Positions 1 to 64,000 of a stretch of 64,000 nucleotides of DNA are shown here, in pieces (position 1 is the stretch's first letter; every line of letters starts with the position of its first letter). This DNA comes from Chiloscyllium plagiosum (lineage: Eukaryota): NCBI RefSeq assembly GCF_004010195.1, contig NC_057712.1:35968446-36032445 (forward strand), in the 5' to 3' direction. The position numbers and the translations under genes are program-made. Under the pieces are notes generated by a model. That model was not told where the DNA came from, did no database searches, and saw only the letters and a list, made by a program, of their open reading frames with translations.

Positions 1-470
1 CTCAGAAAAGATTTACCAGGATGTTGCTGAGAGTGGAGGGTTTGAGTTACAAAAAATAGACTGGATAGGCTGGAACTTTTTCTCATTGAACTGTAGGAGA
101 TCGAGGGGTGATTTTTGGAGGTTTATAAAATCATGAGGGGCATAGATAGGGTAAATGACAAGGGTCTTTTCCCTGTAGTGGGGGAGTTCAAAACCATGTG
201 GCACATTTTTAAGTTGAGAGGAGAAAGATTTTAAAAAGACATTGAGGTAATTTTGTTTTCGCAGAGAATGATTTGTGTGTGGAATAAATTGCCAAAGAAA
301 GTGATGGATGCAGGTACAGTTACAACATTGAAAAGGCATTTGGATAAGTATAGGAATAGGGAAGGTTTGGAGGGATGTGGGCCAAATCTAGCCAAGTGGA
401 ACTAGTTTAGTTTGGGAACATGGTCAACATGGATTAGTTGGGCCGAAGGGTCTGTTTCCATGCTGGTGGC
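1..470 (+). mobile_element. CR1/HER1-like LINE 3' fragment
   Basis: Decayed ORF2 C-terminus (QKRFTRML...) and 3' tail 'gggccgaagggtctgtttccatgctg'. Confidence 0.9.
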
Positions 471-826
471 TCTAAGTGACATATTGAAATCAAAGCATTA
501 ACTCTGTTTTTCTCTTCACAGATACTGCCACACCTGCTGAGTTTCTCCAGCATTCTGTGTGGTTGTTTCAGATTCCCAGCATCCTCGGTATATTGGTTTT
601 GCTTGCCCACTTGAGATATTTGTTTCATACTGTCAATGTGAGGGGATCCTGTGATGATATTTGATTGGCACAAATGTTTTTTCACTGCTATCAACACTGA
701 AGAACAGTCAGAATGCAAGAGATGGGAAGATTCATGAGATAAAGCAAGTAATGAGACAGTCGTTAGCAGTGGGATTGGGAAGAAAACTTTTCCAATCGGG
801 GAACAGTAAGAAACATACCCTCTCAC

Positions 827-1312
827 CATCTCATCAGGCATTAGTCAGGCTTCAGCCTCTTGAACTCTGGAAATAACTTCTTGACTTGCTGTAAGCATAC
901 CTGTCCTGCCCTCTCTTTTTAGATTAAATTAGATTCCCTACAGTGTGGAAACAGGCCCTTCGGCCCAACAAGTCCACACCGACCCTCCGAAGAGCAACCC
1001 ACCCAGACCCATTTACCCCTGACTAATGTAACTAACACTACGGGCAATTTAGCATGGCCAATTCATCTAACCTGCACAACTTTGGACTGTGGGAGGAAAC
1101 TGGAGCACTTGGAGGAAACCCACGCAGACACAGGGTGAATGTGCAAACTCCACACAGCCAGTAACCCGAGCTGGGAATCGAACCGGGTCCCTGGCGCTGT
1201 GAGGCAGCAGTACTAACTACTGAGCCACCGTGCCTCCCCAGTGCTGCTTCATTACCCAGTGGGCATCCTGCCCCATGTATTGCTCACGAAGGTTATCTGA
1301 GGACTCTCCTGA
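827..1312 (-). pseudogene. Candidate exon of unidentified decayed gene, split by a SINE
   Basis: Acceptor ctgtacag|; SGESSDNLREQYMGQDAHWVMKQHW [SINE] KERAGQVCLQQVKKLFPEFKRLKPD*CLMR; donor |gtgaga. Confidence 0.4.
921..1238 (-). mobile_element. HE1-like tRNA-derived SINE
   Basis: tRNA-like head (ggcacggtggctcagt...ggttcgattcc), central domain 'gggtttcctccaagtgctccagtttcctcccacagtccaaa', LINE-like tail ending in (aatct)n. Confidence 0.93.
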
Positions 1313-1390
1313 CTGTACAGTGAATTGATTTTTTAAAATAAATTGTTCTGAAAAGTCCACGTTACAGAGGTGTGTGCTCTCAAATTAGGA

Positions 1391-1690
1391 TGTTAACTCT
1401 GGTTACGTAAACACTTGAGACTGAGTTCTTGCTGGGAACAAAGATCAGAAGATTTATTCACATAGGAACCAAATGCATTCGAACTTTATCACAGACATTA
1501 TCATTGGGACAGTCTGGACTCATGCTGGATATGAACTGACCCCCTCCTGATAGGTTACAAAGGGCAGCAGCAGCCATTCTGGTGGAGCTGATACCTTTCT
1601 ACAAGAATATCGCACAGTACAATGCTACAAGGAAGGTAACACTTAAAGGAACATGCCTGTCTGATTACAGATACACGCAACCTTACAACA
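1391..1690 (-). mobile_element. Probable 3' LTR of a Gypsy-like retrotransposon
   Basis: TGT...ACA termini, minus-strand AATAAA near 1453, purine-rich tract (aggataaatgggcga) immediately before the LTR on the minus strand. Confidence 0.6.
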
Positions 1691-1964
1691 TCGCCCATTT
1701 ATCCTGTCAAGCATAGGATTTCTCCCAACAGAAAACATGTGCAAGGATACAGATTAAAAACGACAGAGCCGTATTTGCACACACGTTGCCTTTCTAGTTT
1801 AGGATGGAGTTTCAGTGTATTTATAACATGACTTGTACAGTTCTCAGGGTGTGGTTACGGAATTTCACTCTGTTGTGTGTGTTGTCTACTGTTTTAGATT
1901 GGTATGGACTCCTCAGCAGGGACGTGTTCTATTCTATGTTGTTGCTGGGCCTGTTAGTTAACTG

Positions 1965-2096
1965 GTAGGCGAAAGTGAGGACTGCAGATGCTGGAGATTA
2001 GAGTCAAGATTAGAGTGGGTGCTGGAAAAGCCACAGCAGGTCAGGCAGCATCCGAGCAGCAGGAAAATTGACATTTCGGGCCAAAGCCCTTCATCA
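1965..2096 (-). mobile_element. Penelope-type mini-element with hammerhead-like core
   Basis: Minus strand ctgatga-a-gggc-tttg-gccc-gaaa-tgtc; imperfect TSD ggcctgtt(a)gttawctg at 1948-1964 and 2097-2112. Confidence 0.75.
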
Positions 2097-3330
2097 GGCC
2101 TGTTGTTATCTGATATTTATGCAATGTTTTGAGAGTCTGAATCATCATTGTGGATTACCTGAGGATTATCTGAATGTCTCTTCAAATCTATCCTATTACA
2201 TGACCACTGCAGTCTCAATGATCAATTTGTCATGAACACAATTTTTCAGTGTCCTTCCTTACGGCCGAATGGTGGTTATCCTCTACTTTGTGATCCCGGA
2301 AAACCTGAGGCAATTGTTGACATGCTCCGTGACAGTATTCCTTCATCATTCTCTCCATTTTGAGCAAAGAACCATCTGCTTCTGGTTGGTTCAGAAGGAT
2401 ATGAGAGGGAAGAAAAGCACGGACAGTGTCTCAGGTGAAGGTGCATTGCCCTGAGGTGGTACATATACTTTCAATACGACAATCCCAAAGTCTTGACAAG
2501 TTGCCTTAAACTTCATGAGAGTTGGTTTAACTGTGTGTATTGTATCCTCTGCTAGACCATTTGATTGTGTATGTTGCAGAGTTGGTGTGATATTTTGAAC
2601 TCCCTGTTTCCTGCACATGGCTCCGAACGGTTACTGGTATCTTACACGATCTGCTGTGAGATGCAAGACATGCTAAAGATAGCGGTGAACGTGTCAGCAA
2701 CTGTGGTTCTGGTGGTATTCCTGACTTAAGTGACAAGATGAAATTTAGTAAAGTTATATAGTCCTGGCGCCCCTGGCCACAGCTTTGATGTCAGTTCGGA
2801 CTTGGAGCACAGCTCCGAATTGCGAATCCGCGCAGTGTAAGTGGTTCTGGGATTGACAAAGCAGACATACTTCACACAGTTGTATCAGCGATCAATGTCT
2901 TTCTCAGATTTGTGTGTGAACTTCAGGCTTCCCTCTGCTCTCTGACCGACGTAGAGATAGTTCAACATGTCCTGATGCACCGTTTTGGGATCAGCCCTTG
3001 CTTACCCTTGAAAATGACCTCACATGATAGCGCTAATGTTTCTGGATGCGGCTACTATGAATGTACTTATTCTGGAACCTAGTGAATGTGCTCAGGCTTA
3101 CTGCTGGTGAAGGTGTGTTTCAGATGGAGCATGCTGAATTTGTCCTGATTGGTTACCATCAACGTGGATGTGATCAACATGAAAGTTCTCATCCATCTCT
3201 GATTCAATGGCATCGACCTGGAAATCTATTGGGAGGTCTTTGTGATTGGCTGGATTTGGGAGCTGACTCCGATATCTGAAGTTACCATCATGGATTTCGG
3301 TTCGTAGTGGTCCTTCAAGCCAGAACCTTC

Positions 3331-3544
3331 GAGGAGAAAGTGAGGGCTGCAGATGCTGGCGATCAGAGCTGAAAATGTGTTGCTGGAAAAGCGCAGCAGG
3401 TCAGGCAGCATCCAAGGAACAGGAGAATCGACGTTTCGGGCAGGAATTCTGATTCCTGAAGAAGGGCTCAGGCCCGAAACGTTGATTCTCCTGCTCCTTG
3501 GATGCTGCCTGACCTGCTGCGCTTTTCCAGCAACACATTTTCAG
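3331..3544. mobile_element. Palindromic Penelope-type mini-element with hammerhead-like core
   Basis: ~75-bp inverted arms around ctgaaga-a-gggc-tcag-gccc-gaaa-cgtt; TSD cttcaagccrgaacct at 3313-3328 and 3545-3560. Confidence 0.8.
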
Positions 3545-3935
3545 CTTCAAGCCGGAACCTCAGGCTTTGATGAGAAGATGTCGGAAGATGTAGCGGCTTC
3601 CTGCAGATCATCTCCAGAGGCTTGTGGTCAGTCTGGACTACAAACAGGGCCACATGTGGAATCACTGCATTCTGAACATTAGTGCCAGAGTTTCCCTTTT
3701 GTCCTGCCAATACTCACTGTTTACTGCTGCCATATTTCATTCTAACACTGTGGTATTGTTAGATCTCCGTTCCCTTGGAAAATACCCATCTCCAGTTTAA
3801 AGTTTCAAGGAGCTATGAAGTACTTTGGGTTTGCGCCATGTGGATGTTAGATTTTGAATGTGAGACAAATGTCATTTTGCCAGTTGGAGGTGACATTGAA
3901 GGGTTGTCATGGTAAATATGAATTTAAATCTTAAC

Positions 3936-4094
3936 CTGGAGATCCTGTGATTTGCTTCTTCTGCAGTTCAGGAGCCTTTTTAAAAGCGGTGATAAAACAG
4001 GTGAAGCAGAGAGCAACTTTACAGACCCTTCGGCCAGGCTTGTGCTGCAAACCCTTTTCAACACGAGCAGAAGCTGGGGGAGGTGAGGCTGCTG
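3936..4094 (-). pseudogene. Candidate exon (phase 0-0, 53 codons) of unidentified decayed gene
   Basis: Acceptor ttccctcgatccccttgcag|, open frame QQPHLPQLLLVLKRVCSTSLAEGSVKLLSASPVLSPLLKRLLNCRRSKSQDLQ, donor cag|gttaag. Confidence 0.4.
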
Positions 4095-4250
4095 CTGCAA
4101 GGGGATCGAGGGAAACCAGTCACCATGCAGTCAATCCCATGTTTGAAGGTGCCCAGAAACAGGATTGGGAGCAGCTGATCTTGCTAGAGTACAGGGCTAG
4201 CCCCAGTAACCGTGAGAACAATCCTTGATAATTCTGACAAATTCAAATGA

Positions 4251-4527
4251 GTGGCATGGTGGCTAGCACTGCTATTTCACAGCACCAGGGACCTGCGTTC
4301 GATTCCAGCCTCGGGCGACTGCCTGTGTGGAGTTTGCACATTCTCCCAGTGTTTCTCCGGGTGCTCCGGTTTCCTCCCACAGTCCAAAGATGTGCAGGTC
4401 AGGTGGATTAGCCATGGGAAATGAAGGGATAGGGTTTGGCAGATGGGTCTGGCTGGGATGCTGTTCAGAGGGGCAGTATGGATCTAATGGGCTGAATGGC
4501 CTGCTTCCACGCTGTGGGGATTCTATG
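4251..4527 (+). mobile_element. HE1-like SINE (decayed)
   Basis: Same head, core and tail as other copies. Confidence 0.88.
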
Positions 4528-4979
4528 AAGCAAAGTGTTCTACCGTTAAGTGCTGGGAGGGTGAATTGGCCTAGAAGGAACACCATGGAGAATATACAAA
4601 GCCTCTTAACAGCCAGGGTCAAAGGCCAAAACAAGTGGCAGATCACTCATGGGAAAAGCCTCACCGAGACCTTACAGAATGAGCACGGTGAGATTCTCAC
4701 TCAGAACATTTCAACGTTAGTCATGGGGGGCTTGACCATTTCAAGAGGCATTACTGTGTGTAAAAGTCTAAAACGTCCGGAAAAATATACAACGCTGACA
4801 CAGAGAGGCTGATGAATGCCCATCGTTCGTGGACAGACAATGAAGGGGGAGGCTACTTGGCAAAACAAGTTTTCATAATTGATGGACTGGGGTATTTTTG
4901 GAAAAGTATGCTCCAGAGGACATTTCACTGAAGGGGAAGACAGACCAGGAATCCAAGCTATGCTTCATGGAACCACTGT

Positions 4980-5480
4980 TAGAGTGTTTATATTTAAACC
5001 CCGGCTTTAAAACATCATAGTCATTGAGCAGCAACTCTAAGAACGATCTGCAAGTCACTTGTCACTCAAGTATTAAGCCTGGATGACAAGGGCAGTAATG
5101 GCTCTCTCTGAATGCCATTGATGACTGGAGGGCACATTGTGCCAAAGAAAATCTTCCCATCAAAATAACTTCCTGTTAGGTCATTGCCCAACTCATCCCA
5201 TCAACTTTAATGAAGACTCTAAAAATGTGAAGATGCTTTTCCTGCCAGCCAACATAATGTAATTGACATAGTTCACGGATCGGGGACCAATGGTAATGTT
5301 CAAGGCTTAATTGCTCCACTGTACCTACCACCAGCTCATCAAAGGAACAGGAGGTGAGAATGAGTGTCTTATAACATCCTCAAGGACACTGACAATGTTA
5401 CTGACTTGGGGGATGAAGGTCATGTTGCTGCATCTGACCATTGTAGAGCCAAGAAGAATCTCAAGAAGACTAACCCTGAG
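4980..5480 (+). mobile_element. Tigger/pogo transposase relic (DDE_1 domain)
   Basis: Frameshifted motifs 'KAWMTR', 'HCPTHP', 'NVKMLFLPAN', 'DRGPMVMFKA' resemble the pogo consensus KAWMT / LDNAPGHP / FLPPNTTS.QP.DQG.I..FK. Confidence 0.75.
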
Positions 5481-5642
5481 GTTCAACATGGATCTTTGAC
5501 CTTGGTGAGGGAGGCAGGTTTAGATGAAGTGGTGAGGCCGATGATGTAGAATTGGTTGCATCCCCTGGAGATTAATTTTCCAAGACTTGATGAAGTTTGA
5601 GAGTCAACAAGCTGAAGAGGACGACAGGACTGAGATATCAGC

Positions 5643-5903
5643 TTCGCACGTCCTCCCCGTGTCTGAGTGGGTTTCCTCCGGGTGCTCCGGTTTCCTCCCA
5701 CAGTCCACAGATGTTCAGGTTAGGTGAATTGGCCATGCTAAATTGCCCATAGTGTGCAAGGATGTATAGGTTAGGTGCATTAGTCAGGGGTAAATATCGG
5801 ATAATTGGGTTGGGGATTGGGTCGGGGTGGGTTACTCTTCGGAGTGTGGACTTGTTGGGCTGGAGGACCTGTTTTCACACTGTAGTGATTCGATGATTCT
5901 ATG
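5643..5903 (+). mobile_element. HE1-like SINE, 5'-truncated
   Basis: Core 'gggtttcctccgggtgctccggtttcctcccacagtcc' and tail. Confidence 0.88.
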
Positions 5904-5904
5904 A

Positions 5905-6800
5905 AAATATTGGAGGCTTGGTTAGCAAGTTTGTGGATGACACCAAAATTGGGGATAAAATGGACAGTGAAGAAGGTTATCTAAGTGTACAATGGGATCT
6001 TGATCAGTGGCCAAAGGTATGACAGATGGAATTTATTTGAGATAAATGCTAGGTGTTGCATTTTTGTAAGGCAGGACTTACACAGTTAATGGAAGGATCC
6101 TGGAGAGTGCTGTCGAACAGAGAGACTTGGGTGCAGGTACATAGCTCCTTGAAAGTGGCATCACAGGATGGTGAGGAAGGTGTTTGGCACAACTGCCTTC
6201 ATAGATCTGAGCACTGAATACAGAAATTGGGATGTTAGTTACGACTATAGTGAGGCTATATTTGGAATCCTGCATACAGTTCTAGTCATTCTGCTTTAGG
6301 GAGGAGGTTATTAAGCTGGAAAGGAAACAAAAATAATTTCCAAGGATGTTTCTGAGATTGGATGGTTTGAATTATAAGGACGGGCTGGGACTTCTTTCCC
6401 TGGAGTGTCGGAGGCTCGGGGTGACCTCAGAGAGATTAATAAAATCATGAGGGGCAGAAATAAGGTGAATAGCCGAGGTATTTTCCCCAGGGTAGGGAAA
6501 TCCAAAACTGGAGGGCATTGGTTTAAGGTGAGAGGAGGAAGCTTTAAAAGAGACATAAGGGACAACATTTTCACACTAAGGATGGTATGTATGTGGAGCA
6601 TGCAGCCAGAGGAAGTGGTAGAGATGGGTACAATTATAACATTTAAAAGACATTTGGACAGGTACATGGATAGGAAAGGTTTAGAGGGATATGGGCTAAA
6701 TGCTGGGAAATGGGACCTGTTCAGTTTAGGAAACCTGGTTGATGTGCATGAGCTGGGCTGAAGGCTCCGGTTCTATGCTGTATGACTCTATGACTCTGTA
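5905..6800 (+). mobile_element. CR1/HER1-like LINE 3' fragment
   Basis: RT motif FVDDTKIG through tail 'atgctgtatgactctatgactct'. Confidence 0.9.
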
Positions 6801-7038
6801 ATAGAGCACTATGCTAGAGTAGGTAGAGAGATCAACATTACCATTAACAGTCCCCTGGAAAAGCAAGAAAACTGTCAAACACTTTGTGGGTAAATGTTTC
6901 AAGACTGTTGGTAAGCTTGGAGTGTCATGTTCTCTTTGAATAATTGGAACTCTGCTACAAGGTGAGTAGCTTGCCAATCCATGTTGAGAGTTTTATTCTC
7001 CACTGTGGCCTGTATTTTATTTGATTGCTGTACCTTCA

Positions 7039-7256
7039 AAGTTGGTTCCGATATAACGCGATAGTCCCGTTCTCGAGTGATCCATGTTAAAAGAAAATCG
7101 TGTAATAGCAGTACCATCTAAACCAACAGAGCCAGAATCACATTATAGCCAATACAGGTTAGGACGGTTCACGTTCTACAAATAACGCTCTAAATTCTTC
7201 AATCGCATTAAAGCCAATTCGCATTGAAGCAACATGCTTTGTAGCAGAACCGACTG
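7039..7256. mobile_element. Tigger-type MITE
   Basis: Imperfect TIRs aagttggttccgatataacgc / gctttgtagcagaaccgactg followed by TA. Confidence 0.7.
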
Positions 7257-7268
7257 TACTATACTCAC

Positions 7269-7641
7269 AGAAATTTCTGCAGTTTTGTTACTGACCTGTC
7301 CCAAGTTTAAAATTTCCCTTACAGCTGTGGCTGCAGTTTCTTTTGTTGTCACTGTGCTGGGAGAGATACTGTTGTAACTAGATACAGTGCAGTAAGTCTA
7401 ATGGTGGGTTGACCGTGGGTTGCAATGTCTTTATTTTTGGAGCCAGCCTCAGGGACCAGGCATCTGATTTCTCTTTTGATCTTTTGCAACGTATCAACAT
7501 AATAACAAATGAGAAACTCTATGAGGGCAGATTGTCTAGTCATGTCCCTCTGCAATCCACAATTAGAAGCTTTCAGCACCTTGACCTTCTTGTAAGTCAC
7601 GTGATCTACAGCAGCCATGTTAAAGATCCAGCAAAGTCAAA
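7269..7641 (-). pseudogene. Candidate exon (phase 1 start) of unidentified decayed gene
   Basis: Strong acceptor ctctctttttgttttaaag|; F*LCWIFNMAAVDHVTYKKVKVLKASNCGLQRDMTRQSALIEFLICYYVDTLQKIKREIRCL..., frameshift near 7395, then ...VTTKETAATAVREILNLGQ; donors |gtcagt (7296) or |gtgagt (7269). Confidence 0.5.
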
Positions 7642-7699
7642 CTTTAAAACAAAAAGAGAGTACAGTTTTATCAATTTGTAATATATTTCATATCCCCAT

Positions 7700-8285
7700 G
7701 GACATCTATTAGATACTCCCTTACTGGAGATGGTCATAGCCTGGCATTGGTGTGGTGTCAGTGCAGCTTAAAATTAACAGGCCAAACCTGGATATTGTCC
7801 AGATCTTGTTGCATTTGAACACGGACTGCTTCAGTATCTGATGAGTCACGAGTGGTGCTGAACATTGTGTAATCATCAGCAAACATCCCCACTTCTGACC
7901 TTATGATGAAGGGGAGCTCATTGAGGAAGCAGCTGAAGCTGGTTGGGCCTGGGACACTACCCTGAGGAACTCCTGCAGAGACGTCCTGGAGCTGAGATGA
8001 CTGACCTCCAACAACCTCAACCATCTTCCTATGTGCCAGGTATGACTCCAACCAGCAGAGAGTTTTCCCCCACCTCCTCCCACCCCCCTCCCCGGATTCC
8101 CATTGATTCCAGTTTTGCTGGGACTCCTCGATGCCACACTCGGGTCGAATGCAGCCTCAATGTCCAGGGCTGCCACTCTCCCCTACCCTCTGGAATTCAG
8201 CTCCATGTTTGAACCAAGGCTGTAATGAGGTCAGGGGTTGGCCCTGGTGGAACCCAAACCAGGCATCACTGAGCAGGTTATTGGT
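7700..8285 (-). mobile_element. LINE RT fragment (second CR1/L2-clade family)
   Basis: AGVPQGSVPGP...MFADDYT and ALDIEAAFD reverse transcriptase motifs. Confidence 0.9.
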
Positions 8286-8477
8286 TACAGAAGTGAGTTC
8301 ATGTGATGAATCTGCCAGGAATTTGTCCAATCAGAGTTGCCAACTTTTGACAGTGACACACTTGGGACCAGGTATTGGTGGAGGGGCAGATAGTCAGTGG
8401 ACCATTTGAACCAATAAGATACCAGTTCTGGGAGTAGGCAATACTGGGCACGAGCCAATCAGTTGCTTGTTACTCAC

Positions 8478-8507
8478 ACAGCACCAGTTTGGTTTCGATT
8501 ATCTTCC
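8478..8507 (-). pseudogene. Candidate 30-bp exon (phase 1-1)
   Basis: Acceptor tttaatatag|, (G)KIIETKLVL, donor |gtgagt. Confidence 0.45.
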
Positions 8508-8711
8508 CTATATTAAATGGATCAAACTAATAGTACATTTCAAGTTTCTGTCAGTAACACTGTCCTTCCAAAATAGCCACTTGGTTTCCTAATCACAGCA
8601 GAACTGTCCCAGGGTACTTCATAGGGGCCTTTTCTTAAAAAGTCACTAGAGTAAATGACCCTCAGCCATTAAAGGTAAGCTTTATAGTATCTTTAGTGAG
8701 GATGACAGGTA

Positions 8712-8972
8712 GATTAGATTAGATTCCCTACAGCATGGACACAGGCCCTTCAGCCCAACAAGTCCACACTGACCCTCCAAAGAGTAACCCACCCAGACCC
8801 ATTTCCTCCTGACTAATGCATCTAACACTATGGTCAATTTATGCACATCTTTGGACTGTGGGAGGAAACCCACACAGACAATATACAAGCTCCACTCAGA
8901 CAGTTGCCTGAGGCTGGAATTGAACCTGGGACTGTGGAGCAGCAGTGCTAACCACTGAGCCACCGTGCTGCC
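8712..8972 (-). mobile_element. HE1-like SINE
   Basis: Head ggcagcacggtggctcagtggttagcactgctgc; tail (aatct)n. Confidence 0.9.
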
Positions 8973-9530
8973 CAGGTAGAGAATTGGAGAGATTTAGAAA
9001 GAGTGTTCCAGAGCTTAAGGCCTCAGCAACTGTATATATGATGGAAGGAACAAAATTGAGACTCAGCATTAGAATTGGAGGCACAGAGATCTTAGAGCAA
9101 TGTAGGGGCTAGACAAGATCATAAAGATGGGAGGAAGGGGGTGACAAGCAGTGGAAAATTTCAAATGAGAACGTAGATTTTAAAATTGCCTCGGAAGAAA
9201 CAAACAGTCAAATTTGTGAATGACACAAACTAGTCTGATTTGTTGTGTATGCTTCCAAATGGAACTCCTGGAAGCCCTTACTTTAATTTCCAAGTTTTGC
9301 AGATCTTTTCCTGATGCTTCCCTCAGGAGCCAGTGTAGGTCAGCAAGCACAAAAGGAATGAGTGGATGGTCCTGTTTGAATTAGGATACGGTCAACAAGA
9401 TTTAACATGAGCCTGTGTTTACAGAGGATAGATAGAATGCGGGAGGTTGTAGTGAGTGAAATGTAGGGGTGCCAGGTCATGTCAAAGCAGGAACAGTTCT
9501 CAGGATAGCCACCAGATGGAGCCTTAACAC

Positions 9531-9594
9531 CATAGGTTGATGTTGCGTTGGGGTTATACAGAGTCCAGGAAACACAAGTCTCATCAATGGCTAA
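9531..9594 (-). pseudogene. Candidate exon (phase 0-1)
   Basis: Strong acceptor ttgtttccctgtgtccacag|, LAIDETCVSWTLYNPNATSTY(G); weak donor |gtgtta. Confidence 0.45.
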
Positions 9595-9989
9595 CTGTGG
9601 ACACAGGGAAACAAGTAAATTACACAACCAAAAAATAGGACAGGACTAATATTCAAGCAGATTTGGAGGAATTTTTAGGAGTTTTAAATTCACTCCTCAT
9701 TATTTGTAACCCTTTACAGTAACTAATCAGGGTAATGAGGAACCATAATTAATAACAGGAAGTTGTCCCCCATCTTGTGACATGATGTGGAAGACGAGAT
9801 TCCAAAGTTATCCATTGAGGCTGAGAGATATTGTAACGTGTCACTGATTTATATTCCAACACCACACTATCTCTGATCCTCTGTTCTTTGCAATTATCGA
9901 ATCATACAGCACAGGAGAAAGTTACTCATCCCACTATGCTGTGTCTGTGCTTTGGCTGAGCAATGCAATTAATCCACATACACATACAG

Positions 9990-11230
9990 GACGGACCTGG
10001 GCAATTTTCTACATTGTCAGGTAGCTGCCAGTGTTGTAACTGTACTGGAACAGCTTGGCAAGGGGAACAGCAAGTTCTGGAGCACAAGTCTCTATAGTAC
10101 TATTGCCAGAATGTTTTCAGGGCCCATAGTCTTTACAGTGTCCTGTGTCTCCAGCCTTTTCATGGAGAGAATCAAATTGGCTGAAGATTGGTATCTGTGA
10201 TGCTGGGGACCACTGGAGGAGGCCGAGATGGATCATTCACTCAGCACTTCTGGCTGATGATTGCAGTGAAAACTTCAGCCTTATCTTTTGCACTGATGTG
10301 CTGGGCTCTTCCATCATGGAGGATGGGGATACTTATGGAACCTCCTTCTCCAGTGATTTGTTTATTAATCCACCACCACTCAGCACTGGATTAGGCAGGA
10401 CTGCAGAGCTTACATCTGACCCTCTGGTGGTTGGATTGCTTAGCTCTGTTACATGCTGCTTCTGGTGTTTTGCATGCGAGTCCTGTTTGGTGGCTTCACC
10501 AGGTTGACACCTCATCTTCAGGTATGCCTGATGTGCTCCTGACATGCCTGCACGCTTCATTAAGTCAGGGTTGATATGCCGGGTCGTGAGGTTACAGATT
10601 GTGCTGGAGTACATTTCTGCTGCTGTTGCTGGCCCACAGTGCCTCATGGATGCCTAGTCTTGAGTTGTTTGATCTGTTTGAAGTCTGTCCCATTTGTTTA
10701 CTGCACAATATGGTGGTGGGTATTCTCAATGACAAGGTGGGACTTCGTCTCCACAAGGACTGTGCGGTGGTCACTCTTACCAATACTATCATGGACAGAT
10801 GCATCTGCAGGCAGCAGATCAGTGAGAATGAGGCCAAATATGTTTTTCTCTCAGCACTATATGAATAGGAAGGGTTTGGAGGGATATGGGCCGGGCGCTG
10901 GCAGGTGGGACTAGATTGGGTTGGGATATCTGATTGGCATGGACGGGTTGGACTGAAGGGTCTGTTTCCATGCTGTACATCTCTGTGACTCTATGACGTG
11001 CTGCAGATCCAGTCCAGCAGCTATGTCCTCTAGGACTCCACCAGCTCAATCAGTAGCAGTGCGTGGTGATGGACACTGAAATCCCCCACCCAGAATATAT
11101 TTTGTTTCTTTGCCATCTTCAGTGCTCCCTCCAAGCGTTGTTCAACATGGAGGACCAATTCATCAGCCGAAGGAAGGAAGGTATCAGCAGGAGCCTTCTT
11201 TTCCCATGTTTGAACTGACGAGATGTTATT
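9990..11230 (-). mobile_element. LINE ORF2 fragment (second family) with nested CR1 3' end (+, 10855-10995)
   Basis: Endonuclease/pre-RT like decayed frames; nested copy carries the HER1-like tail. Confidence 0.8.
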
Positions 11231-11699
11231 GGGTCCAATAATTTATTTTATGGAATATTAATCCAACAATATAATCTCCTTGCTACAGTTCCCTTATCCT
11301 TTCCATTTATCTCGCACCTATCATGACTTCAGGATGTCCCTAAGAGCTTCCTACCCAGTGCAGTGTAAACACAGCGGTAAAGTAGACAAGTGCTATGTCA
11401 CAGGACCCATTTCCTCGAGATCTTTGTTACAAACCTCTGTAAACCTGTTCCTCATGCCCTTGTGAACTGTCAGTCTGTTAAGAATAACTACCTGACCCTG
11501 GAGGGGGTGAGGCCAGCTTTACAAGGAGGAAAGGATTTGCGAATGATCTGCCTCTCACGAATGAACTGAAAATGAATTGAGATGATGAATTGATGAGTGT
11601 AGTGGTTGTTGAATGCTAGAACAAGCCCTCTTTGCACCTGACAGCACTGGGATGGACAAAATGCTGCATCTGGGACCTTAAACAGGCTGTTTACTGTAC

Positions 11700-11811
11700 C
11701 TGGAAATACATCGCAGTTCAACCCAGGGACTTCAGAAAGGAAACCTGCTGTTTCTGGAAGGGCCACCATTCTAGGATTTGCCGCAACTTGGAACAGACGT
11801 CCTCTGATCTC
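11700..11811 (-). pseudogene. Candidate exon (phase 2-0)
   Basis: Acceptor gttaccctgttgcag|, RSEDVCSKLRQILEWWPFQKQQVSFLKSLG*TAMYFQ, donor cag|gtacag. A stop-free alternative frame EIRGRLFQVAANP... also exists. Confidence 0.5.
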
Positions 11812-11919
11812 CTGCAACAGGGTAACATTAAAAGGTAGCTGACGCATTGTTAGGGAAAAGACAAACTTGAAAACAGCAAGAAGTGATGAAGGATCTCAGT
11901 TAGAAGTCAATGACACCAG

Positions 11920-12750
11920 GAAACATAGGAGCAGAAAAAGGCCATTCAGCCCTTTGGCTCTGGTCTGTTATTCAGTGAGAACATGGCTGACCTGATAGTC
12001 AACTCAGGTTTCCTGGCTTTTCTCCATAACCCTTGATGCCCTCACTGATTAAAAATCTGTTGATCCCAGACCTGAATATTTTTAATGACCCAGCCTCGTT
12101 AGCCCTCTGTGATAGACAATTCCACAGGTTTACTAACATCTGAGACAGAAGAAAACCCGCCTCATCTTTGTCTTCGCTGGGTGATCTCTTCCTCTGAGAT
12201 GATACCCTCTGGTGCTAGACTCTTGCACAAGGAGAAACAACCTCTCCCCAGCTACCCCGTCAAGTCCCATGAGGACATTTCAATAAGGCTGTCTCTCATT
12301 CTTCTACATCCAATGGGTACAGGCTCAACCGACTCAACCTCTCCTCATTAGACAATCCCTCCATCCCCAAGGTCAGCCCGAGTGAACCTTCTCTGGACTG
12401 CCTTCAATGCCAGTATATTCTGCCTTTGACAAGGAGCATAAAAATGTTCACAATATTTCTGGTAATTTCTGAATCATTGAGGAGAAAGTGAGCACTGCAG
12501 ATGCTGGAGTTCAGAGTCGAGAGTGTGGCGCTGGAAAAGCACAGCAGGTTGTGCAGCATCCGAGGAGCAGGAGAATTGATGTTTCGGGCATAACCTCTTC
12601 ATCAGGAATTGAAGGGCTCTTGCCTGAAACGTCAACACCACACTCTCAACAATTTCTGAATCATACCTTGTATAGTCTTAGCAAAAGTTTTACACCCTAT
12701 TTTTACACTCTTCCTGCCAAAGTGCATAATCTCACATGTTCCCAGGTTGA
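11920..12750 (-). mobile_element. CR1-like LINE 3' fragment
   Basis: Tail 'ggctgaatggcctttttctgctcctatgtttc' on minus strand; CEIMHFGRK motif. Confidence 0.85.
12478..12650. mobile_element. Penelope-type mini-element with hammerhead-like core
   Basis: Minus ctgatga-a-gagg-ttat-gccc-gaaa-catc plus a partial inverted copy; exact 14-bp TSD aatttctgaatcat at 12464-12477 and 12651-12664. Confidence 0.8.
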
Positions 12751-13402
12751 GATGGTCAAGTTCCCAGGACTGATGATAACCAACATTCTGTCCTGGCCTT
12801 CCCTTAGGGGCAACAGTTAAGAAGGCACAACAATGCCTGTTCTTCCTCAGGATGCTATGGAAATTCAGCAGGTCCATAAGGGCCCTCACCAACATCTACA
12901 GCTGCACCTTAGAAAGCATACTATCCGGGTGCATCACGGCCTGGTATGGCAACTGCTCTGCCCAGGACAGTAAGGTGTGCATAGCCTGGACCATCACAGA
13001 AGCCAACCTCCCATCCTCGGACTCCACTTACACGTCTTATTGCCGCAGAAAGACTGCCAACATCATTAAAGACCCTTCCCAACCCGATAATGTTCTCCTA
13101 CAACCTCTTCCATAAGGCAGAAGATAGAGAAGCTTGAACACACGCACTAACAGGTTCAGGAACAGCTTCCTCCCTGCTGTTATAACACAGATGAACGGAC
13201 GCTCTGACTTCAAATAACGTTGATCTTGCCTCACGCACCTCCTGTGCATTGTAACCTGTCTGCCTCACTCTGTCTAACTACCCTGTGATCTCTATCTGCG
13301 TGTTTGCCATGATCTGCCTGTACTACTCACAAAACAATGCTTTTCATTGTACTTAGGTATGTGTGACTACAATTAATCCAATCCAATCCAATCCAATCCA
13401 AT
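12750..13402 (+). mobile_element. Rex1/Babar-like LINE 3' end with (AATCC)n tail
   Basis: 'KKAQQCLFFLR...LTNIYSCTLESILSGCITAWYGNCSAQD' and 'RTNRFRNSFLPAVI' are typical of Rex1-clade C-termini. Confidence 0.85.
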
Positions 13403-13890
13403 GCTATATTCCATCTGCCCAGGTTTTGCCCATTTGTCTATATCCCTTTGCAATTATTTTTGTGTCATCATACAAACTTGGCTAAACAATATTCGCTGTC
13501 CCCATCCAAGTCATTAATACATATTGTAAATAATTGTGGCCCCAGCAGTGATCCCTGTGGCACATCATTGCCATCCTGAAAGTGCCCCCCTTATCTCAAA
13601 TCTCTGTCTTCTATTAGTTAGCCAATTCCCTATCCATTTTAATGTACCACCTCCAGCACAGTGGGCACTTACCTTATTAAATAGCCTACGTTGTGGGACC
13701 TTATCAACACCTTCTGAAAATCCAAATATATTACATCCACTTCTTCCCCCTTTATCTATTCCCTTTCCCCTGCTCTGCAAAGAATTACAGCAAATTTCTC
13801 AATCATGATTTCCCCTTCATGAAGCCATGCTGTCTTTGCCAGATGGTATTGTGTATTTTAAAAGGTCTGCCATTACATACTTTCTAATAA
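13403..13890 (-). mobile_element. CR1-like LINE RT fragment
   Basis: VDKVPQRRL...KWIGNWLTNRRQR motif. Confidence 0.85.
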
Positions 13891-13992
13891 TTCTTATCCT
13901 TTTCTTCATCCTCAGTGTAATATGTCTTTGCTACGAGGCATGAACAATGAGTTGCTAAGGAGCAGAACTGGTCGACGGTGAGGTTCATTCAC

Positions 13993-14176
13993 CGCACCTC
14001 AAAGGGATTCCTGTTGTCCTATTGGTCCCGGTGATGCTCGTCACCACACAATTGGCCAATCATGTCCACAATGCCGAATGTGTTAACATAATTGATCCCC
14101 CATGGCATGGGCCTAATGATTCCAGCACTTGTCATGCTTTGAGTGAAGATCTCTTTCATAATCTCTGGGTGGCTAT
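13993..14176 (-). pseudogene. Candidate exon (phase 1-2)
   Basis: Acceptor cactgctccccag|, SHPEIMKEIFTQSMTSAGIIRPMPWGINYVNTFGIVDMIGQLCGDEHHRDQ*DNRNPFEV(R), donor gcg|gtgaat. Confidence 0.5.
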
Positions 14177-14384
14177 CTGGGGAGCAGTGTGACGTATGTA
14201 AGGTATTGAAGAAAAGAGAAAGCACAAAGACCAGCATTTATATTGTGATTTTGACAACCTCAGGGCTCGCCAAAGTGCCTTGCAATTAAGCATGTACTTT
14301 TAAAGAGTGGGTGCTATTGTAATGATGGATCACCACCAACAAGGCAGTACGTTTTGAACAACCTCTATCTCTCCTCTCATGGAG

Positions 14385-14720
14385 AAGGTCATGGGTTCAA
14401 GTCCCACTCCAGATGCTGGAGCAGACAGTCCAGACTGACACTGCCAGTGCAGTACTGAGGGAGTGCTGCAGTGCCAGAGGTGCCACCTTTCAGATGAGGC
14501 ATTAAAACAAGGCTCAGGTAAATGTCCAGGGATCTCACGGCACTATCTTGAAGCGGAGCAGCCATCAAGCCTCTAGACCGATTACCTAGTTACTATCACT
14601 GCGCTGCCTGTGGGATCTTGCTGTGCACCACTGTGCGGCTGAATTTCGTACATTACAATGGCGACCATGGTTCACAGGTACCTCGGTGAATGAGGAGCAC
14701 CAGGACCTCCTGAAGTCACG
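14385..14720 (+). mobile_element. Deu-domain SINE (SacSINE1/AmnSINE-like)
   Basis: B-box 'gggttcaagtccc' and Deu core 'cagtactgagggagtgctgca...gaggtgccacctttcagatgag'. Confidence 0.8.
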
Positions 14721-16454
14721 AGAGGTCAACAGAAGATGGAGAGTCCGCCCCCCCCCCCCTCTGGCTTTTCCCTCTGGCTATGAAATGTTCAGGTCTTGGC
14801 AAAGTGGGGATTGCCAGATCGAACTCAACAGTGCACTTGGGTGAGATGCATTGTTGCTGATGGTCATCCCTGTCCTCAGAATGAGGTTTCTTTGAAGCTG
14901 TAGAGGACAGTATTCAGTGGGTTAATAATAGAGGACTATGCAATGTGTTGATTTCTTTTATTGGCAAGTGGTCCCATCGAAGGCCATTGAGCTGTAGAAA
15001 GAAACCTATTGAAATACAGGGCCTCAGCAGAGAGCTGCTGCTTGGACGATCTCTGGAAAGCACACAGTCAGGCAAACATTCGTTTCCAAGACAACCCACT
15101 CTTGGTAACTCACAAACCTGGCATCTTTCTGTCAGGTTTGAGAAGACTGGGCTTCTCCACCGAGAGGGTTAATTCCACGTTGGCTGCGTGACGGCAGGAG
15201 AAAGCTAGTTTATGTCAGCAACTTTCCACTGATGGAGCTGCGGTCTGCCTAATCCTGGGGAAATGTGAGGGCTGCGGAGATTAGGAGTGAGCAAGGATGG
15301 CTGGAGGCACTGTTTCAGGCCCAGGTGGGCTTGGCTGGGAGGTATGGCGCTAGGACCGTGAGGAGGCTGAGCCAAGCTCCTTCGTTCCCCTAGTGGGGTG
15401 ATTTATTTCAGTGGGCAATATGCTAATTGGCCGACAGCCTGGCAGAGACTGTGCGCATTAGGTAATGTCTACAAAGTCTGCCATCTGTGAACAGATGGAA
15501 ACAACAATGGCTGAGGAACTTTTCCTGTCAGCAAATAGTTTCCTTCAGGGAAAGTCCTCGCTTTGAAAGTTTGGATGGTGAATTGCGGTTTTGATATCAA
15601 GATGTTCCATGAAGCCAGGAGGAATCTGCAACAGTACAGCAGCACTCCATTATAATTGACAGCTTGCCAGGATTTCTGATCAATTCCATGGAAACAAAAT
15701 CCATTGCTAATTCCAAACAAAAGGGATGTGTGTTTATACATTTATACACAGGCGCTCTTGCAGCATGCAATCGTCTACCTCTGAGCCAGACGCTAAGGGT
15801 GCAATGTTGAAACAGGCCAATTTACAAATTATATTTATGTTCACTCCTTCCTCTTTTGTTTCTTTATGATGTTTCCCCTTGGAATATAGCTACAAAACTC
15901 ACCTCAGCCACTCCCTGTGGTCGTCAGTCTCACTCTCTCCAGGGAGACGTTACTCCATCTTTCAATTCTCTGTTCAATTTATTGATAAGACCTTAAGAAA
16001 TAGGAACAGGTGTAGGCCATTCGGCCCCTCGAACCTCTTCGGCCATTCATTCGGATCTGACATTGCTCACATTCACTTTCCTGCCCTTTCCCTGGAACTC
16101 TTGATTCACTGTTGATAGATATCTCAGTCTTGATACCCACATTCGGTCTGTGGCTCTGAGTTTCGGAGTGGCGCCAAAGTGCAGCCACTTTCTCTATCTC
16201 TTTCCTGCTGGCACTTCAGTAATGGTAAACCCCTCTGCCTGGTCACCCATCTACATTCACTCAATCAGAGGAACGAGTCACAGCTTCCCTGATAGTTACC
16301 ATCTCTCAGCTCTTGTTCTGTGTGTATTAAAATCCTTCATAGTTAGACACCGACTTCTCCTTTCCATCTTTGGCACGTCATGGGGAAGGCTGGCACTCAG
16401 TGCCCACCCCTGGCTCGTGCTGAGTCTTCCTAATGAGCCTTTGTGAAGAGCCAC

Positions 16455-16760
16455 AGTCTTTTTCCCAGATAGGGCATAGGTTTAAGGTGAGAGGGGAAGG
16501 ATATAAAGGGGACCCAAGGGGCAACGTTTTCACCCAGAGGGTGGTACGTGTATGGAATGAGCTGCCAGAGGAAGTGCTGGAGGCTGGTACAATTACAGCA
16601 TTTAAAAGGCATCTGGATGGGTATATGAACAGGAAGGGTTTAGAGGGATATGGGCCAAGTGCTGGCAAATGGGACTAGATTAGGTTGGTATATCTGGTCG
16701 GCGTGGATGAGTTGGACTGAAGGGTCTGTTTCCATGCTGTACACCTCTGTAACTATGACT
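16455..16760 (+). mobile_element. CR1/HER1-like LINE 3' end
   Basis: GHRFKVRGE...FTQRVVRVWNELPEEV motif and tail. Confidence 0.92.
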
Positions 16761-17084
16761 CCAACCGACAGATTCCTTGGGAGGGCAGTTTAAGACCCAA
16801 CTGCTTTGGCCTGGTGTTGGACTCACATGTAAAGTCAGGCCAGATCAGGTAGAACGGCAGATTCCCTGCGGTGAATCAGACAAGATTTGATAACTATCCA
16901 ATACCTTGACATCACTTCTCTTGAGACTATACTCTTTTGGAATCTCAACTGCTTTTTAAATTCTCAAACTGTCATTGTATCCTCTGAACTCACAATCAGT
17001 CGATTATTACAGATCATATAAGCGAGCACATTACTGTTTTGCTTCATCATTGCGGGTTTGTCAGCACATATGGTAACCCATGTG

Positions 17085-17350
17085 GGTATAAAAAGCTCCA
17101 GTAAACAGCAAGGCGATAATGACCTGATCATCAGTTTTATTTTTGCAAGGTCAGTTAAATGAGGAAAATTGTCCAGGATTCTGAGGAAAATGCTCATGTT
17201 TTTCTACAAATAGTGCTGGGGGATCTTTTGCACGCACATGAAAGAGCAGACAGGGCCACAGCTCAGTGTTGCATCTGAGAGACTGTACCTCTGACAGTGC
17301 AGCACTGCCTCTGTACAGACACTGAGGGAGCATTGCTCCAGCACTGTGCT
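17085..17350 (-). mobile_element. Deu-domain SINE
   Basis: Reverse complement of the Deu core (gtgctgcactgtcagaggtacagtctctcagatg). Confidence 0.75.
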
Positions 17351-17630
17351 CTCCAACCCAAGATGACGATGGAATGATAACACTCCAAAGGAAATTTGGG
17401 TAAGGAATTTTTTTTTTGAAATGCAGGGCCGTGAGGAAGGAGCAGGGGATTGGGACTAATTGGAGAATCCTTTTTAAGAGCTCACAAGACCATTGTAGAG
17501 TGAAAGGCTTCACTCTGTACTCCACGGTTCTGTGATTGTTTAATGGTCAAGTTAACAGCTCTGCCTCATGAATCAGGAGGAAAGCTCATTACCAAAATCA
17601 AAAGGTTTAGGGGGATGTAAAAGGTGTGAC

Positions 17631-17737
17631 CTTGTGGTAGATGATTTGATCTTGAAAATGGGTCCGAGCTCTTTACAAAACCAGCCTCCAGCTCCGTTTG
17701 ATGGGATGAGGCCCAACATCCTGGATTTCCAATGCTG
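17631..17737 (-). pseudogene. Candidate exon (phase 1-0)
   Basis: Acceptor ttcattcactctccag|, ALEIQDVGPHPIKRSWRLVL*RARTHFQDQIIYHK, weak donor aag|gtcaca. Confidence 0.45.
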
Positions 17738-17869
17738 CTGGAGAGTGAATGAACTGAGGCTAGGCCAGGCCATTGTGACAGGCAGGTACCTGGCTCCCCT
17801 ACATTGAGTGAAGCCCCGACCTCCAACCTCTTGGGGGAATTGTCATGACTGGATGTCCAACTTACTTGG

Positions 17870-18915
17870 AGTTCAATGCAGTTAAATGTGAGGTGACTCA
17901 CTTTGGGAAGAATAACAGGAAGGCAGAGTACTGGGTCAATGAAAAGATTCTTGGTAATGTGGATGTGTAGAGGGATCTTGGAGTCCATGTACTTAGATCC
18001 CTGAAAGTTTCCACCCAGGTTGGTAGTGCTGTTAAGAAGGCAAACGGTGTGTTAGGTTTTAGTGGTAGAGGGATTGAGTTCCAGAGCCATAATGTCATGC
18101 TACAACTATACAAAACGCTAGTGTGGCTGCACTTGGAATATTGTGTACAGTTCTGGTCGGCCTATTGTAGGAAGGATGCGGAAGCATTGGAACAGGTGCA
18201 GAGGAGATTTACCAGGGTATTGCCTGGTCCGGAGGGAAGGTCTTATGAGGAAAGGCTGAGAAACTAGACAGATGTCAGAGGCAGGTTCTTTACGCAGAGA
18301 GTGATAAGGGTGTGGAATACCCTACCTGCCAATGTAGTCAACTCAGCCACATTAGGGAGATTTAAATAATCCTTGGATAAGCACATGGATGATGATGGGA
18401 TAGTGTAGGGGGACTTTGTAATCCTCTACAAGGTCACTCCTCAGCCTCTGACACTTCAGGGAAAACAGCCCCAGTCTGTTCAGCCTCTCCCTGTAGCTCA
18501 AATCCTCCAACCCTGGCAACATCCTTGTAAATCTTTTCTGAACCTTTTCAAGTTTAACAACATCTTTCCTATAGCAGGGAGACCAGAATTGAATGCAATA
18601 TTCCAAAAGTGGCCTAACCAATGTCCTGCACAGCTGTAACAGGTCGTCCCAACTCCTGTACTCAATGCATTGACCAATAAAGGCAAACTTACCAAACGCC
18701 TTCTTCACTATCCTATCTACCTGCGACTCCACTTTCAAGGAGCTATGAACCTGCATTCCACAGTCTCTTTGTTCAGCGACACTCCCTAGGAGTGTATTAC
18801 CATTAAGTGTATAAGTCCTATCCTGATTTGCCCTGCCAAAATGTAGCTCCTCACATTTAGCTTGATTAAACTTCATCTGCCACACTTGACCCATTGACCC
18901 ATCTGATCAAGGTCC
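17870..18915. mobile_element. Two CR1-like LINE fragments in opposite orientation (+ 17870-18410; - 18411-18915)
   Basis: ORFs 18049..18267(+) and 18352..18894(-) both encode the L..HLEYCVQFWS / RPLLEYCIQFWSP motif. Confidence 0.9.
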
Positions 18916-18926
18916 TGCTTGGCACA

Positions 18927-19030
18927 ATCCAGGCTGATTGGTTATTATCATCACATGATCCAGACTAACTGGTCAGTCTTTATCAGGTGATGCAAGCTGA
19001 TTGGTCAGTTATCATCATGTGATCCAGGCT
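18927..19030. repeat. ~32-bp tandem repeat, about 3 copies
   Basis: atccaggctgattggt...atcatcacatg / atccagactaactggtcag...gtg / atgcaagctgattggtcag...gtg / atccaggctg. Confidence 0.7.
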
Positions 19031-19131
19031 GCATCCATGTGGCTCGGCTTCGTTGGATGTCCAATGATGGACCTAGACACAGAATCCAGCATGCAGCCAG
19101 CTCAGACTGTGAGCGAGCTCACTCACTATTC

Positions 19132-19257
19132 GGTAAAAACAATGACTGCAGATGCTGGAAACTAGATTCTGGATCAGTGGTGCTGGAAAAGCACAGCAGT
19201 TCAGGCAGCATCTGAGGACCCGGGAAATCGAAGTTTCAGGCAAAAGCTCTTCATCAT
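19132..19257 (-). mobile_element. Penelope-type mini-element with hammerhead-like core
   Basis: Minus tgatga-a-gagc-tttt-gcct-gaaa-cttc; TSD tcactattc. Confidence 0.7.
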
Positions 19258-19269
19258 TCACTATTCCCC

Positions 19270-20035
19270 TTATCAACACTCCAGCCTACACCAAATAAAG
19301 CCACAAGTTGATCAGTTAATATACACGTCACATAACTGTCAGACAATGACCATCTTCAAATATTAGACAATCTAACCACTTCTTGACATTCAAAAGTGTT
19401 ACCATCACTGAATCTTGCCCTGTCAAAGTTGGGAATTATCATTGATCAGAAACCTAACTGGACTCACCACACACATATAAAGGCTACAAGAGACTAGGAA
19501 TACTGCGGTGAGTAATTCACTTCTTGCCTCCCCAAAGCCTATCCACCATCTACAAGGCACAAGTCCCCACTCACCTGGATGGGTGCTCCAACACTCAAGA
19601 AGCTTGACATCATCCAGGGCAAAGCAGCCCACTTGATCAACATTACATCTACAAGCATCCACCACCAACACTCAGCAGCAGCACTCAGCTACAAGATGTA
19701 CTAAAGAAATTCACAAAAGATCCACAGACAGCACCTTCCAAATGCAGGACCATCAAGAAGGACAAGGTCAGCAGTGACATGGGAACACCACCACCTTCAA
19801 GTTCCCCTCCAAGCCGCTCGTCATCCTGACTCGGAAATATATCATCGTTTTTCACTGTCGCTGGGTCAAAATCTGGGAATTCCCTCCTTAAGGGCATTGC
19901 TGGTGAACCCACAGCAGGTGAACTGCAGCAGTTCAAAAAAGGCAGCTCATCACTGCCTTTAGAAGGGTAGCTAGGGAGGATCAATAAAGGCTAGTCCAAT
20001 CAGCAATGCCCACATCCAACGAATGAATAAAGAAA
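19270..20035 (+). mobile_element. LINE 3' fragment (second family)
   Basis: LSTIYKAQV motif, WNSLP region, tail 'gaatgaataaag'. Confidence 0.8.
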
Positions 20036-20106
20036 TCCTGACAGGTTAAGAGGCTAATGGGGATAGGAGTTCATCACTTTGACGGGTCTCACATTGTCTA
20101 TCTCAC

Positions 20107-20157
20107 CCTCAACTCAAAGGATGAGCAGCTTCCCCTCTGGATTCACTGGTGTCCACA
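20107..20157 (-). pseudogene. Candidate 51-bp exon (phase 1-1)
   Basis: Acceptor gttaatatccag|, WTPVNPEGKLLIL*VE, donor gagg|gtgaga. Confidence 0.45.
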
Positions 20158-20170
20158 CTGGATATTAACA

Positions 20171-20890
20171 GCCTGTTCTGTCTCAGAGCCCGCTCCGTCT
20201 CTGGGCCTGTTCTATCACTGGGCCTGCTCCGTCTCTGGGCCTACTCCATCACTGGACCGGCTCCGTCTCTGGGCCTGCTCCATCTCCAGGCCTGCTCTGT
20301 CTCTGGGCCTGCTCCACCTCTGGGCCTGCTCCATTCCTGGGCCTGCTCCAGCTCTGGGTCTGCTCTGTCTTCAGGCCCGCTCCATTTCCGGGCCTGCTGT
20401 GTCTCCAGGTCTGCTCCATTCCTGGGCCTGCTCCATTCCTGGGCCTGCTCCAGCTCTGGGCCTGCTCCATTCCTGGGCCTGCTCCAGCTCTGGGCCTGCT
20501 CCATCTCTGGGCCTGCTCCAGCTCTGGGCCTGCTCCATCCCTGGGCCTGCTACATCTCTGGACCTGCTACATCTCTGGGACTGCTCTGTCTCCGGGTCTT
20601 CTCCTTCTTTGGGCTTGCTCCATCTCCAGGCCTGCTCTGTCTCTGGGCCTGCTGCATCTCTGGGTCTGCTGCATCTCTGGGTCTGCTCCTTCTCTGGGCC
20701 TGCTCCATCTCCGGGCCTGCTCCATCTCCAGGCCTGCTCCATCTCCAGGTCTGCTCTATGTTTGGGCCTGCTCTGTCTCCAGATCTGCTCCGTATCTGGG
20801 CCTGCTCCATCTCTGGGCTTGCTCTCTCTCCGAGCCTGCTCATCTTTGGGCCTGCTCCATGTCTGGGTCTGCTGCGTCTCCGGGCTGGTC
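20171..20890. repeat. 17-bp GC-rich minisatellite (ctgggcctgctccatct), about 42 units
   Basis: Directly visible; explains the overlapping 17-aa-periodic ORFs on both strands. Confidence 0.95.
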
Positions 20891-21127
20891 CAACCCCAGA
20901 TCTTGCCCAACTCCGGGTCTGATCTGAATCTTGGTCTGACATTGACCGCGCACATCTCATGGACTAGGTAACAGGTTATGGGATTAACTGAGGCACTCTG
21001 AGAGCCAATGCCCACTCTGGGACTGGATAACAGGGGATTATTCTGATTCTCACCCTGATTCTGGGCAGAGCCCCCTCTAGGACCTGATAGCAGGGTTATC
21101 TTGTCAGATGGTGCCTGATTTTGAGGG

Positions 21128-21635
21128 GATGTTGGTGAAACTTGAAAGGGTTCAGAAAAGATTTACAAGGATGTTGCCAGGGTTGGAGGATTTGAGCTTT
21201 CGGGAGAGGTTAAATAGGCTGGGGCTGTTTTCCCTGGAGCGTCAGAGGCTGAGGGGTGACCTTATAGAGGTTTATAAAATCATGAGGGATGTGGATAGGG
21301 TAAATAGGCAAAGTCTTTTCCTGGGATGGAGGAGTCCAGAACTAGAGGGCATAGGTTTAGGGTGAGAGGGGAAAGATATAAAAGTGACTGAAGGGGCAAC
21401 TTTTTCACGCAGAGGGTGGTACGTGTATGGAATGAGCTGCCAGAGGATGTGGTGGAGGCTGGTACAATTGCAGCATTTAAGAGGCATTTGGATGGGTATA
21501 TGAATAAGAAGGGTTTTGGGGGATATGGGCCGGGTGTTGGCAGGTGGGACTAGATTAGATTGGGATATCTGGTTGGCATCGACGAGTCGGACCGAAGGGT
21601 CTGTTTCCATGCTGTACATCTCTATGACTCTGATT
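21128..21635 (+). mobile_element. CR1/HER1-like LINE 3' end
   Basis: KLERVQKRFTRMLPGLE...RLRGDLIEVYKIM motif and tail. Confidence 0.93.
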
Positions 21636-23164
21636 CCATGCCATTTCTTATTAAGCAGTGTAACTGGAGGATGAGTCTGAAGTTTAAATTCAGAAGGAAC
21701 AAGACAGGTTAGCAGACAATGAAGGTAATTTTCCCATTCTGCAAGAAATAGTCACTGTCATTTTTTTATCATTCTCTCTCAGGAATAGTCTGTCCTCTAG
21801 CAATGGTCTTGATCCCTGTGTCCTCCTCCCCTAGTCTATGTGACTGAATGCATGAATAGCAGCAGGTACACATGTGCACTGACATGCACGGCCTGTGAAA
21901 ACTCACTGACCAGCTCCCAGTCACTGCCTGAGAAACACGACAAACAGCATAGCTGAGGAAGCGGGACAGAGAGAACGAAGGGACCATCCTGTGAAAGATG
22001 TGAGGATTGGTTTCCTGGAGCTGTGTGAGCTCACCAGTTCCTGCAGCTCGGTTGGCGCTGGACATCCTCTCCTGCCTGCTCAGGGTCAGGGCCAAACAAC
22101 GCCTGGTTTAGGGCAGGTCCTGGGTTTGAATCTTTCTCCAGTCAGCTCTCGGGAGGATCAGCACTGTGTGGCTACAGCTCAACAAACCCAGGTGCTCTGG
22201 GGCTAGAGATTTGCTCATCAGTCGGATGGAAATGTTCCCACACAGCTCAGACACAGCTGGACCCAGGTCTCCTGGCTCAGACATACAGATAGTAAACACC
22301 CTCTCACCTGATGAGTGGAGAGGCTGGTTCGGGCTGAGAAATTGCATCTCTCATCATCAATTCACTACAGAAGAAAGATCCAGTAAAAGGTGTGAATGTG
22401 TCACACTGGCCCCATTCATCTTATATGCTCCATATTTGAGGACTGGTGTAAGCGGTCCCCAGTATTAACCTTTTACTGCTTTGCCTTGTCTGGGTGGGTT
22501 AATGTTGGACGGGAGATGGGTCAACTATCTCCTGCCTCAGAAGTGAAAGTACACCCCCCCCATGCAGGTAAACACATTCACGACCCCTCACTGCACTGTC
22601 CATTGGATTTGGAGAGTGGTGACCAGAATTTAGCAGGTCCCCTCATGTGCTCCTTGATTAAGTTTGAAATTGGGAGGATGGTTCATCCAAGGTAGCAGAA
22701 GCAGATTTAGTTACAGTGCAGATGGAGGACATTCGGCCCACTGTCCCTGCACCAGCTCTTCAAATGAACATCATTACCTCGAGGCAATCTCCTGGTTTTT
22801 AACCCGATATCCTCGGGTTAAACTCAAGTTCCAACCAGTTCCAACCAAATAATCATCTGATGCCTCGATTGAACTTGAATCTAGCTCATGCCCAAGCAGT
22901 GAATTCCATACATGCAGTATGATACCTCACATCACTCTTGCTTTGGTTACACATCACTTTCTATCTCTGCTGTTTTTCTTGTTGCTTTTGCAGACACGCG
23001 CAGCTTCTCCTGATCAACTCTGTCCTGCACACTGAGGATTCTCCTCTCAGCTGTCTTCCTCTCTCCAGGAGGCAGCTTGGAGAGGATCAGGAGCCCAGCG
23101 CCAGCATCCTGTGGAGGTAAACTGTCAGTTAGCAGCAGGAGATTGGGAGCACATGAGATTCGGG

Positions 23165-23960
23165 GTGAGCTTGCCAATTGGATACAGTAGGAGACTGAGA
23201 GTGATGGCGGAGGGTTGTTTTTTGGACTGGAGACCTGTGATCAGCGGTATTCCAGAGATTGGTGCTGGGTCCACTTTTGGTTGTCATTCATATAAACAGT
23301 CTGGATGAGAATAGAGGAGGCACGGTCACTAGATTTTCACATGTCACCAACATTGGTGGTATAGTGGACAGTGAAGAAGGTTACCGTAGATTACAACAGG
23401 ATCTTGATCAATTGGGTCAATGGGCTGAGAAGTGGCAGGTGGAGTTTAATTTGGATAAATGCCAGGCACTGCACTTCGGTAAAACAAACAAGGGCAGGAT
23501 CTATGCAATTAATGGTGGGGCCCTGGGGAGTGTTGTAGCACAGAGAGACCTAGGGGTTCAGATACATAACTCTGAAATTTGCATCACAGGTAGACAGGAT
23601 GGTTAAAAAGGCATTTAGCACACTGGCCTTCATTGCTCAGACCTTTGAGTAAAGAAGTTGGGACGTCATGTTGAGACATTAGTGAGGCCTCTCCTGGATT
23701 ATTGTGTCCAGTTCTGGTTGCCCAGTTATAGGAAGGATATTATTAAACTGGAGAGGGTTCAGAAACGATTTACCAGGATGTTGCCAGGACTGGAGGGTTT
23801 GAGTTATAAAAATCGCCTGAATTGGCTGGGATGTTTTCCACTGGAATAGAGGAGGTTGAGGGGTTGAAGATTATAAAATCATGAGGGGAGTGGATAAGGT
23901 GAATGACACGGTTTTTTTTCCCCTAGGGTGGGGGGATTTCAAAACCAAAGGGCATCTTTT
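23165..23960 (+). mobile_element. CR1/HER1-like LINE fragment running into the gap
   Basis: RT C-terminal motifs (WAEKWQVEFN, RPLLDYCVQFW). Confidence 0.92.
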
Positions 23961-24460
23961 NNNNNNNNNNNNNNNNNNNNNNNNNNNNNNNNNNNNNNNN
24001 NNNNNNNNNNNNNNNNNNNNNNNNNNNNNNNNNNNNNNNNNNNNNNNNNNNNNNNNNNNNNNNNNNNNNNNNNNNNNNNNNNNNNNNNNNNNNNNNNNNN
24101 NNNNNNNNNNNNNNNNNNNNNNNNNNNNNNNNNNNNNNNNNNNNNNNNNNNNNNNNNNNNNNNNNNNNNNNNNNNNNNNNNNNNNNNNNNNNNNNNNNNN
24201 NNNNNNNNNNNNNNNNNNNNNNNNNNNNNNNNNNNNNNNNNNNNNNNNNNNNNNNNNNNNNNNNNNNNNNNNNNNNNNNNNNNNNNNNNNNNNNNNNNNN
24301 NNNNNNNNNNNNNNNNNNNNNNNNNNNNNNNNNNNNNNNNNNNNNNNNNNNNNNNNNNNNNNNNNNNNNNNNNNNNNNNNNNNNNNNNNNNNNNNNNNNN
24401 NNNNNNNNNNNNNNNNNNNNNNNNNNNNNNNNNNNNNNNNNNNNNNNNNNNNNNNNNNNN
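23961..24460. other. Assembly gap (500 N)
   Basis: Run of n; the round length suggests a scaffolding placeholder. Confidence 0.99.
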
Positions 24461-25459
24461 TTTAACAAACAGCAGAAATCAAAGAAAGCCAAAAGAAAAA
24501 TGTCCAGATTGTAAAGTAAATGTTTTACCTCAGGAAAATGTTTTGAAGATGGTAACACAATAAAAGTGATCAAAATTGAGAGAGGTGTTGATGAAGTAAC
24601 TAGAGAGGGGTAATTTCCACTGAGCCAATAATCCAAGAACATCAATTTACGATCATAACCATGAAAATGAAAGGTCCGGTTAGGGGAAGTTTCTATGCAG
24701 AGGATAATCAAAACATGGAAAATCCTGCCAGAAATAGTAATGGACGTAATGCTTTGACAGATTTCTTAAACATAGAACTCACTACAAGTGATTAGCCTTG
24801 CTTTCGTCAAGGGATAACAGGTGACCACTACATTGAACAAAACTTAACTCTTTCTGTTCAAAATAATGCCGGAGAATCTTTTCCATCGATCTGAGAAGAT
24901 GGGCAAGTCTTGATTGAATGTTGGACATGAACGATGATATTCTCAATTGGTACTGTACTGGGGGTGTCAGCCTGGATTGTGCGCTTCAGTCGCACATCCT
25001 CACTGGGTTCCAATATAGTCTTGTAATATTCCTAACTATATTGAATGTAAACTGTTGTTCTGGCATCATACCTCATTTCATTTTCAATTATTGATGGACG
25101 TTCTAGCTCAAACCAGGAACTGAATGTGCTCAATGTGCATTAAACTTATGTTTTTTTTAATGCAAACTGTTCTTCTAATGGTATCTTAGCAATCTTCTAT
25201 GTGTTGTTAGATATATTTTCTCACTTCTCTGATGCTGCAAGCTCAATATTGAGAATAGATTAAAAATAAATTACCTTCTGAAGCTGTTCCTCTGAATAAA
25301 TCCTTGCTGTGGTGAAGTTCCCTCTGACTAAGACACTTAACATTCTGGAGAATTATGATCTCAGGAAATTCTCTGAGCAGTGTGAGCCATTACAGCGAAA
25401 TCAGAAGTTTGCACATTCAAGCCCCACGACAACAGCTGCATCACTGGCACTGGAAAATT

Positions 25460-26480
25460 ATCAAGGTATGACCTGTCCACAAAAGCAGGAGAAATCCAAT
25501 CTTGTCCATCATTGCTCCTTCAGTGATAATCAGCAAAGTGATGGAAGGTGTTATTGGAAGTTATATCAGGAAGCACTAACACAGCAATAACCTCTTCACT
25601 GATGCTTAGTTTAGGTTCTACAAGGACCATTCCTCACTAACCTCACTATAGCCTTGGTCCAAATGTGGTTAACAGAGCCAAACTTCAGAGATGAGGTGTG
25701 AGAGTGTCCTTGATATCAAGGCAACATGTGAATTTGAATTTGAATTTCTGGCAAAACTGGAGTCAGTGGGAATTGAATGAAAAACAATCCAGTATTGGAA
25801 TTAAACCTAGCACAAAGGAGGATCATTGTGATTGTTGGAGGTCATCTCAGTCCCAGAATATCATTGCAGGAGTTTGACAGGGTAGATATTTTCTAATTAA
25901 CCTAATCAGACGTGTTTTTTCACACCTCTAGAGCAGATGAGACTTCTAAAGCCTGTTTACCATTGACAAGACTGATGTCAGGAGTGTGATAGAATACTCT
26001 CCATTTACCTGAATGTGTGCAGCTCCAACAATACTGACATCATCCATGACAAATCAGTGACTAGACTGGTGTCCTATTAACTACCTTCAATGTTCACTTC
26101 CTCCAACACTGACATACAATGGCAGCAGTGTGTACAATCTACAAGGTGCACTGCAGGATCACTCCGAGACTTTTGACTGCACCTCCCGATTCTGAAACCT
26201 CTGCCACAAAAACAACAGATATATTGGAACACAACCACTTGAAAATTTCCCTCCAAATCTCACACCATCTTGACTAGGAATTATATTGCTATTCCTTCAG
26301 TGTTGCGAGCTAAAAATCCTGCAACTTCCTTATTAACAGTACTGGAAGTGAATCTACACTGCAAGGCCCAAAGCAATTTCAAAAGGCGGCTTAGCACCAT
26401 CTTCTCAAAGGCAGTTAGGAATGGACATTAAATGCTGGTCAAGATGACGACATCCACATTTTGTGGAAGAATTTTTAAAA
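25460..26480 (+). mobile_element. Decayed LINE (second family) RT to 3' end
   Basis: SIIAPSVIISKVMEG region; same family as 7700-8285 and 19270-20035. Confidence 0.75.
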
Positions 26481-26539
26481 ACCTGTTTGAGCACATGATC
26501 CAGGCTGAAACTCTCAGTACAGTCCAGGTGAGAACTTAC

Positions 26540-27480
26540 GACCATAAGTCATAGGAGCAGAAACTAAGCCAATCAGCCCATTAAGTCTGCTTTACCGTTC
26601 AATCATGGCTGATAGGTTTTTCAATCCCATTTTCCTACTTTCTTCCAGTAACCTTTGATCCCCTTGGCAATCTATCTCTATTTTAAAGATACTCGATGAC
26701 CCGGCCTCCACCGATTTACTACTCTCTGGCTGAAGAAGTTTCTCCTTATCTCCATTCTAAAAAGTCTTCCCTTTACTCTTAATCTGTGCCGTTCTGTCCT
26801 TGTCTCTCCAGCCAATGGAAACATCTTCCCAATGTCTAGTGTGTCCAGGCCATTCAGTACTCTGTGAGTTTCGATCAAATCCTCCCCTCATCCTTCTGAA
26901 CTCCCATCGAGTTTTAACCCAGAGTCCTCGATTGTTCCTCATATGTTAAGCGTTTCATTCCTGGGATCATTCTCTGAATGTGGTCTGACCAGAACCTTAG
27001 AGCCTCAGAAGTACATCTCTGCTTTTAAATACTAGTCGTCTCAAGATGAATGGCAACATTGTATTTGCCTTCCTAACTACCCATTCAACCTGCAAGTTTA
27101 CCTTAAAAGAAACCTGGATGAGGACTCCCAAGTCCCTTTGCACTTTCGATTTCTCAATTTTCTCCCCATTTAGAAAATAGCTCATGCCTCTATTCTTCCT
27201 CCCAAAGTGCATGACCTCACACTTTCTCACATTGTATTTCATCTGCCACTTCTTTGCCCACTCTCCTAATCTGTCTAAATCTTTTAGCAGCCTCCCCACC
27301 TCCTCAATGCTATCTGCCCCTCCACCTATCTTTGTATCCTCTGCAAACTTAGTCAGAATGACCTCAGTTCCTTCATCCAGATCATTAATGTACAAAGTGA
27401 AAAGTTGTGGTCCCAATGTGGAACATCACTAGTCACCGGATTGCATCCTGAGAGGGACCCTTTTATTCCCACTCTCTCCC
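26540..27480 (-). mobile_element. CR1-like LINE 3' fragment
   Basis: GPQLFTLYINDLD...KFAEDTKIGG (ORF 26997..27416). Confidence 0.92.
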
Positions 27481-29472
27481 TGCAGGGTTGCAGGAAAACA
27501 GCATTCAGTGACATTTTTGTTCTGAGAGCTGCTGCAGAGATGATGGTTCAAATGGCCTCTACTGTGCTGTACCGAACCTGCGATTATTTTGTGACTATGT
27601 TGGGAATTTTATTGCTATCTGTTTCCTTTCCTACATGATAACAATAGCAATGCTTCAAAACAAAGGTACTTCTTAGGCTTTGGCTTTAAAGATCTTTGAG
27701 ATGTCTCAAACATCATGAAACAAACCATCTTGTACAAGAGATCAGTACAGTTTAGAGTAGAAATCTAGCTACTATCCAAAGATGAGGAATGGAGAAATAT
27801 TAATAAGGTCCTTGTAAGGTAATAATAAATCTCATTCAAAATCAGTTGAAGCTTAGGCTGCCCACCAGCCCACTTAGTTTCAGTGAGTATTCAAGGCAAC
27901 CATGAATAAACGGTGTTTAACACAAGGTAAGTTTTGCAGTAAAATAATTAATTGTGTACTCAAAGCCTCCTTCAATCTATTTACATCCTTAAATAAGAAA
28001 ATCAAGACTGCGCACAGTAAACATCATTAGAATGGATTATCTGGTCATTTGTCTTGTTTGCAGCATGTGGGATATTACTGTCTGCAATCTGGCCATTGCA
28101 TTTCCTACCTTTACAACAAATGGTGGCATTTCAAATTTGAGATAGCTTGCGGGTATGGTGAGCTGCTGGATAAACCTCTTAGAAAGTTTTACCTAGGCTT
28201 GGAAAAGACTGGATATAATTAACGGCTGGCAACATTAAAACAAAAGCATCAATACGTGAATGTGCGTGCATTGGCCACAAAACTGGGCTATAATGTGGAT
28301 GAATGAGTTAGCTGGCAATGGTGAGCTGCTTTGCACTCCTGAAGTGTACCCACATTCCTGTGCCATGTTCCCAGCCACCTTGCCCTCCCTCCTAGATTTT
28401 CCATATTGCCCTCCCTTGTGCTGTTACAGAACATAGAAAAATTACAGCGCAGTACAGGTCCTTTGGCCCTCGATGTTGCGCCGATCCAAGCCCACCTAAC
28501 CTACACTAGCCCACTATCCTCCATATGCCTATCTAATGCCCGTTTAAATGCCCATAAAGAGGGAGAGTCTTCAACTACCAATTAGGGTTTCTCCAAATCC
28601 ATCTTCTGCTTCTGCGCTTGTCATATTATCGCCCCTTCTCACTTGTCATTCAATCTTTCCTGTCCTCCACCCTATCATAGACCTTCTCTTTTGTTATTTC
28701 CATCCCCTCCCCCCTCTTTCACTCTTTTCGCCTTTGGTCAAAAGCTGTCAAATATCTGACATCATCTTGTTCTGACGAAAGATAACCAAACTGAAATATG
28801 AACTCCCTTTCTGTCACAGCACAGACCTGATGAGTATTTCCTATGCCTTTCAGATTTTCAGCATTTATAGAATTTACATTTGTCAGGTATTATCCTTGCT
28901 TTGTTTAATCCCCAAATTCTGGGTTATCACTTGTACATAAAGGAGTGGGTCTCTCCTATCGAAAGTAACCTTGCAAAGGCTGCATATGAGAGCTGAAAAC
29001 TTGGTGATCAGAGTATAGTGCAGGGTAACTGGTTGTAAAACATAAATGCAATTGTAGACTTGTTGGAAAATGACCTATCTCTGTGTTTAAATATTCAGTG
29101 TGGTTGACAAGGGTGCCCTCTCGTGTAGAGATTGTAAGACAATTTTCCCATTCTAATCCAGTCTGTCAACTTCATGTTTCTGTGAAATGTTAGGCTTTAT
29201 CATGTTTGAATGTAAAACACACTGATGTTAGAAATTCTAAAGCAGATGCTCCATTAGTGTAATGTGATTAGACTAACATGATGCAGGTTGTACGATCAGT
29301 AAGCCATTACACTTGCCAACCAGTTTTGTCCATGTTGTGTTAAGTAGAGGAGATTAACCAAGGTCATGATTGATGCCAGGCTTTGAGTCAGGATAATACT
29401 GTTAACCTTTGTTTGACATTGATTTGTCTTTTGATTTGAAGCATGATTTCATTTTTTTTTGTTCCTTTCCAG

Positions 29473-29583
29473 TTGTTACTGGTCACAAACGACAAAAAGA
29501 TGCTCAGGGAGGAAGTTCAACCAAGAAGCAAAAACGCAGTCACAAACGTTCAGGGATTAACAATAAAAAGAAAAGCCGGACTG
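29473..29583 (+). CDS. ARID4B: ARID4B internal coding exon (fourth from last)
   Basis: cctttccag| VTGHKRQKDAQGGSSTKKQKRSHKRSGINNKKKSRT |gtgagg; 111 bp, phase 1-1; resembles the ARID4B KDAQGG..SKKQKRSHK segment. Confidence 0.92.
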
Positions 29584-30274
29584 GTGAGGACCCTTAATGC
29601 TGCTCATATTCAGCATTTTCTGTGGTCTTGTATGTTTGTAGGGGGATGATGTGTGTTTTTTCCTATTGACTGTGAACACTCGTAGCCCAAGCGGAAAACT
29701 GCTCTCCGGTAACTGAAAGAAGTGTCAAAACAGCTCAGAGTCATTCTTCCAACTGATTCCCTTCTCTTCTTTTCCCCATCTTTCCCCCTCTTCCTTTCAA
29801 ACTGAAATCCCATTTGTTGGTCTCAATGAGAGAACGATTGACACAAACAGTTGTTCCGCTGGTGAGTCTCAAAGCTCTGGAATTCACTCCTTAAGCTTCT
29901 CTCTTCGTTACTTCCATCTCCTTTAAGATACTCTCCTGGAACCGTTCTTGTAATTTTTTCTGCAATTTCAATTTCTTTACATCCTTCCTAAATTGTGGTG
30001 CTCGGAATTGGGCACAGTTCTCCAACTGATACCTAACCATTGCTTACCTGACTACTTTATAATTGTCTTGCTTTGGAGCTCTGTCTCCATCTTTATCTAT
30101 ATAGCCAAGAATCCCTGTTCTTTTTTAACCACTTTCACAATCTACCCTACCACCTCCCCAGGTCCCTCTCCTCCCAGCTCCCTTTCAAACTATATCCTTT
30201 ACATTTGCATTGATTCATTACCCACCAAAATGCCTCCTCTCAAATATCTTTGTAACAAATTTCATCAACCACCA

Positions 30275-30465
30275 ATGTAAGTTTGCTCACTGAGCTAAAA
30301 GTCTTGTTTTCAGATGTTTTGTCACCAGACTAGGTAACTTCACCGGAGGCTCACTGATGATGTTAACCTAGCATGGTGACGAAACATCTGAAATCTAATC
30401 TTTCAGTTCAGCAAGCAAATTTACATCCAGAACCTCAATCTGAGCTATAAATCATCTCAACTCGC
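30275..30465. mobile_element. Palindromic mini-element (second family) with hammerhead-like core
   Basis: Inverted arms over 30275-30426; ctgatga(30354)-tgttaacc-tagcat-ggtgac-gaaa-catc; flanked by catcaac direct repeat. Confidence 0.65.
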
Positions 30466-31435
30466 TTCATCAACTACATCTCTGCACATTCCATCAATTT
30501 GCTTGTCCTTTTGAAGTCTATATTCTCTCTTCCTCTCATTTTACTATACTTTCCATGTATCAACGGGATAATTTAATTGGAGTTGGAGTGAGGCTAATTG
30601 ACCTTTGCAATATGAATGTTTGTGCCTATCTGTTTATTGTCTTTTATGTTACCAGAATCAAACAGGACAAATGGATGACATTTTGCCCACTGTGCCTGTG
30701 CTGGTCATTTTATCCAGCTATCCAATTAGCCCCAGTACCCTTGTTCTTTGCCCAGAGCTCGTTCATTTCCTTGAATTTTTTTTAGATGATTTTGTCGCCT
30801 AGCCAGTTCCATAAGATATCTGTGTTGGAGAATACACATTAACTCACCCACCCTACTTTGGTTCCCCTGGGTCTTGGCTCTCAGGTGTATCCCAATGAGA
30901 CATGCAGCCTCAAGAACATGCTATGCCTTTAATGGAGTGCATCAATGACTATGCAAATATAGACAATAGCAATCAGGTGCGAAAACTCCTTCCATTGCAT
31001 TCCATGAGTGTTCTGCTTATGCTTCATCCAGAATCACCACCAGCAAAACTGCCATTGCTTTCCATTCTCTGGGACAGCTGAGAAGATATGTCCGAAGGCT
31101 ACCTGAGTCAGAACAGGAATAGAACCCATGCTGTTGCCATTAGCCCTCTTGCTAACTGAGCTAATGGCTTTAAAGGGAAATCTATCTTCTTTGAATTATT
31201 TTCTCCTTTGCCCCAACCGTCAATGTTGAGACCAGTGATGACATTAGCCTACCACTTTCTCCGTTTAGAGGTGCTAACTCAACCTGGACACAAGATCAAA
31301 CAAGGTGCCGCAGCCATCACTGGGCACTAAAAAGAGGGATTTGCTCCATTGTGACTTTTGATTTTGTACCTTGATTCATCTGCCACTTGCATGTCTGACT
31401 TTCTGTCTTTAGTAGGTTTAAGACTTGATGACGTT

Positions 31436-31772
31436 ATTAGATTAGATTAGATTTGATTTGATTTGATTTTTTTTAGATTACATTACAGTGTGGAAACAGG
31501 CCCTTCGGCCCAACAAGTCCACACCGACCCGCCGAAGCGAAACCCACCCATACCCCTACATTTACCCCTTACCTAACACTACGGGCAATTTAGTATGGCC
31601 AATTCACCTGACGTGCACATCTTTGGACTGTGGGAGGAAACCGGAGCACCCGGAGGAAACCCACGCAGACACAGGGAGAATGTGCAAACTCCACACAGTC
31701 AGTGCCCTGAGGCGGGTATTGAACCCAGGTCTCAGGCGCTGTGAGGCAGCAGTGCTAACCACTGTGCCACCG
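31436..31772 (-). mobile_element. HE1-like SINE (young)
   Basis: Near-identical to the copy at 53706-54008; (aatct/aaatc)n tail. Confidence 0.95.
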
Positions 31773-31789
31773 TTATCTAACCCAAAATC

Positions 31790-32105
31790 CAAGTGTAGAA
31801 CTGTGAAGGTGCTGCACTCTTGGAGGTGCTGTCTTTCAGACAAAGTGTTAAATAGAGGTCCTCACCTTACCCAGGTGAATGTAAATAACTCCACAGCTAC
31901 TGCTCAAGGAAGAGCAAAGCTGTTCCTGTAGTGCCTGGCCAATATTTATCCATCAATCAACATCACTCTTTAAAAATAAAATTGTTATTATCACTCTGGA
32001 TAAAAATCAGCTGCAGTGTTCCCTTGATTAATTAAACTTCAAAAATATTTCATTGGCTGGAAAGTACTTTGCAATTTCCCAAAGTCTTAAAATGCAAGTC
32101 TTTCT
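31790..32105 (+). mobile_element. Deu-domain SINE abutting an ARID4B splice acceptor
   Basis: Deu core 'gtgctgcactcttggaggtgctgtctttcaga', 'cctggccaatatttatccatcaatcaacatcact', tail 'ttcattggctg...aaatgcaagtctttct'. Confidence 0.75.
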
Positions 32106-32119
32106 TGCTTTCTATACAG

Positions 32120-32347
32120 CAAACAGCAGCGATAGTGAAGAGATGTCTGCAGGTGAAAATCCAGCTAAATCGGTCCAAGTGAAGAAGAGTTCCTCTATGG
32201 TACCAACAGGCTTGAACTCTCTGCCAGGGAGCACATCTACTGTCAAAGTACTGAGTCCTGGAAAGTCTCCTAGGAATGGAGAGAAAGAGTCTGCACAGGA
32301 GCATAGCAGCAGGTCATCCAGAGCCTATAAATGGAGTATACAGATGG
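32120..32347 (+). CDS. ARID4B: ARID4B internal coding exon
   Basis: tctatacag| NSSDSEEMSAGE...SPGK...AYKWSIQM |gtgagt; 228 bp, phase 1-1; matches ARID4B NSSDSEELSAGE...YKWSFQM. Confidence 0.95.
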
Positions 32348-32749
32348 GTGAGTCTGAGTCCATGTAAAAGGTTTTTGGTTGTATCATAAAGTGGGAAGTC
32401 CACGTGCATTTCTCAGAGCTGAGAACTTTTGACCCTTCTCTCCCTTCCTAAGACATCAATAGTCATCAGACCTACTGTTATAGGCACTTGCAGTTTGGTG
32501 CCGGAAGGGATGCATATTATTGTTTCATATGGAAGCTCTGAGTGTGTACTCATCTCACTCTGTCCAGCCCCCAGAGCAGACAGTGAAGCTCTGGTCTTCG
32601 CTATGCAGGGGAATGCTTGAGGGAAATAGGAAGACATCGCCCTAGCATCTCACTGGTCCTCATGGCAGTCAGATTGTTAATCAAACTAACTTCCTGTCCA
32701 GACATAGGTGGGTTTTATCTGTCTTAATTAAACTTATTCTGAATAGTTA

Positions 32750-33362
32750 TTCTGAACCTTTATTGGTCGGTGCATTGGTGTAGGAGTTGAGAGGTCATGT
32801 TGTGGCTGTACAGGACATTGGTTAGGCCACTTTTGGTATACTACCTTCAATTCTTGTCTCCCTGCTTTCGGAAGGATATTGTGAAACTTGAAAGGGTTCA
32901 GAAAAGATTTACAAGGATGTTGCCAGGATTGGAAGATTTGAGCTATAGGGAGAGGCTGAACAGGCTGGGGCTGTTTTCCCTGGAGCGTCGGAGGCTGAGG
33001 AGTGACCTTATAGAGGTTTTTAAAATCATGAGGGGCATGGATAGGGTAAATAGACAAGGTCTTTTCCCTGGGGTGAGGGAGTCCAGAACTAGAGGGCCTA
33101 GATTTAAGTTGAGAGAGGAAAGATTTTTTTTCACGTAGAGAGTGGTGTGTGTATAGCATGAGCTGACAGAGGAAGTGGTGGAGGTTGGTACAATTACAGC
33201 CTTTAAAAGGCATCTGGATGATTATATGAATAGGAAGGGTTTCGAGGGATATGGGCCAAATATTGGCAAATGGGACTAGATTAGTTTGGGATATTTGGTT
33301 GGCATGGACAAGTTGGACCGAAGGGTCTGTTTCCATGCTGTATATCTCCATGACTCTGAGTC
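32750..33362 (+). mobile_element. CR1/HER1-like LINE 3' end
   Basis: ORF 32797..33138 motifs and tail. Confidence 0.93.
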
Positions 33363-34062
33363 TCTGATAAATAGATGTTCTGTCTTATTTCTTTGTCTCT
33401 CTAGCTCCCTTGTTCTTCAGATTCCTCTAAGAGATCAGCTCAGATTGAAAGACCCAGGTGTTGATACCACAGCACTGTACTGAGAACTGGGTTTTGAAGC
33501 CCATATTCACTCGGGACAGCCCCTCCAAACAGGGTGCCACTGACCTCAGCAATGGAGCTGGCCTATGAAAGGGCTTCGACTCTTGCAGCAGTGATGATCA
33601 TGGTCCACCCAAACTCATTCTCTTAGCTATTAACATGCATACTGGCCAGCTTTGGCTCCCACTTCAAAAACCTTTCAATTTTAAAATTTTATTTTAAATT
33701 TTTTTTCAGATCCCTCTATGGCCTTACCCCTTACTACCATGTAGACTCTGACAGTCCTCTAACCATCCAAGAGCACTCGTGCTCTTCTGTTTTGACCCTT
33801 TGCATTTTCCAATTTTCATCATTGGCAGAGAAGTCTGCTCCTTAGACCGATCTTCTTCTTTTCTGCTTTTAAGATATCATATTGTTTGTGATAAGCCACC
33901 TACAATGCACTTTGGAATATTTGTACCACATTAAAGGAGCTGTATAAATGTATGTTGTTGTGAGAATTGAAATACATTCTGATTATAGATTGATTGTCAT
34001 AGCTATGGGGAGTGTTAAAGGTGTGCTCCAATTGTCAGTTTTTTTTAAACTCTCCCTTATAG

Positions 34063-34209
34063 CTGATGTTGAAAACATGAGCAGTGTGGAACGCATTGCA
34101 TTCCTTCAAGAGAAGCTGCAGGAAATCAGGCGACATTACCTCTCCTTAAAATCAGAAGTGGCCTCCATTGACAGAAGAAGAAAACGCATGAAAAAGAAGG
34201 ACCGTGATA
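34063..34209 (+). CDS. ARID4B: ARID4B penultimate coding exon (C-terminal coiled coil, R2 region)
   Basis: cccttatag| [48 protein letters not shown] |gtaagt; 147 bp. Confidence 0.97.
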
Positions 34210-35203
34210 GTAAGTTTACAATGTGCACATTTATGTTGGAAGAATTTATGCTGTTACACAGCTGGCTTTTAATTTCAATGATCTGAAAACCTAATTGCTC
34301 CCTCACCTCTTTCTCCTCTTGTAAGATGCTATTTAAAACCTAACTCTTAGACACGAGCAAATTCTTGGTCAGCTATTGTTTCAAGTGACTATGTTAAATG
34401 TTGCTGCATTACATTCCTGTGAAGTACTCTGGGACACTTCAAGTTGAAGACACAATATTGATTCAACTTGTTAATCGATTGATAGAAATGAAAGCACAGC
34501 AGGAAGATATTTAGCCCATTCTGACTGTTAAAAATTAGCTCTTCAAATGAGTTTTAATGGAAGTAATAAAGTGAGGGATAGGAATATAAATACTGGAAGA
34601 TGACCGCATAATTGCCACCAAGAGGAACTAGATCTCTGTTCCTTTTGTTGGTTCCATGCAACAGGCTTCCAGTTATGATTGTTAAAAGGTGGGGAAGAGA
34701 AAATGCACATTTGCTAATCTGTTTTCATAATGATGATGGGTAAGAAATGAATACCACCAGATATTTCACATCCACCCATGAGGACAAAGGGGGTCTGATT
34801 TAACATCTTATCCAAAAATCAGCATCCCAAGCGATCCTTCAGCCTTTCTTGGTGTTGCCTGCTGTCTTAAGTTGATACACAAGATCTCTCAACACTGTTT
34901 GGAAGAAGAGTTGGTGTTCCCTGATCAATATTTACCCTTCTGCCAGCGTCAGTAAAACAGCTTATCTAGCCATGTTCTCACTGATATTAATAGGAGCTTG
35001 CTACATCCAAATTGGCTGCCGTGTTTCTTGTTTTATGGCGATGTTGAGAGAAACTCTTCACTGGCTGTAAGGCACTTTAGGATGCCCAGAGTTCATGAAA
35101 GGCAAGTGTGAGTGCAGCTACTGTCTTTCTAGTTCATCAGCGTGTAACTCTGTTTCAGAAAATTTCCAAATGTCTCATGCTATCTCTGTCCTCTCCTCCA
35201 CAG

Positions 35204-35340
35204 CAAATGCCTCTGCAACAACAGCATCCTCCTCTTCATCGCCCTCATCCAGCTCTATCACGGCGGCTGTCATGCTAACGCTGGCTGACCCATCCGTATC
35301 CAACTCATCACAGAATGGGCTGTCGGTGGAATGTAGGTGA
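35204..35340 (+). CDS. ARID4B: ARID4B last coding exon
   Basis: ctcctccacag| ...SSSSSPSSSSITAAVMLTLADPSVSNSSQNGLSVECR*; diagnostic ARID4B C-terminus. Confidence 0.97.
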
Positions 35341-37270
35341 TGAAAGGACCTCCCAACGCACAGTGCACTTAAATGGCTCCCGGGGCTACTTGTATTTTAA
35401 TTTTTATTATTATTTTAATTATTTTTTTTTAAAAAAGAGACGCTGGATAGAGGCACAAAGGAAAAAAATACGAAACAACAAAAAAACAATTGAGTTAGCA
35501 CTATACTCCACAAGAAAAACTACTTCTCAGCAAAACTAACGTAGCACTTAAGTGCACTTTCATGAAGATGAGGAAGTACAATGAAGTGTTCTGTCGGAGC
35601 AATAACCTGTTGCAGTCTGTCTGGAAATCGTGTGACTGTTGATGGGTGGGCCTTACCATTATTATTTTTGGGAAGTGGGGTTGGGAAGACGAGGGGCAGG
35701 AAGGGACTTTTGCTTCCTTATGTTCCTTGCCTGAAGATTTTTTGCGGCCGATTTTTAACCAGCTCCGGCAGTGTGTACACGAGCTCGAACTATTCCTCTC
35801 CACTTTCCCATTGAAGCTGGACCATTTGATGATCTCTGGTATTAATTTAGTTCTCTTTTATCGCACAAGCTTGCTGTTTCTTAAATGAATTTTACTGTTA
35901 CAGTTTTTAAAACAACACAAAAAAGAAGAGATCGCTTGCAGCGTTATTTTGTGTAACACAAGCACAGGTAATTCAAAGACTACAGCGGGTAGTGAGTGCT
36001 GGAGCAGAGTGCTTTTGGCATCAGCCTTCAATGTGTAACCAAAACGCATACGAGATTCTTTCCTGGTTACTGCCTTGTGTTTACAGGTTTGGATCTGGGG
36101 AAAGGTTACTGTGAGTTTTCCCTGACGTGTTAAGTTGGAGAGGAAACCTATTTTGTCATTTTTATATAAAGTCATTGATATTTTTTCTTTAATTTTGATA
36201 CAGAACATTTCCTCAAAAAGAGAGAAAATAGCTAACAAAATCTGTAAAAAAAAAAGTTTAAAAAACCTGTGTATAATGAACATTGTACTTGCCAGCCTAA
36301 AAGATATATTTATTCTAGGGAAATAATGACAAGTTCTATTTTTGTGGGGTTTTTTCTTCCTTGTAAATGAAAGGGGACTTTTTTTCCTAAAAGCATATAA
36401 AATACTTGGTTTCTAATGCTCATTTTATCACTAGCAAGGCAGATCAAAAGCAGCCTGTGTACACATCCAGGCTTTGTAGCAGCTGCCAACCTGCACTCTG
36501 AGATCTGCTGTGATTATTGAGGTGGCATTGGAGAATTTGAAATCAAGGTAGACAGTACACAGCCACACCCTGGAATAAACAAAACACAACTCAACCTTTT
36601 TGCCCAGATTTTATGTTGTACCCTGTACGTAACAATGAGTCTGTTAATTGTCTGATACATGTGATCCCTTTACTTTTTATAATGCCTTTTGTATATTTAG
36701 GACACCTCTTCCCCACACCCCACCTTGGAGTTGTATTTAAGGAGCAGTGCTGTCGATGCACTGCACGTGTCTGTACAGAGTGTTTCACTGTTTTTATGGC
36801 AATTTTGGTGTACCTCGATTCAAAGTTAGCATGTTGCTTTTTATCTTTTTTAAAAGGTATCACATGGTGTGAGAGAGTGCGCATCTCTTCACAAGAGCTG
36901 TCAGATGGTTTTATGTTTGTAACTGTTGGGTTTCATTTGCCTCTAAATTAACACAGGATCTTTGTAGGAAAAACCTATTTGTTTGGTCTGTGTAGCTTGT
37001 GCTCTTTAAAAATAATTTTTGACAATGGTTACAGAAAACTTTGACCCTGTACATTACTGTGGGACCTTTGTTTGACAGTTCAATGTACTTTAAAAAGAAC
37101 TTATTGAAAGGTATATAATATTTATTAGATTCCAAAAAAGGTTGGAAATTATGTAATTTATTGTAAAAAAAAAGCAAATTCAAAGGCTTCCATTTGAAAT
37201 AAAATGCCATAGTTTGTGAACATGTTTTCTTTCCAACGCATCAGACCTTTTTTTTAAGCTCAATAAATGT
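35341..37270 (+). other. ARID4B: ARID4B 3' UTR (AU-rich, free of recognisable repeats)
   Basis: Follows the stop codon; AATAAA at 36574, 37198 and 37262. Confidence 0.75.
37198..37203 (+). terminator. Polyadenylation signal (ARID4B)
   Basis: AATAAA followed by GT/T-rich downstream sequence; second AATAAA at 37262-37267. Confidence 0.65.
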
Positions 37271-39339
37271 GGTGAGTCACCTGAGGTTTTGGTAATTGCC
37301 ATGTTACTCATTTGACTTCCCAAAGCTTAGTAAAGTAGGAACCCACTAAAACAAGCCCCATAATTCCCACCATACACCCAGCTAGGTTACCAAATCTGAT
37401 TGGAACTCTGTCAACACAGGATCTCCCTCCTCCAACATCAGCCAATTCAAACAGCCCTTTTTTGCATTTGATTTCTATGACTAGTGGACAAAAATGTTTG
37501 GACGATATGGAGGAAAAGATGATTTTCTCATCAAGTATTTTCTCTCAGCAGTGTCTTCTTGATATACTTGAGATTCACAAACAATCCTGGAAGGTTGAAA
37601 ACCCTACCCTCCCAGTCCAAGCTTCAAATAATTCCCCACCCCCCCACTGTCATCACCAATAAATCTCACCTGATCTCTGTAACTGTCTCCACCTTATGAC
37701 ACCCCACCCCATGCCCTCCAATCCATCTCCCTCTCCTTTTACCATCAGAGTTTATTTCATAGAAATATGCTTCATAATACACGGTATAGTTTATCTCATT
37801 GTTTATTCTGGATATGCTCGGAGTGCGCTATGTCCATACATTCATCACCACTGTTGCTCACATGGTGCTAACCTCCTCATGTATTAATATGCAGGCCCCC
37901 AGTCCCTGCTGAATTGACTGGTGAGAAGCTAGGACTCAGTGTGATAGTGGCCTTCATATCATCGAATTCTGTTCTTGACAACTAACCATTGATCTGTCCT
38001 GGAAAATGCACCTTTACGGGTGTTTGGTGGATGTGCCTGTAATGCCTAGCTCACCGTCTAGGCTTCCATAAACTATGTCATGTGCATCCAGGTCTTTCAG
38101 AATGAAAGTTCTGTGAATTTCAAAGTTGGGGTAAAATAAAGAATAGTGATGTTGCTGGGAGCATGCCATCTTCCTTCTGTATTGAGTTGTACAGTCACAG
38201 AGATGTACAACATGGAAATAAACCCTTTTGTCCAACTTGTGCATGCTGACCAGATATCCTAAATTCATCTAGTGCCATTTGCCAGCGCTTGGCCCATATC
38301 CCTCTAAATCCTTCCTATTCATATGGGTAAATCTTCAATGCCTGTGAAGTCAGTGAGCTTGACAAATGGATAGAGGACTCTGTAGAACAGAGAATGATCA
38401 TTTATTTCATGCAGTCTTTATGGAGGGGAGAACTTTAACACCAGTCAAAGCTCCCTCTGCTGAATTACAGAAAACGTTCAAGCTTTATACAGAATTCGGC
38501 ACCTATATTACAGTTCTCACATTTCAATATCCATATGTCCCATATTGTTTTTATTCCCACTTTCTTTATAGGCATTGTGTGTACCTCACTGAAGATTGAT
38601 AACATGTCTTCTGGCAGTTCACCTTGTCAATCTGGATGCCTTGTTTGTTAGTTTCCATGTGCTTTGCTAGATGGCTTATTAATGATAATGTCTCTGAACA
38701 GGTTAATTAGAAATATTACGTACCTCTAGTGCAGATGGGACTTGAACCTATGCTTTCTGGTCCAGAAGTAGGGATATTACCATTGCACCCCCATCCCTAC
38801 CCCTACCCCTACCAAAGCTTTAAACCTCAACTAACACAACAGGAGACCAAGAGTGGTAGTGGAGGGTTCCTTTCCCTGTCGTGCACAGTGTATGGGGAAA
38901 CTGCATTCTCCTACTGCTGCTGCAGCTGTAATTGAAACTTAGAGGCTGAAGTGGCAACACCTGTTGCAACTGGGAGCAGCGACTTCTGTTTGAGGCTTAG
39001 AGCCTGGGACCTCGAGTGCTACAGCCTGTCTGCCTGGAGGAACTGGAACCTGGGACTCTCTGCTGCTACCGCCTTTGGAAGCCTGTTGGCTGTATTTCTC
39101 CCCAGTGAGTACTAACACCTGCTTTGCTGGGGGGAAGCTGCTGCATACTGAGGCTTAGGGCATCAGTTCCTGCCTGCCCTGAAGAACTGAAGCTTGATAC
39201 TGCTGCTGCTGCCACCTGAGAAGCCTGGTGTTCTGCACTGCTGTCCAGTCAGTGCCTAGGAGGGCCTGTTCTTGGAATATGGAAGACTACTTCAGTCGAG
39301 GATTAGGCCTGGACATTAGTTGCTTGGGTGTGAATACTT

Positions 39340-39720
39340 GCAGTGAGTGACTGTATTGTGGAGTCTGTGGCCTGGGGGAGTTATTTGTACGGTTTGATGC
39401 TACACACTCTGCACTGCCATGCTTTTACCCACTGCCTGGACATTGTTTCGCCCTATGTCAGTGGAGATCCCCAGTGTAGGGCCCACTACAAACGGGTCCT
39501 TACCTCTTTCATCAGGGATCTGGGGTCTTCCACTTCTATGTCAAGTGCATTCAACTGCAGCCTCTTTTTAGTTTTTAGAAAGAGCTGCTGTTCAAAGTTT
39601 GGTTGCACTTCAGCCCCGATCTATGGGCACCCGGAGGAAAGCCTTCTCGTGGCTTTGCTTCTGGGCCTGGCCAAGCTGGCCATTAGTAGGTCCAGGCATG
39701 GGCTGAAGAGGGAGGGGTCT
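39340..39720 (+). mobile_element. Tx1/L1-clade LINE C-terminal fragment
   Basis: 'IYGHP...LLVALLLGLAKLAISRSR' resembles Tx1-like ORF2 C-termini. Confidence 0.7.
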
Positions 39721-39734
39721 TAGGTTTTCATGTT

Positions 39735-40745
39735 TGTACTTAAGAGTGGACGGTTGTGTTTTGGACTGGAGGTCTGTGACCAGCAGTGTTCTGCAGGGCT
39801 TGCCGCTGGGTTGGTTGTTGTCACTTTTGGATGAGAATAGAGAAAGCATGGTTACTAGCTTTGTGGATGACATCAAAATTGGTCATATGCTCAACTCTAA
39901 CAAAGGTTATCTAAAATTACAAAGGGATCTTGATCAATTGAGGAGTAGCAGGTGGAGTTTAATTTAGATAAATGCGAGGTGCTGCATTATGGTCTGTTAA
40001 ACAAGGGCAGGCCTTACAGTATACAATTAATAATAGGGTTCTTGGTTTGCTGTAGAACAGAGAGACCTAAGGGTTCAGGTACATAGTTCATTGAAAGTTG
40101 TGTCACAGGTAGGCAGGATGGTTAAGAAGACATTTAGCACACTTGCCTTCATTGCTCAGACTATTGAGTATAGGAGTTGGGACATCAGATTGTACAAGAC
40201 CACTTGAGGCCACTTTTGGAGTACTGTGTATAGTTTTGGTTGCTCTGATATGAGAAGGATATTATTAAATTGGAGATGATGCAGAATAGATTTACAAGGA
40301 TGCCACTGGGATTGGAGAGTTTGAGTTACAAGGAGAGGCTGAATAAGATGGGACTTTTTTTACCTTGGCATGTAGCAGGTGACCTCAGATTTATAAAATC
40401 GCGAGGGACGTAGCTAAGGTGTATAGCAAAGGTTTTTTTTCCCCTGAGGCTTAGGGAGTTCAAAACTAGAGGACATAATTATAAGGTGAGAGAAGAAAGA
40501 TTTAAAAGGGACCAGAAAGGCAACTTTTTCTCACACTGTGGTTTGTATGTGGAATGAACTGCCAGAGGAATTGGCAGGTACAGTTACAATGTTTAAGAGA
40601 CATTTGGATAGGTGCAAGAATAGGAAGGGTTAGGAAGGATAAAGGCCAAGTGCAGGCAAATGGGATCAGTTGGGAAACTTAGTTGGCACGAATGAGTCAG
40701 ACTGAAGGGTCTGTTTCCGTGCTAGATGACTGACTGTATGACTAT
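39735..40745 (+). mobile_element. CR1/HER1-like LINE 3' fragment
   Basis: RVDGCVLDWRSVTS...FVDDIKIG through tail. Confidence 0.9.
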
Positions 40746-41869
40746 AGCACTAATGCCTTCACCTGCATTGTACGGTCAGCCAGGCAAGAGCAACAATGTA
40801 CAAGGTTGCAACTGAAAGCGAAGCAAGATTGTCAAAAATTTGTCACTATTGCATTTGTTGTGATGTGTGCAAGGCTAATTCTTTTCAGCAACTGAGAAAT
40901 GGTTTTTTAGATTGTTCTACCATCAAGTGTCTTTCCAAAAATCCAAGAGATTTTCAGAAACTGCTGATTATTTTCAACCTGATGTTTTCAACAAGAGTCT
41001 AAAAAAACTTCATCACATGATACTAGCAAATAAAGAAACTTCTAGCAAGGACTTCAGTACAGCGAGTGTGGGAGGAGTTAACATAAAATATGAGAGAAAC
41101 CGTTAACACTGAGTATGTTAATTCCTATACCCTTCACGTTGTGATTTGACACAGCTTTGTGTGGGGACTTTGAGAAGTTACTGAATATGACAACTTGCAG
41201 AGTTCTTGTGGCATGATGGTAGTGTCCCTACCTTTCAACCAGAAGACCTGGATTCAAGTCTCACCTTCACCAATGTTATTGCTGAGTAGGTTGATAAAAA
41301 CGTCCAAGAATAACAAGTTGCATTCACACAACACTAAATAAAAACAACCCAAGCTGCTTCAAAGAAGCAATATTATTCAATACTTGATAATGAAATTCAT
41401 AACCAAAATAATTGCATCAAAATAACAGTGGGTCGATGAGGTGGGTTTTAGGGAGAAGCTAGTGATGCAGACATTTGGAGAGAACTGCAGAGTTTAGAGC
41501 CTTGGCAAATGAAGACAGTCACCAGGTGATGATATGTCAAGGGAAGAAAATCAGAAATTAGAGAGTGTGGCAATCAGAGTTGTAGGGTTGGAATAGACCA
41601 AGGATCAGGGAATGAGGCCATTGACAGGATCAAACTGTGGATGAGAATTTAAATTGATGGCATTGCCAGGGACCAATGGAAATGAGCAAGTATTGGATGA
41701 ACAGGACTTGGTGCACATTACAATATGGGCAACAGATTTTTGCAAACAATGTTACCTGTAACATTGATATATATCACCAGTGGTCCTGTCAGATAAGGTA
41801 CTTAATTGATTGGACTAATCCCAGAAGCTGCAAGTCACTGGCAGGGTTAGCCTGTTTGCCAGGCCTTAA

Positions 41870-44800
41870 AACCATAAGAAATAGGAGCAGGAGTCGGCCA
41901 TTTGATCCCTCAAGCCTGCTCCATTATTCAATAAGATTGTAACTGATCCAACATTCCTCATGTCCATTTTCTTGCCCTTCATATTGTTCTATGTTCTATA
42001 ACCCTTCATTCCCCTATTGATCTGTCAACCTTAAATATACACATTGACTCTGCCCCACCGCTGTCTGTGGCAAGGAGTTCCAAAGACCCCCAACTATCCG
42101 AGTGAAGAAATTTGTCCTCATCTCAGTTTTAAATTGGTGCCCTTTTATTTTGAGGCTATGCCTTCTGGTACTAGACTCTCCCCTGAGGGAAAACATCCTC
42201 TCAGCATTTACCCTGTCAAGCCCCTTCAAAATCCTATGTGTAAATAAGATCACCTCTCATTCTTCTAAAATCCAATAAGTAGAGTCCCAATCTGTTGTGC
42301 CTAAGCTCTTAAGCCATCCCTTATATCAGGGATCCATTCTAGTGAACCTTCTCTGAACTGCCTCAAACGAAATAATATCTTTCATTGAATGAAAGCATCA
42401 TAAGACATGAAAACTGGCCCTTCAGCCTAACTCATCTATGCCAACTAGGATTCCTAAACTGAACTAGTCTCATTTGGCCCATATTCCTCTGACACTCTTC
42501 TATCCACATACCTGTCCAAATGTCTTTTAAATGTTGTAATTGTACCCGCCTCTACCAGTTCCTCTAGCAACTTGTTCCTTTTACACAGCACCTTTTGTGG
42601 AAAAAGTGACCCCTTTTAGTTCTTTCCTCTCTTAAACCTATGCCATCTAGTGTTGGACTCTCCAACCCTGGGGAATAGACCTTGGCTACTCACCTTATCC
42701 ATGCCCCTCATGATTTTATAAACCTCTATACTGTCACCCCTGTCTCCTATGTTCCAGGGAAAAAGGTAAATCTTTTTTGCACCCTTTCCAGTTTAACAAC
42801 ATCTTTCCAATAGCAGGGCAATCTGATTGTATGCGGTTCTCCAAATGTGGCCTTACCAATATTTTGTACAGCTGTAATATGTTCAAACACCTGTACCCGA
42901 TGCTCTGACTGATGAAGGCAAGTATGCCAAACACACCTTTGCCACCCGTCTACCAACAATGGCACTTTCAAGGAACTATGCACCCACACGCCTTGGGGTC
43001 TCTGTTTGATAATAGTCCCCAGAGCTCTACCATTAATGGTAAATGTCCTGCCCTGGTTTGTCTTACCAAATGCAAAACCTCACGTTTATCTAAAACCACA
43101 TCTGCCACTCCTTGACCTGCTGGCCCAGTTGATCAAGATCCTACTGTACTCCTACATAACCTTCACTCTCCACTATACCACCTGCAAATTTACTAACCAT
43201 GCCTCCTATCTTTTAACAAACAATTTTATATAAATGGTGAACATCAGCGGACTTAGCACTGATCCTTGCAGCACACTGCTGATCACAGACCTCCAGTCTG
43301 AAAACAACCCTCCACCACCACCCTCTGTCCTACCGTCAAGCCAGTTTTTTTAACCAATTGGCTAGCTCGCCCTGGATCCCATGTGATTAACCTTTACCGA
43401 CCAGTCTGCCATGCGGAACCTTGTCTAAGGTCTTGCTACAGTCCATGTAGACAACCAATTTCACTCTGCCTTCACCAATCATCTTTGTCACTACTTTAAA
43501 AAAAAGTATAATCAAGCTTGAGAGACACAACTGCCCATGCACAAAGCCATGCTGACTATCCCTAATACATCTTTGCCTCTGCAAATGGGTGTGGAGCCTG
43601 TCTGTCAGAATCCCCTCCAACAGCCTACTCACCACTAATATCAGACTCATGGGTCTATAGTTCGCTAGCTTGTTCTTGCAGCTTTTCTTCAATAATGGCA
43701 CATTAGCCATTCTTCTGCTATCTCCCCTATAGCTGTCGATGACACAAATATCTCTGCTAGGAGCCCCCATAACTTCTTCCCCAGGTCCCCACAATGTCCT
43801 GTGATACTCCTGATAAGTACCAGGGATTTATCCACCTTTATGCATTTTGGAGACGAAAACTGCTCACAGTATTCCAGATGTGATCTCAACACCACCATGT
43901 CCAACTATAGTAAGACTTCCCTCCTCCTATACCCCAACCCATGAGCCTTCCTGATAACCTGCTGCACCTGTGTGCTAACTTTGTGTTTCATGCACAAGTA
44001 TCCTCAATCCCTTTGTGTTGCAGCTTTCTGCAGTTTTTCTCCATTTAAAGGAAAATCTGCTCTTTGTGCATTTTGGAAGCAGCAACTAATTTCACACATT
44101 TCATCTTGTTTTACTCTATTTGCCCACTTAATCTACCACCATCTCTCTGTAAACTGTTTGTATCCCTGCTGTTAACCGGCCTTTATTTTAGTGTCATTTG
44201 CAAACTTGCTATAGTAAAATTGGCCTCTTTTCTCCAAGTCATTAATACATATTCTAAACATTTACTTCCCAACACTCTGATCTGAGTGGAACTTCATTGG
44301 TTGTAGGTCGCCCTTACCCCCATTTGCCAATTGTCTAAACATGCCAATATATGACCTCTAACACCATTAGGTCTTGCAATGATTTTTACGACATACCTTG
44401 TAAAGTGCCTTCTGGAAGTCCTAATACAACTTCCCCTCTATCCACTCTTTCAGACTTCCATAAACAATCTAATAAACTAGTCAGTCATGATTTTTCTTTC
44501 ATGAAGCCATTACTGATTCTGCTCCATTAGATTGTAATATTCCAAATGTTCTGTTATTCTTTAATAATTGTTTCCAACAATGGATGTTTAGCTGATCAGC
44601 CTATAGTTACCTGTCTTTGGTCTCCCTCCCTTTTTGAATAGGGGTGTCACATTAACAGTTTTACTTTTTCAGAATTGAGGGTTTTTGGAAAATTACAACT
44701 AATGCACCCATTACCTCTTAGTTCCCTCTTTTAGGATCTTAGGATGTAAGCCACCAGGGTCAGGGGAATTTATCAGCCTTGAGTCCCATTAGTTTGTCTA

Positions 44801-45210
44801 ATACTACTTTTCTTCTGATGGTGATGGGACTTAATTCCTCCCTGTATTCTTTAGTATGAACGATATGTTCAAAGTATCTTCCACCATAAAGACTGATGCA
44901 AAATCTGCTTAACTCTTCTATCACTTTCATGTTCCCCATAATTGTCTCCCCAGATTCATTTCTTAGGGACCTATGTTCACTGTGACCTCTCTTTTCCTTT
45001 CTAGATATTTAAAGAAGCTCCTACAGTAAGTTTTTATATTCCTTACGAGTTTGTTCACATAGTTTATTTTCTCTCTCTTGTCTTTTTAGTTCTTTGCTGA
45101 AGTCTGAATTTATCCCAGTCTTTGGGGCTATCACTGACTTTTGTCTCCTTATATACTTTTCTTTCAATTTTATACTTTCCTTAACTAACTTGGTTAGCCA
45201 TGGTTGATTT
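41870..45210 (-). mobile_element. Stacked CR1-like LINE fragments (41870-42390, 42400-43850, 43860-45210)
   Basis: RT motifs ANYRPMSL, SQHGFVHG, DKVPHGRL and two different CR1 tails. Confidence 0.88.
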
Positions 45211-45394
45211 ATCCATCATCTCTTGCGACAATGATGGTGAGCCTGGTGTTTGAAGTGCTGGCTCTCACAGGGACACAAATGAGCAAACACTGCACAGTAG
45301 GAAAAGCAATATTAAAGAAAAACTGCACTGCTATGAGGGAGTGCTGCACAGTTGGAGTAGCAGGTCAGTTCAATGACAATCATATTACAGTCAT

Positions 45395-45930
45395 TCCAGA
45401 GTCCCTTGTCCTCACCTACCATCCCACCAGCATCCACATCCAAAGGACTATTAGCTGCTATTTCTGCCATCTCTAGCAAGATGCCACCACCGTACACATA
45501 TTCGCCTTCCTTCCCTTGTCAGCCTTCCACAGGGACTGTTCCCTCTGGCGCTCCTTCACTCTTAAACACACCATGCTCCTACAGCAGCTTCCCCTGCAAT
45601 CATAGAAAGTGCAACACCTTTCCATTTATGTCCTCCCTCACTATCCAGTGCCCGATACACCTTCCACATGAAGCAGCGATTTATCTGCACTCCCCACTCA
45701 ATCCAGTCTACTCCATTTGCTGCCCACAAGCTGAGTGACTGCCTTGTGGAATACCTGCATTCTGTCTGTTAAAAATGACCATGAGTTTCTGTTGCCTGCT
45801 ACTTCAACACGCCACCATGTTCCCTGGCCCACATCTGTCTTGGACCTGCTGCAGTGAAGCCCAGAGCAAGCTGGAAGAATGGTTTCTCAGTCTGGACCTC
45901 TCAGCCTTCAGGGCTCCAATATTTTGGAGG
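45395..45930 (+). mobile_element. Penelope-like element ORF relic (RT thumb to GIY-YIG linker)
   Basis: LVLTYHPTSIHIQ, PCNHRKCNT and 'NPVYSICC' motifs typical of Penelope-like ORFs. Confidence 0.8.
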
Positions 45931-46019
45931 TTGAACACCATCTCCCATGTCCTTTACCTACCCTCACACCCAGCTCCTGGGTTACTTTTAGCACAGCCAG
46001 TCCATTTTTCACCCTCTCA

Positions 46020-46368
46020 TAGCCCACCCACCCCCGCCCCCGCCCCCGCCCATGATGACCCATCGAGGTTCTCCTCTGCCCTGGCCACTTGGAAGCAGAC
46101 CCAGAGAAAGCTGGAGATAATGTGTGCGCGTCCACCAGTTGCTGGGGCAGAGTGAATCCCTCCGGCACTGTTTCCCCCCCTGGCCCCGCCCCCTGGCCGC
46201 CCGGCCCCGCCCCCTGGGATGGTGATCGGGCTGAACGCGACCGCCCCACGTTGCTTCCGGGCAGTTCGAGCCGCTCCGCAGTCTCCAGGGGCCGCTATCA
46301 CATACGCCACTTCCGGCAGCTGGGGGAGGGAATCAGCAGTGCACTTCCGGCACCTAGAACACACAAGC
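46020..46368 (+). promoter_or_regulatory. RBM34: RBM34 CpG-rich promoter and 5' UTR
   Basis: Several CCCCGCCC GC boxes (46031-46050, 46184-46213); three ETS/GABP-type CTTCCGG sites (46254, 46310, 46344). Confidence 0.8.
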
Positions 46369-46385
46369 ATGGCGACGAAAGAAAG
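46369..46385 (+). CDS. RBM34: RBM34 exon 1
   Basis: agcATGG Kozak context, MATKE(S), donor |gtgagt, phase 2 fits exon 2. Confidence 0.8.
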
Positions 46386-46424
46386 GTGAGTGAGTGAGTG
46401 ATGCAGACGTGGGACAGGCAGAGT

Positions 46425-47120
46425 ATAAGAAATAGGAACAGGAGTAGGCTATTCGGCCCCTCGATCCTGCTGCACCTTTCCATAGGATCGCGGCTATTCC
46501 AACATTCCCCGTAACTGATCAGTAACCTGTCGACCCCAGCCTCGAATATACAAAAGGATACTGCTCCCACAGCACTGTGTGGGAAGCCGAGCCAAAGATT
46601 CTGAACCCTCAGAGAGATGAAATACCTCACCGTTTCAGTGTTAAGTTTACACCCCTTTATTCTGAGGCCATGCCCTCTGAACCGAGACTCTCCGATGAGG
46701 AGAAACCTTCTCTCAGCATTTACTCTGTGAAGCCCCTTAATAATCCTGTATGTTTCAATAAGATCATCTCTCAATCTTCTAAACCCAGTGAGTAGGGTCC
46801 CAATCTCTCTCACCTCTGCTCATAAAACAATCTTGATGAAGGGCTTTTGCCCGAAACGTCGATTTACCTGCTCCTCAGATGCTGCCTGACTTGCTGTGCT
46901 TTTCCAGCACCACACTAATCTTGATGCTAATCTCCAGCATCTGCAGTACCCACTTCTGCCTCATAAAACAATCTGTCCAGACCAGGGATCACACTAGTGA
47001 ACTATCTCTGAACTGCCTCCAATGAAATATTTCCTTAAATAAGAAGTCCAAAACTGCTCTCAGTACTCCAGATTTGGTCTCACCAGCATCTTGCACAGTT
47101 GCACTCAGACTTCCCCAGTA
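46425..47120 (-). mobile_element. CR1-like LINE 3' fragment
   Basis: RRLRDDLIETYRIIKGL motif (ORF 46298..46813). Confidence 0.88.
46834..46959 (+). mobile_element. Penelope-type mini-element with hammerhead-like core
   Basis: (t)tgatga-a-gggc-tttt-gccc-gaaa-cgtc; exact 15-bp TSD ctcataaaacaatct at 46819-46833 and 46960-46974. Confidence 0.85.
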
Positions 47121-47142
47121 TTGTTTTGGAGCACTGTGATGA

Positions 47143-47340
47143 ACAAAGTTAAAAATCACACAACACCAGGCTATATCCCAATAGGTTTATTTGGATGCAC
47201 TAGCTTTCAAAGTGATTGTCCCCATGAAAAACTGATGAAGAAGCAGCTCTTTGAAAGCTAGTGCCTACAAATAAACCTGTTGGACTATAACCTGGTGTTA
47301 TGTGATTTTTAACCTTTCCCTGGTGTTATACTCCAACCTC
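47143..47340. mobile_element. Palindromic mini-element (third family) with hammerhead-like core; related copy at 47945-48135
   Basis: ~65-bp inverted arms; ctgatga-a-gaagc-agct-cttt-gaaa-gcta at 47232; second copy on minus strand ctgatgaaggagctgtgctccaaaagctt. Confidence 0.7.
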
Positions 47341-48344
47341 CTTGAACCCCTGCACCTCTGTGTTGCAGCTTTCTGCTATTTCTCTCCATTTCAATAATAC
47401 TCTGTTCTTTTGTTCTCCTTTTCAAAATGAACAACTTCACATTTTCCCACATTTGCCAACTTTTTGCCCACTTGTGTAACCTATCACCATCTCTCTGTAA
47501 ACTGGTTATATCCCTCTCGCAACCCATCTTTCCACTTAGATTAGTGTCATCAACAAATTTGGCTACAGTGCATCCACCTCCTTCCTCCAAGTGATAATAT
47601 GTTGTAAACAGTTGCGAACCCACCTGTGATCATTGTGGAACTCTGCTGGTCACAGGTCACCAACCTGAAAAAAGAACCCCTTACCCTAACTTGCCTTTTC
47701 GTGTAAGAGTATCAGCCAATCCTCTATCCATGCCAATATGCCACATTCAACATGGGCTCTTACAACAGTCTTTGATCAAGCATCTTTTCGAACACTGTCT
47801 GGAAGACCAAATACAACATACCTACTGTTTCCGCTCTAGTTGAGACTTCCTCAAGAAACTCATCGCAATTTCTCTTCACGATGACATGCTGACTCTGCCA
47901 GATTAGATTATGTTTATCTAAACATGCGATTGCTTCCTTAATAATGACACAATACCAGATTATAGTCCAATGGGTTTATTTGGAAGTACAAGCTTTTGGA
48001 GCACAGCTCCTTCATCAGGTAGCTTGTGGAGTAGGATTATAGGACACAGAATTTATAGTAATAGATCAAAGTGTCATACTTTGGAGTATAACCTGGTGTT
48101 ATGAGATTTTTAACTTTGTCCACCCCAGTCCAACAACTCCCTTTAGTTTGTCTAATATTACTTCTCTATAAATGGTACTTAATTCCTCCCCTGTACTCTT
48201 TAATATTAATGGAATAAAACTGAAGTAAAGTATCTGTTTAACCCTCCTGCCATTTTCTTGTTCTCAGTAAGTCTCCCGGATTCATTTTATAATGGGCCTA
48301 TGTTTATTTTGATCTCTGTGGAACTATAAGAGGGAAAATATGGA

Positions 48345-48618
48345 AACATAGAATCCCTACAGTGTGGAATGAGGCCTTTCAGCCCATCGAGTCTGTACTG
48401 ACCCTTTGAAGTGCATCCCACTTGGACAAAGCCCCCTAGCTATCCATGTAACACTCTGTTTCCCATGGCTAACCCACCTAACTTGCACATCTTTGGGCTA
48501 TAGGAGGAAGCCCATGCAGACATGGGAGAATGTGCAAACTCTACTCGGACAGTCACCCAAGGGTGGAATCGAACTCCCGTGTTGTGAGGCAGCAGTGTTA
48601 ACCACTGAGCCACTGTGC
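48345..48618 (-). mobile_element. HE1-like SINE
   Basis: tRNA-like head and LINE-like tail. Confidence 0.88.
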
Positions 48619-49327
48619 TTCTCATGGTATAAATAAAGAAAAAGGGAGTATGGTAATAAATTATATATATATATTAGAGAGAGAGAGAGAGTGAAAGTCC
48701 AGAATAGGGAGGGCCAGAGTATACACCTGGGATAGAGAGATTTTGTGTGTGTGTGTTCATATCTGGGGTAGAGAGAGAGATGCTCAGGAGTGAGAGTTTT
48801 TGCCCCATATCAGCTTTCTCCACTGTCTTCATCTCACATTAAACTTCTGTATTCCTATCTCTTTCTGCCTTTGTACTTACCCAGCATTCCCTTTAACATT
48901 TCTTGACTTCACACTGAGTGATTTTAAATAAAGAAATCTTCACCACGGGAGGGGCTGGCTGGGGAGACCTTGTCAGTGAGTCAGGCCTTGACCCAAACAT
49001 GAAACTCCCCATCTGTGACCCACTCCACATCTATCAGTACTGGCTCCGGACCATGACCTAGACACCCACACTGAAGCCAAACCACTGACCTGTCACATGC
49101 ATGTAACACGGAACACCTCCCAGAAAGGCCTGACATGGAATGAAAGGTTAAGGTGAATTCAGAGTAGTTCACCACATTCAAACAAAGCTCTTGCTATTTT
49201 TCATTGTTCCCTGCTGCTCCCTGATATGCCACTGCTGATTTTGAGATTGCATCTGCGCATGTGTTCGAGGTAATGGGCCATGTGGAGAGTTGTTCCAGAG
49301 AGAAGGCAAGAGAATGGCACTAAACGT

Positions 49328-49665
49328 CAGCACAGTGGCTAGCACTGCTGCATCACAGCACCAGAGGCCCAGGTTTGATTCCACCCTCAGGTGACTGTCT
49401 GAGTGGAGTTTGCACGTTCTCTCAGTGTCTGTGGGGATTTCCTCTGGGTGCTCTGATTTCCTTCCAAAGTCCAAAGATGTGCAGGTTAAGTGAATTAGCC
49501 ATGAAAAATTACCCCATGGTATCCAGGGATGTGCAGGCTAGGTGGGTTAGCCATGGGAAATGCAGGGTTGTCAGGGATGTGGTGGATTTAGGTGGGATGC
49601 TCTTCAGAGGGTCAGTGTAGACTTGATGGGCCGAATGGCCTGCTGCCACACTGTAGGGATTCTTT
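49328..49665 (+). mobile_element. HE1-like SINE
   Basis: tRNA-like head and LINE-like tail. Confidence 0.88.
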
Positions 49666-50207
49666 GATTCCAAAACAGCTGTACACACCCACAACAGTCC
49701 AAGTACTATGGGCTAATTCTTTGATCAGACGGGTTATGCCGGAAACATCGATTCTCCTGCTCCTCAGATGCTGCCTGACATGCTGTGCTTTTCCAGCGCC
49801 CACACTCTCGACTGATCTTCAGCATCTGCAGTTCATGCTTTCTCCTGATTGTGTGATCAAGGTGATCAAAATTCTGAGGCACCCGAATGGAGTCCCTCTC
49901 TCTTGTGGCAGGAGGGTGAGTAACCAGAGAAACAAAATTGGAGATAATTAGGATATGAACCAGATGGGAACTGAGAATTTTGTTACAAAGTGAGTAATGA
50001 TCTGAAATGCGTGACCTGAAAGTGGATTGGAAACAGGTTCCATAGTAACTTTAAAAGGAAATATCTGAACAGGGAGCAAATAAATGGAGCAGCAGAGTGG
50101 GTATAATTGTAAAGCCCTTTAATGGGCCAAATGGCTACTTCCATGATGCTGTCTAATTGTTCAAATCTCTGGTTTTCACTGATCAGCTTTTCTCTCCAAT
50201 TCTGCAG

Positions 50208-50370
50208 TACTGGAGTGAATGAAGTAATGGGGAGCTATGTGGTGGGCCAGGTGGCTAACAGCCTGTTCCAGAAACAAGCAAGGAAATGTATGACAAATCC
50301 ACTGGTTACTCTCTTCAGCAAGCCAGCCTCCACTACTCAGCTAATCTTCACTCCTGTACCAGAGAACAAG
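50208..50370 (+). CDS. RBM34: RBM34 exon 2
   Basis: ttctgcag| TGVNEVMGSYVVGQVANSLF...FTPVPENK |gtaagt; matches the RBM34 Y..GQVA.SLF motif. Confidence 0.92.
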
Positions 50371-50588
50371 GTAAGTCCCCACTCGCAGAGACACAGGCTA
50401 ATATTAAGCAGTTGATCCACATACAATTAGCTCACCATGAATCAGGCACACCAATTCTTTAAGTCAGGTCAGCATAATAACAGGCTCCTAGTCCCAGTGG
50501 ACAGGGCTTCCTGTTGTTACAAAAATTATGTGGAATTTTTTCGCTAATGACCTGGTACGAGGGTTAATTTGAGATTGTTCACCCTCAG

Positions 50589-50710
50589 GTCAGCTGCAGA
50601 AAGAGGGACCCTGTGGACGATGAATCTGACGCCGCCACTGCAGCTAAGCAACAGAAGCCTGTTCATAGGAAGAAGCAGCTCACAGTTGCTGAGAGGAAAC
50701 TGGCCCAGCG
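50589..50710 (+). CDS. RBM34: RBM34 exon 3
   Basis: accctcag| VSCRKRDPVDD...KKQLTVAERKLAQ(R) |gtgagt; phase 0-2. Confidence 0.9.
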
Positions 50711-51911
50711 GTGAGTGCTGGCACGACCAATGGCTATCGCATCACTCTGTTAGCACAGCACCAACTTGTATCTTTCCAATGCCTTTATCATAATGAAATG
50801 TCCCAGGATATGTCGTGGGTGTTCAAAAGCAGAGTTTGACTCAAAGTCGCTCAAGGAAACCTTAGGACATGTGACAGAAAGCTTGGTAAAGGGTCAGATT
50901 TTAAGAAGTATTTTTAAGGAAAAGAGCGGGCTGGAGAGGTTCAGGGAGGGAGTTTCAGAGCTTGAGGCCTCAAAGGTAAACAGGAAGGTGCATTTTAAAA
51001 CTAGCTGCTTCCATAACTGGAGCCAGTGCAGCCCAGTGAGCACGGAGAGGTGCTGAGCAGGACTTGATGACAGTGAGGATCTGGACAGCAGAGTTTTGGA
51101 TGACCTTGAGTTTACAAATGTTATGAGTGTGGAAGATGACATTTATTGACCTTACCTAGTTGCGCTTGAGAAGGTGATGAGCTGCATTTTGAACTGCTGC
51201 AGTTCACCTGTAGGTAGACCCACAATGCTATCTAGAGAGGGAGTTCCAGGATTGAGACCAAGTGAGACTGAAGGAACAGCGATACGCACTCTGACCAAAC
51301 CCTTATACAGTTGCAGCAAGGCTCCTATACCACTGCGCCTTTCGTATATTTAACACACTGTCCCCTCCTTTCATTACAGCTGCTCTATTCAGCAAATGCA
51401 TTGCTTCAGATGATGTACTGATCTGTTTCTGTTTCCACCCATTTTATATTGCCATCCTACACCAATGTTGCTGTTACACAACTGCCAAACATGGATAAGC
51501 TTCTAGAGGAGTGTGGTTCAAGTCTCCTTGCAGCACAGGCTGGGAACTGAGAGATTTCAATTCCTACCAGTGCCTTAGGACTGATTGCACATTGACATAG
51601 CCAATCCACAGAAAGGATGCAGCAAAGGGTAGCTGGACTGGCAGCAGGACAGAAAGTGTTGTTTTGTGGCAGGGAGTCAGCATTTTAGGGGGAGAGGTTG
51701 GGAGGTTGTGAGCAGATCAGGATTGTAGGGGAGGAATATTAGAGGGTGTTAGAAGATCAGATTTGAGGAGGTCAGGATTGGGCAGGAGGCAACCAGAGGG
51801 TGTGGAGAGCTTTGTGTCATAGGGAAACGTGGATTTATAGGGTGTGGAGAGGCCAGAGTCAGAATTGTCCTCATCCCTCTCTGAGCTGCCCTCGCTTTGT
51901 GTCATTTGCAG

Positions 51912-52134
51912 CGAGGATGCCTTGACAGCAGCAGACAAAAAGGGTGAAGGGAACCAACGCCGGAAACAGAACAAGAAGGTAGTACGAGGCGAGTTGCCGG
52001 TTGCTGTGACGATGACGAAAGGAAAGGTGGTTGAATCTGGGACTATGAAGAGCACAGCCATCCCTGAACTAGAGACGATAAAGAATAGAAGGACTCTGTT
52101 TGTAGGGAACGTGCCATCAGACTACAGTAAACAG
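51912..52134 (+). CDS. RBM34: RBM34 exon 4 (start of RRM1)
   Basis: atttgcag| EDALTAAD...KNRRTLFVGNVPSDYSKQ |gtgaga; RNP2 LFVGNV. Confidence 0.94.
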
Positions 52135-52409
52135 GTGAGAAGTGGCAGAGGGCTTGTGCACAATCTGCTGATCAGGAGGACACTGAGCTTAACGTGACTG
52201 TCGGTCAACACTGTTCTCCTCAGTCAGTTCATCTCAGCCAGGATCCGACAGTACAACAGCCTGCCTCTGCACAGCACCATCAGGGCATCAAAACACCTGA
52301 AAGGGGCTTCACAAAATAAGCTATGTAAGGAGGTGTAAGGGCAGATGACCAAAAGCTTAGTCAAAAAGAGAGGTTTTAAGGAGCACTCTTAGCAAAGAAA
52401 AAGAAACTT

Positions 52410-53130
52410 AGACATGTGATTCACTTTGCAAGAAGTAACAGGAATGCAGAGTACTGGCCAAATGGTAAGATTCTTGGTAGTGTACATGAGTAGAGAGATC
52501 CCTCAAAGTTGCCAACCAGGTTGAAAGGGCTGTTAAGAAGGCATATGGTGTGTTAACTTTTATTAGTAGAGGGATCAAGATTCAAGTTTTGCAGCTGTAC
52601 AAAACTCAGGTGCGGCCACACTTGGAGTATTGTGTACAGTTCTGGTCGCCGCATTATAGGAAAGATGTGGAAGCTTTTGAAAGGGTTCAGAGGAGATTTA
52701 CTAGGATGTTGCCTGGTATGAAGGGAAAGTTTTACGAGGAAAGGTTGAGGGATTTGAGGCTATTTTCGATAGAAGAAAGTTGCAAGATGACTTAATTGAA
52801 ACATACAAAATAATCAGAAGGTTAGATCAGGTGTGCAGTGAGAGCCTTTTTCCTGGGATGAAGATGGCTAGCACAAGGGGACATAGCTTTAAATTGAGGG
52901 GTGATAGATTTGGACAGATGTCAGAGATAGCTTCTTCACTCAGAGTAGTAGGAGCGTGGAATGCACTGCCTTCAACAGTTGTAGACCCTCCAACTTTAAG
53001 GGCATTTAAGTTGTTATTGGATAGGCATATGGACGAGAATGGAATAGTGTAGGTTAGATGGGCTTCAAATTGGTTCCACAGAATGGCACAACATCGAGGA
53101 CCGAAGGGCCTGTATTGCACTGTAATGCTC
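52410..53130 (+). mobile_element. CR1-like LINE 3' fragment
   Basis: VRPHLEYCVQFWSPHYRKD motif. Confidence 0.92.
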
Positions 53131-53705
53131 TGTGGAAGTCCAGAGTTCATGACCTCACTGGCTGCAATAGTTACGCATATTGCAGCAGAGTGGAGCATGG
53201 ATAATATAGTCCCACTCTCAAATTATTTGTGCTAATATTAAAGCAAAATGCTATGAATGCTGCAAATTGAAATTAAAATAGGAAGTGCTGGCGAGAGTAA
53301 GCAAGTCTGACAGCATCTGTTGAGAGAAATGAAGTTTTTGTGTCCAGTATGATTCTTCAGACATATTTGATTTGGCATTTCCAGTATTTCTGTTTTATTT
53401 TCAGATTTACTCAATCTGCAGTAATAGCTTTCATTATCAGTTTGGACTTTATTACCCATCTCCCATTCTCATTCATGTTCACCTGTTGAGGTAACTTTCA
53501 GGCAGTATTTTGGCAGATGTTGTATGAATAATTTGATATCGGTAGGTAGTCTATGTTCAGGAGGAATTGGTGACTTTGGATCTCTAGTGTTTGAAGCTTT
53601 TCACCATTAAAGATTTTACTGATTTCATTTATGAAGCTGTAGTAGATTAGTTCATTGGGTTGATTTCTGTAATTCATTAACAGCTCCATTATCATTGTAT
53701 CCTGG

Positions 53706-54008
53706 TGGGCGGCACGGTGGCACAGTGGTGCCTCACAGTGCCAGAGACCCGGGTTCAATTCCCGCCTCAGGCGACTGACTGTGTGGAGTTTGCACGTTCT
53801 CCCCGTGTCTGCGTGGGTTTCCTCCGGGTGCTCCGGTTTCCTCCCACAGTCCAAAGATGTGCAGGTCAGGTGAATTGGCCATTCTAAATTGTCCGTAGTG
53901 TTAGGTAAGGGGTAAATGTAGGGGTATGGGTGGGTTGCGCTTCGGCGGGGCGGTGTGGACTTGTTGGACTGAAGGGCCTGTTTCCACACTGTAAGTAATC
54001 TAATCTAA
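53706..54008 (+). mobile_element. HE1-like SINE (young)
   Basis: gggcggcacggtggcacagtgg...; tail 'gaagggcctgtttccacactgtaagtaatctaatct' shared with the LINE 3' end. Confidence 0.95.
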
Positions 54009-54381
54009 TAATGTTTATTGCTCAGCTCACATCAGACCAGATGATCTGGTCAGTATCATACTGCTTCCTGCACGTAAACTGCTTGCAGCTTTTCTTACAT
54101 TACAACAGTAATCCAAAACTTTTCATTGGCTATAAAATCCTTTGGGACCCTCTGTGCTTGTGAAAGAGATTCTATCAATGCAAGTTTTTTTGTGTATTCC
54201 TCAATGGCAGAAGGCTAATTAGATAGACTTGAGTCTTGTTCTCCCTCTTAATTTTATGTCCTTAGGTTCCAGTAATCACATTCAGTGCCTTCTCTGTATC
54301 TGAGAGCATTATCCTCCTGTCTCCAAGTCTATCACTTGGAATAAGGTATTACATATGAGTTGTTTGTGTCTTTTTAAATAG

Positions 54382-54441
54382 ATGATCAAAGCGCTGTTTA
54401 AAGAGTTTGGACCAATTGAGTCAGTACGATTCCGTTCAGTG
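54382..54441 (+). CDS. RBM34: RBM34 exon 5
   Basis: taaatag| MIKALFKEFGPIESVRFRSV |gtaaga. Confidence 0.95.
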
Positions 54442-54554
54442 GTAAGACGACATTTACTTTGTTTTATGTTACATATTATTGCTTGTAAAGCTAGAGCTGG
54501 TGGACTGATTGTATGATTTCACCCGGGAGAGCGCTGGGTTCCATATGATGAGTA

Positions 54555-54764
54555 CATTAGAACCCGCGCATCTGCGGATTCAGTTTCACAGTTTTAGTTA
54601 TCGACAGTTTACCGCAGCCTGAAAACATTCCAGAAATAATTCCAGGGGGCTGCCAGTGAGGCAGGTTTCCCATTTAAATGATAGGGTTCTCTACTTTTTG
54701 TGATTTTGGGCAACCACGGTAGTTCTTGGAACATATCACCAGCGGATACGGGGTGGGACACCTG
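54555..54764. mobile_element. Tigger/MER2-type MITE
   Basis: TA-flanked; imperfect TIRs cattagaacccgcgcatctgcgg / agcggatacggggtgggacacctg. Confidence 0.7.
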
Positions 54765-55504
54765 TATTTCTTTGTTTTCAGAAGGCTGTAGTTTAGACAC
54801 TGGAGTATTCGCACCTTCTGAGCTCTGAAAATTCTCCACCCTCTGAGTGAAGCAATTTCTTCTCAGCTTATTCCAAAAACACCAACCTGTCATCTGGAGG
54901 CTGTGACCCGATATCCTAGATTTTCCAGCCTGAGAAATAATCTCTAGTGTCAAACTATCAAGTCCCATCAGAATCTTGTTTTTTTTTAATCCATATCACT
55001 TCTCATGCTTATAAACTCCAGAGAATATAGGCCTGATTTACACACACCCTCATCACAGAACAATCCCCTTACTCCTGGTACCAATTTAATGGATCTTTGC
55101 TACTTCCTGTCAATTAACTAATCTTCAATCCAGATTAATACTTTACTCCAAAGTTGATGAGTACTTACCTTGCGTATTACCTTTTGTTGAGAGTTAAATG
55201 TATTTTGGAAATCCAAGTCTCAGAATTTGAGAAAAGTGACAGGAAGAAGGAGTCTATTGAACCCATTGTTTCTACTCCAGCTCTCTGTAAGAGCAATTCA
55301 GCTAGTCCCATTCTCTTGGCATATCACTGTTAAGCTTTTCTGTTCATATAATTAGCCAGTTCTTTTTTGAAAGTCACTGTGATGGTAATGGTGTGTTACA
55401 CTGTTCGCCACTTCACTGTGAAACTTGGTTTTCTTGCATTACGTGCTTTTGATAAGAGAAAGATGATTAATCTGATTATGTTTCTCATGTTTCTTGAACT
55501 AAAG

Positions 55505-55548
55505 GCATGTGCAGAGCCCAAAATCTCCAAGAGATTGGCCACCATTCA
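55505..55548 (+). CDS. RBM34: RBM34 exon 6
   Basis: actaaag| ACAEPKISKRLATI(Q) |gtaagt; phase 0-2. Confidence 0.9.
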
Positions 55549-56225
55549 GTAAGTCACACTGCTTGCTCACCAGATGTTTGTTTTGTTTCTGAGATGTGGA
55601 TGCTGTTGCCCATCACTGAAGATAATGATGAGCTAACCATGAACTGTTGCAGTCTATGCGGTGTAGTTACACCCATTGTGTTGTTGGAAAGGAAGTTCTG
55701 GGCTCTTGACACAGGGAACAGTGATATATTTCCATGTCAAAATGGTGTGTGGTTTGGAGGGAAACTTGCATGGGGATGGTGTTCCCAAGTTTGTGCTGTG
55801 CCTGTCCTTCTAAGTAGTACAGATTGTGGGTTTGGAAGCAGGCGCTGTTGAACCTGTTGACTGCCCTCTTTGTAACAGAGACATGAACCCTACAACAGTG
55901 GGTTATTCACAGCACTGATTCCTCACTCTCCTTTGCCCTTGCATATTCCAAGTAATCAGACAGCAGTCATCAGCTTTCACCATGATAGATTAGCCGTCAA
56001 GAGTGTTTTCAGGGATGGAGTCACTGCAGCCAATTCTGTTTCTGCCCTCACTGAACTCTAGGCATACACACACATACACAAGCATATGTGCATAATCTCT
56101 TGTGCATGTTCCCATTTAGATCCATGAACCCAGGTATACATACACAAGAAGTAGCTACACGCAGATTTGATTTCTTACTTTCCCTCTCAAAGGCCCTGAG
56201 TCATGGGAATGTCTATTAGTCAACA

Positions 56226-56284
56226 CTGGATGGAACAGGAAGGTGACACAGGGATTGAATGTGTCACCTTCCTGTTCCATCCAG
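56226..56284. repeat. Perfect 25-bp inverted repeat with 9-nt loop
   Basis: ctggatggaacaggaaggtgacaca-gggattgaa-tgtgtcaccttcctgttccatccag. Confidence 0.95.
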
Positions 56285-56788
56285 ACTGGCGGCTGTCTTT
56301 GTATACCAAGCCCGAGAGCGCGTTGCTGAGAGTATTCGGACTTGGTTTGAAATTCTGCAACAACAGATTGCTTTGGGTTCTTTTTGTCTTTTTGGTGGGA
56401 TTAAATGATGTCAGGTGAGAGGAGGAACAAGAACACCAGCAATGAGTGGTTAAGCTGAATCGCCTATTTCCAGGCTGTAAGTTCTATGTAATTCTTTAAA
56501 CAGACCCAGCAGTCTTCATTTAGCTGCGAATAACTCTGCCCTCTGGTGTTCTTCCTCTGTATGTGTTCCTCACATTCAGTACTATGGAGGAGAGCTGTGC
56601 TGCAGTTTAGCTGTAATTTGGAATTAAAATTGATATGGAACTAATACCTCCCCTGCCTGCATGCTCAATTTATTTTTAAATGTTCTGTCACCTTGTTCTA
56701 ACCTGTGTATTTGAAAGTACAAGTGGACAATAAATTTATTGGTGAAATGCTTTCTTTCTCATTCTTCTGTTTCCCCATGCTAATTTAG

Positions 56789-56872
56789 GAAGAAGATTCA
56801 TCCCAAGAGGAACAGTGTGAATGCCTATATAGTGTTTGAACAAGACAGTGATGCAGTCAGAGCTTTGACAAA
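56789..56872 (+). CDS. RBM34: RBM34 exon 7
   Basis: aatttag| KKIHPKRNSVNAYIVFEQDSDAVRALT(K) |gtatgt; RNP1-like NAYIVF. Confidence 0.95.
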
Positions 56873-56944
56873 GTATGTCCTCTGACTCCATTTGTTTCAT
56901 TTTCGTTGCTCTAGCTCAGTGACTTCTGAATTTTAATGAGAATA

Positions 56945-57750
56945 TGAGATGGGCCAATTGGCCGACGAGTGGCAGATGGAGTTTAACTTAGATACATGTG
57001 AGGTGCTGCATTCTGGAAAGGCAAATCAGGGCAGCATTTATGCACTTAATGGTAAGGTCTTGGGAGTGTTGCTGAACAAAGAGACCTTGGAGTGCAGGTC
57101 CATAGTTCTTTGAAAATTGATCGCAGGTAGACAGGGTAGTAAAGAAGGCATTTGGTATGCTTTCCTTTGTTGGTTAGACCATTGAGTAGAGGAGTTGGCA
57201 AGTCGTTTTGCAGCTGTACAGGACATTGGTTAGATTACTTTTCGAATATTGTATGCAGTTCTGGTCTCCCTCCTATAGGAAGGATGTTGTGAAACTTGAA
57301 AGAGTCCTGAAAAGATTTACAATGATGTTGCCAGGATTGGAGGATTTGAGCTATAGGGAGAGGCTGAGTAGGCTGGGACTGTTTTTCCTGGGGCATTGGA
57401 GGCTGAGCGGTGACCTTATAGAGGTTTATAAAATCAAGAGGGGCATGGATAGGGTTAATAGACAAGGTCTTTTCCCTGGGGTGGAGGCATCCAGTACTGG
57501 AGGGCATAGATTTAGGGTGAGAAGGGAAAGATTTAAAAGGGACCTAAGGGCCAGCTTTTTCACGCAGAGGGTGGTGCCTATATGGAATGAGCTGCCAGAG
57601 GAAGTGGTGGAGGCTGGGTACATGAGTAGGAAGGGTTTAGAGGAATATGGGCCAAATACTGGCAAATGGGACTAAATTAATTTAGGATATCTGATTGGCA
57701 CAGACAAGTTGAACCGAAGGATCTGTTTCCGTGCTGTACAACTGAATCTA
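56945..57750 (+). mobile_element. CR1/HER1-like LINE 3' fragment
   Basis: ORF 57208..57675 and tail. Confidence 0.93.
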
Positions 57751-57804
57751 TGAGGCATATGTTTTAGATTTGAATCTGTTGCACAACCTGCTTAAATGAT
57801 TAAA

Positions 57805-58400
57805 AAAATGAAAGAACTGCAGATGCTGGAAATCAGAAACAAAAACAGAAATTGCTGGAAAAACTCAGCAGGTTTGGCAGCATCTGTGGAGAGAAACCAG
57901 AATTAATATTTCAGGTCCACTAACCCTTATTCAGAACTCAAATATTAATAGCTGCCAGTGGGGGAGCAGCCCATTGATAACACAACCTGGTGTGGGGGAG
58001 TTTGGGGTAAGGACATGGGAGAAGGTACTGAAGCCCTAAAATTGTTGAACTTGCTATTGAGTCCAGAAGGCTGTAGCGTTCCCAAGTGGAAAGTGAGGTG
58101 CTGTTTTTCCAGCTTGTGCTGGAGTACTGCAGCAAGCCCGAGACAGAGATTTTAGCTGGGAAACACATGGTGGTGTGTTAAAAGTGGCAGGCTGCTGGAA
58201 GCTCAGGGCATTTTTGCAGACAGACGTAGGTGTTCTGCACAGCAGTCACCCAGTGTGCACTTCATCTACCCAGTGTAGAAGAGATCACATTGGGAGCAGC
58301 AAATGCAGTAGACTGGATTGCCTGAAGTGCAGGTATAGCACTGCTTCATCTGGAAGGTATGTTTGGTGGATCATGTAAAGTGGGAGGTGGATTGCATGGG
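57805..58400 (-). mobile_element. Penelope-like relic with terminal-repeat sequence
   Basis: Minus-strand GIY-YIG-region remnants and 'ccagcatctgcag' terminal motif shared with the mini-elements. Confidence 0.7.
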
Positions 58401-58729
58401 ACAAGAACACCAGCAATGAGTGGTTAAGCTGAATCACCTTAAATGTTGCTTTATTGCATTCAAACATGTTCATGCAAAATGCAGAGGCTCACAGGGCAGC
58501 CTCACGCTTTGGAACCATTATATATTGAGTTTTATTGTTCAACAGAGGTTCTCTATTACAACTAGTACTCAATTATAACAATACTCAGTTATTTAGTTTT
58601 AACTAGTGCTATGTGTTTATCCATTTACTTATAACCTGCAGTCTGTGTTTTATGGTTTATTTCTAATCATGCCTGTGTCTGCATTTTTTACATAGAGAAT
58701 CTGAATAAATTCTGGCTTTTAATTTAAAG

Positions 58730-58793
58730 GAACGGCTATGAAATACAAACTGGCTTTCATATCCGGGTGGACCTAGCCAGCAAGTCAAAAATT
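58730..58793 (+). CDS. RBM34: RBM34 exon 8
   Basis: tttaaag| NGYEIQTGFHIRVDLASKSKI |gtgagt. Confidence 0.94.
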
Positions 58794-58881
58794 GTGAGTT
58801 TTGAATCAGGAAGAAAGTGAGTTAATTCATACTTTATTAGCTAAAGTTAGAGAGTCTTATTTTTCTTTCTTTATTTTGCAG

Positions 58882-58924
58882 CATGACCATCGAAGATCAA
58901 TCTTTTTAGGCAACTTGTCATATG
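58882..58924 (+). CDS. RBM34: RBM34 exon 9 (start of RRM2)
   Basis: ttttgcag| HDHRRSIFLGNLSY |gtaaga; follows an 88-bp intron. Confidence 0.94.
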
Positions 58925-59519
58925 GTAAGATGAGTCAGTTTTATTCTCCAGTCTATCTTGGTCTTTCAAGCTGCACTGTCCCATTGAAGAAAGGATTTAT
59001 TGTTTGTGCAGAATAAATTGTTTGTAAACTTGTATCCTTCTCTTTTGAGATGTCTTGAGAATGTGTAGGATACTATAGAAATTGACTATAGCAATATATA
59101 ATTGGCTTAATGGCAGGAAACAGAATGGTGGTGGATGGCTGTTTTCATTCTGGAGGCCTGTCACCAGCTGTGTTCTGCAGGGATCGGCTCTGGGCCTTCT
59201 TTTGTTTTGTCATTTATATAAATGATTTGGATGCGAATATAAAAGACATGATTAGTAAGCTTGTGGACGACACCAAAATTGGTTGCATAGCATACACTGG
59301 AGAAGGTTTGGATCAAAGGGTCTGTTTCTGTGATGTATAACTATAAATGCAAGATTTCCTTTATAAATGAAACCAGGAACATAGTGGTTCCATTTCTAAC
59401 GGTCATCACCCTTCCGGTACCTGTTTGATGTAATTGAGGAGCTCAGGGTCTGCCATAGGAATTCCATTGTTGACTGAGCAGCTGATTAGCTCACTTTGCT
59501 CTGTTCTGTTTGAGTGTAG

Positions 59520-59638
59520 ACATCAGTGAGGATGAAGTACGAGAACACTTCAGCGAATGTGGTGCAATTGAGTCAGTCCGGATTGTAAGAGACCATGAAT
59601 CAGGAATGGGAAAAGGCTTTGGATATGTGCTTTTTCAG
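59520..59638 (+). CDS. RBM34: RBM34 exon 10
   Basis: gtgtag| ISEDEVREHFSECGAIESVRIVRDHESGMGKGFGYVLFQ |gtgagg; RNP1 KGFGYVLF. Confidence 0.96.
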
Positions 59639-60528
59639 GTGAGGTGATCAACACAGCCAACCTAAAACTTAAAAACTATTGCATTAGAATCCCAGGATAC
59701 AGAATCAGAGAATTTTGAAAATTGACCATTGAATCTTTCACTGGTGTTTGTCACATTCTCCTGCTCATTCCGTACTATTTTTCATGTCACTTTGCCTGTT
59801 TTTTTGGAAAAAGCCATGGGATATTTTACCTCCGTCTGAGCTGGCACAGAATGTTTCATGAGATTTTTTTACTTTAGCTCATGATGTAAAATGGGAGAAA
59901 TCAAATTGTCTGCTCTTTTAAACACCCACTGTTCTTGCTCCATTGACTTCAATCAAAACAGTGATGCTGTAAGGCACAGAACTGAAGCAAATGAATTTTG
60001 AAATTCTTGTCATTTTTTATGATCCCTTGATGACCTCAACCCTCCTCCATGCCACAACCTTCCCTCCCTGTAACCCCCTACAACACTCCTCTCTGTAACT
60101 TTCTCTAGCTCTGAGAGGCACATGAACTCGTCCAATTCTGGCCTCCTGTACAATCCCCATTTTCTTTTGCCTTCCAGTGGTGACTGTGCCTAGAATTGCT
60201 GAGACCCTTTGGAAATCCCTCCTTAAACCTCTGCATCTTTTGATCTCATTTTCCTACATTTAAAGCACTGCTTTAAAAACCTGCTGACTTTGTTTGGTAA
60301 TGCTTCTGTGAGATGGCAAGGGCTGTTCTGCTGCTTGAAAATTGCTATAGAAATAAAGTTATTATCTTCCCTTACTGGCTTCAGGTTGTTCAGTTTTATT
60401 TGTACTAGTGCTGGGGCACACAGTAAATTCACCCACAGCTGGCACAGGATAATTTCAATAAAAATGGTTGAGAGATGCAAGGCCCAGTGTCAAAATAATA
60501 ATGTGAACAGTCTCACTTTCTGTTGCAG

Positions 60529-60834
60529 AACACAGATGCTGTAACTCTGGCCCTAAAACTCAATAACTCCGAGCTGAAGGGTCGCAAGTTGAGAGTCAAC
60601 CACTCACTGAAAAAGGATACAGCCAGCAAGGTCCAGAGGAGTGCTGGGGTCACAGCCAGCAAGGCCCAAGCAGTGAGGAATCCACCATTGGCCAATATGT
60701 TCGCCGGGATCATGACAAAGCCAGTGGAGGGGGATAAAACAAAGAAGAAGATGAAAAAGAAGAAGATGAAAAAGAAGAAAGTGCAGAGGTGTAAACTAAA
60801 CCAGCAAAGGGGCAGCAAGGCTAAAAGCAAATAG
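60529..60834 (+). CDS. RBM34: RBM34 exon 11 (last)
   Basis: tgttgcag| NTDAVTLALKLNNSELKGRKLRV...Lys-rich tail, TAG. Exon lengths sum to 1245 nt = 414 aa plus stop. Confidence 0.95.
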   Translation, partial: NTDAVTLALKLNNSELKGRKLRVNHSLKKDTASKVQRSAGVTASKAQAVRNPPLANMFAGIMTKPVEGDKTKKKMKKKKMKKKKVQRCKLNQQRGSKAKSK

Positions 60835-61151
60835 TGAAATACTGCATACTTCTGAAGTTCTCATTCACCTTCTGGGAGCACCAGCTCACTTAACATTGGC
60901 AGAGGATTTCATCATGGAACTGTAATTGACATGAGAGCTGAGGGGTGGCTTTGCTCTGGGGCATTTTTTCTCTCTCTCCAAATCTGACCTGCAGATTATC
61001 CTTCTTCCTGTCCTCTGAACAAGTGGTTTGGAATGAGCTGACACTGTTGAATGTTTGTTGTGTGTGAAGGATTCTCTAATATGGAGCAGCACCCCTGTTT
61101 CTTAGATCAGACCCATTTGGTTTGTTTGCCTTTTGAAGGTGCAAGTTGAGC

Positions 61152-61157
61152 AATAAA
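61152..61157 (+). terminator. Polyadenylation signal (RBM34)
   Basis: AATAAA followed by GT/T-rich 'gttcgtgtttatttg'. Confidence 0.75.
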
Positions 61158-61239
61158 ATATTTTCCTAGAGTTCGTGTTTATTTGCTCTCTTCCACCTCC
61201 CCCTTATTTAAAAAAGGCTAGGATCAGTTTGATCAGTAG

Positions 61240-61870
61240 CAGTCCTCTGGGCCACAGGGGTCAGGGCTGGGCCCTCAACTCTTTATTTATACAAGTGATT
61301 TAGAGGAAAGGACAGGGAATATGATAACTAAATTTGCTGATGACACAAAGATAGGAAGAAGAGTTGTGAAGAGGACACAAGGGAGCCTACAAAGGGATGT
61401 AGGCTCCGTTAAGTGAGTGATCAGCGATCTACCAAATGGAATATAATATAGGAAAATGTGAATGTCTGTTTTGGCAGAAAGAAAATAGAAATGTAGTCTA
61501 TGTATGGAAGCATACATGATCTCAATGATGAGAGGATGCAGAAAGATATGTCTTGTAATGAGTTAATTAGGTTGCAGGTACTGCTGGCAATCTGGAAAGT
61601 TAAGAGAATGTTATGTTTTATGACAAGGGGGAATTGAATGCAAGAAGGTGGTTATGTTTCTGGAGTTGAGATGAGTCAGAGGTGACTTAACTGGAACGTG
61701 TAAGATCCTGAGAGGACTTGACCAAGTGGACATGGAGAGGATGTTTCCTCTTGGAAGGATCTAGAACTAAGGGTTACAGTTTTTTAAAAAAAGGGGGCTC
61801 CATTTCGGACAAAGAGAATGTGTTCCCGAGGGTCGAGGATCTTCGGAATTTATTTAAAAGGCAGTAGTTG
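61240..61870 (+). mobile_element. Old CR1-like LINE fragment
   Basis: QGSGLGPQLF, KFADDTKIG and RGDLTGT.KIL motifs. Confidence 0.8.
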
Positions 61871-62009
61871 CAGACATTTTAAGGTAGCGGTGGACGGAGG
61901 CATGTTAGGAGGAGAGCTGATGTAATCTCGGTAAATAATGGAGCAGGTTTGAAGGACATAGTTACCTCCTCTTGTTGGTGTATTTGCCCTCTGGGAGGGG
62001 AGGAAGAAG

Positions 62010-62352
<343 letters not shown>

Positions 62353-62364
62353 TGACCGGGAATG

Positions 62365-62575
62365 ACCCCGGGGTGGGGGGCCGTGTCTGTCACCGCCCGG
62401 GGGGGCCTCACGTGTCACCGCGCGCCCGGGGGGGGGGCCGCACGTGTCACCGCGCCCCCGGTGGGGACGGGGGCCCGCACGTGTCACCGCGCGCCCGGGG
62501 GGGGGGGGGGGCCGCACGTGTCACCGCGCCCCCGGGGGGGTGGGGGGGCCTCACGTGTCACCAGGCCATGGGGGC
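62365..62575. repeat. GC-rich 32-37-bp tandem repeat with CACGTG and G-runs
   Basis: Unit cacgtgtcaccgcgc(g/c)ccgG(n)cc; CACGTG at 62409, 62441, 62478, 62515, 62552. Confidence 0.93.
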
Positions 62576-62709
62576 GGGCAGACCTCCTACCGATGGGCCG
62601 CATGGCCTCCTCTCTCCATGGAGCGGGCGGCTCAGGCACCAGCGGCCCGGGACACAACAGCCGGCCCTCCCTCCCGCTGCACCGACAGAACATGGGAAAG
62701 TGGAACTGG

Positions 62710-63600
62710 ACCACCCTCTGTGTAAAACATTTGCCCCTCATGGGTTTTTTTTTGATATATGAGGGAAAATACAACTTCCATTAACCCAATCTATGCCCCT
62801 CATTATATTATCTTCTGTAAAGTCACCTCTGGGCTTCCTACACTCCAGTGAAAAAAATTCCCAGCCTTTCTTTATAACTCAGACCTTCCATACCCAGCAG
62901 CATCCTGGTAAATCTCTTCTGAACCCTCTCTAGCTTAATAATATCCTTCCTATAACTGGGCAACCAGACCTCGACCCAGTATTCCAAAAGAGGCCTCCGC
63001 AACATCCTGTACAACTTCAACATGACTTCCCCACTCTTATATGTTCAGAGGACTGAGCAATAAATACTAGTATGCTAAATGTCTTTTTTGACCACCCTCT
63101 CTATATGTGATGCAAACTTTCAAGAATTATATGCCTGAACCCCTCGGTCCTTTTGTTCTACAATACTACCCAAGGCCTTACCATTAATTGTAAAAGTCCT
63201 ACCTCACTTGTTGTACCAACAAGCTCTTTTATCCATGTTTGAACCAAGGCTGTGATGGGGTCAGGAGCTGATTGGCCCTGGCGGAACCCAAACTGGGTGT
63301 CGCTCAACAGATACTGCTTGATAACACTGTTGATAATCCCTTCCATCACTTTACTGATGATCGAGAGTGGACTGATGGGGTGATAACTCACCAAGTTTTA
63401 CTTGTTCTTTTTGTGTCCAGGATTTTCCATATTGTCAAGTAGACGTCTGTGAGAGCTGACTGAAACAGCTTGGTTCATGGCTGAGTTAGTTATGGAGCAC
63501 AAATCTACAGTACTATTGCCAGATGTTAGTACGGTGGACTTTGCAAGTTTGACAGGGATGGATTTGTTGTTTGTTGTTTCCAGTGCCCAGGTTGATGCAA
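62710..63600 (-). mobile_element. LINE fragments (CR1-like 62710-63205; second family 63220-63600)
   Basis: RPLLEYWVEVWLP and YHPISPLSIISKVMEG...QFGFRQGQS motifs. Confidence 0.88.
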
Positions 63601-64000
63601 AGTGGTCTGTCAAGTTTAATTTATTTCTTTAGACTTTTCAATCATTTCGTACAATTGAAAGGTTTGCCAGGCCATGTCAGAAGGCAGCCAAGAGTCTGGA
63701 GTAGTTGTGGGTCTGGAGTTAGTTGTAGGTCAGACCAGTTAAGGATGACAGATTTCCTTCCCTAAGGATCATTAGTGAACCAGATGGGCTTTTACATTAA
63801 TTGCTTATCATTTCATTGTCACTGAGACTAGCTTTTATTTCCTGATTTAATACTTAATTGAAATTCCACCAGCTGTTATGGTGAGATTTGAGCACATCAG
63901 CAAAGCATTAGCCTGAGCATCTGGATTATTAGATCAGTGATGTTACCTCTTACGTTTTACCTTCCCTTCTCATTGCAAAATCAAGTCCACGCATAAATGT

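Follow-up and report, generated by a model that had tools for sequence, protein, structure and literature searches.

The DNA analyzed, a window of 64,000 nt from Chiloscyllium plagiosum (GCF_004010195.1, NC_057712.1, 35,968,446–36,032,445, forward strand), carries on its minus strand, from 20157 down to 1253 (window positions, here and for all pieces), ten exon-like pieces that join into a chain of 295 codons with four in-frame stops, no frameshift, and AG or GT at 18 of its 19 splice sites (Table 1). The pieces lie on a 27,000-base scaffold piece that is kept apart from the 3′ exons of ARID4B by a 500-N join, and the 5′ exons of ARID4B are on the opposite strand, ~150 kb past the end of the window. 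An earlier, sequence-only reading had placed the relic antisense to ARID4B, a relation that is not shown and rests on a jumbled scaffold. The 27-kb piece is probably located between TOMM20 and IRF2BP2; continuity at the scaffold junctions, which would fix its orientation, was sought and not found.

Structurally, all ten pieces of the sequence-only reading do begin after an AG and nine end at a GT, with peptides and stops as it gave them, the end of the piece starting at 15625 having been left open. Its phases chain over two stretches, 20157 to 15625 and 14176 to 8478. The proposed exon 7641–7269 is mostly a dispersed repeat with 16 other places in the genome; DNA similarity to five repeat copies spans ~7416–7705, crossing the proposed acceptor at 7641, and Pfam returned no family for this repeat. 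The replacement, candidate piece 8, was the best of 55 phase 1-0 candidates and was picked with a profile of PI3K-related kinases (PIKKs), and is therefore not independent evidence. From the proposed last exon, 1312–827, we retain the start (1312–1253), which resembles the FATC tail of PIKKs; 69% of 1312–827 is repeat, with a SINE from ~1235. The pieces at 17737, 15625, 14176, 11811, 9594, and 4094 have no second copy in the genome, in keeping with the claim of unique islands, which does not extend to 7641–7269; the supposedly unique island at ~2200–3800 is a retrotransposon relic. A single C>T change turns CAA, CAG, and CGA into the three stop codons TAA, TAG, and TGA, so the observation that the stops lie one such change from a sense codon, offered as a mark of a pseudogene, is true of every stop codon and uninformative. 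Searches for N-lobe exons, and for a further exon in the interval 11700–9594, gave no convincing candidate.

Table 1. Pieces of the candidate relic, with their putative PIKK correspondence, and neighboring features (window positions).
Feature	Positions	Strand	Length	Phase	Remarks
Piece 1	20107..20157	-	51 nt	1-1	PIKK hinge strand; weak acceptor
Piece 2	17631..17737	-	107 nt	1-0	TAA at 17675-17673; coding frame best of six
Piece 3	15562..15625	-	64 nt	0-1	GC donor, top-scoring of 18 donor candidates; no stop
Piece 4	13993..14176	-	184 nt	1-2	TAG at 14021-14019; helix and catalytic-loop region
Piece 5	11700..11811	-	112 nt	2-0	TGA at 11720-11718; end of activation segment (PF motif); strong acceptor
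Piece 6	9531..9594	-	64 nt	0-1	C-lobe helix, two registers possible; no stop
Piece 7	8478..8507	-	30 nt	1-1	YDPL..W column block in global alignment
Candidate piece 8	7296..7351	-	56 nt	1-0	Replaces 7641-7269; restores frame into 4094
Piece 9	3936..4094	-	159 nt	0-0	Pre-FATC helix by position, ~14 residues overlong; no stop
Terminal piece	1253..1312	-	20 codons		FATC-end likeness (DNL...Y.G..A.W-V)
Dispersed low-copy repeat	7416..7705	-			Not part of the gene; similarity to genome copies
Scaffold join	23961..24460	.	500 N		End of the relic's 27,000-base scaffold piece

Two of the disabling changes were compared with other contigs and hold up as real rather than assembly errors: a run X1 contig identical to this sequence carries the TAA of piece 2, and the TAG of piece 4 is covered by a run X2 contig that has three differences, the two listed lying elsewhere. 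An intact copy was not found in the shark's own genome, in an assembly with many gaps from which weak paralogues could escape. Transcriptionally, two presumed-RNA contig runs yielded unspliced pieces only over 13780–17860, and no exon–exon joint appeared there among the joints listed (245 more are unlisted), which is evidence neither way; a single-cell run, sampled at ~2%, left exons 14176 and 17737 without reads and gave ~1x coverage at 15561–15697.

By themselves the splice and codon statistics stay within chance, and support comes from the family alignment. Scored as a gene finder would, with splice matrices trained on shark, the 7-exon chain reached 28 bits, where the best chance chains had a median of 73, and was outscored in 36 of 36 control strand-tiles, while the 4-exon core, at thresholds set to admit it, was the best chain on its own strand and was equalled in 5 of 36 controls. 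Measured against 42 genuine acceptors and 37 genuine donors, most of the chain's splice sites rank in the lowest third. For each of the three longest exons of the core (17737, 14176, and 11811) the coding frame is the best of six, and base composition by codon position mirrors that of real exons. The poor chain and splice scores, the repeat and retrotransposon DNA described above, and the failure to find a homologue all favor the view that the pieces are ordinary unique but non-coding DNA of a TOMM20–IRF2BP2 gene desert, together with the remains of old transposons, linked by eye and with a post hoc chance likeness to PIKKs, an explanation that we judge unlikely while giving it real weight.

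Standard homology searches were negative. Pfam returned nothing for the relic, PF00454 included; custom PIKK HMMs gave 0.9–4.8 bits, which is not significant; HHalign of the relic against PIKKs gave 0.3%; and the best pairwise PIKK test was matched by 25 of 1000 shuffles. An HMMER search of 1.84 billion representatives with the 60-aa exon found two repeat proteins only and no relative, word searches with single exons were blank, and a pooled-word search with five exon peptides gave 129 candidates, none scoring (a control search with ATR gave 702 proteins, vertebrate ones among them). Exon peptides also drew blanks in NCBIfam, PHROGs, and PDB sequences, and a single-sequence predicted fold of exon 14176 (pLDDT 61) had no structural match. 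Across the searches run, no homologue covering two consecutive exons reached database significance, and the literature searched yielded neither a gene in the TOMM20–IRF2BP2 interval nor a seventh PIKK of vertebrates. Likenesses to RecQ, P450, sulfotransferase, and PhyH were seen by eye only.

The PIKK family has six members in humans. PIKKs act in DNA-damage signaling, growth, and mRNA surveillance and are presented in PMC8021618 as a set of six with TRRAP as the sole pseudokinase; they carry a FAT domain and HEAT repeats upstream of the kinase domain, and the active kinases have a GDRHxxN catalytic motif (PMC8021618). As these sources describe it, TRRAP/Tra1 is the only published PIKK pseudokinase (PMC8021618; PMC8926402). 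The 295-codon chain is collinear, end to end, with the PIKK kinase domain and FATC tail (0 of 400 shuffles did as well), and its length agrees with the PIKK span from hinge to C-terminus. A 203-codon version scored z = 4.7 against a 12-sequence PIKK profile (0 of 3000 shuffles, 0 of 1000 local shuffles), versus z ≤ 2.5 for 37 decoy proteins, and the unedited pieces of the sequence-only reading, minus the repeat, scored z = 3.7–4.3, with a maximum of z = 2.3 among 60 decoy profiles on the z = 3.7 version. That the whole-chain score lies above all decoy profiles and decoy proteins argues against a chance match. So does piece 3, whose donor was chosen by splice score alone and which both connects the two chains of the earlier reading in frame, making them probably one chain, and improves the PIKK fit. 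The terminal piece, chosen without any family in mind, also argues this way in matching FATC (z = 4.1, 6 of 2000 shuffles, second of 492 downstream candidates). It has no PF02260 match, its conserved FATC G-W reads G-Q, and a TGA follows its W-V one base out of frame, with the SINE directly beyond; a second FATC-like stretch at 5334–5237 scores equally on one profile and therefore illustrates how such matches arise.

Most of the PIKK signal comes from one exon, piece 4 (14176), in which GDEH stands in register with GDRH and which ranks first of 2221 splice-bounded candidate exons in 864 kb (z = 5.0 alone, 1 of 500 shuffles); its level of score is reached by 6 of 60 decoy profiles among the 2221 candidates (reversed profile, 20.1). 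The family was picked by eye, post hoc, from this exon as one of several leads; p is ~0.005–0.2 in tests that do not depend on this choice. When only the nine exons other than 14176 were shuffled, the 295-codon chain was matched in 2 of 400 and 4 of 400 trials; with the unaltered bounds the test weakens to 66–197 of 1000 and therefore leans on our edits. The true exon order ranks 552 of 5040 and 114 of 1500, and exons 17737, 14176, 11811, and 9594, aligned singly to a six-PIKK profile, find their best positions in the correct order. Individually, anchored tests gave p = 0.010–0.083 over three profiles for piece 3 (p = 0.50 with SMG1 alone) and p = 0.025–0.17 for piece 5, and piece 6 gave p = 0.008–0.12 with a poor coding score. 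The TGA of piece 1 (20116–20114) aligns to the invariant hinge Trp column, the piece by itself not being significant; piece 7 taken alone has no PIKK signal, and piece 9 alone is not significant (1148 of 2000 shuffles), with a low coding score. The expected upstream exons (N-lobe, FAT, HEAT) were not found near the locus, where only 3.8 kb of the scaffold piece is left upstream and exons as diverged as the relic's would escape detection, nor was a match to the SMG1 N-terminal domain found near the relic.

This concentration of signal in one exon, together with a coding signal in 17737, 14176, and 11811 that is independent of any family, is what one would expect if the core were a genuine pseudogene of an unrelated, fast-evolving or lineage-specific protein, which we consider improbable: the FATC-like end fits PIKKs only, and the other families tested gave nothing. 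A piggyBac transposase (DDE_Tnp_1_7) was matched by 301 of 1000 shuffles with z of 0.25–0.5 and no PF13843 match here, and a class I cyclic-nucleotide phosphodiesterase (PDEase_I, HD motif) offered a 12-residue look-alike only, with no HMM score.

Evolutionarily, the relic is 10–18% identical to the six standard PIKKs (ATM, ATR, mTOR, PRKDC, SMG1, and TRRAP), whose kinase and FATC exons are all on other contigs. Closest is SMG1 (shark copy at C21:57.10–57.21 Mb), with 18% identity over 230 aligned residues, a register free of gaps over the catalytic loop (G-D to E-V), likeness in the segments YNVC/EDVC and VPFR/WPFQ, and W-V at both C-termini; the relic differs in its introns, its four stops, GDEHHRD in place of GDRHxxN, and the missing insertion between kinase domain and FATC. 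TRRAP (C21:18.25–18.31 Mb) is 13% identical and stands at a similar distance from the active PIKKs (16–24%, versus 10–18% for the relic), also with an altered catalytic motif and FATC directly after the kinase domain, but it has lost the G-D-x-H that the dead relic keeps. With ATM, ATR, mTOR, and DNA-PKcs (10–16% identity, all four found elsewhere in the genome) the relic shares order and length from the hinge Trp to the C-terminal FATC, and one alternative register brings the intron preceding piece 6 into line with an intron of ATM. An SMG1 orthologue or recent copy was rejected, SMG1 introns, insertion domain, and high identity all being absent. An ancient, incomplete copy of SMG1 (or ATM) that decayed neutrally from the outset would account for SMG1 being nearest and for the shared motifs, but is very improbable: by inspection no relic intron coincides with an SMG1 intron, the SMG1 kinase and FATC exons are ~45 kb apart, and neutral decay to such a distance would ruin frame and splice sites. 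Modeled from SMG1 to ~22% identity, it predicts ~9 stops per 203 codons, versus 4 seen, and keeps each splice dinucleotide with p = 0.23, versus the 18 of 19 seen as AG or GT.

We thus favor, with reasonable though not high confidence, the reading that the chain is what remains of a seventh PIKK-like gene, one that leans toward SMG1 and has become a unitary pseudogene, the match to PIKKs being statistically modest. This reading retains the earlier proposal of a unitary pseudogene of a globular protein outside the ARID4B–RBM34–TOMM20 block and adds a family to it, shorn of the exon, C>T, and antisense details. Intact orthologues of vertebrate unitary pseudogenes normally exist in other species; the relic is likewise single-copy and intron-containing, with several premature stops and a fixed syntenic place, and differs in that protein searches with single exons found no intact orthologue. 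The ten pieces would be the 3′ end of the dead gene, encoding the C-lobe half of the kinase domain and then the FATC tail. Before its death, and while under selection, the gene would have come to lie at a distance from the other PIKKs comparable to that of TRRAP, and it would have had no long SMG1-type insertion. Functionally, the product probably served as a pseudokinase scaffold or as a kinase of weak activity, because GDRHxxN reads GDEHHRD, with G, D, and H retained and R and N altered; part of that change may be later than gene death. At the DFG-type Mg-binding Asp column the relic has Glu, with an Asp one residue on. Death would be old enough for ~15% neutral change, with no protein made now.

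Much more tentatively, and with doubt outweighing belief, the gene may represent a seventh jawed-vertebrate PIKK, a compact, SMG1-related second pseudokinase between TOMM20 and IRF2BP2 that is dead here and survives unannotated or unrecognized in other cartilaginous fishes or vertebrates. Should comparison with other species not bear the reading out, the case becomes a warning that, in the intergenic DNA of sharks, splice-and-phase chains assembled by eye are no better than chance. The relic coordinates and exon phases provide an exact guide for seeking a living orthologue, and a seventh PIKK lineage, even a dead one, would, if true, alter the history of the family.

Ten exon-like pieces on the minus strand, named here by their minus-strand starts, are in our judgement probably the 3' end of a dead gene related to the PI3K-related kinases (PIKKs). 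The acceptors (AG), nine GT donors, peptides and stops of the ten pieces that the sequence-only reading had fitted by eye as two chains all match its description. Six pieces are single-copy across the genome, whereas 20157 and 8507 were compared against 864 kb only. The supposed exon 7641-7269 proved to be a repeat, since its DNA likeness to five copies runs through the proposed acceptor, and we replaced it with 7351-7296; the last piece as originally bounded is 69% repeat. Among 18 donor candidates scored after 15625, the best removes the stop from that piece, so that both chains become one continuous frame. The TAA stop is unchanged in a contig from another sequencing run, and for the TAG no difference appears among those listed.

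Features in and around the window (window positions unless a contig is named)
Feature	Position	Strand	Observation
Window on assembly	C3:35968446-36032445
Proposed chain	20157-1253	minus	Ten pieces
GC-rich tandem array	20170-20968		~20-nt units just upstream of first piece; long spurious ORFs on both strands
Donor after 15625	15562	minus	GC, phase 1
Exon 14176	13993-14176	minus	Anchor
Insertion in run X2 contig	13981		18 bases, 12 bases into intron after exon 14176
Discarded piece	7641-7269	minus	16 other genomic places
Dispersed repeat	7416-7705		Low-copy ancient family, no Pfam match; two near copies on C46 have a long shared stretch, 74-83% similar
Replacement piece	7351-7296	minus	56 nt, selected using PIKK profile
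Second FATC-like stretch	5237-5334	minus	LCQ..YVGW; 34/2000 shuffles; weak acceptor, no stop directly after
Interval searched as DNA	3560-4240		No copy
LTR-retrotransposon pol remnants	~2200-3800	minus	Decayed; 59 other places at protein level; motifs presumably RNase H and integrase-type
Scaffold piece with relic	-3039 to 23960		27,000 bases; neither end continuous with any neighbour
Scaffold piece with ARID4B 3' exons	24461-90744		Inverted relative to ARID4B 5' exons
ARID4B 3' exons, RBM34, TOMM20 (presumed from human proteins)	from 29.4 kb	plus
Last RBM34 exon	60529-60834		Repeated lysine-rich tail at end
ARID4B RBB1NT exons	~150 kb past window end	minus
Presumed GGPS1		plus	Head to head with RBB1NT exons
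Presumed IRF2BP2	~83 kb left	plus	Piece apparently flipped as well
piggyBac-derived gene	C3:41.01-41.08 Mb		Multi-exon, 5 Mb from window; presumably resembles PGBD5
Long open piggyBac frames	C35, C1
TRRAP	C21:18.27 Mb		Two kinase-domain exons absent beside 500-N join

Library searches with single exons returned no homologue, and by eye exon 14176 resembles the helix and catalytic loop of PIKKs. The comparison used a kinase-domain profile of six shark PIKKs rebuilt from the genome (parts of TRRAP and PRKDC are absent), extended to 12 sequences with six non-vertebrate or unnamed ATR-type proteins taken from the 120 matches listed. Aligned end to end, the 203-codon core reached z=4.7 on the 12-sequence profile (0/3000 shuffles as good; 37 decoy proteins at z<=2.5) and z=3.2 on the six shark PIKKs alone, or 1.3 with laxer gaps; local methods gave 0.9-4.8 bits (home-made HMMs), 0.3% (HHalign) and at best 25/1000 shuffles (pairwise). 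Most of the signal comes from exon 14176 (1/500 shuffles), which ranks first among 2221 candidate exons, although 6 of 60 decoy profiles also gave a best score that high. Profiles of piggyBac and phosphodiesterase proteins gave no signal.

Holding this anchor in place, we tested the six flanking exons together: three profiles returned p=0.04-0.05 and the SMG1-only profile 0.19. For the four longer exons the corresponding values were 0.010-0.016 and 0.06. Because PIKKs end in FATC, we searched downstream, where the last exon of the sequence-only reading ranked second of 492 candidates and its first 20 codons scored at 6/2000 shuffles against a C-terminal profile; piece 4094 alone gave no signal. 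That exon ends in W-V, at the place where shark SMG1 and ATM have W-V-stop, and its TGA follows with a shift of one base from the reading frame. The second FATC-like stretch is either a chance match or an alternative terminal exon. Including 7351-7296, the chain spans 295 codons from hinge to C-terminus with four stops and no frameshift (0/400 shuffles; 2/400 and 4/400 with the anchor fixed). With the original bounds untouched and 7641 dropped, the whole chain reached z=3.7-4.3 (2.0 with 7641 kept), against <=2.3 for 60 decoy profiles, and the anchor-fixed test was weaker (66-197/1000). The true exon order ranked no higher than 114/1500 and 552/5040.

That the pieces are chance islands is unlikely, yet it is the most serious rival. 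In a model of shark codon use built from 6053 kinase codons, the seven core pieces score 8.7 versus -34 +/- 14 in random frames (0/1000), 17737, 14176 and 11811 are each top of six frames, and positional base composition is like that of real exons; these codon scores apply to pieces pre-selected by eye. Against selection-aware controls the chain is unremarkable: an unbiased search for chains missed it, its 28 bits fall below the best chance chain in 36/36 tiles, chance chains matched the four-exon core in 5/36 controls, and most of its splice sites lie in the bottom third of real shark sites. The main weakness is that no close relative was found for the 60-aa exon among 1.84 billion representatives; orthologues may be unannotated, lost or under ~35-40% identical (our own estimate), or the chain may not be real.

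The local scaffold consists of round-length pieces with 500 N between each, and the relic lies entirely within one of them. Its proposed position antisense to ARID4B is unsupported, because that piece is separate, the pieces are jumbled with neighbours apparently flipped, and the ARID4B 5' exons lie on the opposite strand beyond the window. The order IRF2BP2, relic, TOMM20/ARID4B instead suggests the TOMM20-IRF2BP2 interval, neighbouring pieces being flipped in place. The inversion of the ARID4B 3' piece is probably an assembly orientation error, and the two TRRAP exons absent on C21 are another sign of misassembly at that place. The large penultimate-region exon that we assume for ARID4B from the human gene was not among K/E/D-rich ORFs in 464 kb around the window, and may lie in a gap or misplaced piece.

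The kinase-domain and FATC comparisons do not reach standard thresholds, and a pseudogene of some other family is improbable. A decayed SMG1 copy is very improbable. The relic is 10-18% identical to each PIKK, with SMG1 nearest, the FATC exons of the six standard PIKKs are all at other loci, and FAT and SMG1-domain profiles match only at standard PIKK loci. In a decay simulation, neutral drift to ~22% identity left ~9 stops per 203 codons and most splice sites lost, whereas four stops fit ~0.15 substitutions per site; the divergence would thus have accrued mostly while the gene was alive.

Among the papers listed by literature searches, none dealt with a gene between TOMM20 and IRF2BP2 or with another vertebrate PIKK beyond the six. 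PMC8021618 describes six PIKKs with a GDRHXXN motif and a HEAT-FAT-kinase-FATC layout, TRRAP being inactive. Judged by its sequence, the relic is a candidate member, organised like a PIKK C-terminus (kinase domain plus FATC), but unlike active PIKKs it carries GDEHHRD in place of GDRHXXN, which favours a weak or dead, TRRAP-like kinase that would have served as a scaffold, although some motif changes may postdate gene death. We posit that this PIKK-like gene diverged mostly before it died, then gathered ~0.15 substitutions per site, and would now encode nothing.
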